NCBI GenBank assembly: GCA_964515075.1
Contig: CAZETE010000004.1
Span: 3,353-67,352, forward strand
Reading direction: 5' to 3'
Source: an uncultured Actinomycetota bacterium
Lineage (GTDB): Bacteria; Actinomycetota; Geothermincolia; Geothermincolales; Geothermincolaceae
Length of the DNA: 64,000 nt
Shown here: positions 1 to 64,000 of the stretch, in pieces
How the letters are laid out: each line of letters starts with the position of its first letter
How positions within the stretch are numbered: position 1 is the stretch's first letter
Program-made: the position numbers and the translations under genes
The notes under the pieces: generated by a model
Seen by the model: only the letters and a program-made list of their open reading frames with translations
What the model was told of the DNA's origin: nothing
The model's database searches: none

Positions 1-297
1 CGACTCCTCCTTCAGCCGCCGGAAGCGCGGGCTGTCCAGGATGAGCTGTTCGTCCAGCTGCTGCAGGATGGCCTCCAGCTGGCCGGTGGTGATGATGTCG
101 CCGTAGCGGCGGACGTAGGCGGCCTGGATCTCGCGGAGCGAGCGCCTGCCGTCGCAGAGGGAGGCGATGAAATAGGCCGCGGGCGAGACGGCCGCCACGT
201 CCGGGAAGTAACCCTCCGGGTCGCGCAGGCCGATCATCTCGCGGCCCTGATGGGTCAGGGGGAAGGCCTCCAGCCTGCGCGTCCTGGGGTGCTCCAT
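1..297 (-). CDS. PqqD-family / RiPP-recognition-element (RRE)-like domain protein, N-terminal part only; the ORF runs off the window start
   Basis: The reverse-strand ORF starts at ATG 297..295 and is still open at position 1. Its translation is MEHPRTRRLEAFPLTHQGREMIGLRDPEGYFPDVAAVSPAAYFIASLCDGRRSLREIQAAYVRRYGDIITTGQLEAILQQLDEQLILDSPRFRRLKEES. It contains the PqqD-type signature (L-CDG-RS/T-xxEI ... helical tail). Confidence 0.5.
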   Translation of the reverse strand, partial: MEHPRTRRLEAFPLTHQGREMIGLRDPEGYFPDVAAVSPAAYFIASLCDGRRSLREIQAAYVRRYGDIITTGQLEAILQQLDEQLILDSPRFRRLKEES

Positions 298-310
298 GGG
301 TGGCCGGCCC

Positions 311-583
311 TCACTTCCAGGCGGAGCGCTTCTTGGCTTCCCTCTCCCAGCCGACGTCCAGCGCCAGCCAGGCCTTGGCCCGGATCAGCTCGTCGGTGGC
401 GGGGTCGGCGACCAGGGCCATCAGCGCCTCGATGCCCCGCTGGTCCCCCAGCCGGGTGATGGCCTCGACCACCGCGTAGCGGAGTTCGCGGTCCTCGCTT
501 CCCAGGAGCTCGATGAGCTTGCCCACGTCGCGCTGGGCCTCCAGCTTGCCCACGTCGGGCTTTCCCCCCTTGAACAAGGCCAT
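311..583 (-). CDS. small HEAT-repeat (PBS-lyase-like) protein
   Basis: A 90 aa ORF with HEAT/PBS-lyase-like repeats (...DRELRYAVVEAITRLGDQRGIEALMALVADPATDELIRAKAWLAL...). It sits 14 nt upstream of the RRE-like ORF on the same strand. Confidence 0.5.
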   Translation of the reverse strand: MALFKGGKPDVGKLEAQRDVGKLIELLGSEDRELRYAVVEAITRLGDQRGIEALMALVADPATDELIRAKAWLALDVGWEREAKKRSAWK

Positions 584-700
584 GGCATCACCAGCCGGTC
601 GTCGCTTCGGACACTGCCTCTTCCCGTTTCCTCAGACCTGAATTATAGCACCGCCGAGGGCCCCGACCAACCGGCCGGCGCGGCCCGCCGCCGGGGGCCC

Positions 701-2806
701 TCACGGCCCCCTCACCACTTCCACCATCACGTACCCCCCCTCCACCAGGCGGAGGTTCGCCTCGAGCCCCTCGGCCAGGGGAAAGGATTCGAGGTCCTGG
801 TAGACGGGCGTCTCCTCCCGCCCCTGCCGCGTGCCGCGGACCAGCAGCACCTCGCCGCCCCGTTCCTCGAAATGGAAGGCCGCGCCGCCGGCCAGGGTGA
901 CGGCTTCCGCCGGGTCCCTCAAGCGGAAGGGGGAGGGGCGGCAGAAGACGAGGGTGGTGGCGCCGGGCCCCGCCGCCGCGGCCCCGGCCCCCCCGCCGAG
1001 GACGGGCTCGGCGTACCACGGGCCACCGTCCACGCCCCCCGTCCCGGTGATGAAGGAGCCCTCCCCGCCGGGCAGCGCGCCGACGGCCGGGTAGTTGGGA
1101 GCCAGGAAGTCGTAGACGGGGCGGGAGACGTCCACCGGCACCCACCCCACGCCGTAGAGATACGCCTGATTGAGGTAGCGGTCGAAGGAGAGGGCCGTGC
1201 GGGCCGGGATGCCCGCGGCGCGGCACAGGGCGGTGAAGGCCAGGGCGCGCTCGTAGTCGTCCCCCCCGCTTCCCCCGAGGACCCGCGCAACCGCCGCGCG
1301 CGCGTACTCCTCCCCCGCCGCGCCGGTGAGAGGCGGCGGGGGCAGGGCGCGGCTGGGGCAGGCGGTGAGGTAGAAGGCGCCGTGCCGGGCCAGGCGGAGC
1401 AGGACCGCCAGCATGTCCCCCCGCTCCTCCCCGGGGATGCCCTCCAGCACCGCGGCGATCTCCGGCAGGTCGCCGGGGACGCCGGCCATGGGCAGCAGGT
1501 AGGGCCGGGCCTCTTCCGGGAAGGAGTCCGGGAAGGGATAACGGCCTGCGGGGTCCAGGCGGAAGCCGTCCGAGCGGCGGGCCGCCGCCAGGACCTCCAC
1601 CTCCGTGCGGCCCGAGACCCCCCCGAGGACCAGGTCGAGCCCGTACGGCCCCCGGCGTTCCAGCTCCCAGGACACGCCGGCCGCTCCCGCCCTCACCCGG
1701 TAGTAGAACCATTCCGGCCTCAGGAAATCGGAGGACGGCAGGGAGAGGCGGAGGCCGGCCGGCCGGCCGCTCCCGCCCTCCACCCCGAACGCGGCCCGCG
1801 CCACCAGGCGCGAGGGCTGGTAGACCTGGTCGCCGCTGTAGTGGATGCCCGAGGCGGTCCTGGCGTAGACGGCCCCGCGCGCAGAGGCGCTGACGTGCTC
1901 CACCGGCTCCCCCAGCGAAGCGAGCTCCTCCTCCGTCCCGGCGGCGGGAGAGAGGCGGGTCAGCTTGCCGGAGTTCTTGCCCAGGAGGATGTCCTCCCCG
2001 CCGATGCGGGAGGCGGAGATGACGGGGTCGTCGCTCCGCCTGACCGCGACGAGCTCCCGGCCCTCCAGGCGGTACACGCCCCTGGCCGTCACCAGGTACA
2101 GCCCGCCGGCGGGCGCCTCCACCAGCTCCACCACGCGGAAGTTCTTCTCCCCCGGCACCTCCACGGGCAGCCCCCCGGCCTCTCCCGGCAGCAGGAGCTC
2201 CAGGCGGTTCTCCCACATCTCGCAGAGGAGCCCCCTCGAGGAGCCGGCCAGGCGCACCGGCGTGCCCGAAAGGCCGGCGCCGTCCCCCCAGGCCCTCTCC
2301 CAGCCGTCCCCGGACCGCCGGAAGACACCCCCGTCGCAGCCCGCGTAGACGCCGCCGGAGAGGTCGGCATGGACGGAGACGGCGACGCCCGGCACCGCTT
2401 CGGCGGCGCGTTCCCCCGCCCGGTCCATGCGCTGCAGCCCCCCCTCGCCCGCCGCCAGGTAGACGCATCCGGTCGCGAGGTCCTGCCGTTCTCCCGCGGC
2501 CTCGAGCGCGAAGTCCTCCACGCCGTCGCCGCAAGCCGGCAGGGGGGAGAGGTGGAGGCCGGGGTCGAGGGAGTACATCTCCCGGGAATAGGTCAGCACC
2601 CACAGGACGCCGCGGGCGTCCGCCTCCATCTTCTTGACCTCCAGGCCGGGGGGGAGCTCGAGGAAGGAGAAGGCCGGCCCGGCCTTGCCCGTCCCCCCCG
2701 CGCCGCCCCCGCGGCATCCCGGCGACGCGAGGAGCAGGGCCGCGGCCAGCGCGGCGGCCAGGCGGCTAGCGCGGCGTCTCCCTTCCATGACTCCATGATA
2801 CCCCAC
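701..2806 (-). CDS. lipoprotein with repeat/propeller-like N-terminal half and transglutaminase-like cysteine-protease domain
   Basis: A 701 aa ORF with a signal peptide and lipobox (LLLASPGC). The C-terminal half carries the transglutaminase-like core (..YARAAVARVLGGSGGDDYERALAFTALCRAAGIPARTALSFDRY..). The overlapping long ORFs on the other strand have no recognisable domains. Confidence 0.6.
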   Translation of the reverse strand: MGYHGVMEGRRRASRLAAALAAALLLASPGCRGGGAGGTGKAGPAFSFLELPPGLEVKKMEADARGVLWVLTYSREMYSLDPGLHLSPLPACGDGVEDFALEAAGERQDLATGCVYLAAGEGGLQRMDRAGERAAEAVPGVAVSVHADLSGGVYAGCDGGVFRRSGDGWERAWGDGAGLSGTPVRLAGSSRGLLCEMWENRLELLLPGEAGGLPVEVPGEKNFRVVELVEAPAGGLYLVTARGVYRLEGRELVAVRRSDDPVISASRIGGEDILLGKNSGKLTRLSPAAGTEEELASLGEPVEHVSASARGAVYARTASGIHYSGDQVYQPSRLVARAAFGVEGGSGRPAGLRLSLPSSDFLRPEWFYYRVRAGAAGVSWELERRGPYGLDLVLGGVSGRTEVEVLAAARRSDGFRLDPAGRYPFPDSFPEEARPYLLPMAGVPGDLPEIAAVLEGIPGEERGDMLAVLLRLARHGAFYLTACPSRALPPPPLTGAAGEEYARAAVARVLGGSGGDDYERALAFTALCRAAGIPARTALSFDRYLNQAYLYGVGWVPVDVSRPVYDFLAPNYPAVGALPGGEGSFITGTGGVDGGPWYAEPVLGGGAGAAAAGPGATTLVFCRPSPFRLRDPAEAVTLAGGAAFHFEERGGEVLLVRGTRQGREETPVYQDLESFPLAEGLEANLRLVEGGYVMVEVVRGP

Positions 2807-2870
2807 GCCGGCAGCGAAAAGGCGGCCCTTGCGAGCCGCCTCCGTTCGTGCGCGCCCGGGCGCCCGGGAC

Positions 2871-3275
2871 CTAGAGCGGGTCGGGGTTGCGGAAGCTGGG
2901 CTTGTAGGTGACCCTGCGCATCTTGTTGAAGACCACGTTCATGGAGCGGGAGAAGACGTCGGGCTTGAGCTCCTCCACCATCTTGGTGACGAAACGCTGG
3001 TTCTTGTTGAGCGATTCCGCGATGGCGGCGGGGTCCAGCTCGCCCATGAGCTTGGTCATGAACCCGGGGTTGGCGTTGATGGGGGCGGCCAGGGCCTTGG
3101 GGTCCAGTTCGGGGATGACCTTGCCCATGAACTCCCCGCTGTCGTTGACGATGCCGGCGACGATCTTGGGATCCAGCGTGGACAGCATGCCCTTGACCAT
3201 GCCGGCCAGCAGCTTGCCCATCAGGTTGGTGATGGTGCCGGCGATGGAACCCATCATCTCGAACAGTGCGCTCAT
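2871..3275 (-). CDS. small protein with four ~23-aa tandem repeats (LDPxxxAxxxNxNxxFxxKxxxE); function unknown
   Basis: A 134 aa ORF (MSALFEMMGS...) with internal repeats LDPKIVAGIVNDSGEFMGKVIPE / LDPKALAAPINANPGFMTKLMGE / LDPAAIAESLNKNQRFVTKMVEE / LKPDVFSRSMNVVFNKMRRV. Codon usage is typical of the host. It has a GGGAGGT ribosome-binding site and an AT-rich promoter region immediately upstream. Confidence 0.55.
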   Translation of the reverse strand: MSALFEMMGSIAGTITNLMGKLLAGMVKGMLSTLDPKIVAGIVNDSGEFMGKVIPELDPKALAAPINANPGFMTKLMGELDPAAIAESLNKNQRFVTKMVEELKPDVFSRSMNVVFNKMRRVTYKPSFRNPDPL

Positions 3276-3344
3276 CCTCTACCTCCCTTAGTAGATACCA
3301 ATACTGACCATCCAGTCTTTGCAGCTTCTCTTTGCTGCCATTCC

Positions 3345-3400
3345 ATTATAGTACACTCCGTCGGAAATTCCCACCCCAATTTAGCAGGCATTATGCTTCA
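3345..3400 (-). promoter_or_regulatory. AT-rich promoter region (minus strand) with a -10-like TACTATAAT for the repeat-protein gene
   Basis: The minus-strand sequence ...TTGGGGTGGGAATTTCCGACGGAGTGTACTATAATGG... lies about 70 nt upstream of the ATG. Local GC is far below the genome average. A ribosome-binding site GGGAGGT precedes the ATG. Confidence 0.4.
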
Positions 3401-3528
3401 GCTAGTTATATTGACTAGTTAGTACATATAACTTATAGTCATCAGGAGCCGCCTCTCGGGGCCCCGCACCCCCCTTCCCGCTAGGCCCGCCTCCCGGCGC
3501 CCCCGCCGCCGGGCCCCCGGCCGGCTCA

Positions 3529-3558
3529 TTGACATCGTACCGGCCTGCGCCCATAATT
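3529..3558 (+). promoter_or_regulatory. sigma70-like promoter (TTGACA-17nt-CATAAT) upstream of the homocysteine-synthesis genes
   Basis: TTGACA at 3529-3534, a 17 nt spacer, then CATAAT at 3552-3557. Confidence 0.45.
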
Positions 3559-3564
3559 GACTGG

Positions 3565-3842
3565 TCCGGGTCGTTGATAAGTGAATATCCGAGCAAAGGC
3601 TGAGAAGGGGAGGAGTAGGTCCGCCGGTTGCGCTACAGAGAGCCGAGCCGAGGTTGAGAATCGGTGCGCGACAACGGGCCGAAGATGGCCCCGGAGCTTC
3701 CCGCCGAAAGGGCGACCGAGTAGGCGAGGACGGACGCCCCCGTCACCACGGGCTTAGGGTATCGCGCCGTAGGCGCCGCACCTGAACGGGACGGTTCTCC
3801 GGAGGGATCCGCCGGCTGGTGCGCCGCCGGTGGGTTTTTCAT
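3565..3842 (+). ncRNA. ~270 nt 5' leader RNA (candidate riboswitch or attenuator, class unassigned) ending in a terminator-like hairpin
   Basis: No credible ORF lies between the promoter at 3529 and the DUF39 start at 3932. A GC-rich hairpin CCGGC-9nt-GCCGG at about 3812-3830 is followed by TGGGTTTTTCATTT. Promoter, structured leader and terminator preceding a sulfur-amino-acid biosynthesis gene is the classic riboswitch architecture. I could not match the SAM-I/S-box consensus convincingly. Confidence 0.35.
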
Positions 3843-3931
3843 TTAAGAGAAGGGGTGGTGCGGATGCTGTGGATCATGCCCGCGCCCCCGAAAGGTCTTG
3901 ACGGGTCCGGAGGACGCGAGGAGGTGCGCGA

Positions 3932-5119
3932 ATGGCGAAGACGATCGCCGAGATAAACGAGAAGATACGGGCGGGCAGCGTGGTGGTGGTCACCGCCGAG
4001 GAGATCATCGACCTGGTCAAACGCGAAGGCGCCGAGGCCGCGGCGGAGAAGGTGGACGTGGTCACCACCGGCACCTTCGGCCCCATGTGCTCCTCGGGGG
4101 CCTTCATCAACCTGGGCCATTCCAAGCCGCGCATCAAGATCTCCCGGGCCACCCTCAACGGGGTGCCCGCCTACTCCGGCATCGCCGCGGTGGACGTCTA
4201 CATAGGGGCCACCGAGCTGCCCGAGAACGACCCCTTGAACGAGGTCTTCCCGGGCGAGTTCAAGTACGGCGGAGGGCACGTCATCGAGGACCTGGTGGCC
4301 GGGCGCAAGGTCAGGCTGGAGGCCCACTCCTACGGCACCGACTGTTACCCCAACCGCCGCTGGGAGAGGGACCTCACCCTTTCCGAGATGGGCGACGCCT
4401 TCCTCTTCAACCCGCGCAACGGCTACCAGAACTACAACGTGGCGGTGAACCGCTCCGACCGCATCATCTACACCTACATGGGCCTGCTCCGCCCCGAGCT
4501 GGGCAACGCCAACTACTGCTCGGCCGGGCAGCTCAGCCCGCTCCTGAACGACCCCTGCTTCCGCACCATCGGCGTGGGGACGCGCATCTTCCTGGGCGGC
4601 GGCGTGGGCTACGTGGCCTGGAACGGCACCCAGCACAACCCGGAGGTGCCCCGCACCGCCGGGGGCGCGCCGCGCCTGCCCTCGGGGACCCTGTCGGTCC
4701 TGGGCGACCTCAAGGGGATGAGCCCCCGCTGGCTGGTGGGCAACTCCTTCCTGGGCTACGGCGCCACCATGAGCGTGGGCCTGGGCATCCCCATCCCGGT
4801 GCTGGACGCGGAGGTGGCGCGGGCCGCCGCCGTCTCCGACGCGGAGCTGTTCGCCCCGGTGGTGGACTACTCCCTCGACTACCCGCAGGGCACCGGCAAG
4901 CTCCTGGGGGAGGTGAGCTACGCCCAGCTGAAGAGCGGCTCCTTCCGGCTGGAGGGCCGGGAGGTGCTGGCCGCCCCCCTCTCCAGCTACCCGCGGGCCC
5001 GGGAGATCGCCGAGACCTTGAAGGACTGGATAGAGAAGGGCGGGTTCCTGCTGGGCGAGCCGGCGCAGCTGCTGCCCTGCCCCGCCCGGGACGGGACCGC
5101 GCCCGCAGGAGGTGAATGA
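3932..5119 (+). CDS. DUF39 (COG1900) homocysteine-biosynthesis enzyme (L-aspartate-semialdehyde sulfurtransferase, MA1821-like)
   Basis: A 395 aa ORF (MAKTIAEINEKIRAGSVVVVTAEEIIDLVK...) typical of the DUF39 family. It is directly followed by, and overlaps by 4 nt, the gene for its known NIL-ferredoxin partner. Confidence 0.8.
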   Translation: MAKTIAEINEKIRAGSVVVVTAEEIIDLVKREGAEAAAEKVDVVTTGTFGPMCSSGAFINLGHSKPRIKISRATLNGVPAYSGIAAVDVYIGATELPENDPLNEVFPGEFKYGGGHVIEDLVAGRKVRLEAHSYGTDCYPNRRWERDLTLSEMGDAFLFNPRNGYQNYNVAVNRSDRIIYTYMGLLRPELGNANYCSAGQLSPLLNDPCFRTIGVGTRIFLGGGVGYVAWNGTQHNPEVPRTAGGAPRLPSGTLSVLGDLKGMSPRWLVGNSFLGYGATMSVGLGIPIPVLDAEVARAAAVSDAELFAPVVDYSLDYPQGTGKLLGEVSYAQLKSGSFRLEGREVLAAPLSSYPRAREIAETLKDWIEKGGFLLGEPAQLLPCPARDGTAPAGGE

Positions 5120-5526
5120 CCGTGCATCGCAAGGTGGTTCTGCATTTCCCCCACGAGCAGGTGGACAAGCCCATCGTCAGCCGCCTGGTCAAGGACTTCG
5201 ACATGGACTTCAACATCCTCAAGGCCCAGATAACCCCGCGGGAGGAGGGCATCCTGGTGCTGGACCTCATCGGGCCGGAGGAGAACTTCAACCGCAGCAT
5301 CCGCTACCTGGAGGAGCAGCGGGTGGTCATCCAGCCCCTGTCGCAGGACATCCGGCGGAACGATGAGCGCTGCACCCACTGCGGCGCCTGCACGGGCGTC
5401 TGCCCCTCCCGGGCGCTCTTCATCGACAGGAAGAGCATGGAGGTCCGCTTCGACGAGGAGGAGTGCGTGGCCTGCGAGCTGTGCGTGCGCGTCTGCCCGT
5501 CGCGGGCCATGGAGGTCCACTACTGA
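5116..5526 (+). CDS. NIL-domain / 2x[4Fe-4S] ferredoxin partner of the DUF39 enzyme (MA1822-like)
   Basis: A 136 aa ORF with an N-terminal NIL domain and two CxxCxxCxxxCP motifs (CTHCGACTGVCP, CVACELCVRVCP). Confidence 0.8.
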   Translation: MTVHRKVVLHFPHEQVDKPIVSRLVKDFDMDFNILKAQITPREEGILVLDLIGPEENFNRSIRYLEEQRVVIQPLSQDIRRNDERCTHCGACTGVCPSRALFIDRKSMEVRFDEEECVACELCVRVCPSRAMEVHY

Positions 5527-5563
5527 CGGGGACGGCGGCGCCCCGGCCTCCCCGCGCAGCGCC

Positions 5564-7003
5564 TCACAGCTGCTCGAAGGCGAGGGAGAGGCGCCGCAGG
5601 CACTCCTCCCGGCCCAGGATGTAGAGGACGTAGGGGAGGGGCGGGCCGGCGGAGCGCCCGGTCAGCGCGATGCGCAGGGGCATGAAGATGTCGCGGGGCT
5701 CGAGCCCCCTCTCCCTGAAGCCCCCGGTGATCTCGGCCAGCAGGACGCGGGCCTCCTCCAGGGCGGCGACCCGTCCCCCCTCCAGGGCGGCCCTGGCCGC
5801 TTCCATCACCTGCACGGCCCCGCGGCCGGAGAGGGCGGCCGCCATGTCCGGCTCCAGCGGGGGGAAGGCCGTGTAGACCTCCAGGTAGCGGGGGAGCTCG
5901 TTCAGCCGCTCCAGGTTGTCGCGGACGGATATGACCATGTCGGAGAAGAGCGGGTGGGCGGCCGCCGGGCCGGCGAAGGGGCGCGCCAGCTCCACCAGGC
6001 GGGCGGGGTCCGCGCGCCGGATGTGCTGCCCGTTGAACCAGTCCAGCTTGTGGGTGTCGAACACCGAGGGGCGGCGGGAGAGGGTCTCCAGCCGGAACTC
6101 CTTCACCAGCTCGGGCAGGGAGAGCACCTCGCGGCCCTCTCCCTCGGGAGACCAGGAGAGCAGCGCCAGGTGGTTGGCCACCGCCTCGGGCAGGTAGCCG
6201 GCGGAGCGGAACTCCCCCAGCGAGGCGGCCCCGTGGCGCTTGGAGAGCTTGGCGCCGTCGGCGCCCAGCAGCAGGGAGTGGTGGCAGAACGCGGGCACCC
6301 GGTAGCCGAGGGACCGGTAGAGCAGCACGTGGCGGGCGGTGTTGGTGAGATGGTCCTCGCCCCGCACCACGTGGGTGATGCCCATGGCGGCGTCGTCCAC
6401 CACCACCGAGAAGTTGAAGCCGGCCGAGCCGTCGGAGCGGAGGACGACGAAGTCCCCGATGACCTCGGAGGAGAAGGAGACCCTGCCGTGCAGCAGGTCC
6501 ACGAACTCGATGGGGCCGGGGGGGACGCGGAAGCGCAGCGCCGGCCTGCGCCCCTCGGCCTTGAGGCGCTCGCGGTCCTGCGCGGTGAGGGCGCGGCAGG
6601 TGCCGTCGTAGAGGGGCATGCGGCCCTCGGCCCGGGCCCGCTCCTTCCCGGCCTCCAGTTCCTCCGGGGTGCAGTAGCAGAAGTAGACCAGCCCCTTCTC
6701 GGCCAGGCGGCGCGCCTCCCGCAAGTAGAGATCGCGGCGTTCGCTCTGGCGGTAGGGGGCGTGGGGCCCGCCGACGTCCGGGCCCTCGTCCCAGTCCAGG
6801 CCCAGCCAGCGCAGGTCGGAGAGGATGGAGGCCTCGCACCCGGCCGAGGAGCGCCGGGGGTCGGTGTCCTCGATGCGCAGGACCATGGAGCCGCCCATGT
6901 GGCGGGCGTAGAGCCAGTTGAAGAGGGCGGTGCGGGCCGAGCCCAGGTGCAGTTCCCCGGTGGGGGAGGGGGCGAATCTGACGCGTATCTCGTCCATGGT
7001 CAC
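5564..7003 (-). CDS. gltX: glutamate--tRNA ligase
   Basis: A 479 aa ORF (MTMDEIRVRFAPSPTGELHLGSARTALFNWLYARH...) with the class I HIGH region and a full anticodon-binding domain. Confidence 0.9.
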   Translation of the reverse strand: MTMDEIRVRFAPSPTGELHLGSARTALFNWLYARHMGGSMVLRIEDTDPRRSSAGCEASILSDLRWLGLDWDEGPDVGGPHAPYRQSERRDLYLREARRLAEKGLVYFCYCTPEELEAGKERARAEGRMPLYDGTCRALTAQDRERLKAEGRRPALRFRVPPGPIEFVDLLHGRVSFSSEVIGDFVVLRSDGSAGFNFSVVVDDAAMGITHVVRGEDHLTNTARHVLLYRSLGYRVPAFCHHSLLLGADGAKLSKRHGAASLGEFRSAGYLPEAVANHLALLSWSPEGEGREVLSLPELVKEFRLETLSRRPSVFDTHKLDWFNGQHIRRADPARLVELARPFAGPAAAHPLFSDMVISVRDNLERLNELPRYLEVYTAFPPLEPDMAAALSGRGAVQVMEAARAALEGGRVAALEEARVLLAEITGGFRERGLEPRDIFMPLRIALTGRSAGPPLPYVLYILGREECLRRLSLAFEQL

Positions 7004-7162
7004 GCTCGGGTCTCCTCGTCTTTACGCTCCGGGCGGGCGCGGTCCAGGTGCATTGTAGCACACGGCCGGGACATCCCGGAGGGCCGGGCGGGCGCGGGGT
7101 TTTGTCCCGGGTAGCGGCTATACTCGGGGCGTTGAGGCGGCCCGGCGGATGGGAGGTCCCGC

Positions 7163-8536
7163 TTGAAGCCCAGGAGCGTTTTCGTCTGCAGCGAGTGCGG
7201 CGGCTCGGCGGTGAAGTGGCTGGGCCGCTGCCCGGAGTGCGGCGAGTACGGCACCATGCAGGAGGAGCGGGCCGCGCCGCCCCCCGGCTCCCCTTCCGGC
7301 CGGGCCCCCCTGCGCTCCGTCCGGCGCGACCCCCTCCCCCTCTCCTCGCTGGAGGGCGGCGGGGAGGAGCGCCGCTCCACCGGCCTGGCCGAGCTCGACC
7401 GGGTGCTGGGCGGGGGCATGGTGCGGGGCTCGGTGGTGCTCGTGGGGGGCGAGCCGGGCATCGGCAAGTCCACCCTGCTGCTGCAGGCGGCCAGCCGGCT
7501 GGCCGGGGCGGGGCGGCGGGTGCTCCTGGTCAGCGGCGAGGAGTCCTGCGCCCAGGTCCGCATGCGGGCGGAGCGCCTGGACGCCGTCTCGCCCGACCTC
7601 TTCCTCTTCTGCGAGACCGGGCTGCCCGAGGTGGTGGAGGCCGTCGAGGGCATGCTGCCCGAGGTGGTGGTGGTCGACTCCATCCAGACCCTGGCCAGCC
7701 CGGAGGTCGCCTCCCCCCCCGGGGGGGTGAGCCAGCTGCGGGAGTGCGCCCTGCGCCTGCAGGCGCTGGCCAAGGAGCGGGGCGTCACCACCTTCCTGGT
7801 GGGCCACGTCACCAAGGACGGCTCGCTGGCCGGGCCGCGCGTGCTCGAGCACATGGTGGACACGGTCCTCTACTTCGAGGGCGAACGCCACGGCTCCGTG
7901 CGCATCCTGCGCGCCTCCAAGAACCGCTTCGGCTCCGTCTCCGAGGTGGGCGTGTTCGAGATGGGCGACTCCGGCCTGCGGGAGGTGGAGGACCCCTCCC
8001 TCCTCTTCAGCCGCCTGCGCCCGGAAGGGGTCTCGGGCGTCGCCCCGGTCATCGCCATGGAGGGCAGGCGCCCCCTGCTGGTGGAGGTGCAGGCGCTGGT
8101 CACCCCCACCTCCCTGCCGGTGCCCAAGCGGGTGGCCTCCGGACTGGACCAGCGGCGCTTCGCCCTCGACCTGGCGGTGCTGGAGAAGCGGGCCCGCCTG
8201 AGCTTCTTCGACCACGACGTCTTCTGCGGCACCGCCGGCGGGCTGCAGGTGGCGGAGCCCGCGTGCGACCTGGCCATCTGCCTGGCGGTGGCCTCCTCCC
8301 GGCTGGACGCGCCCCTGCCCGCGCACCTCGCCTGCTGCGGCGAGGTCAGCCTGGCCGGGGAGGTGCGCCCGGTCTCCCGCACGGAAGAGCGGGTGCGCGA
8401 GGCCCGGCGGCTCGGCTTCTCCGGGATGCTGGTCCCCGAGGCCGGGGAGGCTCCGGAGGGCGGGCGGGGGTTCAGGCTCGAGCGGGTGGGCGACATCCGC
8501 GCCGCCCTGCGCGCCTGCGGCCTGGGCGCCGATTGA
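7163..8536 (+). CDS. radA: DNA repair protein RadA/Sms
   Basis: A 457 aa ORF with an N-terminal zinc ribbon (CSECGGSAVKWLGRCPECGEY), a RecA-like ATPase with Walker A (GEPGIGKST) and a Lon-protease-like C-terminus. Confidence 0.93.
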   Translation: MKPRSVFVCSECGGSAVKWLGRCPECGEYGTMQEERAAPPPGSPSGRAPLRSVRRDPLPLSSLEGGGEERRSTGLAELDRVLGGGMVRGSVVLVGGEPGIGKSTLLLQAASRLAGAGRRVLLVSGEESCAQVRMRAERLDAVSPDLFLFCETGLPEVVEAVEGMLPEVVVVDSIQTLASPEVASPPGGVSQLRECALRLQALAKERGVTTFLVGHVTKDGSLAGPRVLEHMVDTVLYFEGERHGSVRILRASKNRFGSVSEVGVFEMGDSGLREVEDPSLLFSRLRPEGVSGVAPVIAMEGRRPLLVEVQALVTPTSLPVPKRVASGLDQRRFALDLAVLEKRARLSFFDHDVFCGTAGGLQVAEPACDLAICLAVASSRLDAPLPAHLACCGEVSLAGEVRPVSRTEERVREARRLGFSGMLVPEAGEAPEGGRGFRLERVGDIRAALRACGLGAD

Positions 8537-8568
8537 GCTTGCGCGCCCGCGCGGCGCGGCCCGGGGCT

Positions 8569-10083
8569 TCAGGTCTTCCAGCGGACGCCGTCGCGGCGGT
8601 CCTCGAGCTTGATGCCCTTCTCCTCCAGGCGCGCCCGGATGTAGTCGGCGGACTCCCAGTCCCGGGCGGCGCGGGCGCGGGAGCGCAGCTCCACCAGCAG
8701 GTCGATTAGCTCCTCCGCCGGCGGCAGGTGCGCGCGCCCCGGGCGGGCCGCGGGCTCCGCGGCCTCCCGGGCTTCCCCCTCCGCCGCCGCCAGCCCGTAA
8801 GCCCGCACGCCCGCCTCGTCCAGCGGCGAGAAGAGGCCGAACACCCGGCACAGCTTGAGCAGGACGTCCCTGCCCTGCCCGGCCATGATGGTCCCTGCCG
8901 GGGTGGCGAAGAGGGCCTGCTCGTCCAGGTAGGTGTTGAGCTCGCGCGCCAGCTCGAAGACGGCGCCCAGGGCGCGGGCGGTGTTGAAGTCGTCGTCCAT
9001 GGCTTCCTCGAAGCGCCTCTCCACCTCGAGCAGGAACCCGGTGAGCTCCACCTCCCGCTCGGAGCGCGCCGGGGCCGTGATGCCTTCACGGTCGAGGAAC
9101 TCGCCCAGCGCGAAGAGGCAGTTCTCCAGGCGCTCGTAGGCCCGCTTGGCCTCCTCCAGGGCCTCCGGGCCGAAGTCGATGGGGCTGCGGTAGTGGGTCT
9201 GCAGCACCAGCATGCGCAGCGCGTCGGGGGGATACTTCTCCACGATCTCGCGGACGGTGACGATGTTCCCCAGCGACTTGGACATCTTCTCGTCGGAGAT
9301 GTTGACGAAGCCGTTGTGCATCCAGTGGCGGACGAAGGGCGACGAGCCGGAGTAGGCCTCGCTCTGGGCGATCTCGTTCTCGTGGTGGGGGAAGATGAGG
9401 TCCTGGCCGCCCCCGTGGATGTCGAAGCCCATCCCCAGGTGCTCCAGGGACATGGTGGAGCACTCGATGTGCCAGCCGGGGCGCCCCCGGCCCCAGGGGG
9501 AGTCCCAGGAGGGCTCGCCCGGCTTGGCGCTCTTCCACAGGGCGAAGTCGGCGGGGTGGCGCTTGCGCTCGTCCACCTCCACCCGCTCCCCCGCCCGCAT
9601 GTCCTCCAGGGAGCGCTTGGACAGCTTTCCGTACTGCGGGAAGGACTCCACCGAGAAGTAGACGTCCCCGTCCACCTCGTAGGCGTGCCCCTTCCCCACA
9701 AGGGCCGCGATCATCTCCGCCATCTTCTCCACGTAGGCGGTGGCGCGGGGGGTGACGTCGGGCGGCAGGACGTTCAAGGAGACCATGTCCCGCTTGAACT
9801 CCTCCTCGTAGCGGCGGGCCAGCTCCTCCGGGGTGGTGCCCTCCTCCGCGGCGCGGTTGATGATCTTGTCGTCCACGTCGGTGAAGTTCTGCACGTGGGT
9901 CACGGCGTACCCCCTGTGCAGCAGGTAGCGCTTGATGACGTCGAAGGTGAGGTAGGCCCGCCCGTTGCCCGCGTGGATGTAGTTGTAGACGGTGGGGCCG
10001 CAGACGTACATGCCGATGCGGCCCTCCTCCCGCGGCCGGAGCTCTTCCTTGCGGCCGGTCATGGTGTTGTAGGCCTTGATCAC
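8569..10083 (-). CDS. cysS: cysteine--tRNA ligase
   Basis: A 504 aa ORF ([40 protein letters not shown]...) with the KMSKS motif. Confidence 0.93.
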
Positions 10084-10862
10084 GGGGCCTCCTCCTCGAC
10101 CAGCCTGACCTCGGCCAGCTTCAACCCGTCCTCGGTCCGCCTGAGGCCGGCCTCGGCGTGGGAGAGCTCCTCCTCGGCCCTGCGCAGCTCCCCCTCGGTG
10201 CGCTCCAGCTCGTCACGGGTGCGCGCCAGCTCCTCCTGGGTCTCGATGAGGTGCTCCTCCAGGCTCCCGAGCCGCCGGTTGAAGCGCTCGAACATCTCCT
10301 GCACGGGGTCGGGGATGTTCTCGTGATGCAGGTCCACCACCCGCTTGCCGGCGCGGGCCACCAGCCGCCCGGGGACGCCCACCACGGTGCAGTCGGGGGG
10401 CACGTCCCGGACCACCACCGCGCCCGCGCCCACCCGGGCGCCGTCGCCGACGGTGATGGGCCCGAGCACCTTGGCCCCGGCGGCGATGACCACGTCCCGG
10501 CCGATGGTGGGGTGGCGCTTGCCCTTATCCTTGCCGGTGCCCCCCAGGGTCACGCCCTGGTAGAGGGTGGCCCCCTCGCCGACCTCGGCGGTCTCGCCGA
10601 TGACCACCCCCATGCCGTGGTCGATGAAGACGTTGCGGGCGATGCGCGCCCCGGGGTGGATCTCGATGCCGGTGACCAGCCGGTTGAAGTGGGAGAGCAG
10701 GCGGGGCAGCACCGGTATGCCCGCCCGCCACATGGCGTGGGCGAAGCGGTGCATCCACAGGGCGTGCAGGCCGGGGTAGGCCAGCATGATCTCGACGACG
10801 TTGGCGGCCGCCGGGTCGCGCTCGCGCACCGCCCCGATGTCGCTCCTCAAGAGGTCGAACAT
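10080..10862 (-). CDS. cysE: serine O-acetyltransferase with an unusual ~75-aa coiled-coil C-terminal extension
   Basis: The hexapeptide-repeat acyltransferase core is present (..[38 protein letters not shown]..). The C-terminal tail ...[55 protein letters not shown] is predicted coiled-coil. The gene overlaps the cysS start by 4 nt. Confidence 0.85.
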
Positions 10863-10895
10863 GGCATCAGGCCTTCCTAAAAAGGGGGCTGGGGC

Positions 10896-13373
<2,478 letters not shown>

Positions 13374-13597
13374 TGCTTATCGACCTCCAGTCCTTACGTT
13401 TCGTTCAGAAGATTATATACCATCCATGCCATCTTCCGCCTTCGCTTCCCCCCCGGGCCCTCCCGTGCCGGCGCCCTGGGCGCTTCGTCCGTCCTCCCTA
13501 TATGGTGTTATCCCCACAACCGGGTTATTTATGCAGGGCCCGGCCCTCCCCGGCGGCGGCCGCAAAGCGGCGATGGAGGGGTGGTGTCCGGCGCCGT

Positions 13598-15100
<1,503 letters not shown>

Positions 15101-15107
15101 GGGCCGC

Positions 15108-15614
15108 CTAACTCTCGATCCGCAGGATTTCGTAGCGGATGTTGCCGGCGGGGGTGGGGACCTCCACCGTCTCCCCCTCCCGGCGGCCCATGATGGCCTT
15201 GCCCACGGGGCTCTGGTCGGAGATGCTGTTGCGGCTGCCGCGGGCCTCCGCCGAGCTGACCACGCGGAAGGCGCTCTCCTCGTTCATCTCCAGGTCCAGC
15301 AGGACCACGGTCACCCCCAGGCCGACCTCCCCCTCCGGGATGTCGTCTTCCTTGATGATGCGGGCGTTGTCCAGGACGCGCTCGATGTCGTGGATGCGCC
15401 CGGCCACGAAGGCCTGCTCGTGCTTGGCGTCCTCGTACTCGGAGTTCTCGGTTATATCCCCGTGGGAGCGGGCCTGCTCGAGCCGGCGGGCCACCTCCCA
15501 GCGCCTGACGTTCTTGAGGTGGTCCAGCTCCTCCACCAGCTTGGCGTGCCCCTCCCGGGTGAGGATGACGTCGTCCGGCCTCTCTTCCCGGTACTCCTGC
15601 TCCGTCCCCTTCAT
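15108..15614 (-). CDS. greA: transcription elongation factor GreA
   Basis: A GreA N-terminal coiled coil and C-terminal FKBP-like domain (...GDITENSEYEDAKHEQAFVAGRI...). The start is taken at MKGTEQEY. Confidence 0.85.
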   Translation of the reverse strand: MKGTEQEYREERPDDVILTREGHAKLVEELDHLKNVRRWEVARRLEQARSHGDITENSEYEDAKHEQAFVAGRIHDIERVLDNARIIKEDDIPEGEVGLGVTVVLLDLEMNEESAFRVVSSAEARGSRNSISDQSPVGKAIMGRREGETVEVPTPAGNIRYEILRIES

Positions 15615-15645
15615 GATCTCCCGTCTTTCTCCCAACAACAACAAC

Positions 15646-15666
15646 ATCCACGCGGCGTGTGGATGT
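15646..15666. promoter_or_regulatory. 7-bp inverted repeat CATCCAC-N7-GTGGATG in the greA/acd divergent intergenic region
   Basis: A palindrome 32 nt upstream of the greA start codon. It is a possible operator. Confidence 0.2.
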
Positions 15667-15843
15667 AGCCAACATTCTAACGCCTCCCGGGGCGGTTCGC
15701 AAATCGCCGTGCCCCGCCCGGCCGCCCCGGCCCCCGGCGCCGGCGCTTCCCGGGCACGCCTTTTGCGGATGCAGGGGATATAATATACTCGTCCTCGTCA
15801 GAGGATCGATCACGTAGTCGGAGCAGCCGTCGAAGGAGCAGGC

Positions 15844-17934
15844 GTGAGGAAGTTCTTCCAACCGAGGTCGGTGGCGGTCATCGGGGCGTCGGACAAGCCC
15901 GGCAAGGTCGGGCGGGTGGTGCTGGAGAGCCTGGTCAACTCGGGGTTCCCGGGCGAGATAGTGCCGGTGAACCCCAACGACCCGCAGATCATGGGCTTTA
16001 AGTCCTACCCCGCGGTCTCGGACATCCCCTACGTGCCCGACCTGGCCATGATCATCGTGCCGGCCAGGCTGGTCCCCGGCGTGCTGGAGGAGTGCGGCGC
16101 CAAGGGCATCGAGGCGGCGGTGATCATCTCGGCCGGCTTCAAGGAGGCGGGCAAGGAGGGCTACCGGCTGGAGCGGCAGCTGGCGGAGGTGGCCGCGAAG
16201 TACCCCATGCGGGTGCTCGGCCCCAACTGCCTGGGCCTGGCCGACACCTCCACCCCCATCAACGCCACCTTCGCCAGCATCTACCCCCTCACCGGGCGGC
16301 TGGCCTTCTTCTCGCAGTCGGGAGCGCTGTGCACGGCGGCCCTGGGCTGGTCGCAGGAGATCGGGCTGGGCTTCTCCAAGTTCGTCTCCATCGGCAACAA
16401 GATGGACATCGACGAGGTGGACCTGCTCAAGGCCCTGGAGGACGACTGGCACTCGGCGGTCATCGCCGGGTACCTGGAAGGCATCAACCGGGGCGAGGAG
16501 TTCCTCCGCCTGGCCGGAGAGGTCACCCGCAAGAAGCCGGTGATCATCTTCAAGGCCGGCACCACCCAGGCGGGGGCCAAGGCGGTGTCCTCGCACACCG
16601 GCACCCTGGCCGGCTCGGAGAACGCCTACATCGCCTCCTTCAAGCGCACCGGGGTCATCCGCGCGGAGACCATGGAGGACCTCTTCCAGGTCTGCCGGGG
16701 CTTCTCCCAGCAGCCGGTCCCCGCCGGCCGCGGCGTGGTCATCGTGACCAACGCGGGCGGCCCGGGCATCATCACCGCCGACGCCCTGGAGCACGAGGAG
16801 CTCAACCTGGCCGGGCTGGAGGCCTCGACCATCGAGTCCCTGAGGCGGTGCCTGCCGCCCGCCGCCGCCGTCTACAACCCGGTGGACGTCCTGGGGGACG
16901 CCCTGGCCGAGCGCTACCGGGACGCCTTGGAGATCCTGATGCTCGACCGCAACGTCGACAGCGTCGTGGTCATCCTCACCCCGCAGGCCATGACCCAGAT
17001 CCCCGAGACCGCCCAGGCCGTGGCCGAGGCCTGCGCCGGCAAAGGCAAGAGCATCTTCACGGTGTTCATGGGGGGCTCGGAGATCGAGCCGGCGGAGAAG
17101 ATCCTCTACGCCGCGGGCATCCCCAACTACCGCTTTCCCGAGGTGGCGGTGCGCACCATCAAGGCCATGGTGGACTACCGCGAGTACCTGGACCGGCCGC
17201 CCGACGAGTTCCGGCGGTTCCCGGCGGACCGGGAGGCGGTCCGGGAGGTCCTGGACCAGGTGAGGGCGGAGGGCCGCTACCAGCTGGGCGAGGTGGAGGC
17301 CAGCGAGGTCTTCCGCCATTACGGCATCCCGGTGGCCAGGACCATCCTCGGCACCAACCTCTTCGAGTGCATCGAGGCGGGCCGGGAGATCGGCTACCCG
17401 GTGGTGGCCAAGATCGCCTCCCCCCAGATCCTGCACAAGACCGACGTGGGCGGGGTCAAGGTGGGCCTGGAGAACACCGACGACCTCATCTCCGCCTACG
17501 AGGAGATCACCGCCAACGCCCGGCGGCTGATGCCCGAGGCCCAGATCTGGGGGGTGGTGGTGCAGGAGATGCTCAAGCCCTCCAAGGAACTGATCGTGGG
17601 CGTCAACCGCGACCCCCAGTTCGGGCCGCTGATCATGGTGGGCCTGGGCGGCATCTACGTCGAGGTCATCAAGGACATCAGCTTCCGCCTGGCGCCGGTG
17701 GGGGAGCGGGAGGCCACGGAGATGATCAGGGAGCTCAAGTCCTACTGGCTGCTCCGCGGGGCCCGGGGCGAGACGCCCGCGGACATCGGCAAGCTGGCGG
17801 AGGTCATCCAGCGCATCTCCCAGCTGGTCACCGACTTCCCCGACATCCAGGAGCTGGACATAAACCCCTTGAGGGTCTTCGACAAGGGCCAAGGCTGCAC
17901 GGCGGCCGACGCCAGGATGATCATAGGAGAGTGA
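15844..17934 (+). CDS. ADP-forming acetyl/acyl-CoA synthetase (NDP-forming), fused alpha-beta type
   Basis: A 696 aa ORF starting at GTG. It has a CoA-binding and succinyl-CoA-synthetase-like alpha part plus a C-terminal ATP-grasp beta domain (..YPVVAKIASPQILHKTDVGGVKVGL..). Confidence 0.85.
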   Translation: MRKFFQPRSVAVIGASDKPGKVGRVVLESLVNSGFPGEIVPVNPNDPQIMGFKSYPAVSDIPYVPDLAMIIVPARLVPGVLEECGAKGIEAAVIISAGFKEAGKEGYRLERQLAEVAAKYPMRVLGPNCLGLADTSTPINATFASIYPLTGRLAFFSQSGALCTAALGWSQEIGLGFSKFVSIGNKMDIDEVDLLKALEDDWHSAVIAGYLEGINRGEEFLRLAGEVTRKKPVIIFKAGTTQAGAKAVSSHTGTLAGSENAYIASFKRTGVIRAETMEDLFQVCRGFSQQPVPAGRGVVIVTNAGGPGIITADALEHEELNLAGLEASTIESLRRCLPPAAAVYNPVDVLGDALAERYRDALEILMLDRNVDSVVVILTPQAMTQIPETAQAVAEACAGKGKSIFTVFMGGSEIEPAEKILYAAGIPNYRFPEVAVRTIKAMVDYREYLDRPPDEFRRFPADREAVREVLDQVRAEGRYQLGEVEASEVFRHYGIPVARTILGTNLFECIEAGREIGYPVVAKIASPQILHKTDVGGVKVGLENTDDLISAYEEITANARRLMPEAQIWGVVVQEMLKPSKELIVGVNRDPQFGPLIMVGLGGIYVEVIKDISFRLAPVGEREATEMIRELKSYWLLRGARGETPADIGKLAEVIQRISQLVTDFPDIQELDINPLRVFDKGQGCTAADARMIIGE

Positions 17935-17941
17935 TAGGGTC

Positions 17942-19009
17942 ATGAAAGCCATCTACCTCATATCGGAGCAGGGTTTCTCGGGCCTGCACACCATGGCCCT
18001 GGGCCTGTGCCAGCGCCTGCAGCAGGACGGGCACAAGGTGGGGTTCATCAAGCCGCTGGGCAACCTCTACCTGAAGGAGGGGGACCGGGTCACCGACGCC
18101 GATGCCTCCTTCCTGGTGGGGACGCTCGGGCTGGAGGAGGAGGTCAGGGACGCCTGCCCGGTCGTCCTCACCCCGCAGCTGACCAACAACGCCCTGGTGG
18201 GGGAGGGGCAGGACTGGCGCAAGGCGGTGCAGCGGGCCTTCGCCCGCGTGGCTGAGGGCAAGGACGTGGTGGTGGTGCAGGGCTCCATGTCGGCCAGGCA
18301 GGGTACCCTGCTGGGCATCTCCGCCTACCAGCTGGCCCGCGAGCTCGATGCCCGCGTCCTGATGGTGGAGAGGCTCAACGAGGCCATGGTCGCCGACAAC
18401 GTGCTGCACGCCCGGAGCATCCTGGGCGAGTCGTTGATCGGGGTCATCTTCAACATGGTCTCGCCGGGGCGGCAGTCCTTCGCCCAGGACATACTGGCCT
18501 CATACTTCGAGAACACGGCGAAGCTGCCGGTGCTGGGGCTGGTGCCGGAGGACCGCCTGCTCAGGTCCATCAGCATCCGCGAGCTGGCCGCCAACCTGCA
18601 CGGCGAGGTGCTCAGCGGCGAGGAAGCCCTGGACAACCTGGTGGAGGGGGTCATCGTGGGGGCCATGGGGCCGGAGCACGCCATATCCTTCTTCCGCAAG
18701 CGCCGGGGGGAGTGCGTGGTGACCGGCGGAGACCGCTCGGACATCCAGCTGGCGGCCCTGGAGGCCAACGTACCCTGCCTGGTCCTTTCGGGCCACCTCT
18801 ATCCCTCGCCCATCATCCTGGGCAAGGCGGACGAGATGGGGGTGCCGGTGATCCTGGTCAACGACGACACCTTGACCGCGGCCGAGAAGGCCGACATGGT
18901 CATCAAGACGGCCCGCTCCCGCGAGCCCAAGAAGCTGGAGCGCCTCAACGAACTGCTGGACATGTACCTGGACCTGGACCGGCTCTACCGCCTGGCGGGC
19001 CTGGCCTAG
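17942..19009 (+). CDS. phosphotransacetylase-N-terminal-like protein (P-loop/DRTGG domain protein)
   Basis: A 355 aa ORF resembling the N-terminal regulatory region of bacterial Pta (the DRTGG domain). It starts 8 nt after the acyl-CoA synthetase gene. Confidence 0.65.
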   Translation: MKAIYLISEQGFSGLHTMALGLCQRLQQDGHKVGFIKPLGNLYLKEGDRVTDADASFLVGTLGLEEEVRDACPVVLTPQLTNNALVGEGQDWRKAVQRAFARVAEGKDVVVVQGSMSARQGTLLGISAYQLARELDARVLMVERLNEAMVADNVLHARSILGESLIGVIFNMVSPGRQSFAQDILASYFENTAKLPVLGLVPEDRLLRSISIRELAANLHGEVLSGEEALDNLVEGVIVGAMGPEHAISFFRKRRGECVVTGGDRSDIQLAALEANVPCLVLSGHLYPSPIILGKADEMGVPVILVNDDTLTAAEKADMVIKTARSREPKKLERLNELLDMYLDLDRLYRLAGLA

Positions 19010-19019
19010 GCGGGCCGGC

Positions 19020-20117
19020 TCAGCCGTCGAGGGCGCGGAGCAGGGGATAGGGGTTGACCGCCGCCCCGCCGCCGGGGTGGTACTCGAAGTGGAGGTGGGG
19101 GCAGCCCCGGGCGTTGCCGGTGTCGCCCACGTAGCCGATGACCGTTCCGGCGGCCACGCGGCCGGAGGCCGCGAACGACTGCAGGTGCATGTACCAGAAG
19201 ACGTCGCCGTTGTCCGCCCGCAGGAAGACGTAGTTGCCGGGGTTGCCCCCGGAGTGCTGCGTCACCGTCCCGCTGGTGATGGCCACGCAGGGCACCCCGT
19301 AGTTGGCCATGATGTCGTTGCCCTTGTGGACGCGGCCCACCCGGCGCGGGGCGCCCCAGTCGTTGGTGAAGCTGTGGGGGCCCGCCACCGGGAAGTACAT
19401 GCCGTTCACCGGGCCCACCGTCCAGTAGCCGCCGCCGCTCCCGCCGCCGCTCCCGCCGCCGCCGGCCGCCACCTGCCGGGAGACCAGGGCCGATATCTCC
19501 GAGTCCAGGCCGGAGAGGATGGACTGCTGCTGCGCCAGCCTGGACTGGATGGCCGCCCGCTGCGAGGCCTGGGAGGCGGCCTGGGCCTCGTAGCGGGCCC
19601 GGGAGCTCTCCAGGCCGGCGCGCCTCTCCCGTATGCGGGCGGCGGCGGAGCGGGTGGCGTCGATCATGCCCGCGTCGTAACCGCCGATCATGCGCATGTA
19701 GTCGTAGGAGTTGAGGAAGTCGCCGAAGGAGGCCGAGTCCAGCATGACCTCCAGGGAGGACGAGTTGCCCTCCATGTACATGGCCTTGACGCGCCGGCTG
19801 AGGATGCCCTGGTAGCGCTCCAGCTCCGCTTGGGCCGCCTCCAGCTCCGCCTGGTTGCGGGAGATGTCGGCCTCCAGGGCCGCCAGCTGGGACGCGGTCT
19901 GGTTGAGCATGACCGTGAGCCGGTCGAGCTCGGCCTGGTTGGCCTGCAGCTCCTGCTTGACCTGCCTGGCCCTCTCCTGCTTCTCGCTCAGGGAGTCCCC
20001 GCGGGCGGCGCCCGGGGGCAGGAGGACGAGCGCGGACGCCAGCAGGAAGCAGAGCGCCACCTCCGCCGCGCGGCGCCCGGGCCCGCCGGCGCGCCTGCCC
20101 CTGCCGCTCACCTTGAC
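19020..20117 (-). CDS. secreted coiled-coil M23 family metallopeptidase (EnvC-like)
   Basis: A signal peptide, a long coiled coil, a Gly/Ser linker and the M23 motifs (HKGNDI..., ..CPHLHFEYH). I infer the start (GTG near 20117) from the position of the signal peptide. Confidence 0.7.
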   Translation of the reverse strand, partial: VKVSGRGRRAGGPGRRAAEVALCFLLASALVLLPPGAARGDSLSEKQERARQVKQELQANQAELDRLTVMLNQTASQLAALEADISRNQAELEAAQAELERYQGILSRRVKAMYMEGNSSSLEVMLDSASFGDFLNSYDYMRMIGGYDAGMIDATRSAAARIRERRAGLESSRARYEAQAASQASQRAAIQSRLAQQQSILSGLDSEISALVSRQVAAGGGGSGGGSGGGYWTVGPVNGMYFPVAGPHSFTNDWGAPRRVGRVHKGNDIMANYGVPCVAITSGTVTQHSGGNPGNYVFLRADNGDVFWYMHLQSFAASGRVAAGTVIGYVGDTGNARGCPHLHFEYHPGGGAAVNPYPLLRALDG

Positions 20118-20236
20118 GTCGGTCTCCGCCTTCGCCCGCACGGATCTCCTCTCTTTAGCGCGAAAAGTCCTCACATCTTGTAAAATTGTAGGATAAGCCA
20201 TTAGAAAAGGTCAAATCCCCGTGCTATAGTCGGGCT

Positions 20237-20890
20237 ATGGCCTTAGTCGTAGACGTCGAGAGGGAAGGGGTCTCCGCCGCCGCCCGCCGGGCGGCGGCGG
20301 CGCTCGAGGGCGGGGGGCTGGCGGTGCTCCCCACCGACACCGTCTACGGCCTGGCCGCCTCGGTCCACCGGCCGGAAGCGCTGCGGCGCATCTTCGCAGC
20401 CAAGGGGCGGCAGGGGGATAAATCCCTGGTGGTCATGGTCGCCAACGCCGGTGAAGCCGAGGGCCTGGCGGCGGAGGAGGAGCGCGGGTCCCTGAAGCGG
20501 CTGGCCCGCTTCTGGCCGGGCAGGCTGACCGTCGTCATCAGGCGCGGCGCGGCCGCCTGGATGGAGGGGGCGGCGCCGGGAAGGGACTCCTTAGGGCTGC
20601 GCGTGCCCGACCACCCCCTGGCCCTGGCGGTGCTGGCCCTCACCGGGCCCCTGGCGGTCACCAGCGCCAACCGCAGCGGGGGGGAGGCCCCGGTCTCCTT
20701 CGCCGACGTCCCGGCGAGCATCCTGGAGGCGGCGGACGTCGCCTGTTTCTCCCGCCACCCGGGGGAAGGGACTCCCTCCACCGTGGTGGAGGCCGGGGCC
20801 TCGGGGCTTAAGATCCTCCGCCAGGGCGCCATCACCCTCCCCGAGCTGGAGAAGGCCTGGCGCGGGGAGGCCCCGGACCGGCCCGCCTGA
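20237..20890 (+). CDS. tsaC: L-threonylcarbamoyladenylate synthase (YrdC/YwlC/TsaC family)
   Basis: A 217 aa ORF (..LAVLPTDTVYGLAASV.., ..TSANRSG..). Confidence 0.8.
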   Translation: MALVVDVEREGVSAAARRAAAALEGGGLAVLPTDTVYGLAASVHRPEALRRIFAAKGRQGDKSLVVMVANAGEAEGLAAEEERGSLKRLARFWPGRLTVVIRRGAAAWMEGAAPGRDSLGLRVPDHPLALAVLALTGPLAVTSANRSGGEAPVSFADVPASILEAADVACFSRHPGEGTPSTVVEAGASGLKILRQGAITLPELEKAWRGEAPDRPA

Positions 20891-20929
20891 AACCGCTGCC
20901 GCTTATATGCTAAACTCTCCTGGATCATC

Positions 20930-21538
20930 ATGATGAATGTACTCTTCGTCTGCACGGGAAACATCTGCCGCAGCCCCATGGCCGAGGCCATCTTCGAAGA
21001 CCGGCTGGTCAAGGGCTACCCTCACCTCTTCCCCCTGGTGAGGGCGGACTCGGCCGGCACCGCGGCCATCGACGGCAACCTGGTGACCGAGACGGCCGTA
21101 CAGGCCATGGACCTGTGGGGCATCGACTTGAGCCGCCACCGCGCCCGCTTCCTCGACTCCCGCCTGGCCCGCGAATCCGACCTCATCGTCACCATGGCCA
21201 GGGAACACCTGCTGGCCATAGAGCGGATGGGGAAGGAGCATCACGACAAGGCCCACACCCTCAAGTACCTCTCCTCGCGCAGGAAGGAGGCGCTGGCGCG
21301 GTTGGGAGACGCCCCCGTCCTGGACGAGGGCGAGCTGGGCGGGCGGCTGCTGGCGCTCAGGGCCCTGCTGGAGGAGGAGAGGCGGAGCGGGGGGCGGGAC
21401 ATGGAGATGATGTCCTCTGATATAATTGACCCCATCGGCGGCAGCCTCGAGACCTACCTGACGGTGGCCGAGGACATCTCCGCCGGCCTGGAGGAGTTGA
21501 TGCTGGTGCTGTTCGGACTGCCGGAGGTGGGGAGATGA
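20930..21538 (+). CDS. low-molecular-weight protein Tyr/Arg phosphatase (YwlE-like)
   Basis: It carries the CTGNICRSP P-loop at the N-terminus. Its position after tsaC and before rpiB matches the B. subtilis ywlC-ywlE-ywlF arrangement. Confidence 0.8.
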   Translation: MMNVLFVCTGNICRSPMAEAIFEDRLVKGYPHLFPLVRADSAGTAAIDGNLVTETAVQAMDLWGIDLSRHRARFLDSRLARESDLIVTMAREHLLAIERMGKEHHDKAHTLKYLSSRRKEALARLGDAPVLDEGELGGRLLALRALLEEERRSGGRDMEMMSSDIIDPIGGSLETYLTVAEDISAGLEELMLVLFGLPEVGR

Positions 21539-21984
21539 GGGTCGGGCTGGGCGCCGACCACGCCGGGCTCAGGCTCAAGTCGGCCATCGCCGCCCGGCTG
21601 GCCGAGTGGGGCCACGAGGCCTTGGACGCCGGCACCGGCTCCGGGGAGTCCTGCGACTACCCCGTCTTCGCCCGGCGGGTGGCCGAGGCGGTGCGCGACG
21701 GCGCCTGCGAGCGGGGCATCCTGGTCTGCGCCACCGGCGTGGGCATGGCCGTCTGCGCCAACAAGGTCCGGGGCGTGCGCGCCGGCGCCTGCAACGACCT
21801 GTACACGGCCCGCTTCAGCCGCCTGCATAACGACCTCAACGTCCTCTGCCTGGGGGAACGGGTCGTCGGGGAGGGCCTGGCCCTGGAGATAGTGGAGGTC
21901 TGGCTCCAGACCCCCTTCGAGGGGGGCCGGCACCGGCGCCGGCTGGGGCTGATCGAGGCCCTGGAGGGCGAAGGCGCGCAATGA
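21535..21984 (+). CDS. rpiB: ribose-5-phosphate isomerase B
   Basis: A 149 aa ORF ([15 protein letters not shown]...[13 protein letters not shown]...). Confidence 0.88.
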
Positions 21985-22025
21985 ACTTCGAACGCACATC
22001 CACCGTGAACGCAAAGGAGACCCGG

Positions 22026-23279
22026 ATGGACATGACCGCTTTGTGGAGGACCGACCCGGAGGTGGCGGGGATAATCCAGGCCGAACTGGAGCGGGAGCGG
22101 GGCAAGATCGAGCTCATCGCCTCGGAGAACTTCCCCTCCCTGGCCGTGCTGGAAGCGGCCGGCTCCGTGCTGACCAACAAGTACGCGGAAGGGTACCCGG
22201 GGAAGCGCTACTACGGGGGATGCGAGTGCGTGGACCTGGCCGAGGAACTGGCCATCGAGCGCGCCAAGCGGCTCTTCGGAGCGGAGCACGCCAACGTGCA
22301 GCCCCACTCCGGGGTGCAGGCCAATACCACCGTCTACTTCGCCGCCTTGAAACCGGGCGACGTCATCCTGGGGATGGACATGCGCCACGGCGGGCACCTC
22401 TCCCACGGGTCCCCGGTGAGCCTGTCGGGCACCCACTACCGGGCCTTCCACTACGGGGTGAGCCGGGAGACCGAGCGCCTGGACTACGACGAGGTGGCGG
22501 CGGCGGCGCGTTCCTGCCGGCCCCGCCTGATGGTGGCCGGGGGCAGCGCCTACCCGCGCGACATCGACTTCGCCGCCTTCCGGCGCATCGCCGACGAGGT
22601 GGGCGCCCTGCTCATGGTGGACATGGCTCACTTCGCTGGCCTGGTGGCCGGCGGCGTCCACTCCGACCCGGTGCCCCACGCCCACTTCGTCACCTCCACC
22701 ACCCACAAGACCATGCGGGGCCCGCGGGGCGGCATGGTCCTGTGCGTCGAGGAGCAGGCCCAGGCGGTGGACCGCGCCCTCTTCCCGGGGGTGCAGGGCG
22801 GCCCGCTGATGCACATCATCGCGGCCAAGGCGGTGGCCTTGAAGGAGGCCATGAACGACGAGTTCAAGGACTACGCCCGCCGCATCGTGGACAACGCGGC
22901 GGCGCTGGCCTCGGCGCTGGAGGAGCGGGGCTTCCGGCTGGTCTCCGGGGGCACCGACACCCACCTGATGCTCATCGACCTGCGCCCCCAGGGCATCACC
23001 GGCATAGAGGCGCAGCTGGCCCTGGACGAGGTGGGCATCACCGCCAACAAGAACGAGGTCCCCTTCGACGAGCGGCCCCCCGCCGTCGCCAGCGGCCTGC
23101 GGCTGGGCACGCCGGCCATGACCACGCGGGGCATGCGCGAAGCCGACATGGTCACCATCGCCGGGTTCATCGCCGAGGTCGTCAACAACATCGGGGACCG
23201 GACGGTCAAGGAGAGGGTGCGCGGGCGGGTGCGGGAGTTCCTGGAGGCCTTCCCCCTCTACCCGGAGATCCGGGGTTGA
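22026..23279 (+). CDS. glyA: serine hydroxymethyltransferase
   Basis: A SHMT signature and PLP-lysine region (..[14 protein letters not shown]..). The start is chosen at MDMTALW; the reading frame is open from 21981. Confidence 0.92.
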
Positions 23280-23290
23280 AGCCCGGGGCC

Positions 23291-23743
23291 ATGGACGACC
23301 GTCCCGACTGGAACGATTACTTCGCGGCCATCACCCGGCAGGTAGCCACCCGCTCCACCTGCCTGCGGCGGCAGGTGGGCTGCGTCATCGTCGTGGGGAG
23401 GCGCATCGTGGCCACCGGCTACAACGGGGCCCCCTCGGGCCTGGCCCACTGCTCCGAGGTCGGCTGCCTGCGGGACCAGCGCAAGGTCCCCTCCGGCGAG
23501 CGCCACGAGATCTGCCGGGGCCTGCACGCCGAGCAGAACGCCATCATCCAGGCGGCCCTTTACGGGGTGGCGGTGCGGGGGGGCGTCCTCTACTGCACCC
23601 ACCACCCCTGCACCCTCTGCACCAAGATGATCATCAACGCGGGCATCGAGCGCATCTTCTACCTGGAAGGCTACCCGGACGGGATGTCCGCGCAGCTGCT
23701 CGAGGAGGCCGGCGTGGGCGCCGAGCAGCTGCCGCCCGGATAG
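23291..23743 (+). CDS. dCMP deaminase (cytidine/deoxycytidylate deaminase family)
   Basis: [14 protein letters not shown]..., with zinc-binding HAEQNAI and PCTLCTKMI motifs. Confidence 0.8.
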
Positions 23744-23752
23744 GAGGCCCGC

Positions 23753-24934
23753 GTGCTGGTCTACGCCGTCACCTTCGCGACCGCCCTGGTCCTGGCCCTG
23801 ATCTTCACGCCGCTCAACCGCCGCTTCTCCCAGCGGGTGGGAGCCGTGGTGATGCCGCACGACCGCAAGGTCCACGAGAAGCCCACCACCACCATGGGGG
23901 GCATCGCCATGTACCTGGCGGTGCTGCTGGCCCTGCTGGCCTGCAAGATCCTGGTGAGCGCCCTGGACCCGGCCGGGCTGCCGAGGGGCATAAGCGAGGC
24001 TCTCTCCTCCCAGGAGCTCCTGGGCATCCTCCTGGCCTCCCTGATCATCCTGCTGCTGGGGATCTGGGACGACCTGCGCGAGCTGTCCCCGCTGGCCAAG
24101 CTGACCGGGCAGGTGGCGGCGGTGCTGGTGATGGCCTCCTTCGGGGTGGAGATCCGCAGCATCTCCTACATCCGCGGCGACCTCGTGGACCTGAGCGGCA
24201 GCCCCGCCGCCTCCATCCTCCTGACCCTGGTGTGGATGGTGGCCTTCATCAACTTCATCAACCTCATCGACGGGCTGGACGGGCTGGCGGCCGGCGTCGC
24301 CTGCATCTCCGCCGCGGCCTTCTTCATCTACGGCACGCAGGTGGGGCCGGACCAGGCGGTCCTGCAGGCCATGGTCATCTCGGCGGCCCTGGGCGGGGCG
24401 ACCCTGGGCTTCCTCTACTACAACTTCAACCCGGCCAGCATCTTCATGGGGGATTCCGGGGCCATGTTCCTAGGGTTCATCCTGGGAGCCGTCTCCATCC
24501 AGGGCATCCTCAAGCGCGCCGCCGTGGCCACCGTCTTCCCGCCCCTGATCATCCTGGCCATCCCCATCGCGGACACGGGGCTGGCCATCATCCGGAGGGT
24601 GCGGGGCCACCTGCCGGTCCACCACGCGGACAAGGAGCACATCCACCACCGCCTGCTCTACCTGGGGCACTCCCACCGGCGGGCGGTCATGCTGATCTAC
24701 CTGTGGACCATCCTGCTCACGGCGGTGGCCCTGGTCCTGGAGTTCGCCAGCAGCAAGAAGCTCTTTCTGGCCCTGCTGCTGGTAACCATAGGCAGCTTCT
24801 TTTTGAGCATCTTCCCCCGCTTCCTCAAGGCCCGGCGCGAGGAGGACTACATCCGCGACATGGAGGAGGAGTCCGGCCGGGCTCCCGACCTCTGGGTGGT
24901 GGAGCCCCCCGAGCCCGTCGACGACGAGGACTGA
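23753..24934 (+). CDS. undecaprenyl-phosphate N-acetylhexosamine-1-phosphate transferase (WecA/TagO, glycosyltransferase family 4)
   Basis: A polytopic membrane protein with the MraY/WecA signatures (..IWDDLREL.., ..NFINLIDGLDGLAAG..). Confidence 0.8.
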   Translation: MLVYAVTFATALVLALIFTPLNRRFSQRVGAVVMPHDRKVHEKPTTTMGGIAMYLAVLLALLACKILVSALDPAGLPRGISEALSSQELLGILLASLIILLLGIWDDLRELSPLAKLTGQVAAVLVMASFGVEIRSISYIRGDLVDLSGSPAASILLTLVWMVAFINFINLIDGLDGLAAGVACISAAAFFIYGTQVGPDQAVLQAMVISAALGGATLGFLYYNFNPASIFMGDSGAMFLGFILGAVSIQGILKRAAVATVFPPLIILAIPIADTGLAIIRRVRGHLPVHHADKEHIHHRLLYLGHSHRRAVMLIYLWTILLTAVALVLEFASSKKLFLALLLVTIGSFFLSIFPRFLKARREEDYIRDMEEESGRAPDLWVVEPPEPVDDED

Positions 24935-24971
24935 CCGGGGGCGGCGCCGCGGCGGGGAGCGGGCGGGGGGC

Positions 24972-27095
24972 CTAGGCTATGGTGGGGAGATGGGTCTCGG
25001 TCACCAGGTCCATGCGGATGACCCCGCGCTCGGCCAGCCGGAAGAAGACGTCCACCACCTCCGGGTCGAACTGGCGGCCCGACTCGTTGCGCAGCTCCGC
25101 CATGGCCTTCTCCACCGACAGGGCCTTGCGGTAGGGGCGGTCGGAGGTCATGGCCTCGAAGGCGTCGCAGACCCCGATGATGCGCGCGCCCAGGGGTATC
25201 TCCTCCCCTTTCAGGCCCTCCGGGTAGCCGCTGCCGTCGTACTTCTCCTGGTGGTGGTAGACCAGCGGCAGCACCGGCTCCAGCAGCTTGACCGGCTGGA
25301 GGATGCGGGTGCCGATGAAGGGATGGTACTGCATCTCCAGGGTCTCCTCCTCGGTCAGCTTGCCCGGCTTCTTCAAGATCTCCTCCTTGATGCCGATCTT
25401 GCCGACGTCGTGGAGGATGCTGGCGTTGCGGATGATGTCGACCTCCTCGGGGTCTAAGCCCATCTCCTCCGCGATGAGCACCGCGTACTCGGTGACGCGG
25501 TGGGAGTGCCCGTGGGTGTAGGAGTCGCGCGCGTCTATGGCCGATGCCAGGGCGGTGATGACGTCCAGGTAGATCTCCTCCAGGCTCTCGAAGAGCCGGG
25601 CGTTCTCGATGGCGATGGCGGCCTGGCTGGCCAGGCTGGTGAACAGGTTGATCTCGTGGGGGGTGAAGCTGTGCTGCTCGTTGGTGTAGATGTTGAGCAC
25701 CCCGATGACCTTGTCCTTGAGGCTCAAGGGCACGCTCAGCAGGGAGGTCAGGCCCTCTTCGCGCGCGTTGGCGGAGAAGACGTGCCGGGGGTCCGCGGAG
25801 ATGTCCGGGACGTGGATGGGCCGCCCCTCGGAGATGACCCGTCCGGCGATGCTCTCCCCCACCTTGATGTTGCCCTTGTGGATGTACTCCTCCGACATCC
25901 CGTGGGCGGCGGCCATCACCAGTTCCTGCGAGTCCTCGTCCAGCAGCATCAGCGAGGAGATCTTGGCGTCGAACAGCCCGATGCTCATCTGCACGATCTG
26001 CTGGAGCACCGTGTTCAGGTCGACGGCGGAGGTGATGGCCTTGTCGATCTCGAAGATGGCGTGCAGCTCGCCGATGCGGTCCTCCAGGTCGACGTAGAGC
26101 CGGGCGTTGTGGACGGCCACCGAGGCCTGGATGGCCAGGGCGTTGAGCAGGTTGAGGTCGTAGGAGCTGAAGGCGTTGCGGCGCAGGCTTCCCACGGAGA
26201 TGACCCCGTAGCTCTCCTCGCGCCACTTCATGGGCGCGTAGATGGCCGAGCGGATGCGCCGGGCCTCCAGGAGCTGCCGGAAGCGCGGTTCCTGATCGGT
26301 GTCCTCCACCACCAGGGGCGCGCCCATCTTCAACACCGTTCCCACCAGCCCGTACTCGCTGGGGATGCGGATGGAGCTCTCCATCTCGTTCATGTTGTAG
26401 GCGGCGGCGACGCTCAGGTACTCGCGGTCCGCCTCGAAGGTGAACACCGTCACCACGTCGCAGCCGATGGTGCGGGACACCGCCTGCATGAGGTTGTCGT
26501 AGATGGTGTTCTCCTTCAGGGTGGAGTCGAAGAGGGTGGCGAAACTGGCGAGGGTGGTCATCTCCATCATCCTCTGCCGCTTCTCCTTCCCCTCGTATTC
26601 CCGGCTCTCGGCCATGAAGCCCGAGATCCAGGTGGCGATGAGGATGACCCCCAGGGGGGTGACGAGGTTCCTGCCCAGCTCCGCCCAGACGATCTCCCGG
26701 GTGGAGAGGGTCAGCGCCGCGTAGGAGGCCATGGCGGCGAGGGAGTAGGCCGCCCCCTCCTTGATGCCGTACCAGAAAGTGACGGTGAAGCAGGGCAGGG
26801 ACAGCAGGTATTCGTAGCCCACCACCGGGTGGTTGCGGGTGACGTAGACGAAGGAGCTGAAGAGGACGATCTCGCCCGCGGTCATCAGGCCCACCGTCAG
26901 GTGCAGCTTCTCGTCGGGCGCCCGCTTGACGAAGATGTAAGAGACCACGAAGTAGGCCGCGGCGGCGGCGAGCATGGGGACGAACAGCGAGGCGGAGACG
27001 TCCCTGCGGATGAACAGGTACTGGACGGCGATGAACAGCAAGGCCAGGGCGCGGGTCGTCCGCAAGAAACCGAGCATCCGTTCCTTGAAGTCCAA
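24972..27095 (-). CDS. membrane-anchored GAF-GAF-HD-GYP c-di-GMP phosphodiesterase
   Basis: N-terminal transmembrane segments, two GAF domains and a C-terminal HD-GYP domain (..HGHSHRVTEYAVLIA...HDVGKIGI...HHQEKYDGSGYPEGL..). Confidence 0.8.
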   Translation of the reverse strand: MDFKERMLGFLRTTRALALLFIAVQYLFIRRDVSASLFVPMLAAAAAYFVVSYIFVKRAPDEKLHLTVGLMTAGEIVLFSSFVYVTRNHPVVGYEYLLSLPCFTVTFWYGIKEGAAYSLAAMASYAALTLSTREIVWAELGRNLVTPLGVILIATWISGFMAESREYEGKEKRQRMMEMTTLASFATLFDSTLKENTIYDNLMQAVSRTIGCDVVTVFTFEADREYLSVAAAYNMNEMESSIRIPSEYGLVGTVLKMGAPLVVEDTDQEPRFRQLLEARRIRSAIYAPMKWREESYGVISVGSLRRNAFSSYDLNLLNALAIQASVAVHNARLYVDLEDRIGELHAIFEIDKAITSAVDLNTVLQQIVQMSIGLFDAKISSLMLLDEDSQELVMAAAHGMSEEYIHKGNIKVGESIAGRVISEGRPIHVPDISADPRHVFSANAREEGLTSLLSVPLSLKDKVIGVLNIYTNEQHSFTPHEINLFTSLASQAAIAIENARLFESLEEIYLDVITALASAIDARDSYTHGHSHRVTEYAVLIAEEMGLDPEEVDIIRNASILHDVGKIGIKEEILKKPGKLTEEETLEMQYHPFIGTRILQPVKLLEPVLPLVYHHQEKYDGSGYPEGLKGEEIPLGARIIGVCDAFEAMTSDRPYRKALSVEKAMAELRNESGRQFDPEVVDVFFRLAERGVIRMDLVTETHLPTIA

Positions 27096-27298
27096 CGTCC
27101 TACCTCTGGCTCCCGTCAGCCGTTTCCTGACGCTACGTCATATCGCGGGCGGAAGAACGCCCTCCGACTCTATATCTTACTTCGGTTCGGGCGCTTTTGC
27201 CATTAAACCGTCCGACCCCTCTTTATGATACGCTTTTAGGGACCGGCTGTCCTTGCGCGACGACAAGCAGAGGGAGGTGTGCCGTGCTGGGAGGCTAC

Positions 27299-29188
27299 AT
27301 GGGCCGGGTGCTCGAGGTCGACCTGAGCACCGGCGAAACGCGTACTTTCTCACTATCCGACAGGATGCTGGAGCTCTACGTGGGCAGCAAGGGCCTGGGG
27401 GCCCGGCTGCTCTACGAGCTCCTGCCCCCCGGAGTGGACCCGCTGGGCCCGGAGAACGTCCTCATCGTCACCACCGCGCCCATGACCGGCACCGGGGCGC
27501 CCAGCGCCAACCGTTTCAACGTCACCTCCAAGTCGCCCGCCACCGGCCTCATCGTCAACTCCAACAGCGGCGGCAACTTCGGGGTGCACCTCAAGCGCTC
27601 GGGCTTCGACGCCCTGATCATCCGGGGCAGGGCGCCCAGGCTGAGCTGGCTGAAGATAGAGAACGGCGAGGCCTCCATCGAGGACGCCGCGCACCTGCGG
27701 GGCCTGGATACCGAGGAGACGCAGGAGAAGCTGCCCAAGAAGATGGGGAAGATGGTCATCGGGCCGGCGGGGGAGAACCTGGTCAAGTTCGCTTCCATCT
27801 TCTCCCAGGAGCGGGTGGCGGGCCGCGCCGGCATCGGCACGGTGATGGGCTCCAAGAACCTCAAGGCGGTGGCGGCGGGCGGCGACCGGAAGCCCCGGCT
27901 GCCGGACGAGGAGAAGTACAGGGAGGTCTGCAAGGGATGGCGGGAGGTGCTCAAGAGGCACCCGGCCACCGGGGAGGCCATGCCCGGCTACGGGACGGCC
28001 GGCTTCATCAACGTCTGCAACGCCACCCACACCATGCCCACCCGCAACTTCCAGCAGGGCCAGTTCCGCGCCATCGACGCGGTGAGCGGGGAGACCCTGG
28101 CCGAGACCGAGTTGGTCAAGAACTACGCCTGCTTCGGCTGCGTCATCGCCTGCGGACGCCGGGTGGAGGTGGACGGCAAGGTAGTCAAGGGCCCGGAGTA
28201 CGAGACCCTGGGGCTCTTCGGCCCCAACCTGGGCAACGCCGACCTCAAGGCCATCCTGCGCTGGAACTACGAGTGCGACCTGCTGGGCATGGACGCCATC
28301 AGCGTGGGCAACATCCTCGGCTTCGCCATGGAGGCGGGGGAGAGGGGCCTGCTCCCGACGGACTTGAGGTTCGGCAGGACCGACGGCATCTCCCGGGCCA
28401 TCGAGGACATGGCCTTCAGGCGGGGGCTGGGCGACGAAATGGCCGAGGGGGTGCGCTCCCTCTCCCGCAAGTACGGGGGGGAGGAGTTCGCCATCCAGTC
28501 CAAGGGGCTGGAGATACCCTCCTACGAACCCCGGGGCGCGGTGGGCCACGGGCTGGGATACGCCGTCTCCAACCGCGGCGGCTGCCACCTGGCCGGCGGG
28601 TACATGATCTACCTGGAGGCCAACGGGCCGGTCACCGTCGACCCCCTGGCGACCACCGGCAAGGCCGGATTGACCATCCTCAACCAGACCGTGCTGGAGG
28701 CCGTGAGCAACCTGGGGTGCTGCAACTTCACCGTCTTCACCATGCTCCACCCGCTGCTGCTGGAGTGGAACGCTCGCTCGCGGCTGGTGGCCAAGGCGCT
28801 GTCGAAGGGCTTCCTCTACTCGGGGGACCTGCTGGGCGCGGCCCTGTCCCTGCCCGACTGGACCATGCCCATCCCGGCCCCCTTCAGCATGTTCCCCCAG
28901 GTGAAGGCGCACGCCGTGTGCACCGGCACCAACTTCACCATGGGCAAGTTCCTCGCCCTGGGGCAGCGGGCCAACAACATCGACCGCCTCTTCAATGCGC
29001 GCGAGGGATTCACCGCCAAGGACGACACCCTGCCCCGCCGCTTCACCGACGAGCTGCAGCGCATGGACGAGCCCGGCTCCATCGTGCGCCTGGAGAGGAT
29101 GAAGAAGCGCTACTACCTGCTGCGCGGCTGGAAGGCGGACGGCACGCCCCGGGACTCGACCTTGCGGCGGCTGAAGATAGAGAAGTAG
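27299..29188 (+). CDS. aor: aldehyde:ferredoxin oxidoreductase (tungsten/pterin-dependent AOR family)
   Basis: An AOR N-terminal domain (MGRVLEVDLSTGE...) with conserved (..APSANRFNVTSKSPATG..) and cluster/pterin-binding regions. Alternative in-frame starts exist at GTG 27281 and ATG 27197. Confidence 0.88.
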   Translation: MGRVLEVDLSTGETRTFSLSDRMLELYVGSKGLGARLLYELLPPGVDPLGPENVLIVTTAPMTGTGAPSANRFNVTSKSPATGLIVNSNSGGNFGVHLKRSGFDALIIRGRAPRLSWLKIENGEASIEDAAHLRGLDTEETQEKLPKKMGKMVIGPAGENLVKFASIFSQERVAGRAGIGTVMGSKNLKAVAAGGDRKPRLPDEEKYREVCKGWREVLKRHPATGEAMPGYGTAGFINVCNATHTMPTRNFQQGQFRAIDAVSGETLAETELVKNYACFGCVIACGRRVEVDGKVVKGPEYETLGLFGPNLGNADLKAILRWNYECDLLGMDAISVGNILGFAMEAGERGLLPTDLRFGRTDGISRAIEDMAFRRGLGDEMAEGVRSLSRKYGGEEFAIQSKGLEIPSYEPRGAVGHGLGYAVSNRGGCHLAGGYMIYLEANGPVTVDPLATTGKAGLTILNQTVLEAVSNLGCCNFTVFTMLHPLLLEWNARSRLVAKALSKGFLYSGDLLGAALSLPDWTMPIPAPFSMFPQVKAHAVCTGTNFTMGKFLALGQRANNIDRLFNAREGFTAKDDTLPRRFTDELQRMDEPGSIVRLERMKKRYYLLRGWKADGTPRDSTLRRLKIEK

Positions 29189-29210
29189 GCGTGGCGGCGG
29201 AGGAGGGGCC

Positions 29211-29459
29211 TTGGTAGAGGTGAAGCTCTTCGCCACCCTGCGCCGGGAGGCCGGGGAGAAAGGCTTCGAGACGGACGCTGCTTCGGTGAAAGACGTGCTG
29301 CGCGAGCTGGCCGCCCGCTACGGCCCCTCCTTCACCGGGCAGTTGAAGAAGGCCACCGTCCTGGTGAACGGGCGCAACGCCGCCCACCTCAAGGGCCAGC
29401 GGACCCGCCTCGCCGACGGCGACGTGGTCAGCATCTTCCCGCCCTTGGCCGGAGGGTGA
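29211..29459 (+). CDS. MoaD/ThiS-like ubiquitin-fold sulfur-carrier protein
   Basis: An 82 aa ORF (MVEVKLFATLRREAGEK...DGDVVSIFPPLAGG) ending in a Gly-Gly C-terminus. It lies immediately downstream of aor. Confidence 0.7.
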   Translation: MVEVKLFATLRREAGEKGFETDAASVKDVLRELAARYGPSFTGQLKKATVLVNGRNAAHLKGQRTRLADGDVVSIFPPLAGG

Positions 29460-29492
29460 GGGCGCGGGCGCGGCGCCTCCGCGGCCCCGCGC

Positions 29493-29828
29493 TCAGACCG
29501 GGGTGATGGTGATGCCCCCGGGCCCGTGGTCGTGATCGTGGTCGTGTTCGTGCGAGTGTGTGTGCGTGTGCGAGTGCGAGTGTGTGTGCGCATGCGTGTG
29601 CCCGTGCATCTGGGCCTCCACCAGCTCGGCGACGGCCGCGCGCACGAGTTCCTCCGCCTCGGCCAGCCCCTTGAGGCCCTCCTGCAGCTTGCCCGCAACG
29701 CCGTCCAGGTCGACGTTGGCGGCCAGGGCCGCCCACTGGCGGAGGTGGTCCTGCTCCAGGCGGACGCGGTCGGCCCCCTGCTTGAGGGATACCTTCAGGG
29801 TGGTGAGATCGATGCCTTCCTTACACAT
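29493..29828 (-). CDS. His-rich putative metallochaperone (helical N-domain plus C-terminal His tail; CooJ/Hpn-like)
   Basis: A 111 aa ORF: MCKEGIDLTTLKVSLKQGADRVRLEQDHLRQWAALAANVDLDGVAGKLQEGLKGLAEAEELVRAAVAELVEAQMHGHTHAHTHSHSHTHTHSHEHDHDHDHGPGGITITPV. It carries 16 His in the last 35 residues. The gene is convergent with the aor-moaD pair. Confidence 0.55.
   Translation of the reverse strand: MCKEGIDLTTLKVSLKQGADRVRLEQDHLRQWAALAANVDLDGVAGKLQEGLKGLAEAEELVRAAVAELVEAQMHGHTHAHTHSHSHTHTHSHEHDHDHDHGPGGITITPV
29527..29608. repeat. GT/GTGC-rich low-complexity microsatellite encoding the His-x tail
   Basis: cgtgatcgtggtcgtgttcgtgcgagtgtgtgtgcgtgtgcgagtgcgagtgtgtgtgcgcatgcgtgtgcccgtgcat. This simple-sequence DNA is prone to slippage. 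Confidence 0.5.
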
Positions 29829-29905
29829 GCTCCCCTCTCCCGTCCTTCGTCGGATAATACCTTCGGCGGCGGCTCCGGCGGCGGCCGGAGCGGGCCGCGG
29901 CAGCG

Positions 29906-30823
29906 TCAAACGCAGTCCTCCGGCCGGGCCTTGCCCAGGTCCACCATGGCGCGGCGCAGGATCTCCCTGCCCGCCTCGCTCATGGGGAGCATGGGCAGGC
30001 GCAGGGCGCCGGAGGGCTGCCCCATCCAGGCCAGGGCCTGCTTGAAGCCGGTGGGGTTGGGCTCGCAGAAGAGCGCTTCCACCAGCGGGAGCACCCGCAG
30101 GTGGATGGCGCGCGCCTCCCGCAGCCGGCCGTCCCAGACCAGCCGGCACATCTCCGCGAACTCCCGCCCCAGGACGTGGCCTACCGCGGCGATGCAGCCG
30201 TGCCCGCCCAGGCAGAGGATGAGGTAGGTGAGGGCGTCCTCGCCCGAGTAGACGAAGAGCTCCCGCCCGGCTTCGCCCAGCAGCCTGAAGAGGGACGACG
30301 CGTACTGGATGGCGCCGGAGGCGTCCTTGATGCCCACGATGTTGTCTATGGCGGAAAGACGCACCACCGTCTCCGGCTCGATGCTGCGCCCGGTGCGCGC
30401 GGGGATGTTGTAGAGGATGACGGGGAGGGAGGTGGCTTCGGCCACCGCCAGGAAGTGGCGGTACAGCCCCTCCTGGCTGGGCCGGTTGTAGTAGGGGCTC
30501 ACCTGCAGGGTGGCGTCCACCCCCAGCCTTTCCGCGGCCACGGTCATCTCCACGGCCTCGGCCGTCGAGTTGGAGCCGGTGCCGGCGATGACCGGGACCC
30601 GCCCGGCCGTCTGCTCCAGCACCACCTCGATCACCCGCAGGTGCTCCCGGTGGTCCAGGGTAGAGGACTCGCCGGTGGTGCCGCAGGGGACGATGCCGTC
30701 CGCGCCCTGCTCCTCGATGAGGTAGTCAACCACCCGGCGCAGGGCCTCCGCGTCGATCTCCCCCGAATCCTTGAAGGGGGTGATCACCGGGATGATGCAT
30801 CCCCGCAGGTCCCATCCAGACAA
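29906..30823 (-). CDS. dapA: DapA-family class I aldolase (4-hydroxy-tetrahydrodipicolinate synthase-like)
   Basis: The GTTGESSTL motif is present, and the Schiff-base lysine lies in the ..IVGIKDASG.. context. Confidence 0.7.
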   Translation of the reverse strand: MSGWDLRGCIIPVITPFKDSGEIDAEALRRVVDYLIEEQGADGIVPCGTTGESSTLDHREHLRVIEVVLEQTAGRVPVIAGTGSNSTAEAVEMTVAAERLGVDATLQVSPYYNRPSQEGLYRHFLAVAEATSLPVILYNIPARTGRSIEPETVVRLSAIDNIVGIKDASGAIQYASSLFRLLGEAGRELFVYSGEDALTYLILCLGGHGCIAAVGHVLGREFAEMCRLVWDGRLREARAIHLRVLPLVEALFCEPNPTGFKQALAWMGQPSGALRLPMLPMSEAGREILRRAMVDLGKARPEDCV

Positions 30824-30890
30824 TTACACCAACTCCTGCCTCTCGCTCCGTGGGATTACATGATATCAGAAGCGCGGGCCGCTTGATAAG

Positions 30891-30911
30891 CCCCGCCGGC
30901 GTTCGGCGGGG
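30891..30911. promoter_or_regulatory. strong GC hairpin (CCCCGCCG-GCGTT-CGGCGGGG) in the dapA-like / crtI-like divergent region
   Basis: An 8-bp perfect GC stem. No U-tract follows on either strand, so it is not a canonical terminator. Confidence 0.25.
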
Positions 30912-31020
30912 CCGCCTCTATTACAGTATGTAAATAATAAATGCTAGCTCTGCTGAAACCCCCATTATTACCATATTATGTCAATGCCGGGATTTTACGG
31001 CGAAATTACCCCCCACCCTA

Positions 31021-31049
31021 TTGACACCCCTTGCCAGGGTGGTAAGATG
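31021..31049 (+). promoter_or_regulatory. near-consensus sigma70 promoter TTGACA-N17-TAAGAT
   Basis: TTGACACCCCTTGCCAGGGTGGTAAGATGG. It would give a ~225 nt leader before the first CrtI-like gene. Confidence 0.45.
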
Positions 31050-31160
31050 GTATTTGTTCGCTAGGTGTCAGGGGGTAATCAGGCGTCTTTTGCGCCGCCG
31101 TATTGCTTCCCAGAAAGCCCAAGGTGCCGAGTAGAAAACGGTGCGCCCGAGCGCAGCGGT

Positions 31161-31186
31161 CCCAAAGGTTCCTTGGGTTTTTCTTT
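31161..31186 (+). terminator. weak hairpin plus U-tract (CCCAAaggttccTTGGG TTTTTCTTT) inside that leader; possible attenuator
   Basis: A 5-bp stem followed by a 9-nt T-rich run. An upstream CCCAAGG at about 31131 could form an alternative pairing. Confidence 0.3.
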
Positions 31187-31281
31187 GTGGACGAAACCCG
31201 GGGAAGCTCATATAATTCATTTGTCCCCGGGCGGGGCGCGCCGCCGGGGGCGCAGGGAGTATCGAGCGCGGGTAACGGGAG

Positions 31282-32685
31282 GTGCAGCCGCTAATGGATC
31301 TCAAGGACAAGCGAGTGGTGGTCATCGGCACGGGCATCGGAGGCTCGGGCGTCGCCGCCCTGCTGGCCAAGGAGGGCGCGAAGGTGCTGGTGCTGGAGCG
31401 CAACGGCTTCTGGGGAGGCAAGGCTGCCAGCTTCGAGCGCGACGGCTTCATCTACGATACCGGGGTGCACTGGGTGGCCCGGGGCGAGAAGGGCCCGCTG
31501 GGCGAGATCAGCCGCGAAGTCGGAGGGAGCCTGCGCTTCAAGGCGCTGGAGCCGGCCATGAAGCTGATGGTGGGGGGGCGCTCCACCCTGCTCACCCAGG
31601 AACTCGGCAAGCCGGAAGAGCTGGACCGCATCCTTTCCGAGCTGGAGGTGGCCGAGGGGGAGCGGGACAAGGCCAAAGGCTTCTTTCTGGACGTGATGCG
31701 GCCGCGCACCGCGGAGGAACTGGCCGCCCTGGAGGAGGTGCCGGCGACGGAGTACCTGAGCCAGTTCACCTCGGACCCTCAGTTCATGGTGTTCGTCTCC
31801 GGCATCATCGGCATGCACCTGACCATCTCCCCCAAGCAGGCCTCCGCCTCGGAGTTCATCTACTGCTTCGAGACCCAGGCGCGCAACCAGAACCTCTCCT
31901 ACCCCATCGGCGGCATTGGGGCCATACCCAAGGACTACCTGGACGCCCTGGAGCGCGCGGGCGGGGAGGTGCGCTACGATACCGAGGTCGCCCGCGTGGT
32001 GGTGGAGGACGGCAGGGCCACGGGCGTGGAGACCGCCGCGGGCGAGATGATCCCGGCGGACGTGGTCATCAGCAACAACGGCATCAAGGAGTCGGTGGAG
32101 CTGGCCGGGCGGCACAACTTCCCCGACGACTACGTGAAGATGGTGGACAACCTGCGCCTCTCGCTGGCCGCCGTCAGCGTCAAGTACGCCCTCGACGCCG
32201 AGGTGGTCAAGACCCACCTCAATTACTACTTCCCCACCCCCGACAAGATGGACAGCCAGACGGGCATCTTCTTCCCGGTGCCCTCGGCCGCCGACCCCGG
32301 CCTGGCGCCCCCCGGCTGCCAGCTGGTGCTGGCCGGCGCCCCGACCTCACCCAACCTGGACGACCCGGTGGCGGCCGACGCCGCCTGCGAGGAGGTCCTG
32401 GACAAGATCGAGGCCACCATGCAGTACCTCTATCCGGACATCGAGGAGCACGTGGTCTGGAAGCTGCGCACCAACACCCGGTACTGCGCCGACATCTCCG
32501 GGCGCAAGACCGGCGAGGTCATCGGGGTGGCCCAGAACCGCTTCCAGGTGGGCGGAAACCGCCCCGGGAACGTGACCCCGCTTCAGGGCTTCTACCTGGT
32601 GGGCTCGGACGTCGGCGGGCGCGGCGTGGGCATGGAGATGGCCGCGGACAGCGCCCTCATCCTCTGGCGCGAGCTCAAGGCCTGA
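31282..32685 (+). CDS. FAD-dependent oxidoreductase, phytoene-desaturase (CrtI/COG1233) family, paralogue 1
   Basis: An N-terminal Rossmann GxGxxG (VVVIGTGIGGSGVAALLAKEGAKVLVLER) and CrtI-family-like architecture over 467 aa. Confidence 0.8.
   Translation: MQPLMDLKDKRVVVIGTGIGGSGVAALLAKEGAKVLVLERNGFWGGKAASFERDGFIYDTGVHWVARGEKGPLGEISREVGGSLRFKALEPAMKLMVGGRSTLLTQELGKPEELDRILSELEVAEGERDKAKGFFLDVMRPRTAEELAALEEVPATEYLSQFTSDPQFMVFVSGIIGMHLTISPKQASASEFIYCFETQARNQNLSYPIGGIGAIPKDYLDALERAGGEVRYDTEVARVVVEDGRATGVETAAGEMIPADVVISNNGIKESVELAGRHNFPDDYVKMVDNLRLSLAAVSVKYALDAEVVKTHLNYYFPTPDKMDSQTGIFFPVPSAADPGLAPPGCQLVLAGAPTSPNLDDPVAADAACEEVLDKIEATMQYLYPDIEEHVVWKLRTNTRYCADISGRKTGEVIGVAQNRFQVGGNRPGNVTPLQGFYLVGSDVGGRGVGMEMAADSALILWRELKA
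32074..32659 (+). repeat. 586-bp tract identical to 33551..34136 (3' part of paralogue 1)
   Basis: I compared the two copies directly. They match without a mismatch from aacaacggcatcaaggag... to ...gacagcgccctca. A further ~128 bp upstream (31893-32020 vs 33370-33497) is near-identical. Confidence 0.85.
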
Positions 32686-32758
32686 CGGCGGAACGGCCGG
32701 AACGGACGTTGCCATCACGGAGCCCGGCCCGGCCGGGCTCCTCTCCTTCAAGGGAGGT

Positions 32759-34162
32759 GTGATCGAGAAGATGGGGCTTGAGGACAAGCGGATCATCGTC
32801 ATCGGCACGGGTATCGGCGGGGCGGGAGTGGCGGCGCTGCTGGCCGGGGAAGGCGCGAAGGTGCTGGTACTGGAGCGCAACGGCTACCCCGGCGGCAAGG
32901 CCGCCAGCTTCCAGCGCGAGGGCTACACCTACGACACCGGGGTGCACTGGGTGGCCCGGGGCGAGAAGGGCCCGCTGGGAGAGATCAGCCGCAAGGTCGG
33001 GGGAAATCTCCGCTTCAGGGTGATGGAGCCGGCCATCTACGTGGACGTGGGCGGAAGGCGCACCTCCATGACGCAGGACATGGACGACGAGGTAATGCTG
33101 GAGAAGGCCTTCGATGACCTGGGGGTCGCGCCCGAGAACCGCGAGGGGGCCAGGGCCTTCTTCCGGGACCTCCTGAAGCCCCGCTCCGAGGAGGAACTGG
33201 GGGAGCTGGACTCCTACCCGGTGTCCGACTACCTCATGCAGTTCACCGACGACCCCCAGTTCTTCGTGCTGATATCCGGGTTTATCGGCATGTACCTGGT
33301 GATCGCCCCCAGGCAGGCCTCCACCGGCGAGTTCATCCTCTGCTACTCGGAACAGATACGCGAGCGCAACCTCTCCTACCCCATCGGCGGTATTGGGGCC
33401 ATACCCAAGGACTACCTGGACGCCCTGGAGCGCGCGGGCGGCGAGGTGCGCTACGATACCGAGGTCGCCCGCGTGGTGGTGGAGGACGGCAGGGCCGCGG
33501 GCGTGGAGCTGGAGTCCGGGGAGGTCATCTCCGGCGACGTCATCATCAGTAACAACGGCATCAAGGAGTCGGTGGAGCTGGCCGGGCGGCACAACTTCCC
33601 CGACGACTACGTGAAGATGGTGGACAACCTGCGCCTCTCGCTGGCCGCCGTCAGCGTCAAGTACGCCCTCGACGCCGAGGTGGTCAAGACCCACCTCAAT
33701 TACTACTTCCCCACCCCCGACAAGATGGACAGCCAGACGGGCATCTTCTTCCCGGTGCCCTCGGCCGCCGACCCCGGCCTGGCGCCCCCCGGCTGCCAGC
33801 TGGTGCTGGCCGGCGCCCCGACCTCACCCAACCTGGACGACCCGGTGGCGGCCGACGCCGCCTGCGAGGAGGTCCTGGACAAGATCGAGGCCACCATGCA
33901 GTACCTCTATCCGGACATCGAGGAGCACGTGGTCTGGAAGCTGCGCACCAACACCCGGTACTGCGCCGACATCTCCGGGCGCAAGACCGGCGAGGTCATC
34001 GGGGTGGCCCAGAACCGCTTCCAGGTGGGCGGAAACCGCCCCGGGAACGTGACCCCGCTTCAGGGCTTCTACCTGGTGGGCTCGGACGTCGGCGGGCGCG
34101 GCGTGGGCATGGAGATGGCCGCGGACAGCGCCCTCAACCTCTGGCGTCACCTGACGAAATAG
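32759..34162 (+). CDS. FAD-dependent oxidoreductase, phytoene-desaturase (CrtI/COG1233) family, paralogue 2 (tandem duplicate)
   Basis: It is the same length as paralogue 1. The N-terminal halves have diverged while the C-terminal ~195 aa are identical to paralogue 1. Confidence 0.8.
   Translation: MIEKMGLEDKRIIVIGTGIGGAGVAALLAGEGAKVLVLERNGYPGGKAASFQREGYTYDTGVHWVARGEKGPLGEISRKVGGNLRFRVMEPAIYVDVGGRRTSMTQDMDDEVMLEKAFDDLGVAPENREGARAFFRDLLKPRSEEELGELDSYPVSDYLMQFTDDPQFFVLISGFIGMYLVIAPRQASTGEFILCYSEQIRERNLSYPIGGIGAIPKDYLDALERAGGEVRYDTEVARVVVEDGRAAGVELESGEVISGDVIISNNGIKESVELAGRHNFPDDYVKMVDNLRLSLAAVSVKYALDAEVVKTHLNYYFPTPDKMDSQTGIFFPVPSAADPGLAPPGCQLVLAGAPTSPNLDDPVAADAACEEVLDKIEATMQYLYPDIEEHVVWKLRTNTRYCADISGRKTGEVIGVAQNRFQVGGNRPGNVTPLQGFYLVGSDVGGRGVGMEMAADSALNLWRHLTK
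33551..34136 (+). repeat. 586-bp tract identical to 32074..32659 (3' part of paralogue 2)
   Basis: See the paired feature. The identical minus-strand 64-aa ORFs in the track (32226..32420 and 33703..33897) reflect the same duplication. Confidence 0.85.
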
Positions 34163-34959
34163 ACCACCAGCAGGGCCGCCGCCAGCGCGATGCGGTAGGC
34201 CACGAAGGGCTTGAGGTCCCTGGCCTTCACCCGGCGCAGCAGGAAGGCGATGGCGAGAATCCCGGTCAGAAAGGACGCGCCCGCGCCCAGGAGCATGGGG
34301 CCGAGGGTGCCCTCGGGCACGCCTTCCCCCACCATCTTCAGGCAGGAGAAGGCAAAGGCCGCCCCGATGGTGGGAACGGAGAGGAGGAAGGCGAACTCCA
34401 CCGCCTCCTCCCGCGTAAGCCCCTGCAGCAGGCCGGCGGAGACCGTCGCGCCCGAACGGGAGACCCCCGGGATCATGGCCAGGACCTGGAAGACCCCGGT
34501 GACCAGGCTGCCCCTCCAGCCCAGGTCCGCGGCCGTGAGCTCGAGCCGGGCGGCGCGGTCGGCCTGCCACAGGACCAGGCTGAAGAGGAACATGGCCAGC
34601 ACGATCAGCAGGGGCATGGCGGCCATCATGTCGGCCGAGTCGGCCGCGAAGGCCCCGACGGCCAGGGCGGGCAGGGCGGCCACGAACAGGTACGACGCCA
34701 TCAAGCGGTCGCGCTCCTCGCCCACCTTCCTCTCCACGAGGATGCGCCAGGCCGCCGCCAGCAGCCTCAGCAGGGCTGTGCGGAAGTAGACGACCACCGC
34801 CAGGAGGGTCCCGGCGTGCAGGGCCAGGTTGAAGGAGAGCCGCGGCTCCCCCCAGCCGGTCAACCAGAGGAGCAGGGCGAAGTGGGCGGAGGAGGAGATG
34901 GGCCAGAACTCGGTGAGCCCCTGTGCCGCCCCCAGCGTCAAGGCCTGGTACCAGGGCAT
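34147..34959 (-). CDS. uppP: undecaprenyl-diphosphatase
   Basis: A 270 aa polytopic membrane protein (MPWYQALTLGAAQGLTEFWPISSSAHF..., ..PGVSRSGAT..). Confidence 0.88.
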   Translation of the reverse strand: MPWYQALTLGAAQGLTEFWPISSSAHFALLLWLTGWGEPRLSFNLALHAGTLLAVVVYFRTALLRLLAAAWRILVERKVGEERDRLMASYLFVAALPALAVGAFAADSADMMAAMPLLIVLAMFLFSLVLWQADRAARLELTAADLGWRGSLVTGVFQVLAMIPGVSRSGATVSAGLLQGLTREEAVEFAFLLSVPTIGAAFAFSCLKMVGEGVPEGTLGPMLLGAGASFLTGILAIAFLLRRVKARDLKPFVAYRIALAAALLVVYFVR

Positions 34960-34960
34960 C

Positions 34961-36445
34961 TCAGGCGTCCCGCTTCCGCCCGGGGCCCCGCAGGTACCCG
35001 CCCCGGGCCGCCAGGCAGCTCATCACCCGCACCGCCCGCTCCGGCGTGGAGTAGATGCACACCTGCCGGTGCCCCTCGGGGAGCCTGCTCGCCTCGTCCT
35101 CGCGCTGGGGCATGCCCACGGTCAGGATGGGCTTGCCGTGGCGGGCGATGAGCTCGATGAGGGCGCTCATGAAATCCTCGGTCATGGCCTGCATGCGCCG
35201 CCGCATCGCCGCCCGCGCCTCGCCGTCCAGGTCGCTCGACCCGCTGGCCAGCATCTCCTGGAAGGAGACGTTGGCGTTGACCGTGCCCAGGGAGATCACG
35301 GCGTCGTAAGCGTCGCTGGCCGCCAGCTCCTCGAGGCAGCGGGTGTGGGACTCGACGTCGAAGACCCCCACCAGGTCCACGGGGTTGCCCTTGCTCCAGT
35401 AGGACGGGAGCAGCTCCGAGAACCTCCGCTTGAGCTCGTCGGGCAGCGGGTCCACCGAGAGCCCCTCGCGCTCGCAGAGGTCGGCCGTGACCACGCCCCA
35501 CCCGCCGCCCCAGGTGAGGACGGCCACCCGGCTGCCCCGGGGCAGGGGCATCTTCACCAGGGCGTCGGAGACGTCCAGCATCTCCTCGGTGGTGGCGGCG
35601 CGGACCAGGCCCAGCTGGTCGATCATCCCCTCGTAGACCTCCCGGCTGCCGGCCAGGGCCGCGGAGTGGGAGGCGGCGGCGGCGCTACCGGCGCGGGTGC
35701 CGCCCGCCTTGTAGATGACGATGGGCTTGGCCGCGCTGATCCGGCGGGCCGCCTCGCAGAAGCGGCGGGGGTCCTTGAAGCCCTCCACGTAGAGGAGGAT
35801 GACCCGGGTCAGGTCGTCCCGGGAGAAGTACTCCAGGTAGTCCACGAAGTCCAGGTCGCACTCGTTGCCGATGCAGACGAAGCGGGAGAAGCCCACCCCG
35901 CGATGCGCCCCGAAGCCCAGCATCTGGGTGCCCAGGTTGCCGCTCTGGGCGGCGAAGGCGATGCTGCCGGGGAGGGGGCGGATCGGGGGCATCAGCGCCG
36001 TCAGGCTGTGGGGGGCGGAATAGACGCCCATGGTGTTGGGGCCGACGACACGCAGGCCGCTGGAGTGGGCGCGCCGGACCATCTCCGCTTCCAGCTCCCG
36101 GCCTTCCGGGCCGGACTCGCTGAACCCCCCGGAGATGACGATGACCGCTCTGGCGCCCGCCCGGCCGCACTCCTCCATCATCCCCCCGGCCCGCCCCGCG
36201 GGGATGGTCATCAGCACCAGGTCCGGCCGGTCGGGGACCTCTTCCAGGCTGCGGTACACGGGCATGCCGTGGACGGTGCCGCCCCGCGGGTTCACCAGGT
36301 ACAGCCTGCCCCGGTAGCCTCCCCGCAGGATGTTGCCGGGGATGATGCTGCCCCACTTGTCGTAATGCCTGGAGGCGCCGAGGACCGCGACGCTGCGCGG
36401 GTTGAAGAGGGCCTCCGCGGCCTCCTGGGCATCCGGTACGCTCAT
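34961..36445 (-). CDS. CoA-binding acyl-CoA synthetase (NDP-forming) alpha-type protein without ATP-grasp domain
   Basis: A 494 aa ORF with a CoA-binding Rossmann fold and succinyl-CoA-synthetase-like flavodoxin domain (..RSVAVLGASRHYDKWG.., ..VGPNTMGV..). It is a paralogue of the alpha part of the 15844 gene. Confidence 0.7.
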   Translation of the reverse strand: MSVPDAQEAAEALFNPRSVAVLGASRHYDKWGSIIPGNILRGGYRGRLYLVNPRGGTVHGMPVYRSLEEVPDRPDLVLMTIPAGRAGGMMEECGRAGARAVIVISGGFSESGPEGRELEAEMVRRAHSSGLRVVGPNTMGVYSAPHSLTALMPPIRPLPGSIAFAAQSGNLGTQMLGFGAHRGVGFSRFVCIGNECDLDFVDYLEYFSRDDLTRVILLYVEGFKDPRRFCEAARRISAAKPIVIYKAGGTRAGSAAAASHSAALAGSREVYEGMIDQLGLVRAATTEEMLDVSDALVKMPLPRGSRVAVLTWGGGWGVVTADLCEREGLSVDPLPDELKRRFSELLPSYWSKGNPVDLVGVFDVESHTRCLEELAASDAYDAVISLGTVNANVSFQEMLASGSSDLDGEARAAMRRRMQAMTEDFMSALIELIARHGKPILTVGMPQREDEASRLPEGHRQVCIYSTPERAVRVMSCLAARGGYLRGPGRKRDA

Positions 36446-36478
36446 CTCCCTCCCTTCCGGCTCCCCCGGTGACCGGGG

Positions 36479-37333
36479 CTACAGGTCGCCCAGCTCCGTG
36501 CTGAGCCGGCGGAACTCCTCGTCCAGCAGCAGCAGCCGGTCCATCAACTCGGCGAAACCCGGGGGCAGGCCGTAATCCGACTGGAAGAAGGAGACGAGGT
36601 GCTCGGCCAGCCTGGAGTACATCCTGTCCGGGGCCCCTGCGTCGCCGGCCTGGACGTCGTCCCTCCCTTCCCGGAGGATGTCCCGCACGCCCGCGAAGAG
36701 CTTGATGAAATAGTCGGCGAAGGCCGCCGTTCCCTCCCCGGCCTCCGCCTGCAGGGCCTTTATGCAGGCCTCCGCCAAGTCGACGTCCCTGTCGATGGCC
36801 GCCAGGAGGTCGGCCCGCGGGGCGGCCGGCGCGCCCTCCTTGAAGGTCTCCATGCCCTGCACGAAGAACCCGTCCAGGATGGGGGAGATGTTGTAGAGTT
36901 GGTCGTAGGCCGACTCGAAGTCGCCCATCAGGGCCTGGCCGTTGCGGAAGAAGTCGAGCAGGCCGGCGTGGAAGTCCCGCAGCCCGCCCGGGGGCCTGGC
37001 CTTCTCCATCTCCCGGAGGGAGTCCGCGAAGAGCCTCTTCAGCTTCTGCGAGGTCTCCAGCCCCCTGATGGCCACCTGTTTGAAATCCTCCTCCGCCCCC
37101 CGCCCCTCGAGCTGCGAGAAGAGCGTGTCGGCCTCCTTGCCGAAGCGCCTGTAGGCGTCCCTGGCGGCGGCGGCGTACTCCTCCCGGCTCATCTCGCCGC
37201 AGCCCGACAGGGCGGCGGCGAGCAGCGCCACGGCGGCGAGCAGCGCCGCGGCGCGGGCGGCGCGGGCCCGTCCGGGCAGCCCGGCTTCGTCGAGGGCCTT
37301 CCCTGGTCTCATCTTCAGAAAATCATAGCACAT
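36479..37333 (-). CDS. lipoprotein of unknown function
   Basis: A signal peptide with lipobox (LLAAALSGC) followed by a helical, acidic domain. The start is probably the internal MRPGK. Confidence 0.5.
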   Translation of the reverse strand: MCYDFLKMRPGKALDEAGLPGRARAARAAALLAAVALLAAALSGCGEMSREEYAAAARDAYRRFGKEADTLFSQLEGRGAEEDFKQVAIRGLETSQKLKRLFADSLREMEKARPPGGLRDFHAGLLDFFRNGQALMGDFESAYDQLYNISPILDGFFVQGMETFKEGAPAAPRADLLAAIDRDVDLAEACIKALQAEAGEGTAAFADYFIKLFAGVRDILREGRDDVQAGDAGAPDRMYSRLAEHLVSFFQSDYGLPPGFAELMDRLLLLDEEFRRLSTELGDL

Positions 37334-37449
37334 GCGGGTCGGAACCGGCGCCGGCTTTATGAATCTGCCCGGAGATGGTAGAATTGACTGCGTTCGGGAG
37401 GGAAAACGGCTTCCGCGGACGGAAATGCGGGTCGGGCGGATAGGAGAGC

Positions 37450-37698
37450 ATGAGCAAGGACACCGGTTACACCGCCAGGGACATCTACAAGGTGCGGATC
37501 AGCAAGGGGTTCGTGGATGCCGACTTCGGAGAGGGCTTCCTGGTCGAGATCTGGGACTTCCGCACGCAGCGCATCGTCTACGGGGAGAAGTTTCACGACC
37601 TGGAGCGCGCCCGGCGGGTGGAGAAGGAGATCAAGGGCGACCTGGAGGCCATGACCCTCGACCGCTTCCAGCAGAACTACCTCAAGCGCAGGCCCTGA
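37450..37698 (+). CDS. small hypothetical protein (82 aa)
   Basis: MSKDTGYTARDIYKVRISKGFVDADFGEGFLVEIWDFRTQRIVYGEKFHDLERARRVEKEIKGDLEAMTLDRFQQNYLKRRP. The composition is protein-like, but I recognise no family. Confidence 0.4.
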   Translation: MSKDTGYTARDIYKVRISKGFVDADFGEGFLVEIWDFRTQRIVYGEKFHDLERARRVEKEIKGDLEAMTLDRFQQNYLKRRP

Positions 37699-37718
37699 AG
37701 CCGCGGGCGCGCGGGCTT

Positions 37719-38699
37719 TCAGTCCGCGTACATCTTCAGCAGGTTGTTGACCCTGCGCAGGACGTCCCGCCGCAGTTCCTCGGGCTCCAGGATCTCCACC
37801 TCGGTGCCGTAGCGCAGCAGCTCCTTCTCCAGCCAGGCCAGGTTCTCGGCGTAGAGGGTGCACAGCACCGACCCGTCCTTCTGCCGCTTCTTCCGGGAGA
37901 ACATGTCCTGCTCCATGACCCAGTTGGCGTAGAAGGGGGCGAAGCGCAGGCGGACTTGGCGTCCCTTGAACCTCGAGGGATCGACGGGAAAGCCCTTCAG
38001 GGCCTCCCGCTCCATGAACTCCTCCGGCTTGAACTTCCTCGCCAGCAGCTTGATCTCCCGGATGCGGTCCACGCGGAAGAGGCGGTTCTCGCCCGAGAGG
38101 TGGTCCCAGCCCAGCACGTACCAGTTGCCCGAGCCGAAGAGCAGGTTGAGGGGGTTGAGGCGGCGGCTGGTGAGCGCGTCCCGGCCCGAGCTCAAGTATT
38201 CCATCTCCACCTGGCGCCGCTCGTCCAGGGCCTGCCGCAGCAGCTGCAGCCGGGGGTGGTCGGGATGGTCCGGGCGGATCTCCACCGCGTCCGCCACCGC
38301 CGCCAGGCCCGCCTTCTCCCCCGGGAGCAGCGCCCTCTCCAGCTTGGAGAGGGCCGACTGGAAGGTGGCCGCCTCCTTCAGCCCCGCCAGGTCGGACAGG
38401 GCCCGCCCGGCCAGGTACAGCGAGATGAGCTCGCCGGCGGTGAAGCGGAAGGGGCGGGAGAAGTAGTCGGCCATGCGGATGAAGATGCCCTCCCCCTCGA
38501 AGACCACCTCGATGAGGTCGCCGGGGGTGTACTCCGGCTTGCCGCACAGGTTGACCAGTTCCAGTTCCTTGAGCAGGTCGCCGCGGGCGATGCGGAAGAC
38601 CCGGCAGAGCTCGTCCACCTTGACCCCGGGATGCTGCACGATGTAGGGGATCAGGTTGAGCAGGCGGTAGATCTGGGAATCGGTCCTGGCCACGCTCAT
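37719..38699 (-). CDS. HTH-WYL-WCX transcriptional regulator (PafC-like, second of a tandem pair)
   Basis: A 326 aa ORF: MSVARTDSQIYRLLNLIPYIVQH... (wHTH), then the WYL region (..RRLNPLNLLFGSGNWYVLGWDHLSGENRLFRVDRI..). Its start overlaps the stop of the upstream gene (ATGA). Confidence 0.78.
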   Translation of the reverse strand: MSVARTDSQIYRLLNLIPYIVQHPGVKVDELCRVFRIARGDLLKELELVNLCGKPEYTPGDLIEVVFEGEGIFIRMADYFSRPFRFTAGELISLYLAGRALSDLAGLKEAATFQSALSKLERALLPGEKAGLAAVADAVEIRPDHPDHPRLQLLRQALDERRQVEMEYLSSGRDALTSRRLNPLNLLFGSGNWYVLGWDHLSGENRLFRVDRIREIKLLARKFKPEEFMEREALKGFPVDPSRFKGRQVRLRFAPFYANWVMEQDMFSRKKRQKDGSVLCTLYAENLAWLEKELLRYGTEVEILEPEELRRDVLRRVNNLLKMYAD

Positions 38700-39712
38700 C
38701 CCTTCCTCGCGCCGAGGGCCGCCTTGATCTCCTTGAGGCGCGCGCGCATGGCCTCCCGCACCTGGGGGGGGTCGAGTATCTCCGCGTCCTCCCCGAAGGA
38801 GAGGGCCCAGGCCAGCAGGGTGTCCCGGCTCCTGGCCTTGAGGGTGAGGATGCCGCCCCCGTCCTTCTGCCGCTTGAAGGCATAGCCGTAGGAAGCGACG
38901 TTCTCCTTCACCCACCAGGCCACCTTGGGGGAGAAGCGCATGGTCACCTTGAACTCCGGCGAGTCCTCGAACTGCCAGGGCGGCTTGGCGGAATAGTCGC
39001 GCACCCGGAAGCCTTCGGGCCTTGCGAAGTCGGGCGCCTTGGACCTGGCTTCCGGGATCTCCACCTCTCCGTGCATGCGGGACACCCGGAAGCAGCGGAT
39101 GTCCGAGCGCAGGCGGCAGAAGCCCACCATGTACCAGCTGCCGTGCTCGAAGAAGAGGCCGTAGGGGTCGGCCTCGCGCCCCTGGGGCTCCGCGTCGTGC
39201 AGGGAGAGGTAATCGAAGCGCACCCTCTTCTGGTCGATGACCGCGCGCAGCAGCACCTGCAGGCGCTCCTCCGCCCGGCCGTCCCCGGTGATGCACCAGT
39301 CCATGGTGGGCAGCGCGTCCGGCCCGGCCGCGCCCAGGTCCGGTGTCAGCTTGAGCAGCGCCTTGCGGGCGTCCAGGGAGCAGGGGAAGGCTCCCTGCCA
39401 CACCAGCTTATGGAGCAGCCACAGGGCCAGCCGCTCGTCCGGGTCGAAGTCGATCTCCGGCAGGTAGTAAGCGTCCTTGGGGATGCGGTAGCCCTGCTCC
39501 TCCCCGAAGGGGTCGGTCGCCTCCACCTCGATGGGTATGCCCATGTCCCTCAACTCTCGCTTGTCCCGCTCGAACATGCGCTTGAAGGAGTTGATGTCGT
39601 CCTGCTGGTAGCCGCCGACCTTCTCCCGGATCTGCTCCAGGGTTACCGGCACCCGCGCCTCGAGCAGCGCGGTGATCAGGTTGAGCTGCCGTTCGGTCTT
39701 CCTCCTGCTCAC
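38696..39712 (-). CDS. HTH-WYL-WCX transcriptional regulator (PafB-like, first of a tandem pair)
   Basis: A 338 aa ORF starting at GTG: VSRRKTERQLNLITALLEARVPVTLEQIREKV... (wHTH), with the WYL region (..ADPYGLFFEHGSWYMVGFCRLRSDIRCFRVSRM..). Confidence 0.78.
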   Translation of the reverse strand: MSRRKTERQLNLITALLEARVPVTLEQIREKVGGYQQDDINSFKRMFERDKRELRDMGIPIEVEATDPFGEEQGYRIPKDAYYLPEIDFDPDERLALWLLHKLVWQGAFPCSLDARKALLKLTPDLGAAGPDALPTMDWCITGDGRAEERLQVLLRAVIDQKRVRFDYLSLHDAEPQGREADPYGLFFEHGSWYMVGFCRLRSDIRCFRVSRMHGEVEIPEARSKAPDFARPEGFRVRDYSAKPPWQFEDSPEFKVTMRFSPKVAWWVKENVASYGYAFKRQKDGGGILTLKARSRDTLLAWALSFGEDAEILDPPQVREAMRARLKEIKAALGARKG

Positions 39713-39784
39713 GTGGTCCCGCCCTCCGGGTAGATGGCTTCCGCCCCTATTATAAGCAAAGGGGGGCCGTAGTAATATAGCATC

Positions 39785-40345
39785 ATGTCCGCGGGTATCG
39801 TCTTCGCCGTTTTCGGCCTGGTCTTCCTGGCCGAGCTGGGGGACAAGACCCAGCTCATCGTGCTCGCCCTGGCGGCCCGGACGCGGGCGCGCACGGTGCT
39901 GGCCGGGGCCTTCTCCGCCTTCTTCCTGTTGGACCTGGCGGCGGTGGCCGCGGGGGCCGCCGTCTACCGCTGGCTGCCCCTGCGGCCGCTGCAGTTGGCG
40001 GCGGGGGGGCTGATGGCCCTCTTCGGCGCCCTCTCCATCCTGGGAAAGGCCGGCGGCCCCGGGGAGGAACGGGCGGGCGGGGGGTCGTTTATCAAGGTGT
40101 TGGGCCTGGTCATGCTGATGGAACTGGGGGACAAGACCCAGCTCACCCTGATGGCCCTCGCGGCCAGCCACGGGGAGCCGGCGTCCGTTTTCGTCGGCGG
40201 CACGCTGGCCCTGTGGACCTCCACGCTGCTGGCGGTGGCCCTGGGCGGGCGGCTCGCGCGGCGGGTCCCCGCGGGCGCCGTCCACAAGGTCTCGGGGGCG
40301 GTCTTCCTCGTCTTCGGCCTGGCCATGATCATGGACCTCGCCTGA
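39785..40345 (+). CDS. GDT1/TMEM165 (UPF0016) family cation (Ca2+/Mn2+):H+ antiporter-like membrane protein
   Basis: A 186 aa ORF with two copies of the E-x-G-D-K-T motif (AELGDKTQLIVLAL; MELGDKTQLTLMAL). Confidence 0.8.
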   Translation: MSAGIVFAVFGLVFLAELGDKTQLIVLALAARTRARTVLAGAFSAFFLLDLAAVAAGAAVYRWLPLRPLQLAAGGLMALFGALSILGKAGGPGEERAGGGSFIKVLGLVMLMELGDKTQLTLMALAASHGEPASVFVGGTLALWTSTLLAVALGGRLARRVPAGAVHKVSGAVFLVFGLAMIMDLA

Positions 40346-40386
40346 GGGAGCCGGGGTTCCGGGCGGGGTTATATTATAATGTGGGC

Positions 40387-41136
40387 ATGAAGAAGAACCT
40401 CTGGCTGGTGGCGCTCGGCGTGAGCCTGGCGTTCCTGTCCCTGGGACTCTACCTCGTGCACTACCTCGTCTTCCGGGATGCCCACCACATCTACATCTAC
40501 CTGGTGGGGGACCTGGCCTTCCTCCCGGTGGAGGTGCTCCTGGTCACCCTCATCGTCGACCGCATGCTGGGCATGCGCGAGAAGCGGGCGGTGATGGAGA
40601 AGATGAACATGGTCATCGGGGCCTTCTTCAGCGAGATGGGGCTGGAGCTGCTCAAGCGGTTCATAGCCTCCGGGGCCTTCCCCGGGGACCTGGCGGAAGG
40701 CGTCACCTTCACCGGGAGCTGGTCGGAGGCCGACTTCAAGCGGGCCGCCCTCGAGGCCCGCGAGTCCGACTACCGTCTGGACCCCGGGCGGGGCGGCCTG
40801 GCGGAGCTGCGGTCGTTCCTCGAGGGGGAGCGGCCCTTCTTCCTGCGCCTGCTGGAGAACCCCAACCTGCTGGAGCACGACACCTTCACCGACCTGCTCT
40901 GGGCGGTCAGCCACCTCTCGGAGGAGCTGTCCTTCCGCCGGGACCCCGACAGCCTGGGCGCCGCGGACTTCCGGCACGTCGAGAGCGACGTCCGCAGGGC
41001 CTTCCGGCTGCTCCTCTTCGAGTGGCTGCATTACCTGGCGCACCTGAAGGGCCGCTACCCCTACCTCTACTCGCTGGCCATGCGCACCAACCCCTTCGAC
41101 CGCGAGGCCCGCGCGGAGATAAGCGAGGCCTCCTGA
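40387..41136 (+). CDS. membrane-anchored hypothetical protein
   Basis: Two N-terminal transmembrane helices (MKKNLWLVALGVSLAFLSLGLYLVHYLVF...) followed by a soluble domain with no family I recognise. Confidence 0.45.
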   Translation: MKKNLWLVALGVSLAFLSLGLYLVHYLVFRDAHHIYIYLVGDLAFLPVEVLLVTLIVDRMLGMREKRAVMEKMNMVIGAFFSEMGLELLKRFIASGAFPGDLAEGVTFTGSWSEADFKRAALEARESDYRLDPGRGGLAELRSFLEGERPFFLRLLENPNLLEHDTFTDLLWAVSHLSEELSFRRDPDSLGAADFRHVESDVRRAFRLLLFEWLHYLAHLKGRYPYLYSLAMRTNPFDREARAEISEAS

Positions 41137-43425
<2,289 letters not shown>

Positions 43426-43468
43426 CCAACGCCCAGGGTCCTTGACGGAAGAGGAAGAGGGAAAGGAG

Positions 43469-44050
43469 ATGACCGTGCCGAGCGTAAAGGGAACCAGGAC
43501 CGAAGTGAACCTGCTCACCGCCTTCGCGGGGGAGTCGCAGGCCAGGAACCGCTACAGCTACTTCGCCAGCAAGGCCAAGAAGGAGGGGTACGTGCAGATG
43601 TCGCTGGTCTTCGAGGAGACCGCCAACCAGGAGAAGGAGCATGCCAAGCGGCTCTTCAAGTTCCTCGAGGGCGGCGAGGTCGAGGTGGCGGCGGCCTTCC
43701 CGGCGGGGGTCATCGGCGCCACCGCCGAGAACCTCAAGGCGGCGGCGGCCGGCGAGAACTACGAGTGGACCGACATGTATCCGTCCTTCGCCGCGACGGC
43801 GCGGGAGGAGGGCCTGGAGGAGATCGCCGTGGTGTTCGAGTCCATCGCGGTGGCCGAGAAGCAGCACGAACGGCGCTACCTGGGCCTGCTGGCCAACCTG
43901 GAGGCCGGCACCGTCTTCAAGAAGGACCAGCCGGTCAAGTGGCGCTGCCTCAACTGCGGCTACGTCCACGAGGGCGAAGGCGTTCCCGACAAGTGCCCCG
44001 CCTGCGACCACCCGCGGGACTACTTCGAGCTGCTGGCCGAGAACTGGTAG
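43469..44050 (+). CDS. rbr: rubrerythrin
   Basis: A ferritin-like di-iron four-helix bundle (..EKEHAKRLF.., ..EKQHERRY..) plus a C-terminal rubredoxin-like CxxC...CxxC (CLNCGY...CPACDHP). Confidence 0.88.
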
Positions 44051-44068
44051 GCGGTTGAGCCGGCCGGC

Positions 44069-44386
44069 TCAACCCCGCCGCCGCAGCGGCAGGCCGGACA
44101 GCCTCTTCAGCCAGGGCGTCGGGGGCCCCGGTGGAGCCGGGGCCCCCTCTTCCCGGGGGAAGGGGCTCTCGATGCCGTACATGGGCCGGCACGCCGAGGG
44201 GATGCGGCGGGGCCGGTCCGGCTGGCGGATGGCCTTCTGCGGGCAGGCCTCGTAGCAGCCGCCGCATTCGCCGCAGCGCCGCTGGTCGATGACGGCGACG
44301 TCCCCGGCCATGCTCAGCGCCCCCTTCTCGCAGAAACTCAGGCAGACGCGGCAGCCGACGCAGAGCCCCTCGTCCACCGTGTACAT
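44069..44386 (-). CDS. 2x[4Fe-4S] ferredoxin with Pro-rich C-terminal extension
   Basis: CVGCRVCLSFCE and CGECGGCYEACP motifs in the first 55 aa, followed by a ~45-aa proline-rich tail. Confidence 0.65.
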   Translation of the reverse strand: MYTVDEGLCVGCRVCLSFCEKGALSMAGDVAVIDQRRCGECGGCYEACPQKAIRQPDRPRRIPSACRPMYGIESPFPREEGAPAPPGPPTPWLKRLSGLPLRRRG

Positions 44387-44396
44387 GCGCGGCCCC

Positions 44397-45428
44397 TCAG
44401 CCTCCGAGGTACGACGAGAGGTCGGGCACCTCGATGCCGTCCAGGTTGTCGAAGGAGAGCGGGGCCCGGCCGGCCTGCACCGAGCGGATGATCCGGGCCA
44501 CCTGGTCGTTGACGGGGGTGGGCACCCCAGCTTCGGCCGAGCGGGCCGAGAGGTAGCCGTTGAGCGCCTCCACCTCGCAGGCCAGCCCCTTGCGCAGGTC
44601 CTGCAGCATGCTGGGCACCTGGTCGCGGTGGGGCCCCCAGACCATGCGCACCACGCCCACGGCCGTCTCCAGCCCCTGCGCGGCCACCTCCAGCATGACC
44701 ATGGGGTCCACGCCCTGCATGGGCTCCATCTTTATCCCCAGGGCCCGGGCGGTGAGGATGGTCTCGATGATGATGCACAGCGCGGCGGCCGCGGCCTTGT
44801 CGTCGTCGAGGATGCCGCCGTAGGTGCTGTCGATGGCCGCGCCCAGCCCGGACATGCTCACGTTGGCCAGCAGCTTGGTCCAGCGCACCCCCTTGAGGTT
44901 CTCGCTCAGGACCACCTCGCCGCAGTGGCCCAGCACCTGCTTGACCTGCTCGAGGCGCGGCGTGATGCGGCCGTCCAGCTCCCCCAGGTCGAAGGTCATC
45001 TTCTCCGGCTCGCTGGTCAGCTCGGAGACGCCGGGGCGCAGCCAGGTGGCCCCCCATCCGATGGCCCCGCCCATGGTGCGCTCCCGTCCCACCGCGGCGG
45101 CGACCTTCTCCTCGGGCACCCCGTTCTGCAGGGTCACCAGCACGCCGTCCGCGGCCAGATGCGGGATGATCTGGGGCAGCGCCGTCTCGTCGTAGGTGGC
45201 CTTGACCAGGTAGAGCACCAGGTCGAAGAGGCCCTCCAGCCCCTCCGGGGTGACGGCCTTCACCGGCACGGTCAGCTCCATGTGCCCGGTGACCCGCGCC
45301 CCGGAGGCGTTGAGGGCGTCCACATGGGCCCGGTTGGCGTCCACCAGGGTGATGTCCAGGCCGGCCCTGCTCACCAGGGCGCCGATGACGGTGCCCATGG
45401 AGCCCGCTCCCATCAGTGCCATGCGCAT
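44397..45428 (-). CDS. panE: 2-dehydropantoate 2-reductase (ketopantoate reductase family)
   Basis: MRMALMGAGSMGTVIGALV... with an N-terminal Rossmann fold and ApbA C-terminal domain. Confidence 0.78.
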   Translation of the reverse strand: MRMALMGAGSMGTVIGALVSRAGLDITLVDANRAHVDALNASGARVTGHMELTVPVKAVTPEGLEGLFDLVLYLVKATYDETALPQIIPHLAADGVLVTLQNGVPEEKVAAAVGRERTMGGAIGWGATWLRPGVSELTSEPEKMTFDLGELDGRITPRLEQVKQVLGHCGEVVLSENLKGVRWTKLLANVSMSGLGAAIDSTYGGILDDDKAAAAALCIIIETILTARALGIKMEPMQGVDPMVMLEVAAQGLETAVGVVRMVWGPHRDQVPSMLQDLRKGLACEVEALNGYLSARSAEAGVPTPVNDQVARIIRSVQAGRAPLSFDNLDGIEVPDLSSYLGG

Positions 45429-45557
45429 CGCGATCCCCTCCTTTCGATGACCTCACGGGCGGGTGGTTGCCGCCTCTACTCCATTATCGCCCATCCGCCT
45501 CGCGCCATCCAATCCGGGGCACCCGCACTCAAAGCGGCGGACGGGACGGCCGATAAT

Positions 45558-46220
45558 ATGACCGTCATGAAAAGGCTCTATCGTGCCGGGGGCGGCGCGG
45601 TCCTCGCGGCGCTCTCGTTGCTGGCAATCGTGTATATGGCGGGCTGCGGGTCGCCCCAGGCGCGGCCGGACATGGGGACGGAGACCGTCGACCCGCAGGT
45701 GGCGGCGGACTCCCTCTCCGTGAGGCTCAACGACCTGGAGGGCAAGCAGCAACAGCTGGAGCAGCGCATCCACGAACTGGTCAACCAGCGGCGGGCCGAG
45801 AACGGCCTGGCCGAGATGGCCTGGGAGGAGCGCCTGGCGGAGATCGCCCGCTACCACAGCCGGGACATGGCCGAGCGCTGCTACTTCGACCACCTGAGCC
45901 CGGAGGGCGAGGACTTCACGGCCCGCTACGCCATGTTCGGGTACGACGCCGGCAACCGGGTGGGCGACGTGGTCTACCGCGGGGCGGAGAACCTCTTCCT
46001 CAACAGCCTCTACAGGTCCTACACCTACATCAAGGACACCGGCGAGGTGGTGAAGTACGACTTCAGCACCCTCGAGGAGATCGCCCTGAGCACGGTGGAC
46101 GGGTGGATGGAGAGCGAGGGCCACCGGGAGAACCTGCTCATGCCCCACTTCATCAAGGAGGGCGTCGGCGTGGTCTTTGCCCGCGACGGCAGGATCTACA
46201 TCTCCCAGAACTTCAACTGA
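45558..46220 (+). CDS. CAP/SCP/PR-1-like domain lipoprotein
   Basis: A signal peptide and lipobox (LLAIVYMAGC), then the CAP domain (..ELVNQRRAENGLAEMAWEERLAEIARYHSRDMAERCYFDHLSPEG...HRENLL..). Confidence 0.72.
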   Translation: MTVMKRLYRAGGGAVLAALSLLAIVYMAGCGSPQARPDMGTETVDPQVAADSLSVRLNDLEGKQQQLEQRIHELVNQRRAENGLAEMAWEERLAEIARYHSRDMAERCYFDHLSPEGEDFTARYAMFGYDAGNRVGDVVYRGAENLFLNSLYRSYTYIKDTGEVVKYDFSTLEEIALSTVDGWMESEGHRENLLMPHFIKEGVGVVFARDGRIYISQNFN

Positions 46221-46270
46221 GCCCCTGACCGCGCCGGCGCCGGCACAACGGCCCGCCCGGCCCGCAAGTC

Positions 46271-46298
46271 GCAGGTTCGAGTCCTGCCAGGCGTGCCA
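46271..46298 (+). other. tRNA 3'-end-like fragment (T-arm GCAGG-TTCGAGT-CCTGC, acceptor strand, discriminator, CCA); putative integration-site remnant
   Basis: gcaggttcgagtcctgccaggcgtgcca reproduces the canonical T-stem/loop and 3' acceptor strand ending in CCA. I could not fold a matching 5' half upstream. GC content collapses immediately downstream. Confidence 0.4.
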
Positions 46299-46303
46299 GC
46301 AAT

Positions 46304-47242
46304 TCAAGCGGATGTGCGAGTATCCGCTTTTTCTTTTACATATGCCCTTGCATCGAAACTGAGTCGTATCCTGTAGTGCATGATGGTGACTATTGTCATC
46401 ACTCCGATTTGTGGAATCACAAACATCAGCACAGCAACGGGAATCGACACAACATCCGCCCAAGGATAGACAATCACGAAGGGCAAGCTGATCAGTGCAG
46501 TAATCACACAGACAAGAACAGCATCTTTCTTAAAGCTTATCCGCCTCTCTTTCTTCTTGCGATAGAAATAGTCGGCCAGCGCAACGAGGGAAACGAAGGC
46601 AAGGTAAACTACGACTGCCAATGGATACTCATAAGGCTTAGGCTTATCTAATGATTTGAAATATTCGTCCATTCTTTTATCTTCTTTTTCCAATATATAT
46701 GCCCCAAGACTATCTGCCCAATCAGCCAACTCGTCTTTCCCTTGTTGCTTATAGATTTGACTCAGCAAACCATATCCAGCAGCTTGGCTTGGCTGTCCGT
46801 ATTCAAATGCCAATGCCCTATAAGCAAGGGATTCAGCCTCGTTCAACATCCCATAATCAAGATAGGACATGGCTATAGCAATTAAAGTCGTAAAATCATA
46901 GGGGTTTGCATCAAACGCTTGCTGGAGAATCTCCGATACTCTCTCCCTGTTTCCGATTGAATTGTAGACATCGGCTAGACTTCTATAATCCCAAACAGAG
47001 AAGGACTCCGGGTCAAGCGCATAAGCTTTTTCATAGAGGCTTATAGCTTCTCTTGCCTCTTCTTGGGTAATCGAGTCCAAGCCCTTCTTGGTTATTGAAT
47101 CTGCTTGATCGATCAGCTTCTGTGCTTCGTCTTTCGATTGATCCTGTTGCGCCAATACTCCAACATTTGAGGTGGCCATAGCGGTGCACAGCAAAATAGA
47201 CCCAACGGTCAAGGCCTTCTTCCAAATGCCAAATGCATTCAT
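46304..47242 (-). CDS. secreted/membrane TPR-repeat protein (low-GC, foreign)
   Basis: The start is taken at MNAFGIWKKALTVGSILLCTAMA (signal peptide). It has TPR-like repeats and two C-terminal transmembrane helices. Confidence 0.55.
   Translation of the reverse strand: MNAFGIWKKALTVGSILLCTAMATSNVGVLAQQDQSKDEAQKLIDQADSITKKGLDSITQEEAREAISLYEKAYALDPESFSVWDYRSLADVYNSIGNRERVSEILQQAFDANPYDFTTLIAIAMSYLDYGMLNEAESLAYRALAFEYGQPSQAAGYGLLSQIYKQQGKDELADWADSLGAYILEKEDKRMDEYFKSLDKPKPYEYPLAVVVYLAFVSLVALADYFYRKKKERRISFKKDAVLVCVITALISLPFVIVYPWADVVSIPVAVLMFVIPQIGVMTIVTIMHYRIRLSFDARAYVKEKADTRTSA
46308..46337 (+). terminator. intrinsic terminator GCGGAT-GTGCGAGT-ATCCGC TTTTTCTTTT (for the CAP-domain gene)
   Basis: A 6-bp stem, an 8-nt loop and a 10-nt T-rich run. 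It lies within the 3' end of the convergent TPR gene. Confidence 0.5.
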
Positions 47243-47549
47243 ACTTAGCCTGCTCAGTTTATCGTCCTTTCTTCCCACAAAGCGAATGCCCCCTTTTCGC
47301 AAGTATTCTACCATCCATCAAGCCAGCATTGCTTTTCTACTCATCCCCACCCTCAGCTGGCGATACCCAGTATGGGGATACTGTAATCCTGTTCTGCGTT
47401 CATCAGTCTGGTTCGAACTTCGTCCACAGTGGGGTGCCAAATACAATAGTAAATCAGAGGGTATTACCTTCGTCCTGCTCTTAATGGGCCATGTTCCTTA
47501 TTAATTACCGTGCGATTTGTGTGCTACATGGTCACGCGCAAGGCGAGCC

Positions 47550-47921
47550 TCAGTCGTTTATTGCGTCCAACGCCCGTTGGCGTATCCTGTCTCGCTCTAT
47601 CACGGTGAACATCCCGGTCAAGGTAATGCTCTGCTCTCGAAGTATGCCTGACAAGATCTCTCCGGCTTCGTCCGGAGAAGCCGGAGCGAAGCGGAAGTAG
47701 ACGATGCCGTTGACATTGCGCGCCTTGTGCCGGAAGATCAGCTCTCCGTAATCACGGTCAAAGGTCAGGATGATACGATCCTCTTCGATTGCCCGTTCGA
47801 GCACTTGCCGGTCTGTCGCGCCAGGCATTTCGTCAGCGATACGAAGGACGTCATGACCACTCTCCTCGAGCAGCCTGGTACTTGACCGGGGAATGTTTTC
47901 GTTGGCAAGGAAGTCCATCAC
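47550..47921 (-). CDS. DUF5615 (COG4634) PIN-like putative toxin
   Basis: MMDFLANENIPRSSTRLLEESGHDVL...ILTFDRDYGELIF... is typical of DUF5615. Confidence 0.7.
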   Translation of the reverse strand: MMDFLANENIPRSSTRLLEESGHDVLRIADEMPGATDRQVLERAIEEDRIILTFDRDYGELIFRHKARNVNGIVYFRFAPASPDEAGEILSGILREQSITLTGMFTVIERDRIRQRALDAIND

Positions 47922-48163
47922 ACGGCTTTGGAGTCAAGAGGATAAAGGGATTCCTCACGCATGCATTCGGTCGCGAAGGCGAATATCGCCCGGATGTTCT
48001 CGGCAATAAGATTGGGGTACTCCTCAAGCACCCTGCTTTCCGTCCAGCCCTCGGCGAACAGGCCCAGGATAAATTCGACTGAGAGCCGGGTTCCTTTGAC
48101 CACGGGCTTGCCCATCAATACATCGGGATCAGAGGTAATAGTTTTTCTCCAATCGACTTCCAT
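47918..48163 (-). CDS. DUF433 (COG2442) putative antitoxin
   Basis: ..VLMGKPVVKGTRLSVEFILGLFAEGWTESRVLEEYPNLIAENIRAIFAFA.. Its stop overlaps the DUF5615 start (ATGA). Confidence 0.7.
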   Translation of the reverse strand: MEVDWRKTITSDPDVLMGKPVVKGTRLSVEFILGLFAEGWTESRVLEEYPNLIAENIRAIFAFATECMREESLYPLDSKAV

Positions 48164-48231
48164 CACGACTCCTTCCTTACAGGTATAGCGTACCACAAAG
48201 AAAAGACGGGGTCAGTCCGGGGTCCCGGGGC

Positions 48232-51183
48232 CTACTCCCCCGGCCGTTCCGGGAGGAGTTGGGGGTTGAGGATCTCCCGCAGGGTCAGGTCATCGCCGAA
48301 GACCAGCACCGGGATGCGCGCCGCGGGGTCGGCGGCGCCCCAGTCGGCGCAGGGGAAGACGGGGTAGCGCCCCGGGGCGGAGGGGCGGGCGGCCACGGAA
48401 CCGCTCACCAGGTCGACGCGCAGGCGGGCCAGCGCGGCGGGCAGGCAGAGGAACGCCGCCCCGCGGCTGTAGTAGCCGAGGGACTGGTCCATATAGCGGT
48501 TGCACTCGTAGGCGCCGCGCCGCGGCCCCTCGCGGGGGGGCTGCTCGCGGTAGAAGACGCTGTCCCAGAAGCCGCCGTTCATGTTGCAGGCCCACCAGTG
48601 CTCCAGGCCCCAGTAGCCCTCCAGCCGCCCGGCCTGCCCCTCCGGCCACCCCTCCGCCTCCAGGTAGAAGCCGAGGGCGTCGCGCCAGGCGTTCTGCGAC
48701 ATCCACTGGCAGTCGTCCCCGCCGCTGGTGTGCACGCATCCGAACTCGCGCCGCGTGGCCCGGTCCGCGGTGACCAGGTCCAGGCGCATGCGCTCCAGGT
48801 TGTCCGGCTCCAGCCCGGTCTGCCCCCCCGAGGCCAGCAGCCACAGCAGGCCGTTGGCCGGGTAGATGGAGCAGGCGTCCCGCTCGCAGGGCTGGGCGCC
48901 GGGGTCGCTGGAGACGGCGAAGTGGGCGCCCCGCCACATCGCCTCCCGCAAGGTCGCGTTGACCAGCTGCAGCCGCTCCTCGCAGGCGGCGATGAAGTCC
49001 TCGGGCCGCGCCTCCTGGGCCCCGGCCATGTCCGCCGCCGCCCGCACCGCCGCGGCCGCCTTCACCCCCAGGTAGGTCTGGTTGCGCCCGCTGATGAAGA
49101 AGAGGCGGGCCTGGTCGATGCTGTTGTCCGCGTTGACGTCGGGCAGGCCGTCTCCATCGGTGTCGCAGGAGAGGATGTACTCGGCGTAGCCCCGGACGCG
49201 GGGGAACAGCTCCCGCACCAGGGCGGTGCCGCCGGCCTGTTTCCAGTAAGCGTAGAGCAGCAGGATGAAGTCGGCGTTCTCCTCCACCTCCATGCCGAAC
49301 ATGTCGTAGGTCATGCCGATGATGCGGTTGTCCGTGCCGATGTCGTGGGACAGATAGGCGCCGATGCCGTCCTCCCGCTCGAAGAGCGTCCACTGGCGCA
49401 GCTGCCTCTCGAGCAGGTCCGGCCAGAAACTCAGGAAGAACCAGGCGCTGTTGTACTCCACGTCGATGGTGGACATGAAGTAGAAGGGCGGCCCCTCCCA
49501 GGCGGCGAACCATTCCCGGCCGTCCGGGTCGCTGACCCACCAGGCGTTGACGATGTAGTTCTGCAGGCCCAGGGCGGCCAGGCCCTTCCCCGCGGGGGTC
49601 ATGCCGCTGAGGCAGGGCTCGGAGAGCACCCCGTCGAAGAAGGCCGTCCTGGCCTCGATGTCCGCCCGCTCCGGCCCCAGCGCGTAGTCCAGCACCGCCT
49701 GAAGCGAGGTGAGGCCGGGGCCGTCGGGGCGGTTGTAGGCGAAGCTGAAGTCCCGCTCGCCCTCGACCTCCATCACCCCGTCCGGCGAGTGCGCGGCCAG
49801 CACCACGGTGCGCCGGGCCGACCCGCCGGGCGCCAGCCTGAAGCCCCAGGAGAAGCCGGAGTGGCCCCGCGGCCGCCAGGTGAAGGCCGCGTGATCGCAG
49901 GCGAGGGGGTAGCCTGCGGGGCCGGGCCAGATCCACGACGAATCCTCCACTTCCCGGTAATGCCAGTCGACGCCGGAAGCGTCGTCCAGGGCCACCGCCT
50001 CCTCGAAGCGGTACGCCGCGCCGGGGCATCCCTCGCCGGCGTAACTGCCGTCGGCGAAGTTGTAACGCTCGGAGAAGCGGTAGCCGGCCGCGCCCCCCTC
50101 GAGGGGGCGGGGCCTCTCCGCCTCCGACACGTAGCGGTGCGGCCGGGCGAAGAGGAACTCGCCCTCCTGCGGGGCCCCGGTGGGGTTGTCCAGCTCGACG
50201 TCCATGTAGAAGAAGGGGGCGCCGCTCAGCTTGAAGTCCTGCGGGTAGAAGGGCGCGGTCAGGGTGACGGTCGCCGCGAAGGGCAGCGAGGGGTCGCTGC
50301 AGCGGTAGGACACGCCGGTAATGGTCATCTCCTGGTGCATGCCGGAAAAGACGGGGTAGCGGTCGGTGAAGGGGAGGCAGCGCGCCTCCCCGCCGGGCGA
50401 GCGGAAGGCCAGCACCATCTCGGAGAGGTCGTCCGACCAGGTGCCGAGGGGGGACTGGCGCCAGCCCAGCAGCTGCGGCACCGGGTTGAGGCAGAAGCGC
50501 GAGCCGAAGCGCCCCAGCACCACCTCCGAGAGGTCCTGCCCTTCGCCGTTGGCGTAGCGGAGGGGCATGGGCCGGGGCACCCAGTGGCGGCTCTCCATCC
50601 CGTTGAACTCCAGCAGGGAGCGGCCCTGCGCCACCAGGCGCACGTAGCTGACGGTGGCCTCCCCCGCCTCGGCCTTGAAGGCGATGTCGACGCGGCCGCC
50701 CGGGGCGCGCACCCCCCGGGCGCAGGCCTCCCAGGGCACCCCGGCGCCCGCCCCGGCCGCCAGGTCGATGCCGGTCAGCTCGGGCAGGGGGACGCCGTCG
50801 GCGTAGACGGTGAAGACCCGCTCGCCCGGCGCGCGGCCCTGCCACTCCAGGCAGGAGACCTCGAGGTCGAAGACATCCCGGCGCAGGCCGCTGATGGAGT
50901 AGCAGAACTCCTTGCCCAGCCGGGCCTGGGCGAAGCGGTTGGCGTAATGGTCCAGCCCGTTGATGCCTAAAAAGCCGGGCGTGTCCAGCACCTTGCCGTA
51001 GGAGCCGCCGCCCAGCTCAACCACCAGGCGGCCGTCCGCCCCGCCGGGGGGGTGCGCCGGCCGGCGGGCCGGTGGCCCTCCCGTCTCCTTGGCGGCGGGG
51101 ACGAAGAGGCAGCAGGCCGCCAGGCCCAGCACCAGCAGCCCTGCCGCCGCCGCCGCCAGCAGGCTCATCCGCTTGTCGCTCAT
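48232..51183 (-). CDS. large secreted protein: N-terminal malectin-like carbohydrate-binding domain plus (alpha/alpha)6-barrel glycoside-hydrolase-like domain
   Basis: A signal peptide (LLVLGLAAC), a malectin-like segment (..FTVYADGVPLPELTGIDLAAGAGAG..) and a C-terminal region with six-hairpin-glycosidase-like sequence (..FAAWEGPPFYFMSTIDVEYNSAWFFLSFWPDLL..). I am unsure of the family assignment. Confidence 0.45.
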   Translation of the reverse strand: MSDKRMSLLAAAAAGLLVLGLAACCLFVPAAKETGGPPARRPAHPPGGADGRLVVELGGGSYGKVLDTPGFLGINGLDHYANRFAQARLGKEFCYSISGLRRDVFDLEVSCLEWQGRAPGERVFTVYADGVPLPELTGIDLAAGAGAGVPWEACARGVRAPGGRVDIAFKAEAGEATVSYVRLVAQGRSLLEFNGMESRHWVPRPMPLRYANGEGQDLSEVVLGRFGSRFCLNPVPQLLGWRQSPLGTWSDDLSEMVLAFRSPGGEARCLPFTDRYPVFSGMHQEMTITGVSYRCSDPSLPFAATVTLTAPFYPQDFKLSGAPFFYMDVELDNPTGAPQEGEFLFARPHRYVSEAERPRPLEGGAAGYRFSERYNFADGSYAGEGCPGAAYRFEEAVALDDASGVDWHYREVEDSSWIWPGPAGYPLACDHAAFTWRPRGHSGFSWGFRLAPGGSARRTVVLAAHSPDGVMEVEGERDFSFAYNRPDGPGLTSLQAVLDYALGPERADIEARTAFFDGVLSEPCLSGMTPAGKGLAALGLQNYIVNAWWVSDPDGREWFAAWEGPPFYFMSTIDVEYNSAWFFLSFWPDLLERQLRQWTLFEREDGIGAYLSHDIGTDNRIIGMTYDMFGMEVEENADFILLLYAYWKQAGGTALVRELFPRVRGYAEYILSCDTDGDGLPDVNADNSIDQARLFFISGRNQTYLGVKAAAAVRAAADMAGAQEARPEDFIAACEERLQLVNATLREAMWRGAHFAVSSDPGAQPCERDACSIYPANGLLWLLASGGQTGLEPDNLERMRLDLVTADRATRREFGCVHTSGGDDCQWMSQNAWRDALGFYLEAEGWPEGQAGRLEGYWGLEHWWACNMNGGFWDSVFYREQPPREGPRRGAYECNRYMDQSLGYYSRGAAFLCLPAALARLRVDLVSGSVAARPSAPGRYPVFPCADWGAADPAARIPVLVFGDDLTLREILNPQLLPERPGE

Positions 51184-51243
51184 AGCCTCATTCCAGACCG
51201 CGCGGCCGGGCCGGGCGCCGATGCCGGGAGCGGGCCCGCGCCC

Positions 51244-52803
51244 TCAGGCGTCGGCCGGGTAGAAGAAGAGCCCCACGGTGCCGGGGCCGGTGTGCGAGCC
51301 GATGACCGGGCCGGTCTCGTTGACGAGGATGCTTCCGGCCTCGCAGCCGAACGCCTCGGCCACCAGCTCCTTCAGGGCCTGGCCGGCCCGCTCGTCGGAG
51401 ACGTGGGTGACGCCCAGCACCGGCCGGCGGCCGCCCAGGTCCTCCTTGGCCAGCTCGACGATGCGCGCCACCGCCTTCTGGGTGCCCCGGGCCTTCTCCT
51501 TGGCGTCGATGGTACCGTGGATGGTCAGGATGGGCTTGACCTTGAGCACGCCGCCCAGGAAGGCCTGCGCCCCCCCGATGCGCCCCCCCTTGCGCAGGTA
51601 CTCCAGGGTGTCCACGGCGAAGTAGACCTTCGACCCGTCGACGACGGCCCGGAGCCGCTCCACGACGGCGTCGAGGTCCGCGCCGTCCCGGATCATCCCG
51701 AGGGCCTCCTCGATGAGCATGTAGATGCCCATGGAGGTGGACATGGAGTCCACCACCTCGATGCGGGTGCCCGCCATCTCGGCGGCGGCGGAGCGCGCCG
51801 ACTCCATGGTGCCGCTGATCCCCCCGGAGATGTGGATGGAGAGGATCTGCTCGTACCTGCCGGCCATCTCCTTGTACGCCTCCGAGAACTCGCCCACGCT
51901 GGGCTGGGAGGTGGTGGGAAACCCGTCGAAGGCCTTGAGTTTTGAGAAGAACTCCTCGTGCGTGAGGTCGACTCCCTCGCAGAAGGACTCGTCCGCGAAG
52001 ATGACCTTCAGCGGGACCACCTTGATATCGCGCTCGCGCACGTAATCCTCGTCCAGGTACGCGGTGCTGTCGGTCACTATGCCAATTTTCCCCGCCAATT
52101 CGCACTCCCCTTTCCTTGGTCCTCGCCTCTCCTCCATCAGGGAACAGGCCGCGCGCGCGGCCATCTGTTCGGCCTCCTTCTTGCTGCGCCCCTCTCCCTG
52201 CCCCGCCTTCTCCCCTCCCAGCCACACCTCGGCGTGGAAGAGCTTAGCGTGGTCCGGGCCCTCGCCCCAGGCGCGGTAGGCGGGCAGCACGCCGCGGGCC
52301 TTGACGGACCACTCCTGCAGCCGGGTCTTGTAGTCGGAGCGCGGGCCCCGGCTCGCCGCCTCCCGCATGCGCTCCCCCAGGACCCTCTCCACCAGCCTGC
52401 CGGCCTCCTCCAGGCCCTTGTCCAGGTAGACCGCCCCGATGAGGGCCTCCAGGGCGTCGGCCAGGACTGATTCCTTGCCCCGGGCGCCGTCCGACTCCGC
52501 CGACGGGCTGAGCAGTATGTGCTCCCCCAGGCCCGCCTCGCCCGCCGCCCGCGCCAGGGCCGCGTCGCTGACCAGCCAGGCCCGGGCCTTGGTGAGGTCG
52601 CCTTCCGCGGCCTCCGGGTCGCTGCGGTAGAGGTAGTCGGTGACCACCATCCCGAGCACCGCGTCGCCGAGGAACTCCAGCCGCTCGAAGGAGCCGGCGG
52701 CCCCGCCTCCCTGCCAGTGGGCGCGCGAGCGGTGGGTCAGGGCCAGCTCCAGCAGCCCCTTGTCGCGGAAGTCCAGCCCCAGGGATGCCTCGAGGTCCCC
52801 CAT
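51244..52803 (-). CDS. rnc: ribonuclease III fused in-frame to a DegV/FakB fatty-acid-binding domain
   Basis: The first 234 aa form a complete RNase III (..ERLEFLGDAVLG.., dsRBD ..KKEAEQMAARAACSLMEE). With no stop codon, a complete DegV follows (..KIGIVTDSTAYLDEDYVRERDIKVVPL....VGLFFYPADA). The internal sequence GGGGAG-N6-TTG at about 52096 could also allow separate DegV initiation. Confidence 0.75.
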   Translation of the reverse strand: MGDLEASLGLDFRDKGLLELALTHRSRAHWQGGGAAGSFERLEFLGDAVLGMVVTDYLYRSDPEAAEGDLTKARAWLVSDAALARAAGEAGLGEHILLSPSAESDGARGKESVLADALEALIGAVYLDKGLEEAGRLVERVLGERMREAASRGPRSDYKTRLQEWSVKARGVLPAYRAWGEGPDHAKLFHAEVWLGGEKAGQGEGRSKKEAEQMAARAACSLMEERRGPRKGECELAGKIGIVTDSTAYLDEDYVRERDIKVVPLKVIFADESFCEGVDLTHEEFFSKLKAFDGFPTTSQPSVGEFSEAYKEMAGRYEQILSIHISGGISGTMESARSAAAEMAGTRIEVVDSMSTSMGIYMLIEEALGMIRDGADLDAVVERLRAVVDGSKVYFAVDTLEYLRKGGRIGGAQAFLGGVLKVKPILTIHGTIDAKEKARGTQKAVARIVELAKEDLGGRRPVLGVTHVSDERAGQALKELVAEAFGCEAGSILVNETGPVIGSHTGPGTVGLFFYPADA

Positions 52804-52807
52804 GCGC

Positions 52808-53818
52808 CTACCCCGTCCCGGCGAGCGCCTCGATGCGGCCCGGCAGCCCGCCGGCGGCCGCCTCCGCCGCCACCTTCAGGGCCCCGGCCACGGCCCTGGC
52901 GCGCGAGCTGCCGTGGCCGATGACGCAGACCCCCTTCACCCCCAGCAGCAGCGCCCCGCCCGCCTCCTCGTGGTCCAGCTCCGCCTTGACCCGGGCCAGG
53001 GCGGGCAGCACCGGCTCGAGCGCCTCCCGCTCCAGCCGGCCCAGGGCGGAGGCGAGGGCCCCGGTGATGAAGGCGGCGGTCCCCTCGATGGTCTTCACGG
53101 CCACGTTGCCGGTGAAGCCGTCGGTCACCACCACGTCCACCCCCTTCCCCGCCAGGTCCCGCCCTTCCACGTTCCCCGAGAAGCTCAGCCGCGGGTCCGC
53201 CTCGAGCAGCGCGTAGGCCGCCTTGGCCAGCTCGCTGCCCTTGCCCGCCTCGCTCCCGATGTTGAGCAGGCCCACCCGGGCGTCCTCCCGACCGGTGAGG
53301 ATGCGCCAGTAAGCCGCGCCCATCAGCGCGAACTGCTTAAGGTGCTCGGGCCGGCAGTCGGCGTTGGCCCCCGCGTCCAGCAGGACCTTGGGCGCGTCGG
53401 CCGGCGGCAGCAGCACCGCCACCGCCGGCCGCTTGATGCCCTTGATGCGCCCCCAGGAGAGCAGGGCGGCGGACATGGCCGCCCCGGTGTTGCCGGCGGA
53501 GACCAGCGCGCCGGCCCTCCCCTCGCGCACGCATTCCGCCCCCCGCACCAGCGAGGAGTCCGGGTGGGCCCTCACCGACCAGGCCCCCTCGTCGGCCATG
53601 CCCACGGCCTCGGAAGCCTCTATTATCTCGAAGGGCGCCGCTCCCAGCAGGGCCACCTGTTCCTCGATGGCCTCCCGCATCCCGCTGAGCACCACCTCCA
53701 GGCCCAGCTGCTCGCGGGCCAGGACGGCTCCCGCCACCGTTTCTGAGGGAGCGTGATCGCCGCCCATGGCGTCCAGGACCACCCGGATGCCGGCGACTGG
53801 TTCCCGCTTTGCAGCCAT
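52808..53818 (-). CDS. plsX: phosphate acyltransferase
   Basis: A 336 aa ORF (..IRVVLDAMGGDHAP.., ..GFTGNVAVKT..). Confidence 0.9.
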   Translation of the reverse strand: MAAKREPVAGIRVVLDAMGGDHAPSETVAGAVLAREQLGLEVVLSGMREAIEEQVALLGAAPFEIIEASEAVGMADEGAWSVRAHPDSSLVRGAECVREGRAGALVSAGNTGAAMSAALLSWGRIKGIKRPAVAVLLPPADAPKVLLDAGANADCRPEHLKQFALMGAAYWRILTGREDARVGLLNIGSEAGKGSELAKAAYALLEADPRLSFSGNVEGRDLAGKGVDVVVTDGFTGNVAVKTIEGTAAFITGALASALGRLEREALEPVLPALARVKAELDHEEAGGALLLGVKGVCVIGHGSSRARAVAGALKVAAEAAAGGLPGRIEALAGTG

Positions 53819-53828
53819 GGAAGGGGCG

Positions 53829-54008
53829 TTAGTCTACCTTGGCGACCTCTCTTCCCGCGTAATATCCGCAGGAAGGGCAGGCGTGGTGGGGCAGTTTGGG
53901 CGCGTGGCACTGGGGGCATGCGGACTTGGTGGGCACCCGGCCGGCCTTCCACACCGACTTGCGCGAGGCCGCTCGCGAGCGGGACTTCTTCCTCTTGGGC
54001 ACTGCCAT
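53829..54008 (-). CDS. rpmF: 50S ribosomal protein L32
   Basis: MAVPKRKKSRSRAASRKSVWKA... with the CxxC...CxxC zinc ribbon. The start is chosen inside a longer ORF. Confidence 0.85.
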   Translation of the reverse strand: MAVPKRKKSRSRAASRKSVWKAGRVPTKSACPQCHAPKLPHHACPSCGYYAGREVAKVD

Positions 54009-54054
54009 ATCTTGCCACTCCTCCAATAGAATTAAAACCAAAGTCTGAGTATAG

Positions 54055-54627
54055 TTACTCTTCACCCTCCCGGTCAAGCCACTGCCTCAGCTTCTCGAGG
54101 CGCGGGTCGGTCCGCTCCTCCCGGCAGCCGCACTCCCCCCGATTGAGGTCGGCCCCGCAGGAAGGGCACACGCCGCGGCAGTCGGGACGGCAGAGCCGCC
54201 GGATGGGCAGGGAGAGGATGACCTGGTCGTTGACCATCTCGTTCAGCTCCAGCTCCTCCCCCTCCAGCCGGTAACTCTCCTCCCGCGGCACCTCCGCCTC
54301 CTCCCGCCCTTCCGGGGAGAGGAGGGGCAGGGTGGTGCGGGTGAAGAACTCGTCGACCTCCGCGGAGAAGGGGAAGTCCACCGGCGCGGCGCAGCGCGTG
54401 CACTCAAGGGGCAGGGTGCCGGCGATGGTCCCGGTGACGCGGATGCCGCCCGGCGAGCTCTCCAGCAGCAGGTCGAGGTCGGCCGGGCTGCCGGCCGGCG
54501 ACTCGCGCAGGCCCTCCTCCCCCATCGCCAGCAGGAGCCTTACGCGCAGGCGCTCGCGGGCGTAGGTGTCGCGCAGCAGCCTCCCCACGCCTATCTTCAG
54601 TTCCTTGCTGTCCAGATGACCGCCCAT
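54055..54627 (-). CDS. yceD: YceD/DUF177 family protein (23S rRNA accumulation protein)
   Basis: C-terminal Cys cluster (CRPDCRGVCPSCGADLNRGECGC). It occupies the conserved position upstream of rpmF-plsX. Confidence 0.78.
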   Translation of the reverse strand: MGGHLDSKELKIGVGRLLRDTYARERLRVRLLLAMGEEGLRESPAGSPADLDLLLESSPGGIRVTGTIAGTLPLECTRCAAPVDFPFSAEVDEFFTRTTLPLLSPEGREEAEVPREESYRLEGEELELNEMVNDQVILSLPIRRLCRPDCRGVCPSCGADLNRGECGCREERTDPRLEKLRQWLDREGEE

Positions 54628-54659
54628 CCATCTAGGTTAACGGCGGCGGCGGCCCCTTT

Positions 54660-56201
54660 TCAAGTGCCCGGGGCCGCCCCTTCCTCCCGCGCGAAGGCCA
54701 GGTCCAGGGTCTTGCGGGAGGGCCCGCGGGTGAAGCGGGACACCAGCGGCAGCACCAGCAGGGGCGCCAGCATGGACACCGAGGCGGCGAAGGGCACCCA
54801 GGGGGATTTGAGGGTGAAGGCCACCCCCATCTTCCCGGACCACCAGGCGGAGAGGGCCACCGGCAGGACCACGGCGCAGGCCAGCCCCGAGAGCATGGCG
54901 GCCCAGGCCCCCGCGCGGGTGGCCTTCCTCCAGAAGAGGCCGTAGAGGTAGGGGGCCAGGAAGGCGCCGGCCACCGCCCCCCACGAGAGGGACATCATGT
55001 TGACGATGAAGGTCCATTCCTTGAGGGCCAGCAGCAGCGACAGGGCCACGAAGGCCGCGCAGAGCGCGCGCATCATCAGGGTGGCGCGCCGCGGGCCCAG
55101 CCTTTCGTCTCCCCCGGCCATGTCGATGGTGACGGCGGAGGAGGAGACCAGGACCAGCGAGGAGAGGGTGGACATGGAGGCGGAGAGGATGAGCATCATC
55201 ACGATGATGGTCAGGGCGGTGGGCAGGTAGTCCTGGATCACGACCGGCATCAGGTTGTCCAGCCCGCCCGGTATCTGCCTGACCTGCTCGGCGGTGAAGA
55301 TGGCGCGGGTCACGGCCCCGGAGAAATAGGCCGCGAAGGCGCAGATGAAGGAGAAGGCGGTGGCCACGACGGCGGCCTTGCGGATGTGTTCCTCCCCCTT
55401 GATGGAGTAGAACTTCTGCACCATCTGCGGCAGGCCCAGCGGCCCCACCGAGGTCAGCACCACCAGGCTGAGCAGGCCCAGCCACGGCGGCGGGGCGTGG
55501 GGGGGGTTGGGCACCGCGTTGGCGTTGACGGCGTCGATGACCTCGGGCAGCCCCCCCGGGCCCGGAGACCCCAGCAGCTCGCCGGCTTTCCCGGTGAGGA
55601 AGAGCACCAGCAGCGCCGCTCCCGCCACCATGATCACTCCCTGGACGAAGTCGGTGAGGGTCACCGCCACGTAACCGCCCAGCACCAGGTAGATGCCGGT
55701 AAGCACGGCCATGGCCACCAGGGCCTGGGTGTAGTCGATGCCCAGGACGTTGGTGAAGAGGTAGGAGAGGCCCTGGTAGATGCTGGCGGTGTAGGGTATC
55801 AGGAAGATGAAGATGATCCCGGCCGAGACCCACTTCAGCCACCTGCTCTCGTAGCGCGCGGCCAGAAACTCCGGCATGGTCAGGGCGTTGAGCCTCACGG
55901 TCATGCCGCGGGTGCGCCGGGCCAGCAGCACCCACGCGAGCAGGGTGCCGAGCAGGACGTTGCCGGCCACGATCCACAGGTCGTTGAAGCCGTACTGCCA
56001 GCCGAAGCGGCCCGCGTACCCCACGAAGAGGACGGCCGAGAAATAGGTGGTGCCGTAGGCGAAGGCCGATACCCAGGGGCCGATGGTGCGGGAGCCGAGG
56101 AAGAAGTCCCCGGCGCTGCGGGTGCGCCGGGCGCTCCATATGCCGATGCCGATGAGCACGAGGATGTAGGCGGCGACGAAGGAGGCCTTGACGGCGTTCA
56201 C
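54660..56201 (-). CDS. sodium:solute symporter (SSS) family transporter
   Basis: A 513 aa protein with about 13 transmembrane helices and SSS-family sequence features (..GRFGWQYGFNDLW..). Confidence 0.8.
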   Translation of the reverse strand: MNAVKASFVAAYILVLIGIGIWSARRTRSAGDFFLGSRTIGPWVSAFAYGTTYFSAVLFVGYAGRFGWQYGFNDLWIVAGNVLLGTLLAWVLLARRTRGMTVRLNALTMPEFLAARYESRWLKWVSAGIIFIFLIPYTASIYQGLSYLFTNVLGIDYTQALVAMAVLTGIYLVLGGYVAVTLTDFVQGVIMVAGAALLVLFLTGKAGELLGSPGPGGLPEVIDAVNANAVPNPPHAPPPWLGLLSLVVLTSVGPLGLPQMVQKFYSIKGEEHIRKAAVVATAFSFICAFAAYFSGAVTRAIFTAEQVRQIPGGLDNLMPVVIQDYLPTALTIIVMMLILSASMSTLSSLVLVSSSAVTIDMAGGDERLGPRRATLMMRALCAAFVALSLLLALKEWTFIVNMMSLSWGAVAGAFLAPYLYGLFWRKATRAGAWAAMLSGLACAVVLPVALSAWWSGKMGVAFTLKSPWVPFAASVSMLAPLLVLPLVSRFTRGPSRKTLDLAFAREEGAAPGT

Positions 56202-56374
56202 GGCGCTCTCCGATCTCTTAGTGCGGCTGTGCTGCGTTCGTCGAAAGAAGCGGTCCGATTATATCACGCGGGGAGGGGAAAGGCATTGAGGGGCGGCGGG
56301 AGGCGGGGCGGAAAGGGGCCGGGCCCCGAGGTCGCGGTCCTCGAGGCCCGGCCCCGCTCCGCGGGTCGGCCCGG

Positions 56375-56857
56375 TCAGCGCAGGTCCTCGAACTCCTCCC
56401 GGGCCTCTTCCTCGGGCTGGCCCTGCAGCCGCTCCCGGGCGCGCTTGATCACCTCGAGCAGCTTGAAGCAGGTGACCTCCAGGTTGGCCAGGCGCTCGTC
56501 GGCGTAGTCCTCGGCCTCCAGCCGTATCTCGCGCGACCGGGAGTTGGCCTCCTCCATGATGCGGTCGGCGTCGGCCGTGGCCTGCTTGATTATCTCCGTC
56601 TCCGCGACGAGGGCCTCGCGCTCGGCGCGCGCCTCTTCCTTGATGCGGTCGGCCTCCTTGTAGGACTCGTCGATGAGCTCCTGCTTCTCCTTGACCATCC
56701 AGCGGGCCTGCTTCAACTCCTCCGGAAGGGAGCTGCGGAGCTCGTCCAGGAGCTCGAAGAGCTCGGTCTCGTTGACCATCACCGAGGAGGAGAACGGGAC
56801 GTGCTTGCTGGAGACGATGAAGTCCTCAATCCGGTCAAGCCTCTCGAATACGTCCAT
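56375..56857 (-). CDS. hypothetical coiled-coil protein (ATP-synthase-b-like composition)
   Basis: A 160 aa acidic, helical protein. It is the gene immediately downstream of coaD, which is the same position some helical proteins occupy in Firmicutes. Confidence 0.4.
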   Translation of the reverse strand: MDVFERLDRIEDFIVSSKHVPFSSSVMVNETELFELLDELRSSLPEELKQARWMVKEKQELIDESYKEADRIKEEARAEREALVAETEIIKQATADADRIMEEANSRSREIRLEAEDYADERLANLEVTCFKLLEVIKRARERLQGQPEEEAREEFEDLR

Positions 56858-56860
56858 CCC

Positions 56861-57367
56861 TTACGCTCCTTTCCTCTTCCTTCCGTACTTCTCGTCGAAC
56901 AGCCTGATGAGGTCTCCCTCGATCTCCTCCGGCACCAGGCCGGCGATGCTGCCGCCGTAGACGCCCAGTTCCCGCACGGCGCTGGAGCTCAGGAAGGAAT
57001 ACTCGGTCGAGGCCATCACGAAGAAGGTCTCGATGTTTTCGTCCATGATGCTGTTGATCTGCGACATCTGGAACTCGTACTCGAAGTCGCTGATGGCCCG
57101 CAGGCCCTTGACGATGGCCGTGGCGCCCAGTTCCCGGGCCAGCGGCACGAGCAGCGAATCGAAGGACCTCACCTCCACGTTGGCGAGGCCTCCGGTGGTC
57201 TTCTCGAGCAGCCGCACCCGCTCCTCCAGGCTGAACATGGGCTGCTTGGCGGCGCTGGCCGCCACGGCGATGACGAACCTGTCGAAGAAGCGGCTGGCCC
57301 GGGCGATGACGTCCAGGTGCCCGCTGGTAACGGGGTCGAAGGTCCCCGGACAGACGGCCACTCTCAT
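56861..57367 (-). CDS. coaD: phosphopantetheine adenylyltransferase
   Basis: MRVAVCPGTFDPVTSGHLDVI... shows the T/HxGH nucleotidyltransferase motif. It overlaps the rsmD stop by 4 nt. Confidence 0.88.
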   Translation of the reverse strand: MRVAVCPGTFDPVTSGHLDVIARASRFFDRFVIAVAASAAKQPMFSLEERVRLLEKTTGGLANVEVRSFDSLLVPLARELGATAIVKGLRAISDFEYEFQMSQINSIMDENIETFFVMASTEYSFLSSSAVRELGVYGGSIAGLVPEEIEGDLIRLFDEKYGRKRKGA

Positions 57368-57954
57368 GTCGGCGATGTCGCTCCTCCTTCTCCTGCCTCC
57401 GGGCGCTCCCACCCGTAGAAACCGATCTCCGTGTCCCCGTATATCTTTCTCTTGTATAACTTGATGTCCTTCGCCAGCGGCACGGCCTCCCGCCGCGCCG
57501 GCCCCTCCAGCACCAGCGTGCCCTCCGGCCCGAGCAACCCCTTTCCCAGGATAGCTAAAACAATACCCTGTAAATATTTCGTTTCAATTCTATAAGGTGG
57601 GTCGGCAAAAATCAAATCGAATGCGCCCTCGAGGCCGCCGCGTACGGCCTGATGCGCCTCGCTCCGGATCACCCGGGCCTGCCCCGCCCGGCCCACCGTT
57701 CCCAGGTTCTCATGGACCAGGGCCACGGCCCGGGACGAGCTGTCGACGAAGACGGCCTCCCGCGCGCCCCGGCTCAGGGCCTCGATGCCCAGCGCTCCGG
57801 TGCCCGCGAAGAGGTCCAGCACCCGCGCCCCGCGGACCCGGCCGCCCAGGGCGGCGAAGACCGCCTCGCGCACCCGGTCGGGCGTGGGCCGGATGCCGCT
57901 GCCCTTGAAGGCCTTGAGGCGGCGCCCCGCGTCCTCTCCCCCTATCACTCTCAT
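57364..57954 (-). CDS. rsmD: 16S rRNA (guanine966-N2)-methyltransferase
   Basis: ..DLFAGTGALGIEALSRGA...FADPPY.. are the SAM-methyltransferase motifs. Confidence 0.85.
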   Translation of the reverse strand: MRVIGGEDAGRRLKAFKGSGIRPTPDRVREAVFAALGGRVRGARVLDLFAGTGALGIEALSRGAREAVFVDSSSRAVALVHENLGTVGRAGQARVIRSEAHQAVRGGLEGAFDLIFADPPYRIETKYLQGIVLAILGKGLLGPEGTLVLEGPARREAVPLAKDIKLYKRKIYGDTEIGFYGWERPEAGEGGATSPT

Positions 57955-57967
57955 GAGACGATTATAC

Positions 57968-58056
57968 GGGGTCAGGCCCTGACGATAATTGACAAAACGC
58001 CGATGCCCCTGCAGGCCGCAGCCCAGTTTTGTCAATTATCGTCAGGGCCTGACCCC
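57968..58056. repeat. perfect 31-bp-arm inverted repeat with 27-nt loop (GGGGTCAGGCCCTGACGATAATTGACAAAAC ... GTTTTGTCAATTATCGTCAGGGCCTGACCCC)
   Basis: I checked the two arms base by base. It lies in the recG-rsmD intergenic space on the transcribed (minus) strand side. Confidence 0.7.
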
Positions 58057-58150
58057 GGATTGGGTGGGCGGGGGGGTGGGTTGGGTGGGTGGGTAGGGGG
58101 ACGGGTGGGTGGGAGGGGAGGGTAGGTGGTTGGGTGGGGGGGGGCGAGAG
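58057..58150. repeat. GGGT/GGGTG-rich tract of ~95 nt with G-quadruplex potential
   Basis: ggattgggtgggcgggggggtgggttgggtgggtgggtagggggacgggtgggtgggaggggagggtaggtggttgggtggggggggg. It is C-rich on the recG-sense strand, immediately 3' of the recG stop. Confidence 0.55.
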
Positions 58151-58155
58151 GGTGG

Positions 58156-60276
58156 TCAGGCGTGGAAGAGCCAGTCCAGGTTGGCGGAGAAGCGGCGGCG
58201 CACCTCCCGCAGCAGCTGGCGGTGCTCCTCCGCCTCCAGCCGCGGGTCCTCCTCCACCAGCTGGAAGGCGTCCCTGCGCGCCCGCTGCAGCAGCGGGTAA
58301 TCCCGGCGCAGCTTGGCCAGGCGCAGGTCCGGGAGGCCCGACTGGCGCTCCGAGAAGAGGGAGCCCTCGCCGCGCAGCTCCAGGTCCACCTCGGCCAGCT
58401 TGAAGCCGTCGGAGATGTCCTGCATAGCCTCCATGCGCCGCTGCGCCTCCTCGTTCTCGGCCGCGGAGAGCAGCAGGCACCAGGACTTGTGGCTCCCCCG
58501 GCCCACCCGCCCGCGCAGCTGATGCAGCTGCGACAGGCCGAAGCGGTCGGCGTCCTCCACCACCATCACCGTGGCGTTGGGGATGTCGATGCCCACCTCT
58601 ATGACGGTGGTGGACACCAGCACGTCCGAGCGCCCCTCGCGGAAGTCCTGCATGGCCCGGTCCTTCTCGGCCTTCTTCATCTGCCCGTGCAGCAGGCCGA
58701 CGGTCCGCCCGGGGAACACCCCGCGCAGGTTGTCCGCCTCGCTCTGCGCGGCCCTGGCCTCCAGGCGCTCGGACTCCTCCACCAGCGGGCAGACCACGAA
58801 GACCTGCCGCCCCGCCCGCATCTCCCGCTCGGCCAGCTCGTAGGCCTCGGCCCTTTCGCGCGGGTGGAAGACCCGGGTGACGGTCTCCGCCCGCCCCGCC
58901 GGCAGCTCGTCCAGCACCGAGATCTCCAGGTCGCCGTAGAGGGTGAGGGAGAGGGTGCGCGGGATGGGGGTGGCGGTCATGATCAGGTAGTGGGGGTGCT
59001 TGCCCTTCTCCTTCAGCGACACCCGCTGGCGCACCCCGAAGCGGTGCTGTTCGTCGACGACGACCAGCCCCAGGGCCGCGAAATCCACGTCCCGCTGGAT
59101 GAGGGCGTGGGTGCCCACCAGGACGTCCACCTCTCCCGCGGCCGCCGCCTCGAGGGTGCGCCGGCGCTCCGCCTCGGGCGTGGACGAGGTGAGCAGGGCG
59201 ATGCGCAGGGAGGGCACGCCCTCCGCCATGCGCTCGAGCGTGGCGTGGTGCTGCTCCGCCAGCACCTCGGTGGGGGCCATGAAGGCCCCCTGCATCCCGT
59301 TCTCCACCGCAAGCAGCAGGGCCAGCAGGGCCACCAGGGTCTTGCCCGAACCCACCTCCCCCTGGAGCAGGCGGTTCATGGGATGGCTCTCGCCCATGTC
59401 CGCGGCGATCTCCGAGAAGGAACGCCGCTGCGCCCCGGTCAGGCGGAAGGGCAGGCCGGCGAGGAAGGCCTCGACCAACTCCCCGGGCGGCGCGTGGGGC
59501 ACGCTTACGCTCTCCTCCCGCACCCGCTTGCGCCGGATGGCCAGGCCGGCCTGGAGGATGAAGAGCTCCTCGTAGATCATGCGCCGCCTGGCCTCCTTCA
59601 GAGCCTTCAAGCCGCTGGGGAAGTGGATCTCGCGCAGGGCCGCGGAGTGGGAGGGCACGCGGTACCTCGCCGTCAGCCTCTCAGGCAGGGGGTCGGGAAG
59701 CTCCCCGTATTCGTCCAGGGCCTGCTTGACCAGGCGGCGCAGCAGGGAAGCGGGGACTTTCTGGCTGGCCGGGTGGAGCGGGATGACCCGCCCGGTGTTG
59801 AGCGTCTCCACCCCCACCTCCCCGGGGTCGTTGAGGACGTCGTAGGCCGGGTAGGTCATCTGGAGCTGGTTGTAGCGGTACTGCACCTTGCCGGAGAAGG
59901 CCACCTCCGTGCCCACCTTGAGCCGGTCGGCCTGCCAGGGCTGGTTGAACCAGACCCCGTAGAGGTAGGCGGTCCCGTCGTAGACCCCCACCTGCAGGAC
60001 GCTCTGCCGCTGCGCCGTCTTCCGCTCGTCCACCCTGCGCACCGTCCCCACCACGGTGACCTCCTCGCCGATGCGCACCTGGCGGATGGGGACGACCTGG
60101 CTGCGGTCGAGGTAGCGCCGGGGGAAGTGGTAGACCAGCCCCTCCACCGTCTCGATGCCCATGGAAGCGAGGTGGCGGCGGATGCCCGGGCCGACGCCCT
60201 TCACCGCGTCGGCGGGCCGCTCGAGGGCGAGGTAGTTCCTCTCCCGCAGCTCCCTCAGGTCCTCCGGATCGTCCAT
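58156..60276 (-). CDS. recG: ATP-dependent DNA helicase RecG
   Basis: A wedge domain plus SF2 helicase motifs (..GEVGSGKT.., DEQHRFG, ..QLRGRVGRG..). The start is MDDPEDL within a longer ORF. Confidence 0.92.
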   Translation of the reverse strand: MDDPEDLRELRERNYLALERPADAVKGVGPGIRRHLASMGIETVEGLVYHFPRRYLDRSQVVPIRQVRIGEEVTVVGTVRRVDERKTAQRQSVLQVGVYDGTAYLYGVWFNQPWQADRLKVGTEVAFSGKVQYRYNQLQMTYPAYDVLNDPGEVGVETLNTGRVIPLHPASQKVPASLLRRLVKQALDEYGELPDPLPERLTARYRVPSHSAALREIHFPSGLKALKEARRRMIYEELFILQAGLAIRRKRVREESVSVPHAPPGELVEAFLAGLPFRLTGAQRRSFSEIAADMGESHPMNRLLQGEVGSGKTLVALLALLLAVENGMQGAFMAPTEVLAEQHHATLERMAEGVPSLRIALLTSSTPEAERRRTLEAAAAGEVDVLVGTHALIQRDVDFAALGLVVVDEQHRFGVRQRVSLKEKGKHPHYLIMTATPIPRTLSLTLYGDLEISVLDELPAGRAETVTRVFHPRERAEAYELAEREMRAGRQVFVVCPLVEESERLEARAAQSEADNLRGVFPGRTVGLLHGQMKKAEKDRAMQDFREGRSDVLVSTTVIEVGIDIPNATVMVVEDADRFGLSQLHQLRGRVGRGSHKSWCLLLSAAENEEAQRRMEAMQDISDGFKLAEVDLELRGEGSLFSERQSGLPDLRLAKLRRDYPLLQRARRDAFQLVEEDPRLEAEEHRQLLREVRRRFSANLDWLFHA

Positions 60277-60304
60277 GCGCCCGCGCGAGCCGCCGCGCCT
60301 TCCC

Positions 60305-61909
60305 CTACTCGGCCCCGATGATGTAGTGGTAGACGGGCTGGCCGCCGTCGATGACCTCGACCTCCAGGCCGCTCTCCTCGATGGAGCCCAGGATGCTCGC
60401 GCGGCTGGCCTCGTCGGCATCCTCCCCGACGATGAAGGTGATCAGGTCGGTCCCGTCGCCGGCCATCTCCCGGATGAGCTCGGTGGTGGTGGCCTCCAGC
60501 TCCTTGCCCGCCGAGACGATCCGCTTCCCGTACAGCCCGATGAAGTCGCCCTTTTTGATCTTGCCCGCCCCGGACCGCGAGTCGCGCACCGCCCGGGTCA
60601 CCGCGCCGGTGCGGATGGAGGAACAGGCCCTGGTCATGTTCTCCAGGTTGCCCTCCCAGGACTCCCGGGGATCGAAGGAGACCAGCGCGGTGAACCCCTC
60701 GGTGATGGCCTTGGCCGGTATCACTCCCACCTTCTTCGCGGTGAGCTCCCGGGTCTGTTCGGCCGCGGGGATGATGTTCTTGTTGTTGGGCAGGACCAGG
60801 ACCTCCTGCTGGGGCACGCTCTCTATGGCCTTGAGCATCTCGGCGGTGGAGGGGTTCATGCTCTGGCCCCCGTTGACGATGACGTCCACGCCCATGTCCT
60901 TGAGGATGCCCTTGATGCCCTCGCCGTTGGCGATGGCCACCAGGCCGATGCGCCTGCCGTTGAGGTCGGCCCGCCCGGCGGCGACCTCCTCCGCCTGCTC
61001 CCGGAGGTCGTCTATCTCCACCTGGGAGAGGCGCCCGACGGCGCTGGCCTCCTCGACGACGCGGCCGAGCTGGTCGGTGTGCACGTGCACCCGGTAAAGC
61101 TTCTCGCCGCCCACCACCAGGACGGAGGTGCCCAGTTCGCGCAGGCGCTCGCGGAAGGCGTCCACCCTGGCGTCCCGGCACTTGAGCATGAACTGGATCT
61201 CGTAGCGCCCCTCCTCTTCCTCGGCGGCCGGGGCGGCCGCGCCGGCCCCGGGGGCCTCGCGGTCGGCCGGGTATCTCTTGAGCTCCTCGCCGGTCAGGCC
61301 GGCGTAGATGCCCTCCAGGAAGACCACCAGCCCCCGTCCGCCCGCGTCCACCACCCCCGCTTCCTTGAGGACGGGCAGGAGCTCGGGGGTGAGCTCCAGC
61401 GAGGCGCGGGAGGCCGCGAGCACCCCGTCCAGCCACTCCTCCACGCTGCCCGCCTGCCGGGCCAGGGCCCGGCCCTGCTCGGACGCCTCCCGCACCACCG
61501 TGAGGATGGTGCCTTCCACCGGCTTCATCACCGCCCGGTAGGCGACCTCGGAGCCGCGGGCCAGGGCCTCGGACAGCTCGGCCACACCGGCGGTCTCGCA
61601 CTCCGCAAGGACCTCGCAGAGGCCCTTGAGGATCTGGGAGAGCACCACGCCGGAGTTGCCGCGCGCGCCCATCAGGGAGCCGCGGGAGATGGCGCGGCAC
61701 AGCGGGCCCATCCCGGCGGCCGGGGCCTTGCCCATCTCCTCCACCACCGCCTGCACGGTGAGGTACATGTTGGTCCCGGTGTCCCCGTCCGGCACCGGGA
61801 AGACGTTGAGCGCGTTGACCTCGTCGCGGTGCAGTTCCAGCGCGTCCAGCGCCTTCCTGACCAGGCACTCCAGGTCCCGCGCTCCGATCCGTTCCGTCAA
61901 GGGCCACAC
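60305..61909 (-). CDS. fakA: DAK2-domain protein YloV / fatty acid kinase FakA
   Basis: An N-terminal DAK2 domain (..NVFPVPDGDTGTNM..), a middle domain and a C-terminal DegV-interaction-like domain. It sits in the conserved yloU-yloV-recG position. Confidence 0.75.
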   Translation of the reverse strand: MWPLTERIGARDLECLVRKALDALELHRDEVNALNVFPVPDGDTGTNMYLTVQAVVEEMGKAPAAGMGPLCRAISRGSLMGARGNSGVVLSQILKGLCEVLAECETAGVAELSEALARGSEVAYRAVMKPVEGTILTVVREASEQGRALARQAGSVEEWLDGVLAASRASLELTPELLPVLKEAGVVDAGGRGLVVFLEGIYAGLTGEELKRYPADREAPGAGAAAPAAEEEEGRYEIQFMLKCRDARVDAFRERLRELGTSVLVVGGEKLYRVHVHTDQLGRVVEEASAVGRLSQVEIDDLREQAEEVAAGRADLNGRRIGLVAIANGEGIKGILKDMGVDVIVNGGQSMNPSTAEMLKAIESVPQQEVLVLPNNKNIIPAAEQTRELTAKKVGVIPAKAITEGFTALVSFDPRESWEGNLENMTRACSSIRTGAVTRAVRDSRSGAGKIKKGDFIGLYGKRIVSAGKELEATTTELIREMAGDGTDLITFIVGEDADEASRASILGSIEESGLEVEVIDGGQPVYHYIIGAE

Positions 61910-61952
61910 TCCTCCCCGTCAAACCCTTAAGCCAACAAGCCCGGCGGCCGCC

Positions 61953-62372
61953 TCAGTGGGCGCGCACGCCCTGGATGTGCACCTGGACGTCCTCGACCTC
62001 CAGTCCGGTGGCGCTGGTCACCGTGTACTTCACCTGGTCGATGAGGTTCCGCGCCACCTCGGTCATGTTGATCCCGGCCTCCACGATGATGAACAGGCTG
62101 AAGGAGACCTGGTTACCCTTTCTCTTCAGCTTGACCCCGCGCTTGAGGGTCTCCCGGCCCAGCAGCTGGGCCACGCCCTCCTGCAGGCTCTGGCCGGCCA
62201 TGCCCACCACGCCGTAGCACTGGGTGCAGGAGATGCCGGCCAGTTCGGCCAGCACGTCGTCTGAGATGCGGATGCCGCCCAGGGGTGTGCGGACCTCCCC
62301 GTCCTCCCGCACTTCCCTCTCCTTCGCCTCCAGCGGCGGCGCGGCCGCCTCCTCCCTGCCGCGGCGGATCAT
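61953..62372 (-). CDS. Asp23/Gls24 family stress protein (YloU-like)
   Basis: The ..GIRISDDVLAELAGISCTQCYGVVGM.. Asp23 core. Confidence 0.8.
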   Translation of the reverse strand: MIRRGREEAAAPPLEAKEREVREDGEVRTPLGGIRISDDVLAELAGISCTQCYGVVGMAGQSLQEGVAQLLGRETLKRGVKLKRKGNQVSFSLFIIVEAGINMTEVARNLIDQVKYTVTSATGLEVEDVQVHIQGVRAH

Positions 62373-62494
62373 CCCGCGTCCTCCTCCCGCGTTCCGGGCC
62401 TTCCCCGGAGCGCCCGCATCCGCGTTGGGGCGGGGAGGGCCCGGGGGCGACCTCGTTCCGGAGTCAATGGCCTGTCCATCATCTGAGCATTATA

Positions 62495-63964
62495 TCACTC
62501 GCGGAAGAATACCCGGTTGCGCCCGGATTCCTTGGCCTCGTAAAGGGCGGAGTCGGCCTTGGCCACGATGTCCGACCGGCTGGTTATCCCGGCCGAGGGG
62601 TAGCAGGTCACGCCCTGGCTGACGGTGACCTTGAGCCCCTTGCCGTGGCTGGCCATGAAGTCGTGGCTCTCCACCGCCCGGCGGATGCGCTCGGCCGTCT
62701 GCACCGCCTCGGGCAGGTTGGTCTCGGGCAGGAGGATGGCGAACTCCTCGCCGCCGTAGCGGGCCAGCAGGTCCATGGTGCGCAGGCACCCCTTGACCAG
62801 GTCCGCCATCTCCTTCAATATCTCGTCGCCGTAGAGGTGCCCGTAGGTGTCGTTGATCCGCTTGAAGAAGTCGATGTCCAGCATGATCAGGGAGAAGATG
62901 GTGCCGTACCTGTCCGAGCGCTTGTACTCCTTCTCGAAGAGCTCCTGGAAGAAGCGGTGGTTGTAGATGCGGGTCAGCCCGTCGGTGATGGCCAGGCGCT
63001 TGGCCGACTCGTAGAGGCGCGCGTTGTCCAGGACCATGGTGACCTCGTTGAGGATGAGGTTGAGCAGGGCCGGGGCGTCGCGTTTGAAGGCCGGGGTGGC
63101 CGGGCCCGCCAGCAGCAGCACCCCCACGATCTTCTTCTGGGCGGTCAGCGGCACGTGGAAGCAGGCCGGCGCCCTCTGCCCCTCGACCCCCTCCACCCTC
63201 AGCTCCTCGTTGAAAACGACCGGGTTGAGCTCCTCGACCCCCCTCCTCTCCCAGGCGTAGCCCACCGCGACGTCGACGAGGGCGCCGTAGAACTCCTCGA
63301 GGGAGGCGTCGGTATATTCCCGGTTGGGGTAGACGAAGAGGTCGTTCTCCTCGAAGAGGAGCAGCCCGCCCAGGTTGTAGCCGGCCAGCTTGCCGATGAT
63401 CTCGAAGACGGAGCGGATGGTCTCGGAGTAGTCCTGCAGGGTGACGGAGAGGCCGGCGATCTCGTTGAGCACGGTGGTCTCGTAGAGCTTGGTGTCCAGC
63501 AGGTCCATGACCTTGTCGATGACGTAATCCTCGGTGACCTCCCGGGTGCGCCGGCGGGCCGCCTCCCGGGCCTGGCCGGCCTCCTTCCCCTTCTCCAGCA
63601 GCCCCTCGACGGCCTCGAGGAGGGTCTCGGGCTTGAAGCCCTTGGTGATGTAGGCGTCGGCCCCGGTCTTCAAGCCCCAGAACATGTCGCTCTTCTGCTC
63701 CCTGCCGGTGAGCATGATGACGGGTATCCACGAGGTCTGGGGGTCGTCCTTGAGCAGCCGGCAGACCTGGTAGCCCTTGATCTTGGGCATCTCGATGTCC
63801 AGCATGATCAGGTCGGGCAGCAGGGAGTAGGCCCGGCTGACCGCCTCCACCCCGTCCCAGGCCACGTCCACCTCGTAGCCCTCTTTCTCCAGGATGGAGC
63901 TGTTGACCTTCACGACCAGCTTGTTGTCGTCGGCCAGCAGGATGTGCGCCTTCGGAGCCATTTC
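62495..63964 (-). CDS. response-regulator receiver / GAF-like / GGDEF diguanylate cyclase
   Basis: A REC domain (..ILLADDN...MLDIEMP.., phospho-Asp context), a central sensory domain and a GGDEF domain (..RYGGEEFAILL..). Confidence 0.8.
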   Translation of the reverse strand, partial: EMAPKAHILLADDNKLVVKVNSSILEKEGYEVDVAWDGVEAVSRAYSLLPDLIMLDIEMPKIKGYQVCRLLKDDPQTSWIPVIMLTGREQKSDMFWGLKTGADAYITKGFKPETLLEAVEGLLEKGKEAGQAREAARRRTREVTEDYVIDKVMDLLDTKLYETTVLNEIAGLSVTLQDYSETIRSVFEIIGKLAGYNLGGLLLFEENDLFVYPNREYTDASLEEFYGALVDVAVGYAWERRGVEELNPVVFNEELRVEGVEGQRAPACFHVPLTAQKKIVGVLLLAGPATPAFKRDAPALLNLILNEVTMVLDNARLYESAKRLAITDGLTRIYNHRFFQELFEKEYKRSDRYGTIFSLIMLDIDFFKRINDTYGHLYGDEILKEMADLVKGCLRTMDLLARYGGEEFAILLPETNLPEAVQTAERIRRAVESHDFMASHGKGLKVTVSQGVTCYPSAGITSRSDIVAKADSALYEAKESGRNRVFFRE

Positions 63965-64000
63965 CCCTCCCCGCGGGTCCACTCGTCGGTCAGGGAATAT

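Follow-up and report, generated by a model that had tools for sequence, protein, structure and literature searches.

Domain-limited concerted evolution of tandem CrtI/PDS-fold paralogues in an uncultured Actinomycetota bacterium, probably through repeated patch-type gene conversion

Concerted evolution restricted to one domain of a protein is known from mtrA-1 and mtrA-2 of methanogens (Wang et al. 2015, PMC4632066). There, neighbouring old paralogues are repeatedly homogenised in one domain in separate lineages while another stays distinct, and the pair of genes described below, A and B, follows the same pattern. The portion of mtrA that stays distinct is a transmembrane domain of recent acquisition, and homogenisation there extends across whole orders; in A and B the distinct portion is a helical domain inside a flavoenzyme, and the process is documented in only three or four closely related genomes, with little homogenisation in one of them (L001). 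Non-reciprocal transfer of the RecA type between dispersed or tandem repeats is also known, and makes copies within a genome more alike than orthologues, as is the case with A and B. However, those cases homogenise whole, equivalent genes, while A and B are partly homogenised and clearly non-equivalent.

As enzymes, A and B are like CrtI, CrtD and plant PDS (4dgk, 4rep and 5mog) in having FAD-binding, substrate-binding and non-conserved helical pseudo-domains (TM 0.59-0.81), but unlike them in sequence (16-17% identity), in scoring below the TIGR02734 cut-off and in having no crtB or crtE nearby. The closest solved sequences are those of archaeal PF1083 (3nrn) and an M. mazei oxidoreductase (3ka7), with E values of 5e-21 and 8e-19 and TM 0.72-0.76, although A and B are bacterial and only 20-22% identical to these archaeal homologues. 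Another CrtI-like protein, the hydroxyarchaeol synthase Has of M. acetivorans, acts on the double bonds of isoprenoid lipids and is not a carotenoid desaturase (bioRxiv 10.1101/2025.10.20.683597). A and B resemble Has as CrtI-like proteins of an anaerobe-type host.

The window, that is, the whole stretch of 64,000 nt that we analysed, is a MAG contig. The host belongs to an anaerobe-type uncultured Actinomycetota lineage related to Geothermincolia. Gene A (31294..32685, + strand) encodes a FAD-dependent oxidoreductase of 463 aa with a CrtI/PDS-like fold, and gene B (32771..34162, + strand) its paralogue, also of 463 aa. A length of 467 aa had been given for both products in an earlier note on this DNA, but the GTG start that it implies falls inside the ribosome-binding site. 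The likely starts are the ATG codons at 31294 and 32771, each with a Shine-Dalgarno sequence (GGGAGGTG) 9-11 nt before it, and the 463-aa products agree with NCBI proteins P0001 (A, on an 86-kb NCBI contig) and P0121 (B). In the ungapped register (offset 1477 nt) the two genes are 85.3% identical, with 206 mismatches in 1404 nt, and the flanks outside the ORFs show no similarity (20-40% identity). The 85-nt spacer between them carries a GC-rich hairpin of 10 bp (32719..32741, + strand), followed by a U/C-rich run and then by the Shine-Dalgarno sequence of B; the hairpin is found in both relatives that carry the pair, with different stem sequences. Gene A ends in a specific tail (...ILWRELKA and stop; 32660..32685, + strand) common to the A orthologues, and gene B in another (...NLWRHLTK and stop; 34137..34162, + strand), which overlaps by 16 nt the convergent uppP/bacA gene (34147-34959, minus strand).

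The longest exact run shared by A and B in the in-register comparison of both ORFs is 586 nt, from 32074 to 32659 in A (residues 260-455) and from 33551 to 34136 in B, both on the + strand, exactly as first described, and the next-longest runs are of 54, 50, 44 and 23 nt. When the 206 mismatches were placed at random 100,000 times, the longest run was never above 117 nt and 586 nt was reached 0 times; an analytic estimate of the chance of such a run is about 1e-46. A second near-identical block, initially put at about 128 bp, measures 129 nt with 2 mismatches (31891..32019 in A, residues 200-242, and 33368..33496 in B, both + strand). Between both blocks lies an unconverted spacer of 54 nt with 18 mismatches (32020..32073 in A, residues 243-258, and 33497..33550 in B, + strand); in L010, a sister-strain scaffold, the B copy of this spacer has the A-type sequence. 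Outside the tract and the 129-nt block the two genes diverge by about 25%. The earlier description of divergent N-terminal halves holds in so far as A and B differ 5' of the tract, but the differences centre on residues 75-199, where 66 of the 90 amino-acid differences fall, and the divergent part is the helical domain and not the FAD-binding N-terminus: residues 1-74, with the FAD-binding beta-alpha-beta motif, are 82% identical. The A-specific version of residues 75-199 (31516..31890, + strand) is mainly an all-helical 'helical/membrane-binding' domain whose nucleotide identity is 54-70% with B and 80-90% with the A orthologues, and the B-specific version (32993..33367, + strand) is the one nearer to all single-copy homologues. 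In the 8 codons 3' of the tract, both genes are paralogue-specific again. Our reading, to which we give a probability of about 0.85, is that an old tandem duplication gave rise to A and B, both of CrtI/PDS fold, and that their 3' parts have been homogenised by repeated patch-type gene conversion, with the helical domain spared.

The exactness of the identity comes from one consensus sequence, and an artefact has to be considered in which both genes are real but the identical 3' tract comes from mis-assembly or from polishing with multi-mapping reads. Polishing with such reads does homogenise paralogues, the window is a MAG contig, and a short-read assembler struggled at the same spot in another sample. 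L010, an independent short-read SPAdes scaffold that is 99.1% identical to the window downstream, is interrupted by 100 N inside the tract, with its two ends overlapping by 55 nt, which bears out the expectation that the repeat would confound short-read assembly. De Bruijn assemblers, however, break at repeats of this kind and do not invent 586 identical bases from copies that are ~18% divergent. The borders of the tract are also sharp, with intact, in-frame, paralogue-specific sequence on both flanks, and L010, from its independent sample, joins the B tail to a tract 98-99% identical to that of the window. Further, L002, an independent assembly of another genome, has a 3' half likewise homogenised at 95%, which is too diverged for a polishing artefact. 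We consider this explanation unlikely, and the idea that the two copies themselves are an assembly duplication is excluded.

Unequal exchange between sister chromosomes takes place readily at direct repeats with a spacing of 1.5 kb, and a single unequal crossover, expanding or contracting the tandem array, could have made hybrid genes with an outcome that resembles conversion. What distinguishes the two is that both sides of the tract are copy-specific, the upstream helical region and the downstream 8-codon tail being A-type in A and B-type in B, with each copy retaining its own flank further downstream. Own sequence on both sides means two exchange points, and a simple one-crossover hybrid is thereby excluded; likewise, as the tails 3' of the tract are orthologue-specific, the event was a patch bounded at both ends. 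An expansion followed by a contraction, in several steps, is still workable but less parsimonious than gene conversion, and we find an origin by unequal crossover quite improbable.

Comparison with related genomes shows the duplication to be old. The related MAGs L001 and L002 each have an A-type gene followed in tandem by a B-type gene, and since the orthologue pairs of the three genomes are 10-20% apart, the duplication is older than their split. A single copy is present at the same, syntenic locus in L030/L031, L003 and L011; the duplication arose in the common ancestor of the window genome, L001 and L002, and the more distant relatives are single-copy. A convergent amine-oxidase gene adjoins the P0006 homologue, and was rejected as a diverged copy of A, as FAD motifs alone match. 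In sliding-identity comparisons, paralogues are 54-70% identical in alignment nt 200-600, against 80-93% for orthologues, while in the 3' half the identity of A and B within a genome is complete in the window (100%), 90-99% in L002 and 73-91% in L001; painting with the 96 fixed A/B-diagnostic sites agrees with these values. The segments were also analysed as separate trees, as had been proposed, with bipartition bootstraps for the window, L001 and L002 pairs. Columns 200-600 group the A orthologues and the B orthologues with a support of 100 each, and columns 800-1385 form within-genome clades (100 for the two window genes, 94 for those of L002). The orthologous pairs in two MAGs, the conflicting segment trees and the normal divergence of the tract between genomes together uphold the proposal of a very recent non-reciprocal recombination. 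Between paralogues, dN/dS in residues 75-199 is 0.83 and 0.51, as against 0.23-0.27 between orthologues. All dS values lie at about 0.5-0.6 whatever the relationship, presumably through saturation at a GC3 of about 95%, so that relative ages are not readable from dS and its use as a clock was dropped.

These comparisons leave hardly any room for two other explanations. The tract as a remnant of a very recent tandem duplication, with 5' parts that diverged fast afterwards, would give a similar partial identity of two tandem genes but is refuted by the orthologous pairs, because L001 and L002 contain orthologues of both kinds of 5' region and tail, A-type and B-type (bootstrap 100%), and the divergent part differs at its synonymous sites as much as one genome does from another. 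Extreme purifying selection or codon constraint, acting without recombination on a 3' half that is indeed the conserved FAD and substrate core with many family-invariant residues, is in turn refuted by the divergence of the tract between genomes: orthologues are 10-16% apart over the 586 nt, mostly at synonymous sites, and the L001 paralogues 18%, values with which 0 differences in 586 are incompatible, so that constraint is no explanation for the identity.

The conversion of A and B is genuine, though unremarkable as a type of event. Within the clade it has happened repeatedly, limited to the core formed by the FAD and substrate-sheet parts and sparing the helical domain and the last 8 codons. 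As to how gene conversion could have produced this pattern, the two direct copies, with an offset of 1477 bp, would undergo homologous recombination of the RecA type, which would repeatedly move patches from one copy to the other. The latest patch in the window genome would have wiped all differences over at least 586 nt (residues 260-455), and the adjoining 129-nt block may stem from the same event or from a slightly older one. The donor was most probably B and the recipient A: the A-type patch retained in L010, with the signature KPHF..IFLP where both window copies have the B-type KTHL..IFFP, suggests a recent B-to-A event, as judged from a few diagnostic residues within a single 63-nt stretch of a scaffold with 4.3x coverage that could be an assembler-made B/A chimera. 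Painting of the 3' half of the window, L001 and L002 genes with the diagnostic sites gave a mosaic with no signal of direction, since the L001 and L002 pairs have conversion histories of their own. Protein A, looked up by exact match in assembly indexes, returned nothing, its protein cluster has one member, and the sister strain (ENA assembly ERZ3460579) yielded no independent copy of gene A. The region of residues 75-199, at 54-70% identity, offers too little homology for conversion and would escape it, and purifying selection also acts on both of its versions. The outcome would be two enzymes with a common catalytic core and differing helical domains, whose substrates or partners are for that reason probably different.

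The label of CrtI family, under which the pair was first described, is right at the level of fold and superfamily and not at that of the named family. The scores against TIGR02734 (crtI_fam) are 111.2 and 112.8 bits, below the cut-off of 238.1, those against the carotenoid isomerase model TIGR02730 are 116-124 bits for a cut-off of 587, and the two proteins score far below the cut-off of every equivalog model. Pfam PF01593 (flavin-containing amine oxidoreductase) matches residues 25-459 with 87.1 and 99.3 bits, above its gathering threshold of 19.8. In the AF2 model (pLDDT 95.6), residues 101-198 are all helical and the topology fits the description of the CRTI domain in PMC3382138. The best structural matches in Foldseek are CrtD (4rep, TM 0.81), PDS (5mog, 0.76) and CrtI (4dgk, 0.59), together with 3ka7 and 3nrn. 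Residues G12, G14, G16, G17, E35 and G437-E448 are invariant, comprising an N-terminal GxGxxG and a C-terminal FAD motif. A and B are CrtI/PDS-fold enzymes with a family name that misleadingly suggests carotenoid synthesis. Their helical domain is of the non-conserved kind that forms a lid or membrane face in CrtI-type enzymes, and it probably picks the substrate.

The absence of carotenoid genes from the vicinity was also confirmed, as inspection of about 15 kb on each side revealed no crtB, crtE or cyclase genes. The neighbours encode AOR, ThiS, a DapA-like protein, UppP, an ADP-forming acyl-CoA synthetase, GT4, SHMT and KatG, among others, and close relatives have the upstream arrangement AOR-ThiS-x-DapA in common. 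A deltaproteobacterial homologue adjoins acyl-CoA ligases, and homologues of 47-49% identity adjoin genes for a PlsC-type acyltransferase, PorA, B12-radical-SAM and methyltransferase proteins. Gene context did not converge on a function, outside close relatives the family has no consistent context in common, and a literature search returned no description of this enzyme clade. The family occurs widely among uncultured anaerobic Actinomycetota.

The unexpected and most novel thing at this locus is a leader RNA upstream of gene A. A consensus scan located a promoter-like site at 31021..31048 on the + strand, in which TTGACA is separated by 16 nt from TAAGAT with its extended TG, and its surroundings, AAATTACCCCCCACCCTATTGACA, are almost invariant in an upstream alignment of 6 genomes. 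The site is followed by a conserved structured leader of 140 nt (31053..31192, + strand) with an invariant core, CCCAAGGTGCCGAGTAGAAAACG, at 31118-31140. In its fold, a 15-bp long-range helix surrounds a covarying hairpin, and the helix has at its end a T-run (31178-31186) that was flagged as terminator-like; by sequence, CCCAAGG and CCCAAAGG are each able to pair with CCTTGGG. Of its 22 pairs, 9 changed on both sides, and 99% of the cells are paired, a pairing that 0 of 500 shuffles reached and that compares with 30-56% in slid controls. The window and 18 further loci each have one match, on the + strand and 110-200 nt ahead of the homologue, and there is none elsewhere in 316 kb; the leader precedes gene A and also homologues present as one copy, with protein identities as low as about 52%. 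Rfam 15 returned no hit at gathering score across the whole window, and at E<=5 none that was credible for the leaders of the window and L003, and a literature search found no riboswitch candidate described upstream of phytoene-dehydrogenase-like genes. The A-B pair may be transcribed from this one promoter through the structured leader, with the hairpin lying between A and B. The leader might, as a tentative suggestion that we regard as somewhat doubtful, be an undescribed class of riboswitch that senses a compound which these CrtI-fold flavoenzymes of anaerobic Actinomycetota use as substrate or form as product.

For the organism, the tract forms perfect direct repeats of 586 bp, which make the locus prone to deletion (the predicted product would lack 1477 bp and consist of the 5' part of A, the tract and the tail of B), and the states of the tract vary among sister strains and related genomes. 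The repeat breaks short-read assemblies here, and whole-gene trees of the family are misleading. Under the conversion reading, A and B represent a clean, datable case of domain-limited concerted evolution in a bacterium, in which the core is shared and a specificity-type domain is protected. If the leader were a riboswitch, the duplicated genes would be two specificities, with identical cores and different helical lids, under one sensor, and the RNA would be a handle on the metabolite, possibly lipid or isoprenoid-derived, and hence on the function of the enzyme. The leader RNA, absent from Rfam, is in any case a concrete, testable way into the biology of this family.

Genes A and B, which lie in tandem on the same strand, were first placed as ORFs at 31282-32685 and 32759-34162 encoding 467-aa products. 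In each, an ATG (31294 in A, 32771 in B) follows the Shine-Dalgarno sequence GGGAGGTG at a distance of 9-11 nt, and these starts yield 463-aa proteins matching NCBI P0001 and P0121, which corrects the longer reading. Compared in register (offset 1477 nt, without indels), the genes differ by 206 mismatches (85.3% identity), and their similarity ends at the ORF borders. An exact run of 586 nt (32074-32659 in A, 33551-34136 in B) is the longest, followed by runs of 54, 50, 44 and 23 nt. This reproduces the identical 3' tract described in the earlier note, and chance is a negligible source of it: with 206 mismatches placed randomly, no run exceeded 117 nt in 100,000 trials, and the analytic probability of a 586-nt run is about 1e-46. 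The second near-identical block, given previously as ~128 bp, is present as 129 nt with two mismatches (31891-32019 and 33368-33496), and is separated from the tract by a 54-nt spacer holding 18 mismatches. At the protein level, residues 75-199 contain 66 of the 90 differences, residues 243-258 eight and the last eight residues four, while residues 200-242 and 259-455 are identical. The N-terminal halves, reported to differ substantially, do show strong divergence, but it is concentrated in residues 75-199. B and uppP/bacA, a convergent gene on the minus strand (34147-34959), overlap at their 3' ends by the final 16 nt of B (34147-34162), an arrangement also found in a sister-strain scaffold (L010) and in a single-copy relative (L030).

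L001 and L002, two contigs binned from sample MFD04716 as MAGs of a related organism, share the tandem pair and its gene neighbourhood with the window. In columns 200-600 of the alignment, identity between paralogues is just 54-70% in each of the three genomes, while A genes share 80-90% identity with one another and B genes 77-93%. The A and B genes of L001 and L002 are fixed for different states at 96 sites, nearly all within these columns, and window A and B agree with their respective counterparts at nearly every one. A phylogeny of each gene half, suggested in the earlier note, grouped orthologues in columns 200-600 (bootstrap 100% for both the A and the B clade) and genes of the same genome in columns 800-1385 (100% for window A+B, 94% for L002 A+B, 0% for the orthologue clades). 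In this 3' half the two window paralogues are 100% identical, those of L002 90-99% and those of L001 73-91%. Both L002 genes (8001-10875) contain frameshifts, with the frame switching within A and within B, and P0007 from this contig is called as a 375-aa fragment; these are probably long-read indel errors, and small differences in L002 should therefore be read with care.

That a consensus artefact made the identical tract is unlikely, since the tract borders are sharp and in frame, the independent L002 assembly is homogenised at 95% rather than 100%, and L010 joins a near-identical tract to a B tail. Across the 586 nt, orthologues differ by 10-16%, L001 paralogues by 18% and L002 paralogues by 5%. 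The tract thus diverges at a normal rate between genomes, and these orthologue comparisons refute both pure constraint and a young duplication as the origin of the identity within a genome. Past the tract, A genes finish in ..ILWRELKA or ..ILWRKLKG and B genes in ..NLWR(H/E/Y)L.., so that each gene resumes its own type of sequence and the transfer is a patch with two end points. This is the signature of gene conversion, and the retained paralogue-specific tails exclude a single unequal crossover. The orthologous pairs, the conflicting segment trees and the ordinary between-genome divergence of the tract together support the main point of the earlier note, a very recent non-reciprocal recombination.

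The 90% cluster of the B protein includes a 135-aa fragment from an ENA assembly, the contig of which is L010 (ERZ3460579, NODE_31151; a SPAdes scaffold with 4.3x coverage). Downstream, 3.3 kb of L010 match the window at 99.1% identity, through the end of B, uppP and a gene for an ADP-forming acyl-CoA synthetase. It begins just upstream of B and has 100 N inside the tract, the gap flanks overlapping by 55 nt, which is the appearance of an unresolved repeat in SPAdes; the expectation that the repeat would confound short-read assembly is borne out by this break. Painted against the window, L010 is in the B state at 163 sites (32775-33367) and in the A state at 20 of 20 sites (33391-33550), then carries 15 private differences clustered in 33689-33751, and its tail is again in the B state. 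In this 63-nt cluster L010 encodes KPHF..IFLP, like the A genes of L001 and L002, whereas both window genes encode KTHL..IFFP, like the B gene of L001. The initial part of L010 (within positions 1-1226) may be a genuine B gene that A has converted, with a conversion tract different from that of the window, or an assembler chimera passing from B into A. Since on either reading the sister strain has A-type sequence where window A is B-type, the window conversion most likely ran from B to A, after the strains split (flanks ~1% diverged), a direction drawn from few sites in a low-coverage scaffold.

The two genes are direct repeats 1.5 kb apart, and the conversion would most likely have proceeded by homologous recombination between them, within one chromosome or between sisters, with heteroduplex repair copying one allele over the other. 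The tract cannot reach 3' past the gene because homology stops there, and on its 5' side it does not enter the region of only 54-70% identity; the unconverted spacer between the identical blocks is compatible with two events or with patchy mismatch repair. With every conversion the 3' halves become perfectly homologous again over a long stretch, easing the next event, which would account for the recurrence in L002 and the window. Perfect repeats should favour deletion to a single hybrid of the A 5' part and the B tail, and the retention of both genes by three genomes is an argument that each is needed. We infer both this pathway and the selection argument.

Relatives whose proteins are 59-74% identical carry a single copy at the corresponding locus, in the order DapA-like (minus), gene, UppP (minus), ACS (minus) and WYL regulators in L030 and L031, and AOR, ThiS, small ORF, DapA-like (minus) and gene in L003 and L011. 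The single copy in relatives shows that the duplication is confined to the clade formed by the window, L001 and L002. Over residues 75-199, B is nearer than A to every single-copy homologue (nearest, 65-66% versus 54-58%), and in residues 1-74 A is nearer than B (~91% versus 81%). The dN/dS of residues 75-199 is 0.83 (window) and 0.51 (L001) between paralogues and 0.23-0.27 between orthologues; dS was uniformly ~0.5-0.6 and was left out of dating. The helical region of A thus changed fast after duplication, and both versions are now conserved. The window also has a small ORF (29493-29825, minus strand) between the ThiS-like and DapA-like genes, with a histidine-rich tail HGHTHAHTHSHSHTHTHSHEHDHDHDHG and no Pfam match; L003 and L011 have a small ORF in the equivalent position. 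The window ORF may encode a metal-handling protein tied to the adjacent tungsten/molybdenum-type AOR.

Both proteins exceed Pfam Amino_oxidase (87 and 99 bits) and NAD_binding_8, but reach the cut-off of no curated NCBIfam model, the top one being carotenoid isomerase (116-124 bits versus 587) and crtI_fam giving 111-113 bits versus 238. The closest sequences with a solved structure belong to two uncharacterised proteins, 3nrn (PF1083) and 3ka7 (an M. mazei oxidoreductase). An AlphaFold model built from 66 homologues (mean pLDDT 95.6) matches CrtD 4rep (TM 0.81), 3ka7, 3nrn, plant PDS 5mog and CrtI 4dgk. The CrtI-family label given earlier therefore stands only at the level of fold and superfamily; the curated crtI_fam cut-off is missed. 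Residues 101-198 are modelled as six helices equivalent to the CrtI-type helical domain, so the paralogue-specific region comprises this domain and the two preceding sheet strands; the converted tract takes in the last strand of the FAD domain, the substrate-binding sheet and the FAD motif at the C-terminus. This motif and the dinucleotide-binding motif are invariant across the family. As the earlier note had it, there are no carotenoid-related genes nearby, here within ~15 kb of the pair; the neighbours are of housekeeping or anaerobe type (AOR, ThiS, DapA-like, UppP, acyl-CoA synthetases, GT4, SHMT, KatG, rubrerythrin). The gene context of distant homologues is inconsistent: a deltaproteobacterial homologue adjoins acyl-CoA ligases, and two with 47-49% identity (L012, L013) adjoin PlsC-type acyltransferase, PorA, B12-binding radical-SAM and methyltransferase genes, a weak hint of lipid modification. 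Has, a lipid hydratase from an anaerobic archaeon, is CrtI-like (bioRxiv 10.1101/2025.10.20.683597), so carotenoid chemistry is not to be assumed for A and B. Our best guess is that they are FAD enzymes acting on a hydrophobic substrate, possibly lipid or isoprenoid, whose two helical domains would confer two specificities.

Between the DapA-like gene and A, a 470-nt region has a promoter-like site (31021-31048, plus strand) and, after it, sequence conserved far beyond the proteins, a predicted structured leader RNA (31053-31192, plus strand) with homologues in 18 other loci. Its 23-nt core CCCARGRTGCYGAGTAGAAAACG occurs once each in 19 of the 31 fetched loci, always on the plus strand 110-200 nt 5' of the homologue, even where the proteins are only 52-61% identical. 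From 14 distinct sequences, RNAalifold predicts a 15-bp long-range helix that terminates in a U-run (T-run in DNA) and surrounds a 7-bp hairpin together with the invariant loops GAGUAGAAAA and GGUCCCAAA. In this structure 99% of cells are paired and nine pairs are changed on both sides; none of 500 shuffles equals it, and slid controls are 30-56% paired. The window leader folds at -56.6 kcal/mol (z = -3.2). With a covariance model, each locus gives just one strong hit (96-155 bits; window, 117 bits), with none before gene B, and neither leader sequence variant matches Rfam 15. In some loci a ribosome-binding site lies within ~25 nt after the U-run, which points to a cis-acting leader, not a separate sRNA. 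On this comparative evidence, the leader is a candidate new riboswitch or attenuator linked to the enzyme family. The A-B spacer holds a GC-rich 10-bp hairpin (32719-32741, plus strand), followed by a U/C-rich run and the B ribosome-binding site; a hairpin with other stem sequences lies in the same position in L001 and L002. The window hairpin may act as a partial terminator or stabilise the mRNA, and thereby set the A:B expression ratio.

Elsewhere in the window, LysS shows its greatest similarity to Ca. Solincola (73%) and Ca. Geothermincolales (70%), which sets the organism within or close to the class Geothermincolia of Actinomycetota. A low-GC island (46300-48200; 41-55% versus ~70%), probably horizontally acquired, carries a gene for a TPR membrane protein and overlapping DUF433 and DUF5615 genes that look like a toxin-antitoxin pair.

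Between bacterial paralogues, gene conversion is a well-established process, with tuf genes, rRNA operons and a group of long-lasting cases as examples (PMC5485169, PMC8022953, PMC6053082). The closest analogue of the A/B locus is mtrA-1/mtrA-2 (PMC4632066), where homogenisation is likewise domain-limited, one domain being homogenised in several lineages and another kept distinct. The A/B locus is a new, well-resolved case of a known kind, not a new kind, and its conversion is a real, ordinary phenomenon in a tidy, informative form; the parts that deserve more work are the enzyme family and its leader RNA.

Follow-up and report, generated by a model that had tools for sequence, protein, structure and literature searches.

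The stretch of DNA analyzed here, hereafter the window, is 64 kb long and carries on its minus strand two tandem genes, pafB and then pafC, at exactly the coordinates given in a preliminary description of the locus. The same description had presented them as adjacent, ATGA-overlapping genes for HTH-WYL-WCX proteins, an arrangement confirmed by direct reading of the sequence, by Pfam searches and by alignment of the wHTH domain of PafB (table 1). The overlap of start and stop codons in this ATGA implies translational coupling of the two genes, which remain tightly linked in all the relatives examined, the two overlapping by up to 14 nt or lying up to 4 nt apart. Both deduced proteins are identical to public gene calls on an NCBI contig of 86,269 bp (exact protein match).

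Table 1. Features of the pafBC locus and of the radA region, in window coordinates
Feature	Position	Strand	Details
Candidate match facing gltX	7052..7073	-	second TGTCCCGG-N8-TACAAT match; probably not a PafBC site
Candidate PafBC-dependent promoter of radA	7103..7124	+	TGTCCCGG (-26 element), 8 nt, TATACT (-10); ends 39 nt upstream of the radA start (7163)
radA, predicted regulon member	7163..8536	+	457 aa; Pfam zinc ribbon, KaiC/AAA_25 and ChlI domains; homologues named RadA/Sms
Conserved ORF convergent with pafC	37450..37698	+	82 aa; putative; syntenic neighbor, membership in the system not implied
pafC orthologue	37719..38699	-	326 aa; ATG start; HTH_PafC aa 9-122, nt 38334-38675; WYL aa 151-217, nt 38049-38249; WCX aa 247-320, nt 37740-37961
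ATGA overlap	38696..38699	-	pafC ATG and pafB TGA; direct sequence reading
pafB orthologue	38696..39712	-	338 aa; GTG start; wHTH aa ~3-76; WYL aa 151-214, nt 39071-39262; WCX aa 254-329, nt 38726-38953
pafB RBS	39727-39722	-	GGAGGG, 9 nt upstream of the GTG start
pafB-GDT1 spacer	39713..39784		72 bp; contains the pafB RBS and AT-rich -10-like boxes
GDT1-family cation transporter gene	39785-40345	+	divergent from pafB

The surrounding genome had been described as Firmicutes-like, a premise that has to be corrected. The GC content of the window is 69%, and 66-74% in every 2-kb bin save for an island at 46-48 kb; all 11 of the genome relatives of PafC that carry a label come from Actinomycetota MAGs, the closest relatives of PafB lie in Actinomycetota MAGs too, and RadA is 59% identical to its counterparts in such MAGs, 56% to that of Ca. 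Solincola (class Geothermincolia) and 51% to those of Firmicutes. Since the genome is actinobacterial, the apparent taxonomic surprise disappears: the pair occurs in Actinomycetota, as is characteristic of PafBC.

Domains, orthology and functional residues

Pfam recognizes WYL (2.9e-22) and WCX (5.6e-17) domains in PafB, and HTH_PafC (3.2e-29), WYL (1.7e-20) and WCX (5.9e-15) domains in PafC. The HTH_PafC domain is confined to the downstream protein of the pair, and no Pfam HTH was found in PafB; the N-terminus of the latter can nevertheless be aligned, beginning at residue 3, with the wHTH domain of Mycobacterium smegmatis (Msm) PafB, and residues 3-76 of its AlphaFold2 monomer model (pLDDT 80.7) form a bundle of three helices and a wing. 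In phmmer comparisons, the match between PafB and its M. smegmatis counterpart (chain 7p5x_AY) is full-length, with 4.6e-36, while PafC matches M. smegmatis PafC 7p5x_AX with 2.7e-33 as against only 6.9e-11 for PafB, and the C-terminal half of the fused PafBC of A. aurescens (6sj9) with 2e-34. A Foldseek search with the PafB model returned as top match the PafB chain bound to RNAP (9fnd_X, 1.3e-22), ahead of DriD, CapW and BrxR. The two proteins of the pair are paralogous to each other in the WYL-WCX part only (33% identity, 3e-19), their N-terminal domains being unlike. JGI names their homologues proteasome accessory factor B or C, and NCBIfam gave zero matches for either protein. The earlier statement that the pair mirrors PafBC can therefore be strengthened, given the reciprocal best matches, the domain content and the gene order: judged from these sequence comparisons, the two genes are true orthologues of pafB and pafC, beyond mere likeness to PafBC.

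The residues known to be functionally important are also in place. R45 and R49 of PafB align with R46 and R50 of Msm PafB, the arginines that read the GTC triplet (PMC8635444, PMC6789036), and are invariant, together with F47, across 121 homologues. Its R179, Y194, R202, R206, R209 and R212 align with R181, Y196, R204, R208, R211 and R214 of Msm PafB; R179, W193, Y194, R206 and R212 show no variation in the same 121 homologues, where R202 and R209 are almost invariant as well. In PafC, R209 and R212 align with Msm PafC R201 and R204 and are present in 120 of 121 homologues. The WYL residues of Msm PafB and PafC have a role in ssDNA binding (PMC11804915), and GTC readout, ssDNA binding and activation depend on the Msm equivalents of the conserved residues (PMC8635444, PMC11804915, PMC6789036). 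A lack of WYL ligand-binding residues would have told against PafBC function; by alignment with the Msm proteins, both these and the DNA-reading residues are intact. In place of WYL, the eponymous triplet is WYM in PafB and WYV in PafC, and the aromatics Y254/Y255 of the Msm PafC WCX domain, which line the ssDNA tunnel, correspond to Q264/D265 in the present PafC.

Gene neighborhood and PafBC-type promoter sites

The genes around pafBC have housekeeping functions (UppP, a CoA-ligase-like protein, GDT1 and DHDPS), in a synteny that is conserved from 100% down to 42% identity. Every clade member with a PafC identity of 42% or more has an ORF of 82-91 aa at the same position, convergent with pafC; in the window it has no Pfam or PADLOC match. 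Rfam and tRNA scans of the window returned nothing. The spacer between pafB and GDT1 contains neither a PafBC-type motif nor a canonical sigma-70 match, which fits the report that pafBC is not autoregulated in mycobacteria (PMC8223512). Pup-ligase, Pup, proteasome and ARC/Mpa domains are lacking among the approximately 50 ORFs of the window, which covers 37 kb to one side of the pair and 24 kb to the other; six relatives likewise have none in the 8-10 kb around pafBC. The association of pafBC with pafA and the PPS genes has been described as tight, though not universal as an operon (PMC8223512). The pair is a stand-alone bicistron, unlike the mycobacterial arrangement downstream of pafA and near tatA/tatC/helY; this is the one departure from the textbook picture, concerning a contextual rather than a mechanistic feature of PafBC.

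The strict mycobacterial promoter motif, TGTCRGTG-N8-TAnnnT, has 0 matches in the window even when 1 mismatch is allowed, and we relaxed it to the conserved core given in the literature. Because TGTCCCGG-N8-TAnnnT with 2 mismatches occurs at chance level (12 matches vs 11.6 expected), exact-core matches alone were considered. The pattern TGTC-N12-TAnnnT has 3 matches in the 64 kb, against 0.96 expected, and one of these lies before radA. There all 4 of the 4 clade members retain the motif in the form TGTC-N12-TAtAaT, at a background rate of 0.007 matches per kb per strand, and the architecture upstream of radA is the same in the window and in the relatives L103, L020 and L021, whose RadA proteins are 78, 75 and 70% identical, respectively. 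The spacers have otherwise diverged, and the distance from motif to start varies between 39 and 99 nt, yet TGTC is always exactly 12 nt from the -10. The next relatives have TGAC in place of TGTC (L104) or lack a site at the correct spacing (L105), and none of 78 more remote radA loci has the architecture. A scan of the radA spacer for sigma-70 -35/-10 promoters found none and no -35 element, and the candidate promoter is without a TGn extended -10. With respect to the PafBC promoter signature (-26 tGTCgg, N10, tA-N3-T, no -35), the window thus has 0 strict matches and a relaxed pattern conserved at radA. The radA-disA operon of mycobacteria is induced independently of RecA (PMC3900455); a literature search turned up no explicit statement joining RecA-NDp with radA. 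On the basis of the relaxed pattern and its conservation in four related genomes, we predict that the radA promoter is PafBC-dependent.

The preliminary description had named recG, radA, katG and rubrerythrin as plausible targets and had proposed a search for the RecA-NDp motif before recA, radA and recG. Of this proposal the radA part stands, with its conserved PafBC-type promoter, while GTC-N12-TAnnnT is absent upstream of recG, katG and rubrerythrin; recA, the canonical target, lies outside the 64-kb window. Other matches were rejected. In the site facing gltX, TGTC is absent in L020 and L021, and the conserved part is an extended -10 (TGTGCTAcAAT). The GTC-N12-TAnnnT match before a Sua5/TsaC-family gene (20210) also coincides with an extended -10 and has no conservation support, as is the case for two matches inside the low-GC island (45564 and 48207).

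When applied to the relatives, the same scan detected the canonical form TGTCACTG-N8-TAGCAT next to pafBC in 10 loci belonging to a sister clade, where the positions of the sites are syntenically fixed; in another clade, 3 loci have a motif site before an exonuclease-like gene. From this we conclude that the PafBC-type motif is in use across these lineages. The canonical promoter of the sister clade, divergent from pafB, precedes a conserved unannotated protein of 107 aa with two hydrophobic segments; tblastn found nothing like it in the window or its close relatives. This small protein may tentatively be considered a damage-induced membrane effector, e.g. an inhibitor of cell division comparable to DidA, YneA or ChiZ.

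Alternative readings of the pair and of the radA site

How else could these observations be interpreted? WYL regulators also govern phage-defence or mobile-element modules, as BrxR and CapW do, and the preliminary description had hinted at such a link; the pair would then be a repressor released by ssDNA. Generic 'WYL' models of PADLOC (CRISPR-associated signalling) do match both PafB and PafC, and the WYL-WCX regulators of defence islands share their fold (Foldseek CapW 4e-10, BrxR 1e-8). Nevertheless, similarity to PafB and PafC is better than that to CapW and BrxR by more than 20 orders of magnitude, and the latter are single-gene homodimers, not B/C pairs. Four neighboring proteins have no PADLOC match, the conserved synteny is that of housekeeping genes, and in roughly 20 loci examined no BREX, CBASS, CRISPR or other defence genes adjoin the orthologues, which are thus not embedded in the CRISPR or BREX context that would have pointed elsewhere. 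The only low-GC island of the window (46.2-48.2 kb), 6.5 kb from the pair, contains a DUF433/DUF5615 pair and no defence system regulated in cis. We regard a role in defence as very improbable. Slightly less remote, though still improbable, is a PafBC-derived regulator re-purposed for neighboring stress genes (the divergent GDT1, and katG and rubrerythrin at a distance of 1.5-4 kb), which would respond to oxidative or metal stress without controlling a global DNA-damage regulon. The divergent orientation of GDT1 and pafB is seen in the window and also in relatives with as little as 59% PafC identity, katG and rubrerythrin are close by, and the mycobacterial PafBC regulon includes oxidative-stress genes (PMC8223512). 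However, GTC-N12-TAnnnT occurs neither in the pafB-GDT1 spacer nor upstream of katG or rubrerythrin, and the one conserved motif site of the window is 30 kb away, at radA. Moreover, GDT1 is swapped for other genes in the clade of 42-46% identity while pafBC and the downstream synteny persist, and in L017 and L018 the corresponding place has neither katG nor rubrerythrin.

A more serious alternative, which we consider possible without favoring it, concerns the radA site alone: this might be an ordinary housekeeping promoter with TGTC conserved by descent, PafBC acting on other targets. The site is supported by just four related genomes, with no exact match in L104 and L105, and the similar gltX-facing match in the same spacer is unconserved and coincides with an extended -10. 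Conservation by descent does not easily account for a TGTC that stays 12 nt from the -10 while the length and sequence of the spacer have diverged; nor is there a -35 or a TGn extended -10 to explain initiation without an activator, and mycobacterial radA is damage-induced in a RecA-independent manner (PMC3900455).

Proposed mechanism and relation to known systems

In our judgment it is highly probable that the pair codes for PafB and PafC as subunits of the LexA-independent regulator by which actinobacteria respond to DNA damage, in an uncultured, probably anaerobic, high-GC lineage of Actinomycetota. For its action we propose the following mechanism, drawn by analogy with the solved M. smegmatis system. 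We infer from this analogy that the translationally coupled products would form a heterodimer, and that ssDNA generated by damage would bind the arginine-lined groove of the PafB WYL domain, where the residues are conserved, and thread to the WYL/WCX domains of PafC. [quoted passage not shown] The recognition helix of PafB (R45/R49) would read the GTC of a -26 element located 8 nt upstream of a normal -10, and promoters without a -35 would thereby be switched on. At least one such promoter is predicted in the window, at radA, its -26 element being the clade-specific variant TGTCCCGG. Some observations speak against this reading: the pair has no linkage with pafA or the PPS genes, the strict mycobacterial motif has no match in the window, the radA site is imperfect in L104 and missing at the correct spacing in L105, and the tunnel aromatics of PafC are replaced.

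PafBC is already known and well described in structure and mechanism; a further lineage with intact key residues mainly extends its range, is mostly ordinary and changes basic understanding little. In evolutionary terms, a clade in which pafBC and the pupylation locus are not linked is relevant to the question of how the regulator came to be associated with the Pup-proteasome. It is conceivable, if somewhat speculative, that in this deep-branching anaerobic clade PafBC is free-standing, uncoupled from the Pup-proteasome and possibly in genomes lacking it, with a clade-specific -26 element TGTCnCSG; the membrane effector suggested above for the sister clade belongs with this possibility and is equally tentative. 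Were this so, the ssDNA-sensing, sigma-adaptation function would predate, or be independent of, the link with pupylation that gave the proteins their name. The radA promoter variant is testable and may seed regulon prediction in uncultured Actinomycetota.

Among the systems already characterized, the defence-island repressors CapW and BrxR (PDB 7TB6, 9C5G, 7QFZ, 7T8K) have the wHTH-WYL-WCX fold in common with the present pair, and CapW senses ssDNA; yet they are single-gene homodimeric repressors adjoining CBASS or BREX operons, with a far weaker similarity, 4.4e-4 at best by sequence, whereas here there are two different subunits and no defence neighbors. DriD of Caulobacter crescentus (PDB 8TP8, 9PFQ) is closer in function, being an ssDNA-activated, SOS-independent activator of the DNA-damage response with the same fold (Foldseek 1.5e-15). 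It differs from our heteromeric pair in being a single-gene homodimer that binds a palindromic operator and activates didA and other genes of Alphaproteobacteria in a class-II-like manner rather than by sigma adaptation; its similarity in sequence is far weaker (4e-9 for the PafC-like protein, while the PafB-like protein was not detected by phmmer), and the host here is actinobacterial. The natural single-chain PafBC of Arthrobacter aurescens (PDB 6SJ9) has the same domain order, PafB of the window aligning to its residues 4-223 and PafC to residues 345-657, whereas the window encodes two polypeptides coupled only by the ATGA overlap. Compared with PafB-PafC of M. smegmatis and M. tuberculosis (PDB 7P5X, 9FND; Rv2096c/Rv2095c), the present pair shares no operon with pafA, does not lie near that gene and has no tatA/tatC/helY neighbors, its -26 element is TGTCCCGG instead of TGTCRGTG, the WCX aromatic pair of PafC is replaced by Q/D, and the host belongs to a deep-branching lineage of uncultured, apparently anaerobic actinobacteria. 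With the mycobacterial proteins it nevertheless shares the tandem order of separate pafB and pafC genes, roughly 30-40% identity over the full length, the wHTH-WYL-WCX architecture with a PafC-specific HTH, the equivalents of PafB R46/R50, the WYL arginines in both subunits and a predicted hybrid promoter (-26 GTC plus -10, no -35) before a DNA-repair gene.

Identity of the tandem WYL regulators

The two minus-strand genes share the ATGA at 38699-38696, which is common to the stop of the upstream and the start of the downstream gene, so that the translationally coupled pair reported in the preliminary description is confirmed with its exact positions. Both are taken as real because their codon-position GC fits (GC3 around 0.9, in a window of ~69% GC), and public gene calls contain both products with identical sequence. 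The downstream product has the Pfam domains HTH_PafC (3.2e-29), WYL (1.7e-20) and WCX (5.9e-15); the upstream product has WYL (2.9e-22) and WCX (5.6e-17), with no HTH recognized by Pfam. From its residue 3 onward the latter can be aligned to the M. smegmatis PafB winged HTH, and its AlphaFold2 model (mean pLDDT 80.7) has three helices (3-18, 25-31, 40-56) and a two-strand wing, followed by a five-strand WYL barrel and then the WCX domain.

Searched against all PDB sequences, the upstream product finds its best match in M. smegmatis PafB (7p5x_AY / 9fnd_X, residues 3-328, 4.6e-36) and also matches the N-terminal half of the fused A. aurescens PafBC (6sj9), while the downstream product matches PafC (7p5x_AX, 2.7e-33) and the C-terminal half of 6sj9 (2e-34), and PafB only at 6.9e-11. 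Given the upstream model, Foldseek places PafB from the RNAP-PafBC complex at the top (1.3e-22), followed by 6sj9, DriD, CapW and BrxR. Paralogy between the two products is confined to WYL-WCX (33% identity), as described for PafB and PafC, and JGI annotates database homologues as proteasome accessory factor B or C. By the order and coupling of the genes, their domains and their reciprocal similarity, the products are orthologues of PafB and PafC, and the pair, which had been said to mirror PafBC, is, judged by sequence, a true pafB-pafC operon.

The two guanines of the promoter GTC triplet are read by PafB R46 and R50 (PMC8635444; PMC6789036), and ssDNA binding requires each of PafB R181, Y196, R204, R208, R211 and R214; PafC R201 and R204 face the ssDNA, and W250, Y254 and Y255 line the PafC tunnel, their mutants being only mildly affected (PMC11804915). 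In HMMER alignments these M. smegmatis residues correspond to R45 and R49, to R179, Y194, R202, R206, R209 and R212 of window PafB, and to R209, R212 and W260 of window PafC, whereas Y254 and Y255 are not conserved (Q264, D265). In MAFFT alignments of 121 homologues for each protein, PafB R45, F47, R49, R179, W193, Y194, R206 and R212 are invariant, and PafC R209/R212 occur in 120. The WYL ligand-binding residues, on which the preliminary description had made its PafBC reading depend, are retained in both alignments, and the DNA-reading residues are likewise intact. By analogy with M. smegmatis structures and biochemistry, the products would form a heterodimer in which ssDNA engages the PafB WYL groove first and then spans to PafC; the activated dimer would wedge between DNA and domain 4 of sigma-A (sigma adaptation), with PafB R45/R49 reading GTC at -26.

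Host and genomic neighbourhood

The pair had attracted interest mainly as lying in a Firmicutes-like genome, which is an error. GC is 66-74% in each 2-kb bin, one island excepted; all 11 labelled PafC relatives in genome collections are Actinomycetota MAGs; and RadA has its closest named relatives in Actinomycetota MAGs (59%) and in Candidatus Solincola sediminis (56%), from Ca. Geothermincolia, a class of the same phylum, with Firmicutes RadA reaching 51%. The presence of aldehyde:ferredoxin oxidoreductase, HcyBio with NIL-ferredoxin, and rubrerythrin suggests from gene content that the host is an anaerobe.

Housekeeping genes in the window include gltX, radA, cysS, clpC, lysS, greA, glyA, uppP, rnc, plsX and recG, among others, and none of its ~50 ORFs has Pup-ligase, Pup, proteasome or ARC/Mpa domains. 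Gene order runs from a divergent GDT1-family transporter through pafB, pafC, an 82-aa ORF, a 284-aa ORF and an acyl-CoA-synthetase-like gene (ADP-forming type) to uppP; neither the 82-aa nor the 284-aa ORF has a Pfam or PADLOC match. This pafB-to-uppP segment is kept in relatives from 100% to 42% PafC identity, save the ~284-aa ORF in L101; a 39% relative (L102) has instead kept tatA/tatC/helY beside pafBC, the M. tuberculosis arrangement. In L101, sbcD/sbcC-like genes (Metallophos + SMC_N/AAA_23; L101:1-2968) lie ~4 kb upstream of pafBC. Elsewhere in the window, a low-GC island (46200-48200; 41-57% GC vs ~69%), which has a CAP-domain protein gene on one side and a GH116-like gene on the other and is absent at the equivalent position in relative L017, is probably a horizontally acquired insertion.

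Features of the window and promoter sites in relatives' loci (L-numbers; percentages are RadA or PafC identity)
Feature	Position	Strand	Details
pafB	39712-38696	-	338 aa; GTG start at 39712, TGA 38698-38696; GGAGGG nine nt 5' of start
pafC	38699-37719	-	326 aa; ATG 38699-38697, TGA 37721-37719
82-aa ORF	37450-37698	+	convergent with pafC; position shared by all clade members with PafC identity of 42% or more
284-aa ORF	36479-37333	-	adjoins 82-aa ORF; kept in most clade members, not called in L101 (42%)
Candidate PafBC site at radA	7103-7124	+	TGTCCCGGGTAGCGGCTATACT; ends 39 nt before radA start
gltX-facing match	7052-7073	-	TGTCCCGGCCGTGTGCTACAAT
gltX extended -10	7052-7073	-	TGTGCTACAAT; kept in L020 and L021
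Sua5/TsaC-family extended -10	20210-20230	+	GTGCTATAGT; ends 7 nt before start codon at 20237
336-aa TPR + membrane protein	46304-47314	-	in low-GC island
DUF5615	47550-47921	-	overlaps DUF433; putative toxin-antitoxin module next to TPR protein gene in low-GC island
DUF433	47918-48196	-	overlaps DUF5615; same module
RNase III-DegV fusion ORF	51244-52803	-	Ribonuclease_3 + dsrm + DegV fatty-acid-binding domain; same fusion called in L017
Site 5' of radA, L103 (78%)			TGTCCCGGGGGGCGGATATAAT
Site 5' of radA, L020 (75%)			TGTCGCCGCCCTCGCCTATAAT
Site 5' of radA, L021 (70%)			TGTCACCGTCCCGGCCTATAAT
Site 5' of radA, L104 (67%)			TGACACTG-N8-TAGAAT; one core mismatch
Sites before 167-aa ORF	L013:12045, L014:12150, L015:11000	+	TGTC-N12-TAC(T/G)(G/T)T; 6 nt before GTG

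Candidate PafBC-type promoter sites at radA and in other clades

The ChIP-derived PafBC consensus is tGTCgg-N10-tA-N3-T, of which GTC alone is strictly conserved across actinobacteria (PMC8635444). The RecA-NDp motif search proposed in the preliminary description gave no match in the window with the strict pattern TGTCRGTG-N8-TAnnnT at up to one mismatch, and a candidate site at radA with the relaxed TGTC-N12-TAnnnT. The relaxed pattern has three window matches, where 0.96 would be expected; the 159-bp spacer between gltX and radA contains two of these, back to back, and no sigma-70 -35/-10 promoter. Among radA loci fetched from metagenomes and genomes and ordered by RadA identity to the window, the radA site is kept in L103, L020 and L021, whose spacers are of unequal lengths and alignable only poorly outside it; the candidate hybrid promoter architecture at radA is conserved. 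The exact match is absent 5' of radA in L105 (59%), and 78 loci of lower RadA identity, at most about 55%, have no site upstream of radA; the background over 837 kb amounts to 0.007 matches per kb on each strand.

On this sequence evidence radA is probably a PafBC target, in agreement with the damage-induced, RecA-independent expression of the mycobacterial radA-disA operon (PMC3900455). The other targets that had been proposed, recG (an operon-internal gene), katG and rubrerythrin, have no GTC-N12-TAnnnT upstream. The spacer upstream of pafB also has none, which fits the constant PafBC levels reported in mycobacteria (PMC8223512). The gltX-side match was discarded: its TGTC is not conserved, and the element kept is an extended -10, TGTGCTAcAAT. 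Such promoters (TGnTAnnnT) apparently serve gltX and a Sua5/TsaC-family gene, whose mRNA the short distance to the start codon suggests to be leaderless.

These lineages clearly use the motif class, to judge from 16 matches in pafBC loci of other clades. Ten, of the form TGTCAC(T/C)G-N8-TA(G/C)CAT, occupy a single syntenic position ~50 nt upstream of pafB, facing away from it, in a sister clade (L006-L012, L019, L100, L101; PafC 42-47% identical). This promoter, a canonical one of the PafBC type, is followed there by a conserved ORF of 107-108 aa (92 aa and divergent in L101) with two hydrophobic segments (e.g. L008:8557-8942, minus strand) and a C-terminal ...PLPAS..RQSCRVP motif, which has no Pfam match and whose opposite strand is annotated by gene callers. 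Its product is possibly a small membrane protein induced by damage, to be compared with the division inhibitors DidA, YneA and ChiZ; its coding status is uncertain because codon differences show only a moderate third-position excess (2041 vs 1551 and 1475 at first and second) and because in L019 there is an aldolase-like ORF that overlaps it at the 3' end. Three further matches precede a 167-aa ORF (MIGYLDIETSF...NGESFDLP...YNRDDV), 1-2 kb downstream of pafC in L013-L015 (38-40% clade), which resembles a DnaQ/RNase-H-like exonuclease and whose transcript appears leaderless.

Alternative readings and comparison with known PafBC

The pair might instead be a local stress regulator of GDT1, katG and rubrerythrin, a reading weakened by the absence of motif sites at these three genes and by neighbours that are not conserved. 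A defence-island regulator, akin to the phage-defence link once suggested, is rejected, genomic context and similarity both being against it: PADLOC hits in the two proteins are to generic WYL models only, the four neighbour proteins have none, and the pafB-uppP synteny is conserved. The consistent defence context that would have refuted the preliminary reading is not seen. As for the radA site, it could be an ordinary promoter conserved by descent, which we hold to be rather unlikely and which would leave the pafB-pafC identity unaffected.

The pafB-pafC pair is a further member of a known, well-characterised family, in the phylum where it is expected. What interest remains comes from its separation from the pupylation locus, from a -26 element variant specific to the clade and from the by-products in related loci. 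Mycobacterial pafBC shares an operon with pafA (PMC8223512), whereas the pafBC described here is unlinked from the pupylation locus, and this is its one real departure from the textbook.

Follow-up and report, generated by a model that had tools for sequence, protein, structure and literature searches.

A low-GC islet in an uncultured actinomycetotal lineage, probably an ectopic excerpt of a tRNA-Arg-anchored cassette array

The window, that is, the whole 64,000-nt stretch of an uncultured Actinomycetota genome analyzed here, contains an islet of foreign DNA at positions 46299–48201. The islet is a composite of two cassettes with an att-like site between them. Together with the tRNA fragment at its left end, it is probably an ectopically captured excerpt (1.93 kb) from an array of small cassettes that lack an integrase and are anchored at tRNA-Arg. 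Four components are distinguishable: the tRNA tail, a terminator-like hairpin that we named T, a complete cassette encoding a TPR protein, and a toxin–antitoxin (TA) cassette devoid of its terminal X site and core. The sequence-only reading had described a decayed tRNA island; the history that fits better is that part of a cassette array was copied into a neutral site between two convergent genes. The features are the following.

45558–46220, + strand: left host flank, gene for a CAP-domain (YkwD-like) protein (Pfam CAP), collinear with L052 up to 46225
46221–46267: GC-rich spacer after the CAP gene, host DNA
46268–46298, + strand: 3′ 31 nt of a tRNA-Arg gene (end of the variable loop, T arm, 3′ acceptor strand, discriminator G, CCA), no 5′ half
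46293–46298, + strand: core GTGCCA copy A, tRNA-proximal and attL-like, the shared end of 12 inter-cassette sites and 2 intact tRNA anchors
46299–47439, − strand: complete TPR cassette, 1141 bp, GC 0.45, GTGCCA at both ends
46299–46337, no strand assigned: T hairpin (AAGCGGAT...ATCCGCTT) with T-runs, from terminator scan and folding
46304–47278, − strand: TPR membrane-protein gene, 324 aa as called, alternative starts at 47243 and 47314
47340–47439, + strand: X, inter-cassette site of about 100 nt ending in core copy B (47434–47439), recurring in L054, L055, L059, and L017
47440–48201, − strand: truncated TA cassette, 762 bp, GC 0.53, 87–91% identical in DNA to L054–L059
47550–47918, − strand: DUF5615 (PIN-like) putative toxin, 122 aa (Pfam PF18480, 87.4 bits)
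47918–48163, − strand: DUF433 putative antitoxin, 81 aa (Pfam PF04255, 71.6 bits)
48202–51183, − strand: right host flank including a GH116-like gene (48232–51183; Pfam), collinear with L052 from 48247
48202–48231: the GH116-like gene's own terminator, a hairpin with U-tract (folding)

The islet and the empty site in relatives

The low-GC islet first seen at about 46300–48200 was confirmed, GC falling from 0.70 to 0.48 over 46299–48201 (0.484, against 0.695 in the remainder of the window). In 200-nt windows, GC is 0.62–0.73 up to 46299, 0.39–0.56 over 46300–48200, and 0.72–0.78 from 48200 onward; it is the sole dip of this kind across the 64 kb. Third-codon-position GC is 0.46 in the TPR gene, 0.66 in the DUF5615 gene, and 0.62 in the DUF433 gene, against about 0.95 in host genes. 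An assembly or binning chimera fusing a high-GC and a low-GC organism is extremely improbable and was rejected: a sudden change in GC at a conserved, tRNA-like sequence is where mis-joins typically arise, but independently assembled contigs of various runs and projects (L001, L003, L008, L009, L011, L014, and ENA L007) span both junctions with 100% identity, the left one being reproduced in independent assemblies of several sequencing projects (L001, L003, L008, and L009).

The left end of the islet is preceded by the tRNA tail. The 28-mer GCAGGTTCGAGTCCTGCCAGGCGTGCCA, on the + strand at 46271–46298, occurs once in the window, with zero copies expected from shuffled sequences. Exact matches exist in about 30 genomes, where the 28-mer makes up the T arm, acceptor strand, discriminator, and CCA with which tRNA-Arg genes terminate. 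Their anticodon is mostly TCT, and their hosts include Actinomycetota and Ca. Geothermincolales metagenome-assembled genomes (MAGs). Exact tRNA-Arg identity reaches back to 46268 (31 nt) and is preceded by an ambiguous zone of microhomology back to 46261, so that 31–37 nt of the tRNA are present. The T-arm hairpin is seen in the minimum free energy fold. ARAGORN called no tRNA in the window and Rfam matched none over 44000–50500, even at E ≤ 10; a 5′ half is therefore lacking here, as had been supposed. Rfam gave a weak YrlA match over the tail (19.5 bits for a gathering score of 69), which reflects the tRNA-like T arm. At the level of 16-mers, the window has a single other match, with three mismatches, which is at chance level.

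Compared with related genomes, the islet proved to be an indel. Over 20 kb, L052 and the window are collinear (86–91% identity), with a spacer of 101 nt in L052 in place of the 2021 nt of the window. The more distant L053 has the same synteny and a 109-nt spacer. Neither spacer contains a tRNA or the islet. The CAP and GH116-like genes are convergent, and the islet lies as a block between their terminators. As for canonical islands, it is absent from the same site in relatives and has a deviant composition. A tRNA gene never sat at this site, and since the empty site is a spacer of about 100 nt without tRNA, the tail came along with the islet and does not represent the footprint of an att site at this locus.

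These data bear on the possibility that a tRNA-Arg gene resided here, received an element, and then lost the integrase, the tRNA 5′ half, and the distal repeat by decay in situ. Foreign low-GC DNA does begin directly after a tRNA 3′ end, no integrase is present, and insertion sequences found in a variant strain show decay under way. However, besides the two collinear relatives with about 100 nt and no tRNA at the site, the 45 nt to the left of the tail are GC-rich spacer without similarity to a tRNA 5′ half, and Geothermincolales and other Actinomycetota MAGs carry tRNA-Arg(TCT) in a tRNA cluster beside tRNA-His, not here. At least three precise losses would be needed against one insertion. 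We consider in situ decay very unlikely.

Cassettes of the islet and arrays behind tRNA-Arg(ACG)

The TPR cassette consists of the T hairpin, the TPR gene, its own promoter and leader, X, and core copy B. T opens the cassette at the 3′ end of the TPR gene and is terminator-like on the + strand. The TPR protein has a hydrophobic N-terminal segment followed by TPR repeats (Pfam TPR_14, 29.8 bits for a cutoff of 23.5), and its C-terminal stretch gives a sub-threshold match to the membrane-protein family DUF3021 (20.9 bits for a cutoff of 24.7). A search of 5.8 billion proteins gave only three clusters. A promoter-like −10 motif of the TPR gene was read from the sequence; the promoter scan did not flag it. 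Only this inner cassette has att-like sites on both sides (GTGCCA at 46293–46298 and 47434–47439). It could thus still be excised in trans, both sites being retained, with a predicted circle junction ...GGGGTGCCA joined to GCAATTCAAGCGG, preceded by X, and a predicted excision junction ...CAGGCGTGCCA joined to AATACAATAG.

In the TA cassette, the DUF433 stop codon overlaps the DUF5615 start codon (TGATG). The two genes thus show the features of a type II toxin–antitoxin pair: they are adjacent and overlapping, and both score above the Pfam thresholds. The exact DUF5615 protein was found on 14 contigs. DNA identity of the cassette is 87–94% among the window, L054/L055, and L059, and its tRNA-side neighbor differs in each case: the TPR gene in the window, a gene for 93 aa in L054/L055, and one for 204 aa in L059. 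Homology always ends at 48201, about 67 nt short of the cassette end. The missing terminal part (GAGAGATGCGGAT, then X and core) is present in L054, L055, and L059. The whole islet is therefore not bounded by att repeats, as its right end lacks the X-GTGCCA that closes the TA cassette elsewhere. The sequence ..GCGTACCA (48190–48199) at the right edge was considered as a third att-like site and rejected: it falls inside the homology with L054, L055, and L059 that ends at 48201, its GTACCA (48194–48199) belongs to the conserved TA cassette, and the right end has no repeat. PADLOC gave no defense match for the TPR, DUF433, and DUF5615 proteins or for the proteins of the L055 cassettes. Its sole match was an MntA-like protein of L017 (candidate system PDC-S09).

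No integrase was found among the islet ORFs (TPR, DUF5615, and DUF433 by Pfam), as the sequence-only reading had stated. Ten candidate ORFs checked in part of the window were all housekeeping enzymes. The same reading took the AT-rich noncoding stretch at 47315–47549 as a sign of decay. This interpretation does not hold: the stretch comprises the TPR promoter and leader, X, and the 3′ region of the TA cassette, and is 87% identical to its copies in other arrays. Nor is the missing integrase a mark of local decay, because every cassette of the family seen here lacks one.

The counterparts of the islet in L055 and L059 are arrays belonging to related uncultured Actinomycetota near Geothermincolia. 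In both, an intact tRNA-Arg(ACG) gene is followed directly by T and low-GC DNA (GC 0.45–0.48, with flanks of 0.63) made of four to six cassettes of 0.5–1.8 kb: 825, 972, 1263, and 723 bp in L055, and 821, 1288, 477, 1796, 793, and 1652 bp in L059. A site directly 3′ of an intact tRNA, as in canonical islands, is thus found in L055 and L059 and not in the window. Within the arrays, each boundary consists of X (about 100 nt), GTGCCA, and either T or a hairpin specific to the cassette. Next to the tRNA it is tRNA...GTGCCA followed by T, and at the distal end X, GTGCCA, and the native host terminator, which is GC-rich in L059. Gene orientation is mixed, and beyond the tRNA with its T hairpin, the TA cassette, and the X/T repeats, nothing is common to the two arrays. 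As in integrons, the cassettes are small and mostly single-gene, are separated by a conserved repeat, and have no internal recombinase.

The sequence ...GTGCCA ends each of the 12 inter-cassette sites and the two intact tRNA anchors, and homology switches there. X is always to the left of the core at inter-cassette sites; to its right is usually T, which recurs after the core in L017, L055, and L059 (38–45 nt, 89% mean identity) and is also found directly after intact tRNA-Arg. The two are separable across the core, as illustrated by tRNA-core-T without X and X-core without T. Because they occur apart, one on each side, the exchange point would lie at the core. We infer site-specific recombination at GTGCCA from this array architecture, in which X would be attP-arm-like by its position. 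L017 shares the TPR cassette, the homology running from 47154 to 46296 and ending at the core. In L017, X comes after T, and T, core, and X are contiguous, a signature of circular permutation. This is the permuted order expected of an attP.

The tail thus marks a tRNA-targeting integrative system. The earlier view of it as the att footprint of a tRNA-targeting element was right in that the same junction lies behind intact tRNA-Arg in L055 and L059, and wrong in that no tRNA was targeted at the present locus, as the spacers of L052 and L053 show.

No structure was detected in X: RNAalifold on the 12 X sites gave −1.2 kcal/mol and eight pairs with no covariation. An attC-like or RNA structure in X was accordingly rejected, and the T hairpin is a plain terminator. 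In the arrays, Rfam matched no family except tRNA. We also rejected X as a decayed tRNA copy, its local alignment with tRNA-Arg being no better than that of shuffled sequences (p ~0.4 for the window and ~0.15 for L017). MAFFT aligns a D-arm-like motif in X, which is not significant.

In the cassettes and the 7–10 kb around the arrays, no recombinase gene was found. For L059, no recombinase domain was found in called genes within 4–10 kb. The search for a helper element within 10 kb of the arrays was negative, and no integrase, relaxase, or conjugation remnant was seen in about 12 cassettes. Two scans of viral contigs for phage- or plasmid-like attP carriers gave zero matches. When JGI metagenomes were scanned for the pattern TCGTCCACNNTGKGGTGCCA, 77 single matches were obtained. 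Only one of them (L063, from the same population as the window) covers the complete site; the others are about as many as estimated for chance. Known members of the family amount to only a handful of metagenomic contigs. The tail in the window is of the TCT type and both intact anchors are tRNA-Arg(ACG). As no TCT-anchored array was found, the donor array is hypothetical.

Origin of the islet

In the home arrays, a new cassette would enter at the tRNA end and displace older units outward. The recombinase is predicted to act in trans, as no cassette encodes one. The window would then have received an array excerpt by another route. Because the outer ends of the islet lie beyond the recombination cores and neither forms an att junction, we infer illegitimate capture: the islet was probably taken up as a linear DNA fragment through microhomology-assisted end joining and not by the cassette recombinase. 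The TA cassette would then be fixed in place and, as a putative TA pair, probably aids retention of the islet.

A broader proposal, which we put forward tentatively, is that the X-GTGCCA-T units form a dedicated integron-like cassette system of Geothermincolia-like Actinomycetota. Self-contained promoter-gene-terminator cassettes of 0.5–1.8 kb, without recombinase, might enter one after another at the six 3′-terminal bases of tRNA-Arg genes through the action of a recombinase encoded at another genomic location, the TA cassette possibly serving as a stabilizing founder and array excerpts seeding ectopic loci such as the window and L017. Alternatively, the cassettes could be decayed remnants of larger elements whose repeats were homogenized through gene conversion.

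The islet might also be an ordinary horizontal acquisition, a random fragment of a lower-GC donor in which X and T are dispersed MITE- or REP-like intergenic repeats. The lack of any recombinase found, the short AT-rich repeats, the resemblance of T to a plain terminator, and the rarity of the family in databases are all compatible with such an origin. It is nevertheless improbable in view of the arrays: the switch in homology between them falls exactly on GTGCCA, midway through the composite and not at its outer edges, and X and T are found apart on opposite sides of the core. The arrays are polar, with the tRNA at one end and X, core, and native terminator at the other. Apart from the TA cassette, the cassette sets of L055 and L059 are completely different, with both array ends conserved.

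Similarly, we regard as unlikely that the cognate recombinase placed a two-cassette circle into a pseudo-att site of the spacer, the tail being the element's attP copy. Canonical integration into a tRNA gene gives, as here, an element-supplied tRNA 3′ part followed by element DNA, and the left junction shows imperfect microhomology between host (CCCGCAAGTC) and tRNA (TCCGTAGGTC). However, X and not a tRNA T arm lies to the left of the core in all 12 inter-cassette, attP-like sites, so an excised circle would be without the perfect 31-nt tail, and the right end lacks the X and core expected of a site-specific product. A T-arm-like motif in the L052 spacer (TCCGAAGGTTGTAG), tried as a pseudo-att site or relic tRNA piece of the empty site, was rejected. 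It is not significant (p ~0.07) and belongs to the region of the native terminator, and this region is also similar to the right flank of the window.

Comparison with known mobile systems

Integrons, especially the sedentary chromosomal ones (e.g., of Vibrio), hold small mobile cassettes that are separated by repeats and encode mostly unknown proteins, with some toxin–antitoxin cassettes; the recombinase gene is outside the cassettes, and insertion occurs at one fixed end. The arrays described here likewise combine small cassettes, a conserved repeat, no internal recombinase, presumed one-end insertion, and TA cassettes. They differ by the absence of an intI/attI/Pc platform beside the array, which is anchored at a tRNA 3′ end, by an X site without attC-like imperfect palindrome or conserved fold, by a promoter-like −10 motif proper to the TPR cassette (the one examined), and by the mixed gene orientation.

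The pdif modules of Acinetobacter plasmids are also small, integrase-less, and bounded by short sites, include toxin–antitoxin pairs, and depend on a recombinase encoded elsewhere. Whereas pdif modules use XerC/XerD dif-like sites of 28 nt, arranged as inverted pairs on plasmids, the sites described here are chromosomal direct repeats with a tRNA-derived core, and no dif-like motif was seen in X.

Cis-mobilizable elements (CIMEs) have been described as decayed ICEs or IMEs, usually of several kb, single or paired (Pavlovic et al. 2004; PMC5704250). They share with our arrays serial site-specific insertion at a tRNA 3′ end, with newer units beside the target gene as in tandem accretion, and units that have both att sites, no integrase or transfer genes, and presumably a recombinase acting in trans. 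The TPR cassette fits this description, as it keeps two att-like sites and has no recombination or transfer gene. Unlike CIMEs, the arrays comprise four to six units of 0.5–1.8 kb, which are tidy promoter-gene-terminator modules with a strongly conserved X-core-T composite of about 140 nt; no unit has a trace of integrase or transfer genes, and no intact helper lies nearby.

In Prochlorococcus, successive integrations at tRNA genes, tRNA-Arg(TCT) among them, build up tycheposon islands. Tycheposons encode tyrosine recombinases and replication modules, with partial tRNAs as separators, and their islands contain degenerate remnants and additional partial tRNAs scattered throughout (bioRxiv 10.1101/2020.12.28.424599). 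Islands built at tRNA genes with partial tRNA copies or remnants are thus a common feature. The host phylum differs, the units described here have no recombinase, and their separator is X, not significantly tRNA-like, followed by the last six tRNA nucleotides.

Finally, ssrA-specific islands of Dehalococcoides integrate at the 3′ end of the single-copy tmRNA gene (PMC3146451), similarly a site-specific integration at the end of a small stable RNA gene. Their vinyl-chloride reductase operon cargo implies islands larger than single-gene cassettes.

In the literature searched, we found no description of this cassette architecture, in which polar tRNA-anchored arrays are made of miniature integrase-less modules with a composite junction of about 140 nt. 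The lineage that carries it is a deep, uncultured one of the Actinomycetota. Were the cassettes actively mobilized in trans, they would represent a second, non-integron route to cassette-based genome plasticity. A compact attB/attP pair and its cognate recombinase would then be of interest for the biology of mobile elements and possibly for tool development.

The islet and its empty site in relatives

The islet (46299-48201) has a GC content of 0.484 against about 0.70 on both sides, as seen in a reading of 45900-48600 and in a composition profile that revealed no comparable second dip elsewhere in the 64 kb. Third-codon-position GC is 0.46, 0.66, and 0.62 in its ORFs and about 0.95 in host ORFs. 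GC also dips mildly (0.62) over 3001-4000, a stretch that precedes a homocysteine-biosynthesis (HcyBio) gene (3932-5119) and adjoins a 134-aa ORF without Pfam match. Both islet junctions are bridged at 100% identity by contigs of independent runs (Logan assemblies of SRR15734599-605, SRR31357136/7, and others, plus an ENA assembly), which rules out an assembly artefact. The host, an uncultured member of the Actinomycetota close to Ca. Geothermincolia, has an SHMT 68-73% identical to those of Actinomycetota MAGs and Ca. Solincola.

Homologues of the CAP-domain protein encoded next to the islet pointed to L052 and L053, long contigs from two relatives. Over 20 kb, L052 matches the window collinearly at 86-91% DNA identity (L052 1652-10608 with window 37344-46225; L052 10710-17349 with window 48247-54867). 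The spacer between the convergent CAP-domain and GH116-like genes measures 101 nt in L052 versus 2021 nt in the window, and 109 nt in the more distant L053; no tRNA lies between the two genes in either relative. Given these short, tRNA-free spacers, the islet is an insertion in the window's lineage, in line with the indel proposed by the sequence-only reading. That reading also supposed that a tRNA gene had been hit here; there is no evidence of a tRNA gene formerly resident at the locus. An AT-rich element of 107 nt makes up the entire spacer in L053 (10667-10775). It has perfect 31-bp inverted repeats at its termini and an MFE of -53.9 kcal/mol (z -9.9), and could be MITE-like or, alternatively, a giant bidirectional terminator. 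This convergent-gene spacer therefore appears to have taken foreign DNA more than once.

Features of the islet (window positions)
46268-46298: tRNA-Arg tail, ending in GTGCCA core copy A
46299-46337: T, a terminator-like hairpin
46304-47278, minus strand: TPR gene, 324 aa as called, with hydrophobic N- and C-terminal segments
47305-47313: -10-like motif TGGTAGAAT, read from the sequence
47340-47439: X, the inter-cassette site, ending in core copy B
47440-47549: 3' region of the TA cassette
47550-48163, minus strand: DUF5615 and DUF433 genes
47550-47918, minus strand: DUF5615 PIN-like protein gene
47918-48163, minus strand: DUF433 protein gene
48164-48201: leader of the DUF5615/DUF433 genes

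The islet's three genes (TPR, DUF5615, and DUF433) include no integrase, as had been noticed, and PADLOC and NCBIfam searches added no annotation. The overlapping DUF5615 and DUF433 genes form a putative toxin-antitoxin pair of the DUF433/DUF5615 type. With three clusters in a set of 5.8 billion proteins, the TPR protein is very rare; a homologue on the P0002 contig is 77% identical. The islet is dispensable in nature, because a population variant, L007, carries IS21- and IS3-family insertions inside the TPR gene. There, L007 1548-5555 stands in place of window 46847-47191: 345 bp are lost and the 4-kb insert holds an IS21-family pair (410-aa transposase and IstB) and an IS3-family pair (HTH_Tnp_1 and rve). 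Three contigs from other samples of the same population (L010, L013, and L015) break at window 47192.

The tRNA-Arg 3' fragment

The 28-mer at 46271-46298 occurs once in the window (0 expected in shuffles) and at 33 loci among the 185,579 species-representative genomes scanned. According to ARAGORN, it is the exact 3' end of a tRNA-Arg gene at 29 of these, with anticodons TCT (27 loci, including two Actinomycetota MAGs and one Ca. Geothermincolales MAG), CCT (one), and CCG (one). The other four are a contig-end copy (L049), a displaced fragment (L051), and two Arenicellales loci. The exact match to full tRNAs begins at window 46268, and the sequence 5' of about 46261 is an unrelated GC-rich spacer. 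ARAGORN and Rfam found no tRNA in the 64 kb, and no Rfam family reached its gathering score in 1-64000. The description of a sharp low-GC islet directly following a tRNA 3' end without a 5' half is thus borne out.

L051 (737-782, minus strand) is a 45-nt tRNA-Arg(TCT) 3' piece from the anticodon loop on, without a 5' half and with its own terminator behind. In contrast to the window fragment, it exemplifies a displaced att fragment from another kind of element, the anticodon-loop type. The L049 copy (32-59) belongs to the same Thermodesulfobacteriota MAG. In the Arenicellales MAGs (L040 4403-4775, L044 474-858), the 28-mer lies between tRNA-Pro and tRNA-His genes and no tRNA-Arg was called. 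L040 4437-4629 matches Rfam Intron_gpI (35.6 bits, E 2e-7, below gathering), so a group I intron may split tRNA-Arg(TCT) at these two loci.

tRNA-anchored cassette arrays

Loci L054-L058 (JGI) and L059, a contig of 165.6 kb assembled from the metagenome that also yielded L052, were reached via the 90% cluster of the DUF5615 protein. BLAST against the window showed that their TA unit is 87-91% identical, always starting at window 48201, and that both T (46290-46337, CCA end and hairpin) and X (about 47340-47446) are repeated many times. The sequence-only reading had taken the AT-rich stretch containing X for decayed non-coding DNA; it is actually the best-conserved non-coding element of the cassette system. 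In L055 and L059, the last T copy runs on into a tRNA-like segment, exactly where ARAGORN identifies an intact tRNA-Arg(ACG). With all copies printed in the window's orientation, the order is tRNA-Arg...GGCGTGCCA, T, cassette, X...GGGGTGCCA, T, cassette, and so on to X...GTGCCA and the native flank. L055 has four cassettes (723-1263 bp) and L059 six (477-1796 bp), with array GC of 0.45-0.48 in genomes of 0.63 GC. A GC-rich terminator follows the last core in L059, which we read as the tRNA's original terminator, displaced by 7 kb. The cargo consists mostly of small function-unknown membrane proteins, Lcl_C fragments, and toxin-antitoxin genes. Searches of every cassette, and of the 4-10 kb around the L059 array, revealed no recombinase domain.

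X without T and T without X both occur, each restricted to its own flank of the core: the anchor reads tRNA-core-T and has no X, and X-core with no T is seen at the junction before the TA cassette and at the distal end. This confinement places the predicted exchange point at or beside GTGCCA. Circles with an attP of X-GTGCCA-T would integrate serially into an attB at the tRNA 3' end, and the layout is that expected from such a process (B-O-P'...P-O-P'...P-O-B'). X has no conserved secondary structure and is therefore not attC-like; it looks like a candidate protein-binding arm.

Probable history of the islet, cassette exchange, and known systems

In L054, L055, and L059, the TA cassette runs on into GAGAGATGCGGAT, followed by X and GTGCCA. 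The window's copy borders directly on the native terminator of the GH116-like gene (U-tract and hairpin, 48202-48231). The islet is thus cut inside the tRNA on the left and about 67 nt short of the TA cassette end on the right, with a recombination core at neither outer end. The proposal that the fragment marks a tRNA-targeting integrative system is upheld by the L055 and L059 arrays; its interpretation as a local att footprint is not. The simplest history is a single event, in which a linear array fragment would have been captured in the interval that separates the terminators of a convergent gene pair. Imperfect microhomology at the left junction (host CCCGCAAGTC versus tRNA TCCGTAGGTC) leads us to infer end joining as the route. 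The fragment is of TCT type with a GCAGG/CCTGC T stem, the intact anchors found are ACG with GGGGG/CCCTC, and only GGCGTGCCA is common to both. The donor would therefore be another array, one not yet seen.

What L055 and L059 have in common is limited to the tRNA with T (95%), the TA cassette at the distal end (94%), and the repeats. Every cassette between tRNA and TA cassette differs, and three arrays give the TA cassette three different tRNA-side neighbours. The TA cassette, the sole cassette common to L055 and L059, occupies the tRNA-distal (oldest) position in all arrays seen (L054/L055, L059, window 47440-48201), and may be a founder that stabilises the array. The TPR cassette recurs at L017 with 73% nucleotide identity. 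At that locus, T-core-X forms an uninterrupted block with an MntA-like gene behind it; in the window, X is found across the TPR gene from T, a signature of circular permutation. In related strains, a different small gene replaces TPR between a shared -10-like leader and T or X remnants; cassettes therefore seem to be exchanged there too. This second, tRNA-less locus (L017 1444-2516, L139 5539-5900, L137 about 9400-9900) is flanked by an AMP-binding gene on one side and a HepT/MntA pair on the other, with HepT partly deleted in L017. The small gene is TPR in L017, an 80-aa ORF in L139, and another ORF in L137; the leader TGGTAAAAT is common to L017 and L139, half of T remains in L139, and part of X in L137.

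That the cassettes of X-GTGCCA-T arrays are active is a tentative proposal, held at low confidence because the array evidence comes from about five independent loci, all metagenomic, without a recombinase or an observed circle. We found no matching architecture in the literature searched. Three concepts are close: tandem accretion with CIMEs (PMC5704250), tycheposon-built islands, in which serial tRNA integrations leave partial tRNAs between elements (bioRxiv 10.1101/2020.12.28.424599), and integron arrays. Unlike in the first two, the units described here are all miniature and uniformly integrase-less, and their junction is long, conserved, and non-tRNA. They differ from integrons in being tRNA-anchored, without an intI/attI platform or attC structure, in the promoter-like motif that precedes the one cassette gene examined, and in their mixed gene orientation.

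Follow-up and report, generated by a model that had tools for sequence, protein, structure and literature searches.

An RNase III-DegV/FakB gene fusion in an uncultured clade of Actinomycetota, its probable single-base origin and an apparently retained internal translation start

Results

The fusion gene and its operon

On the minus strand of the window (the whole stretch of 64,000 nucleotides that was analysed), a gene for ribonuclease III (RNase III) runs without a stop into one for a DegV/FakB-type fatty-acid-binding protein, directly downstream of genes for lipid and ribosomal functions (Table 1). The initial annotation had described a single 519-codon ORF in which an entire RNase III, with its catalytic domain and double-stranded RNA-binding domain (dsRBD), is followed by a complete DegV domain, in the gene order yceD-rpmF-plsX-[rnc::degV] and with fakA 7.5 kb away; the ORF call, the coordinates and the Pfam and NCBIfam domain matches agree with it on all of these points. 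The Pfam matches to the fusion (Ribonucleas_3_3, 7.5e-33, with Ribonuclease_3 matching as well; dsrm, 7e-16; DegV, 1.9e-85, over profile positions 1-279 of 280) have E-values that rule out a chance origin of two complete domains in one frame. The stop codon of plsX lies 4 nt ahead of the rnc start.

Table 1. Features of the fusion gene and its neighbourhood, with positions in the window
Feature	Position	Strand	Remarks
rnc::degV fusion ORF	51244..52803	-	519 codons, ATG to TGA
RNase III catalytic domain	52381..52764	-	aa 14-141
dsRNA-binding domain	52141..52332	-	aa 158-221
Inter-domain linker	52099..52140	-	aa 222-235; hypervariable except K-G-E-C; disorder predicted
Internal Shine-Dalgarno AAAGGGGAG	52105..52113	-	codons K231-G232-E233
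Cys234 codon TGC	52102..52104	-	probable remnant of an ancestral TGA stop after loss of A; invariant
Internal start codon TTG (candidate)	52096..52098	-	GTG or ATG in relatives; aligns with initiator Met of stand-alone DegV
DegV/FakB domain	51256..52089	-	aa 239-516
plsX	52808..53818	-	TIGR00182, 302 bits (cut-off 243)
rpmF (L32)	53829..54008	-	59 aa from the MAVPKRKK start; homologous loci also call a 59-aa product
yceD	54055..54627	-	Pfam
Promoter-like site	54048..54077	-	TTGACC, 18-nt spacer, TATACT; upstream of rpmF; consensus match only
fakA	60305..61909	-	kinase partner of FakB; Dak2, FakA_M and FakA_C domains

The promoter-like site upstream of rpmF is the sole one in the operon region (1 found against 0.0 expected), and a scan for sigma-70-type sites found none inside rnc able to drive degV separately. 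An Rfam scan of the window gave no matches, with no riboswitch near the operon and no rRNA that could serve taxonomy, and tblastn against the window found no second rnc or degV there. The gene order asp23-fakA-recG-rsmD-coaD-x-yceD-rpmF-plsX-fusion is common to all loci with enough flanking DNA, and fakA is present in all related loci for which the flanks reach far enough.

The two halves of the protein

Over aa 5-221 the protein scores 228.7 bits against NCBIfam TIGR02191 (RNaseIII; cut-off 166.25), covering profile positions 2-217 of 219. Judged by this family profile, by the ERLEFLGD signature it contains and by its single dsRBD, the RNase III half is a class 1 bacterial Rnc. Its N-terminal 226 residues match M. 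tuberculosis RNase III (PDB 2A11) over the full length (5.8e-47), and it shares with class 1 enzymes such as 2A11 and E. coli Rnc the signature, all of the acidic catalytic residues and one dsRBD, which in the AF2 model appears as an alpha-beta-beta-beta-alpha element with its last helix at 208-226. Residues E40, E43, D47, E67, D116 and E119 are invariant in eight fusion sequences; mapped by motif, they correspond to what we take to be E38, E41, D45, E65, D114 and E117 of the E. coli enzyme. Unlike class 1 enzymes, the protein does not end at ...KGE but bears a 284-residue DegV domain C-terminally. Some actinobacterial RNase III homologues (P0058, P0096) have a C-terminal extension too, in their case only a low-complexity Pro/Ala-rich tail; considered as truncated fusions, they were rejected as ordinary actinobacterial RNase III.

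The DegV half scores 312 bits against TIGR00762 (DegV; cut-off 99.7) over aa 240-515, covering profile positions 1-276 of 276, and matches T. thermophilus DegV (2DT8) over its full length (1.4e-55). T62, S95, R173 and H270 of SaFakB1 (the carboxylate network and tunnel Arg) align with T298, S330, R408 and H504 of the fusion, and the FakA-interface Arg (SaFakB1 R205, SsFakB2 R202) with R439; all five are invariant across the fusion sequences. The roles of these FakB residues in binding the fatty-acid carboxylate and at the FakA interface have been described (PMC8892158, PMC10848957). S171 of SaFakB1 is replaced by G406, a Gly also found in the T. thermophilus 2DT8 and B. subtilis 3FYS DegV structures. 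The fusion thus conserves the Thr/Ser/His/Arg carboxylate network and FakA-interface Arg of S. aureus FakB1 and FakB2 and, like FakB systems, has fakA and plsX in its neighbourhood; it differs from them in that the DegV domain is fused downstream of RNase III. The score against the FakB1 isoform equivalog NF038249 is 180.8 bits (cut-off 350), and on these matches the half is a DegV/FakB-family protein for which assignment to the FakB1 isoform is not possible.

The catalytic residues of RNase III and the ligand-binding residues of FakB are both intact. Within the fusion clade dN/dS is 0.08-0.34 in both halves, and purifying selection acts on each of them.

Distribution of the architecture

At least 10 independent assemblies have this in-frame junction, at 63-99% identity and with synteny kept. 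Full-length fusions of 517-522 aa come from ENA, JGI, NCBI and Logan assemblies; full-length homologues of the window's protein are P0001-P0007 and the protein of locus L009, which has a frameshift within the DegV half, probably an indel error. Besides L009, loci L094 and L095 are further cases. The hosts form a small, uncultured clade of Actinomycetota near class Ca. Geothermincolia. Among 1.84 billion representatives the architecture appears limited to one 50%-identity cluster, and exhaustive search of these representatives found RNase III together with DegV in no other protein cluster.

Ten multi-stretch candidates for independent RNase III-DegV fusions were rejected, all being tandem RNase III or FakA(N-terminal)-DegV proteins. 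DegV tolerates fusion to other modules, as in the Dak2-FakA_M-DegV proteins P0168, P0211 and P0232, and RNase III tolerates fusion to further modules, as in the tandem RNase III proteins P0123, P0164 and P0205, but none of these joins RNase III to DegV. In the literature, no paper turned up that brings together DegV, ribonuclease III and their fusion; DegV and RNase III are mentioned side by side in four cases, all incidental. The architecture RNase III, dsRBD, DegV appears to be undescribed, and the initial annotation was probably right to regard a covalent RNase III-FakB link as such, given both the literature and the other protein clusters. The fusion proteins carry only the name 'ribonuclease III' in JGI, and a cluster look-up gave no name.

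The junction and its unfused relatives

In the window the linker reads AAA GGG GAG TGC GAA TTG, and the consensus of the fused junctions is AAR GGG GAR TGC GAA NTG. Two sister loci on the same backbone (L089, L090) are unfused, with an rnc of 246 aa, a stop and 4 nt, and then a degV of 286 aa, one unfused junction reading AAG GGG GAA TGA cgaa ATG; in a third, L093, the two genes overlap by 19 nt, out of frame. These plsX-rnc-degV operons share with the fused locus the synteny, the DegV N-terminus and a degV Shine-Dalgarno (SD) sequence in the rnc ...KGE tail, and differ from it in that their junctions leave two separate proteins. The unfused GGGGAATGAcgaaATG and the fused GGGGARTGCGAANTG are one single-base deletion apart: deleting the A of the sister's TGA gives exactly the fused junction. 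The invariance of Cys234 is accounted for by neither the SD nor the predicted structure. Three stand-alone DegV proteins (P0009, P0010, P0012) were considered as the unfused state and rejected, as they are paralogues in unrelated loci.

In the RNase III tree the fusions are monophyletic (89% bootstrap), with L089 as their sister (88%). The DegV and PlsX trees leave the position of the split lineage unsettled (support 51%/42% and 28%).

An internal Shine-Dalgarno and start codon

The initial annotation had pointed to a GGGGAG-N6-TTG in the linker that might allow DegV to be translated independently. The motif is there, and in the form AARGGGGAR, 6 nt, ATG/GTG/TTG it recurs in all fusions, the SD part being the same in every fusion and also in L089, L090 and L093, which are unfused. 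Read against these relatives, the internal SD of the window is the former C-terminus of a stand-alone RNase III and at the same time the former degV ribosome-binding site. The stand-alone DegV P0008 begins at the same position as the internal start (MGKIGIVTDS).

K-G-E-C stands unchanged in all sequences (100%), in a linker whose identity is 17% (pairwise 0.17 over aa 222-230, where the domains reach 0.66-0.74), and the AlphaFold model gives aa 227-237 a pLDDT below 50, predicting disorder. Codon 232 (Gly) is GGG in all seven DNA sequences (6/6 in the codon table, plus L009); GGG makes up 27-37% of Gly codons, and adjacent invariant Gly columns are free in codon choice. Codon 236 is TTG, GTG or ATG in every fusion sequence, TTG encoding 0.7% of the leucines in genes of the window. 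In 7 of 7 sequences the 50 nt around the internal start rank with the gene's least structured stretches (median 4.8th percentile), a local minimum of mRNA structure that coincides with a GC dip. The anti-SD duplex energy of the internal SD is -8.1 to -11 kcal/mol, against -1.5 to -7.0 for annotated starts in the window, but was rejected as a discriminator: about 5-8% of the gene's 12-mers are equally strong (in the window and several relatives), and energy alone is uninformative because such SD-like strings recur in the GC-rich fusion gene.

The locus has the sequence characters of a dual-product gene: its SD is conserved and correctly spaced from a start codon that is conserved as well, and the mRNA is open in structure there. 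Because the SD, the NTG start, the GGG codon and the structure dip are all kept in an otherwise scrambled linker, independent translation of FakB from the internal site has likely been retained.

Discussion

The ORF is, with good probability, a real gene for a two-enzyme protein that has been inherited vertically. Its ancestor was probably a pair of adjacent, translationally coupled genes, rnc and degV, that closed a yceD-rpmF-plsX-rnc-degV operon, with the degV Shine-Dalgarno inside the last rnc codons (...K-G-E-stop). Losing the A of the TGA would have removed the stop and brought degV into the rnc frame in one step. The predicted product is a 57-kDa polypeptide in the order RNase III, dsRBD, flexible tether of about 13 residues, FakB, and it would presumably act as a working RNase III dimer bearing two FakB modules. 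Provided that internal initiation still takes place from the retained SD and the TTG at 52096-52098, one gene would give both the fusion protein and a free FakB of about 31 kDa, the latter working with FakA and PlsX as usual. The fusion is probably just tolerated, perhaps mildly useful for co-expression, and would not on this reading be a new catalytic machine.

In E. coli infB, clpB and cheA, in-frame internal translation starts give rise to long and short isoforms. The likeness is that one mRNA would give both a full-length and a C-terminal product, owing to a conserved SD and start inside the ORF; here, however, the short product would itself be an enzyme subunit, complete and once independent, and the candidate internal site a retained ancestral gene start.

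How secure are the fusion and its direction? The initial annotation had allowed for a lost stop, and as a mechanism this holds up, in the form of a 1-nt deletion in evolution, as seen from the unfused sister loci; as an artefact it does not. That a stop or frameshift went missing in this contig only, rnc and degV being really separate, might be entertained for a junction one base away from the split state, the more so as the gene of a related MAG (L009) probably has an indel error at another place, but it is extremely unlikely: the junction recurs in at least 10 assemblies made independently, in different projects and with different assemblers, with nucleotide sequences that have diverged (dS 0.5-0.9) and in one case with a 12-nt in-frame insertion in the linker. 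Very unlikely, too, is the reverse polarity, in which the fused gene would be ancestral for the wider group and the L089/L090 lineage would have re-split it by a 1-nt insertion making TGA. The change is a single step in either direction, and L089 is not resolved as lying outside the fusions by the PlsX and DegV trees; the RNase III tree does place it there (88-89%), the more distant L093 is likewise unfused with a different, overlapping junction, and elsewhere separate genes are the universal state.

Assuming the fusion is real, its internal SD and start could be an unused relic, only the 57-kDa product being made and serving as the cell's FakB at this locus. Ribosomes translating rnc do run through the site, and SD-like strings are common in the gene; on the other hand, a relic would hardly be expected to keep its SD, GGG codon and NTG start in a linker scrambled to 17% identity, to change its start only among ATG, GTG and TTG, the last a Leu codon of 0.7% usage, or to conserve a minimum of mRNA structure, and we regard it as unlikely. 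A different proposal is that RNase III is regulated or localised by the FakB module (for example by membrane docking or fatty-acid-dependent control of RNA processing) and that selection has kept the fusion for this role. Lineages down to 63% identity have kept it without reversion, a restored stop having been found in none of them; Cys234, which precedes the internal start, does not vary and has no nucleotide-level explanation; many bacteria have their rnc in operons of lipid and ribosome genes (L059); and FakB cycles on and off membranes (PMC8892158). Against this, a chance 1-nt deletion between already adjacent genes fully explains the origin, the architecture is limited to one small clade and has not arisen a second time, and the tether is predicted to be disordered, with no conserved interface. 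Frame maintenance was rejected as a sign of selection for the fusion: under a random-sequence neutral null, for the frame to stay open across the linker in every lineage has P of about 0.04-0.17, weakly unlikely and not significant. The functional RNase III-FakB link implied by the initial annotation is unsupported, the older rnc-degV adjacency being enough for fusion, and selection for coupling seems distinctly improbable. More doubtful again is the specific form in which FakB would serve RNase III as a module for lipid status or membrane docking, tying RNA processing in these actinobacteria to fatty-acid availability or the membrane surface, with Cys234 part of the coupling; its targets could be rRNA or the rpmF-plsX operon's own mRNA.

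Read as a one-base fusion of neighbouring genes, the locus documents the rise of a bacterial multi-domain protein base by base and with unusual clarity. One conserved operon backbone carries the junction in three states (overlapping genes, stop plus 4 nt, fused gene), a single-base deletion accounting for the last step, and the ancestral ribosome-binding site and start codon have apparently been kept inside the new ORF. For annotation, it is a case in which pipelines label the proteins 'ribonuclease III' alone or leave them nameless; for 'Rosetta stone' inference, it is one in which the fusion goes back to neighbouring places in an operon rather than to any functional interaction that has been demonstrated. 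Should it be true that the fused protein couples RNA processing to lipid status, this would be a new regulatory link.

The fused gene and its operon

The 519-codon reading frame that the initial annotation had read as RNase III running without a stop into a DegV/FakB protein does hold both in complete form, each above its curated NCBIfam cut-off: 228.7 against 166 for ribonuclease III (TIGR02191), and 312 against 99.7 for DegV (TIGR00762). The annotation's other factual statements are likewise confirmed, including the minus-strand order yceD-rpmF-plsX-[rnc::degV], the place of fakA, and a GGGGAG-N6-TTG element in the linker, an exact match to the codons AAA GGG GAG TGC GAA TTG. No second rnc or degV was found within the 64-kb window. 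A single sigma-70-like promoter match turned up in the operon region, within the 3' end of yceD and shortly before rpmF; the rpmF ORF as mechanically listed begins at a TTG and has 82 aa, against 59 aa for the product called in relatives.

Features of the fusion locus and of related loci (window positions unless a locus is named)
Feature	Position	Strand	Remarks
rnc::degV fusion ORF	51244-52803	minus	519 codons
Ribonucleas_3_3 domain	aa 14-141 of fusion		Pfam
dsrm domain	aa 158-221 of fusion		Pfam
DegV domain, complete	aa 239-516 of fusion		Pfam, E = 1.9e-85, profile positions 1-279 of 280
Codon 234 of fusion	52102-52104	minus	Cys
plsX	52808-53818	minus	upstream of fusion; stop 4 nt before rnc ATG
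rpmF, yceD		minus	upstream of fusion
Promoter match	54048-54077	minus	TTGACC, 18-nt spacer, TATACT; 10/12 matches
fakA	60305-61909		then recG and GGDEF response regulator
GH116-like gene	48232-51183	minus	~1000 aa
GH116-like gene, fused locus L001	L001:11675-14615
Fusion, soil MAG	L009:10001-11602		GTDB representative MFD04716.bin.2.264
CAP-domain gene, unfused locus L089	L089:5997-6662		directly after degV
plsX-degV-gap-rnc-smc, MAG UBA5500	L059:9079-16289
Split rnc, UBA5500	L059:11253-11864 and 11677-12105		two overlapping ORFs
Second degV paralogue	L007:10001-10909
Second degV paralogue	L091:829-1686

Recurrence of the fusion

A lost stop codon had been raised as a possible artefact, and a protein-database search for co-occurring RNase III and DegV domains proposed. 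A search across 5.8 billion proteins found full-length fusions in seven further clusters (517-522 aa, 63-99% identical) from ENA, JGI, NCBI and Logan assemblies; a genome collection added a copy from a MAG of Danish soil (L009, 86% identical), and scanning JGI metagenomes for the DNA pattern of the junction gave two more (L094, L095). Where the flank suffices, these share the neighborhood asp23-fakA-recG-rsmD-coaD-x-(SSF)-yceD-rpmF-plsX-fusion-GH116, their nucleotide sequences are much diverged (dS 0.5-0.9), and one lineage carries a 12-nt in-frame linker insertion. The same fusion in many independent assemblies, with shared synteny and diverged nucleotides, rules out a one-off lost-stop error. 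The L009 copy has the same fused junction. One additional base near codon 378, where the DegV half is variable, puts this half out of frame; the +1 frame downstream stays conserved to the normal stop. The extra base is probably an assembly error (indel), possibly a very recent change or recent decay.

Origin of the junction

The closest stand-alone DegV (P0008, 63% identical) is found in two loci, L089 and L090, with the same backbone as the fusions (recG-rsmD-coaD-x-yceD-rpmF-plsX-rnc-degV), in which a 246-aa rnc and a 286-aa degV are two genes with 4 nt between them. The L089 junction reads ...AAG GGG GAA TGA cgaa ATG GGG AAG ATA..., so that RNase III ends in ...RRKGE* and degV lies in the +1 frame; in the fusions it is AAR GGG GAR TGY NNN (ATG/GTG/TTG). 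Loss of a single base, the A of TGA, removes the stop and brings degV into frame, giving GAA TGC GAA ATG. Such a deletion also accounts for the invariant KGEC block of the fusions: K-G-E as the old RNase III C-terminus, which doubles as the degV Shine-Dalgarno sequence, and the Cys codon as the remnant of the stop.

That the split lineage is a re-split from a fused ancestor is unlikely. In neighbor-joining trees, the RNase III halves of the fusions are monophyletic (89% bootstrap) with L089 as sister (88%), the DegV halves give the same topology at weak support (51% and 42%), and the PlsX tree does not settle where L089 belongs (28%). L093, which is more distantly related, has separate genes as well but another junction: rnc and degV overlap by 19 nt, and here too the Shine-Dalgarno sequence (GAGAAAGGGGAG) lies inside the rnc tail, EKGEPCPPSG*, so both the rnc-degV adjacency and the Shine-Dalgarno in the tail are older than the fusion. 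The most parsimonious reading of these sequences is that the genes fused once, in the common ancestor of two sub-clades (the window, L009 and P0002 with L001 and L006; and L002, L003 and L005). What joined them was the deletion of one base; the two genes were adjacent and translationally coupled beforehand.

Every fused locus has the GH116-like gene after the fusion; in L089 and L090 it is missing there, and a CAP-domain gene comes directly after degV. The presence of the GH116-like gene thus coincides with the fusion clade. In L001 it lies between the fusion and the CAP gene. In the Firmicutes MAG UBA5500, degV is unfused and comes before rnc, the reverse of the actinobacterial arrangement, so degV can also be unfused in a plsX...rnc operon in the other orientation; there it takes the place of the fab genes between plsX and rnc, with a 326-nt gap before an rnc whose split suggests a frameshift.

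A probable internal start in the linker

Mean pairwise identity is 17% over linker residues 222-230, 100% over K-G-E-C, and 7% at residue 235. Codon 236, where stand-alone DegV proteins start (P0008 MGKIGIVTDS, P0010 LSKIGIVTDS), is always a bacterial start codon and varies at its first base only: TTG in the window and L009, GTG in L001 and L006, ATG in L002, L003 and L005. In the window's genes TTG serves for 0.7% of Leu codons; 49-62% of Val codons are GTG. Codon 232 is GGG in 6/6 codon-table sequences and in L009 (GGG is 27-37% of Gly codons), while at the nearby invariant Gly columns 196, 201, 203 and 205 the codon varies freely; at K231 and E233, synonymous changes only swap one purine for another and so leave the Shine-Dalgarno intact. 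The 50-nt window centered on the start is among the gene's least structured in 7/7 sequences (percentiles 0.4-17%, median 4.8%), coinciding with a GC dip. The hybridization energy of the internal Shine-Dalgarno (-8.1 to -11 kcal/mol) beats those of the window's annotated starts but is not unique in this GC-rich gene, so the argument rests on the conservation pattern. From this pattern we infer that the gene still yields a free ~31-kDa FakB besides the 57-kDa fusion, the old internal start probably having been retained: of the independent DegV translation suggested initially, signal and start codon are conserved, and the product is deduced from them.

A different locus, seen in L007 and L091, carries a second degV, a stand-alone paralogue with about 60% identity to the fused DegV, with dCMP deaminase, DUF4442, peptidase S9 and DUF389 genes downstream in both; L007 is from the same metagenome as the fusion locus L001. 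The fusion clade probably also has free FakB paralogues.

State of the two halves

Both domains are ordinary members of their families, and both halves still look functional. The RNase III signature and acidic residues (E40, E43, D47, E67, D116, E119) are invariant across eight aligned fusions, as are T298, S330, R408, R439 and H504, which in a residue-level alignment correspond to T62, S95, R173, R205 and H270 of S. aureus FakB1 (roles from PMC8892158 and PMC10848957); the position of FakB1 S171 is taken by Gly, which the DegV structures of T. thermophilus and B. subtilis also have. Comparisons inside the fusion clade give dN/dS values of 0.15-0.34 (RNase III half) and 0.08-0.34 (DegV half); linker dN is 3-5 times higher. 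In the AlphaFold model the DegV half is confident (pLDDT about 85-95, β1 from residue 240), the RNase III half less so because its part of the alignment is shallow; the dsRBD ends in a helix (208-226), followed by a tether (aa 227-237) with pLDDT <50. The fusion would be sterically tolerated, judging from crystallized FakB chains, 20-35 residues longer than the native protein and so N-terminally tagged, and from the long C-terminal tails common in actinobacterial RNase III proteins. Four related ones (P0058, P0096, P0196, P0260) have 40-70-residue Pro/Ala-rich low-complexity tails after the dsRBD.

Is the fused polypeptide itself under selection? Codon 234 is Cys (TGC or TGT) in all fusion sequences, although it lies outside the Shine-Dalgarno, between it and the internal start, in a predicted disordered and otherwise scrambled linker; a stop restored by a single C-to-A change there was seen in none of them. 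This one observation hints at such selection. Under a random null, five independent lineages would all keep the linker open with P of about 0.04-0.17, a value that does not establish selection for keeping the fusion. The fusion is better read, on the evidence, as tolerated or mildly useful than as a new functional coupling of RNA processing to lipid metabolism.

Distribution and significance

Among 1.84 billion 50%-identity representatives, scanned exhaustively with HMMER and listed down to 181 bits (a two-domain protein would score above this), there was a single fusion cluster, P0007; all other multi-stretch matches were tandem RNase III or Dak2-FakA_M-DegV proteins. The latter (P0168, P0211, P0232; 490-605 aa), in which a full DegV-scoring domain replaces the typical FakA_C, may be FakA-FakB-like single-chain kinases. 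The tandem-duplicated RNase III proteins (P0123, P0164, P0205, P0152, P0171), with two or three domains per chain and some with two dsRBDs, look like the dimer built as one chain. Proteins of named Actinomycetota MAGs, Ca. Solincola and Ca. Geothermincolia among them, share 82-85% identity with the window's ClpC, placing the clade in the Actinomycetota, in or near class Ca. Geothermincolia.

A literature search found no published description of an RNase III-DegV architecture, and public names for the protein are "ribonuclease III" or none. The fusion is a real one, kept since the common ancestor of two sub-clades that are now 60-70% identical; its domain architecture is new, and it makes a clear case study in how genes fuse.
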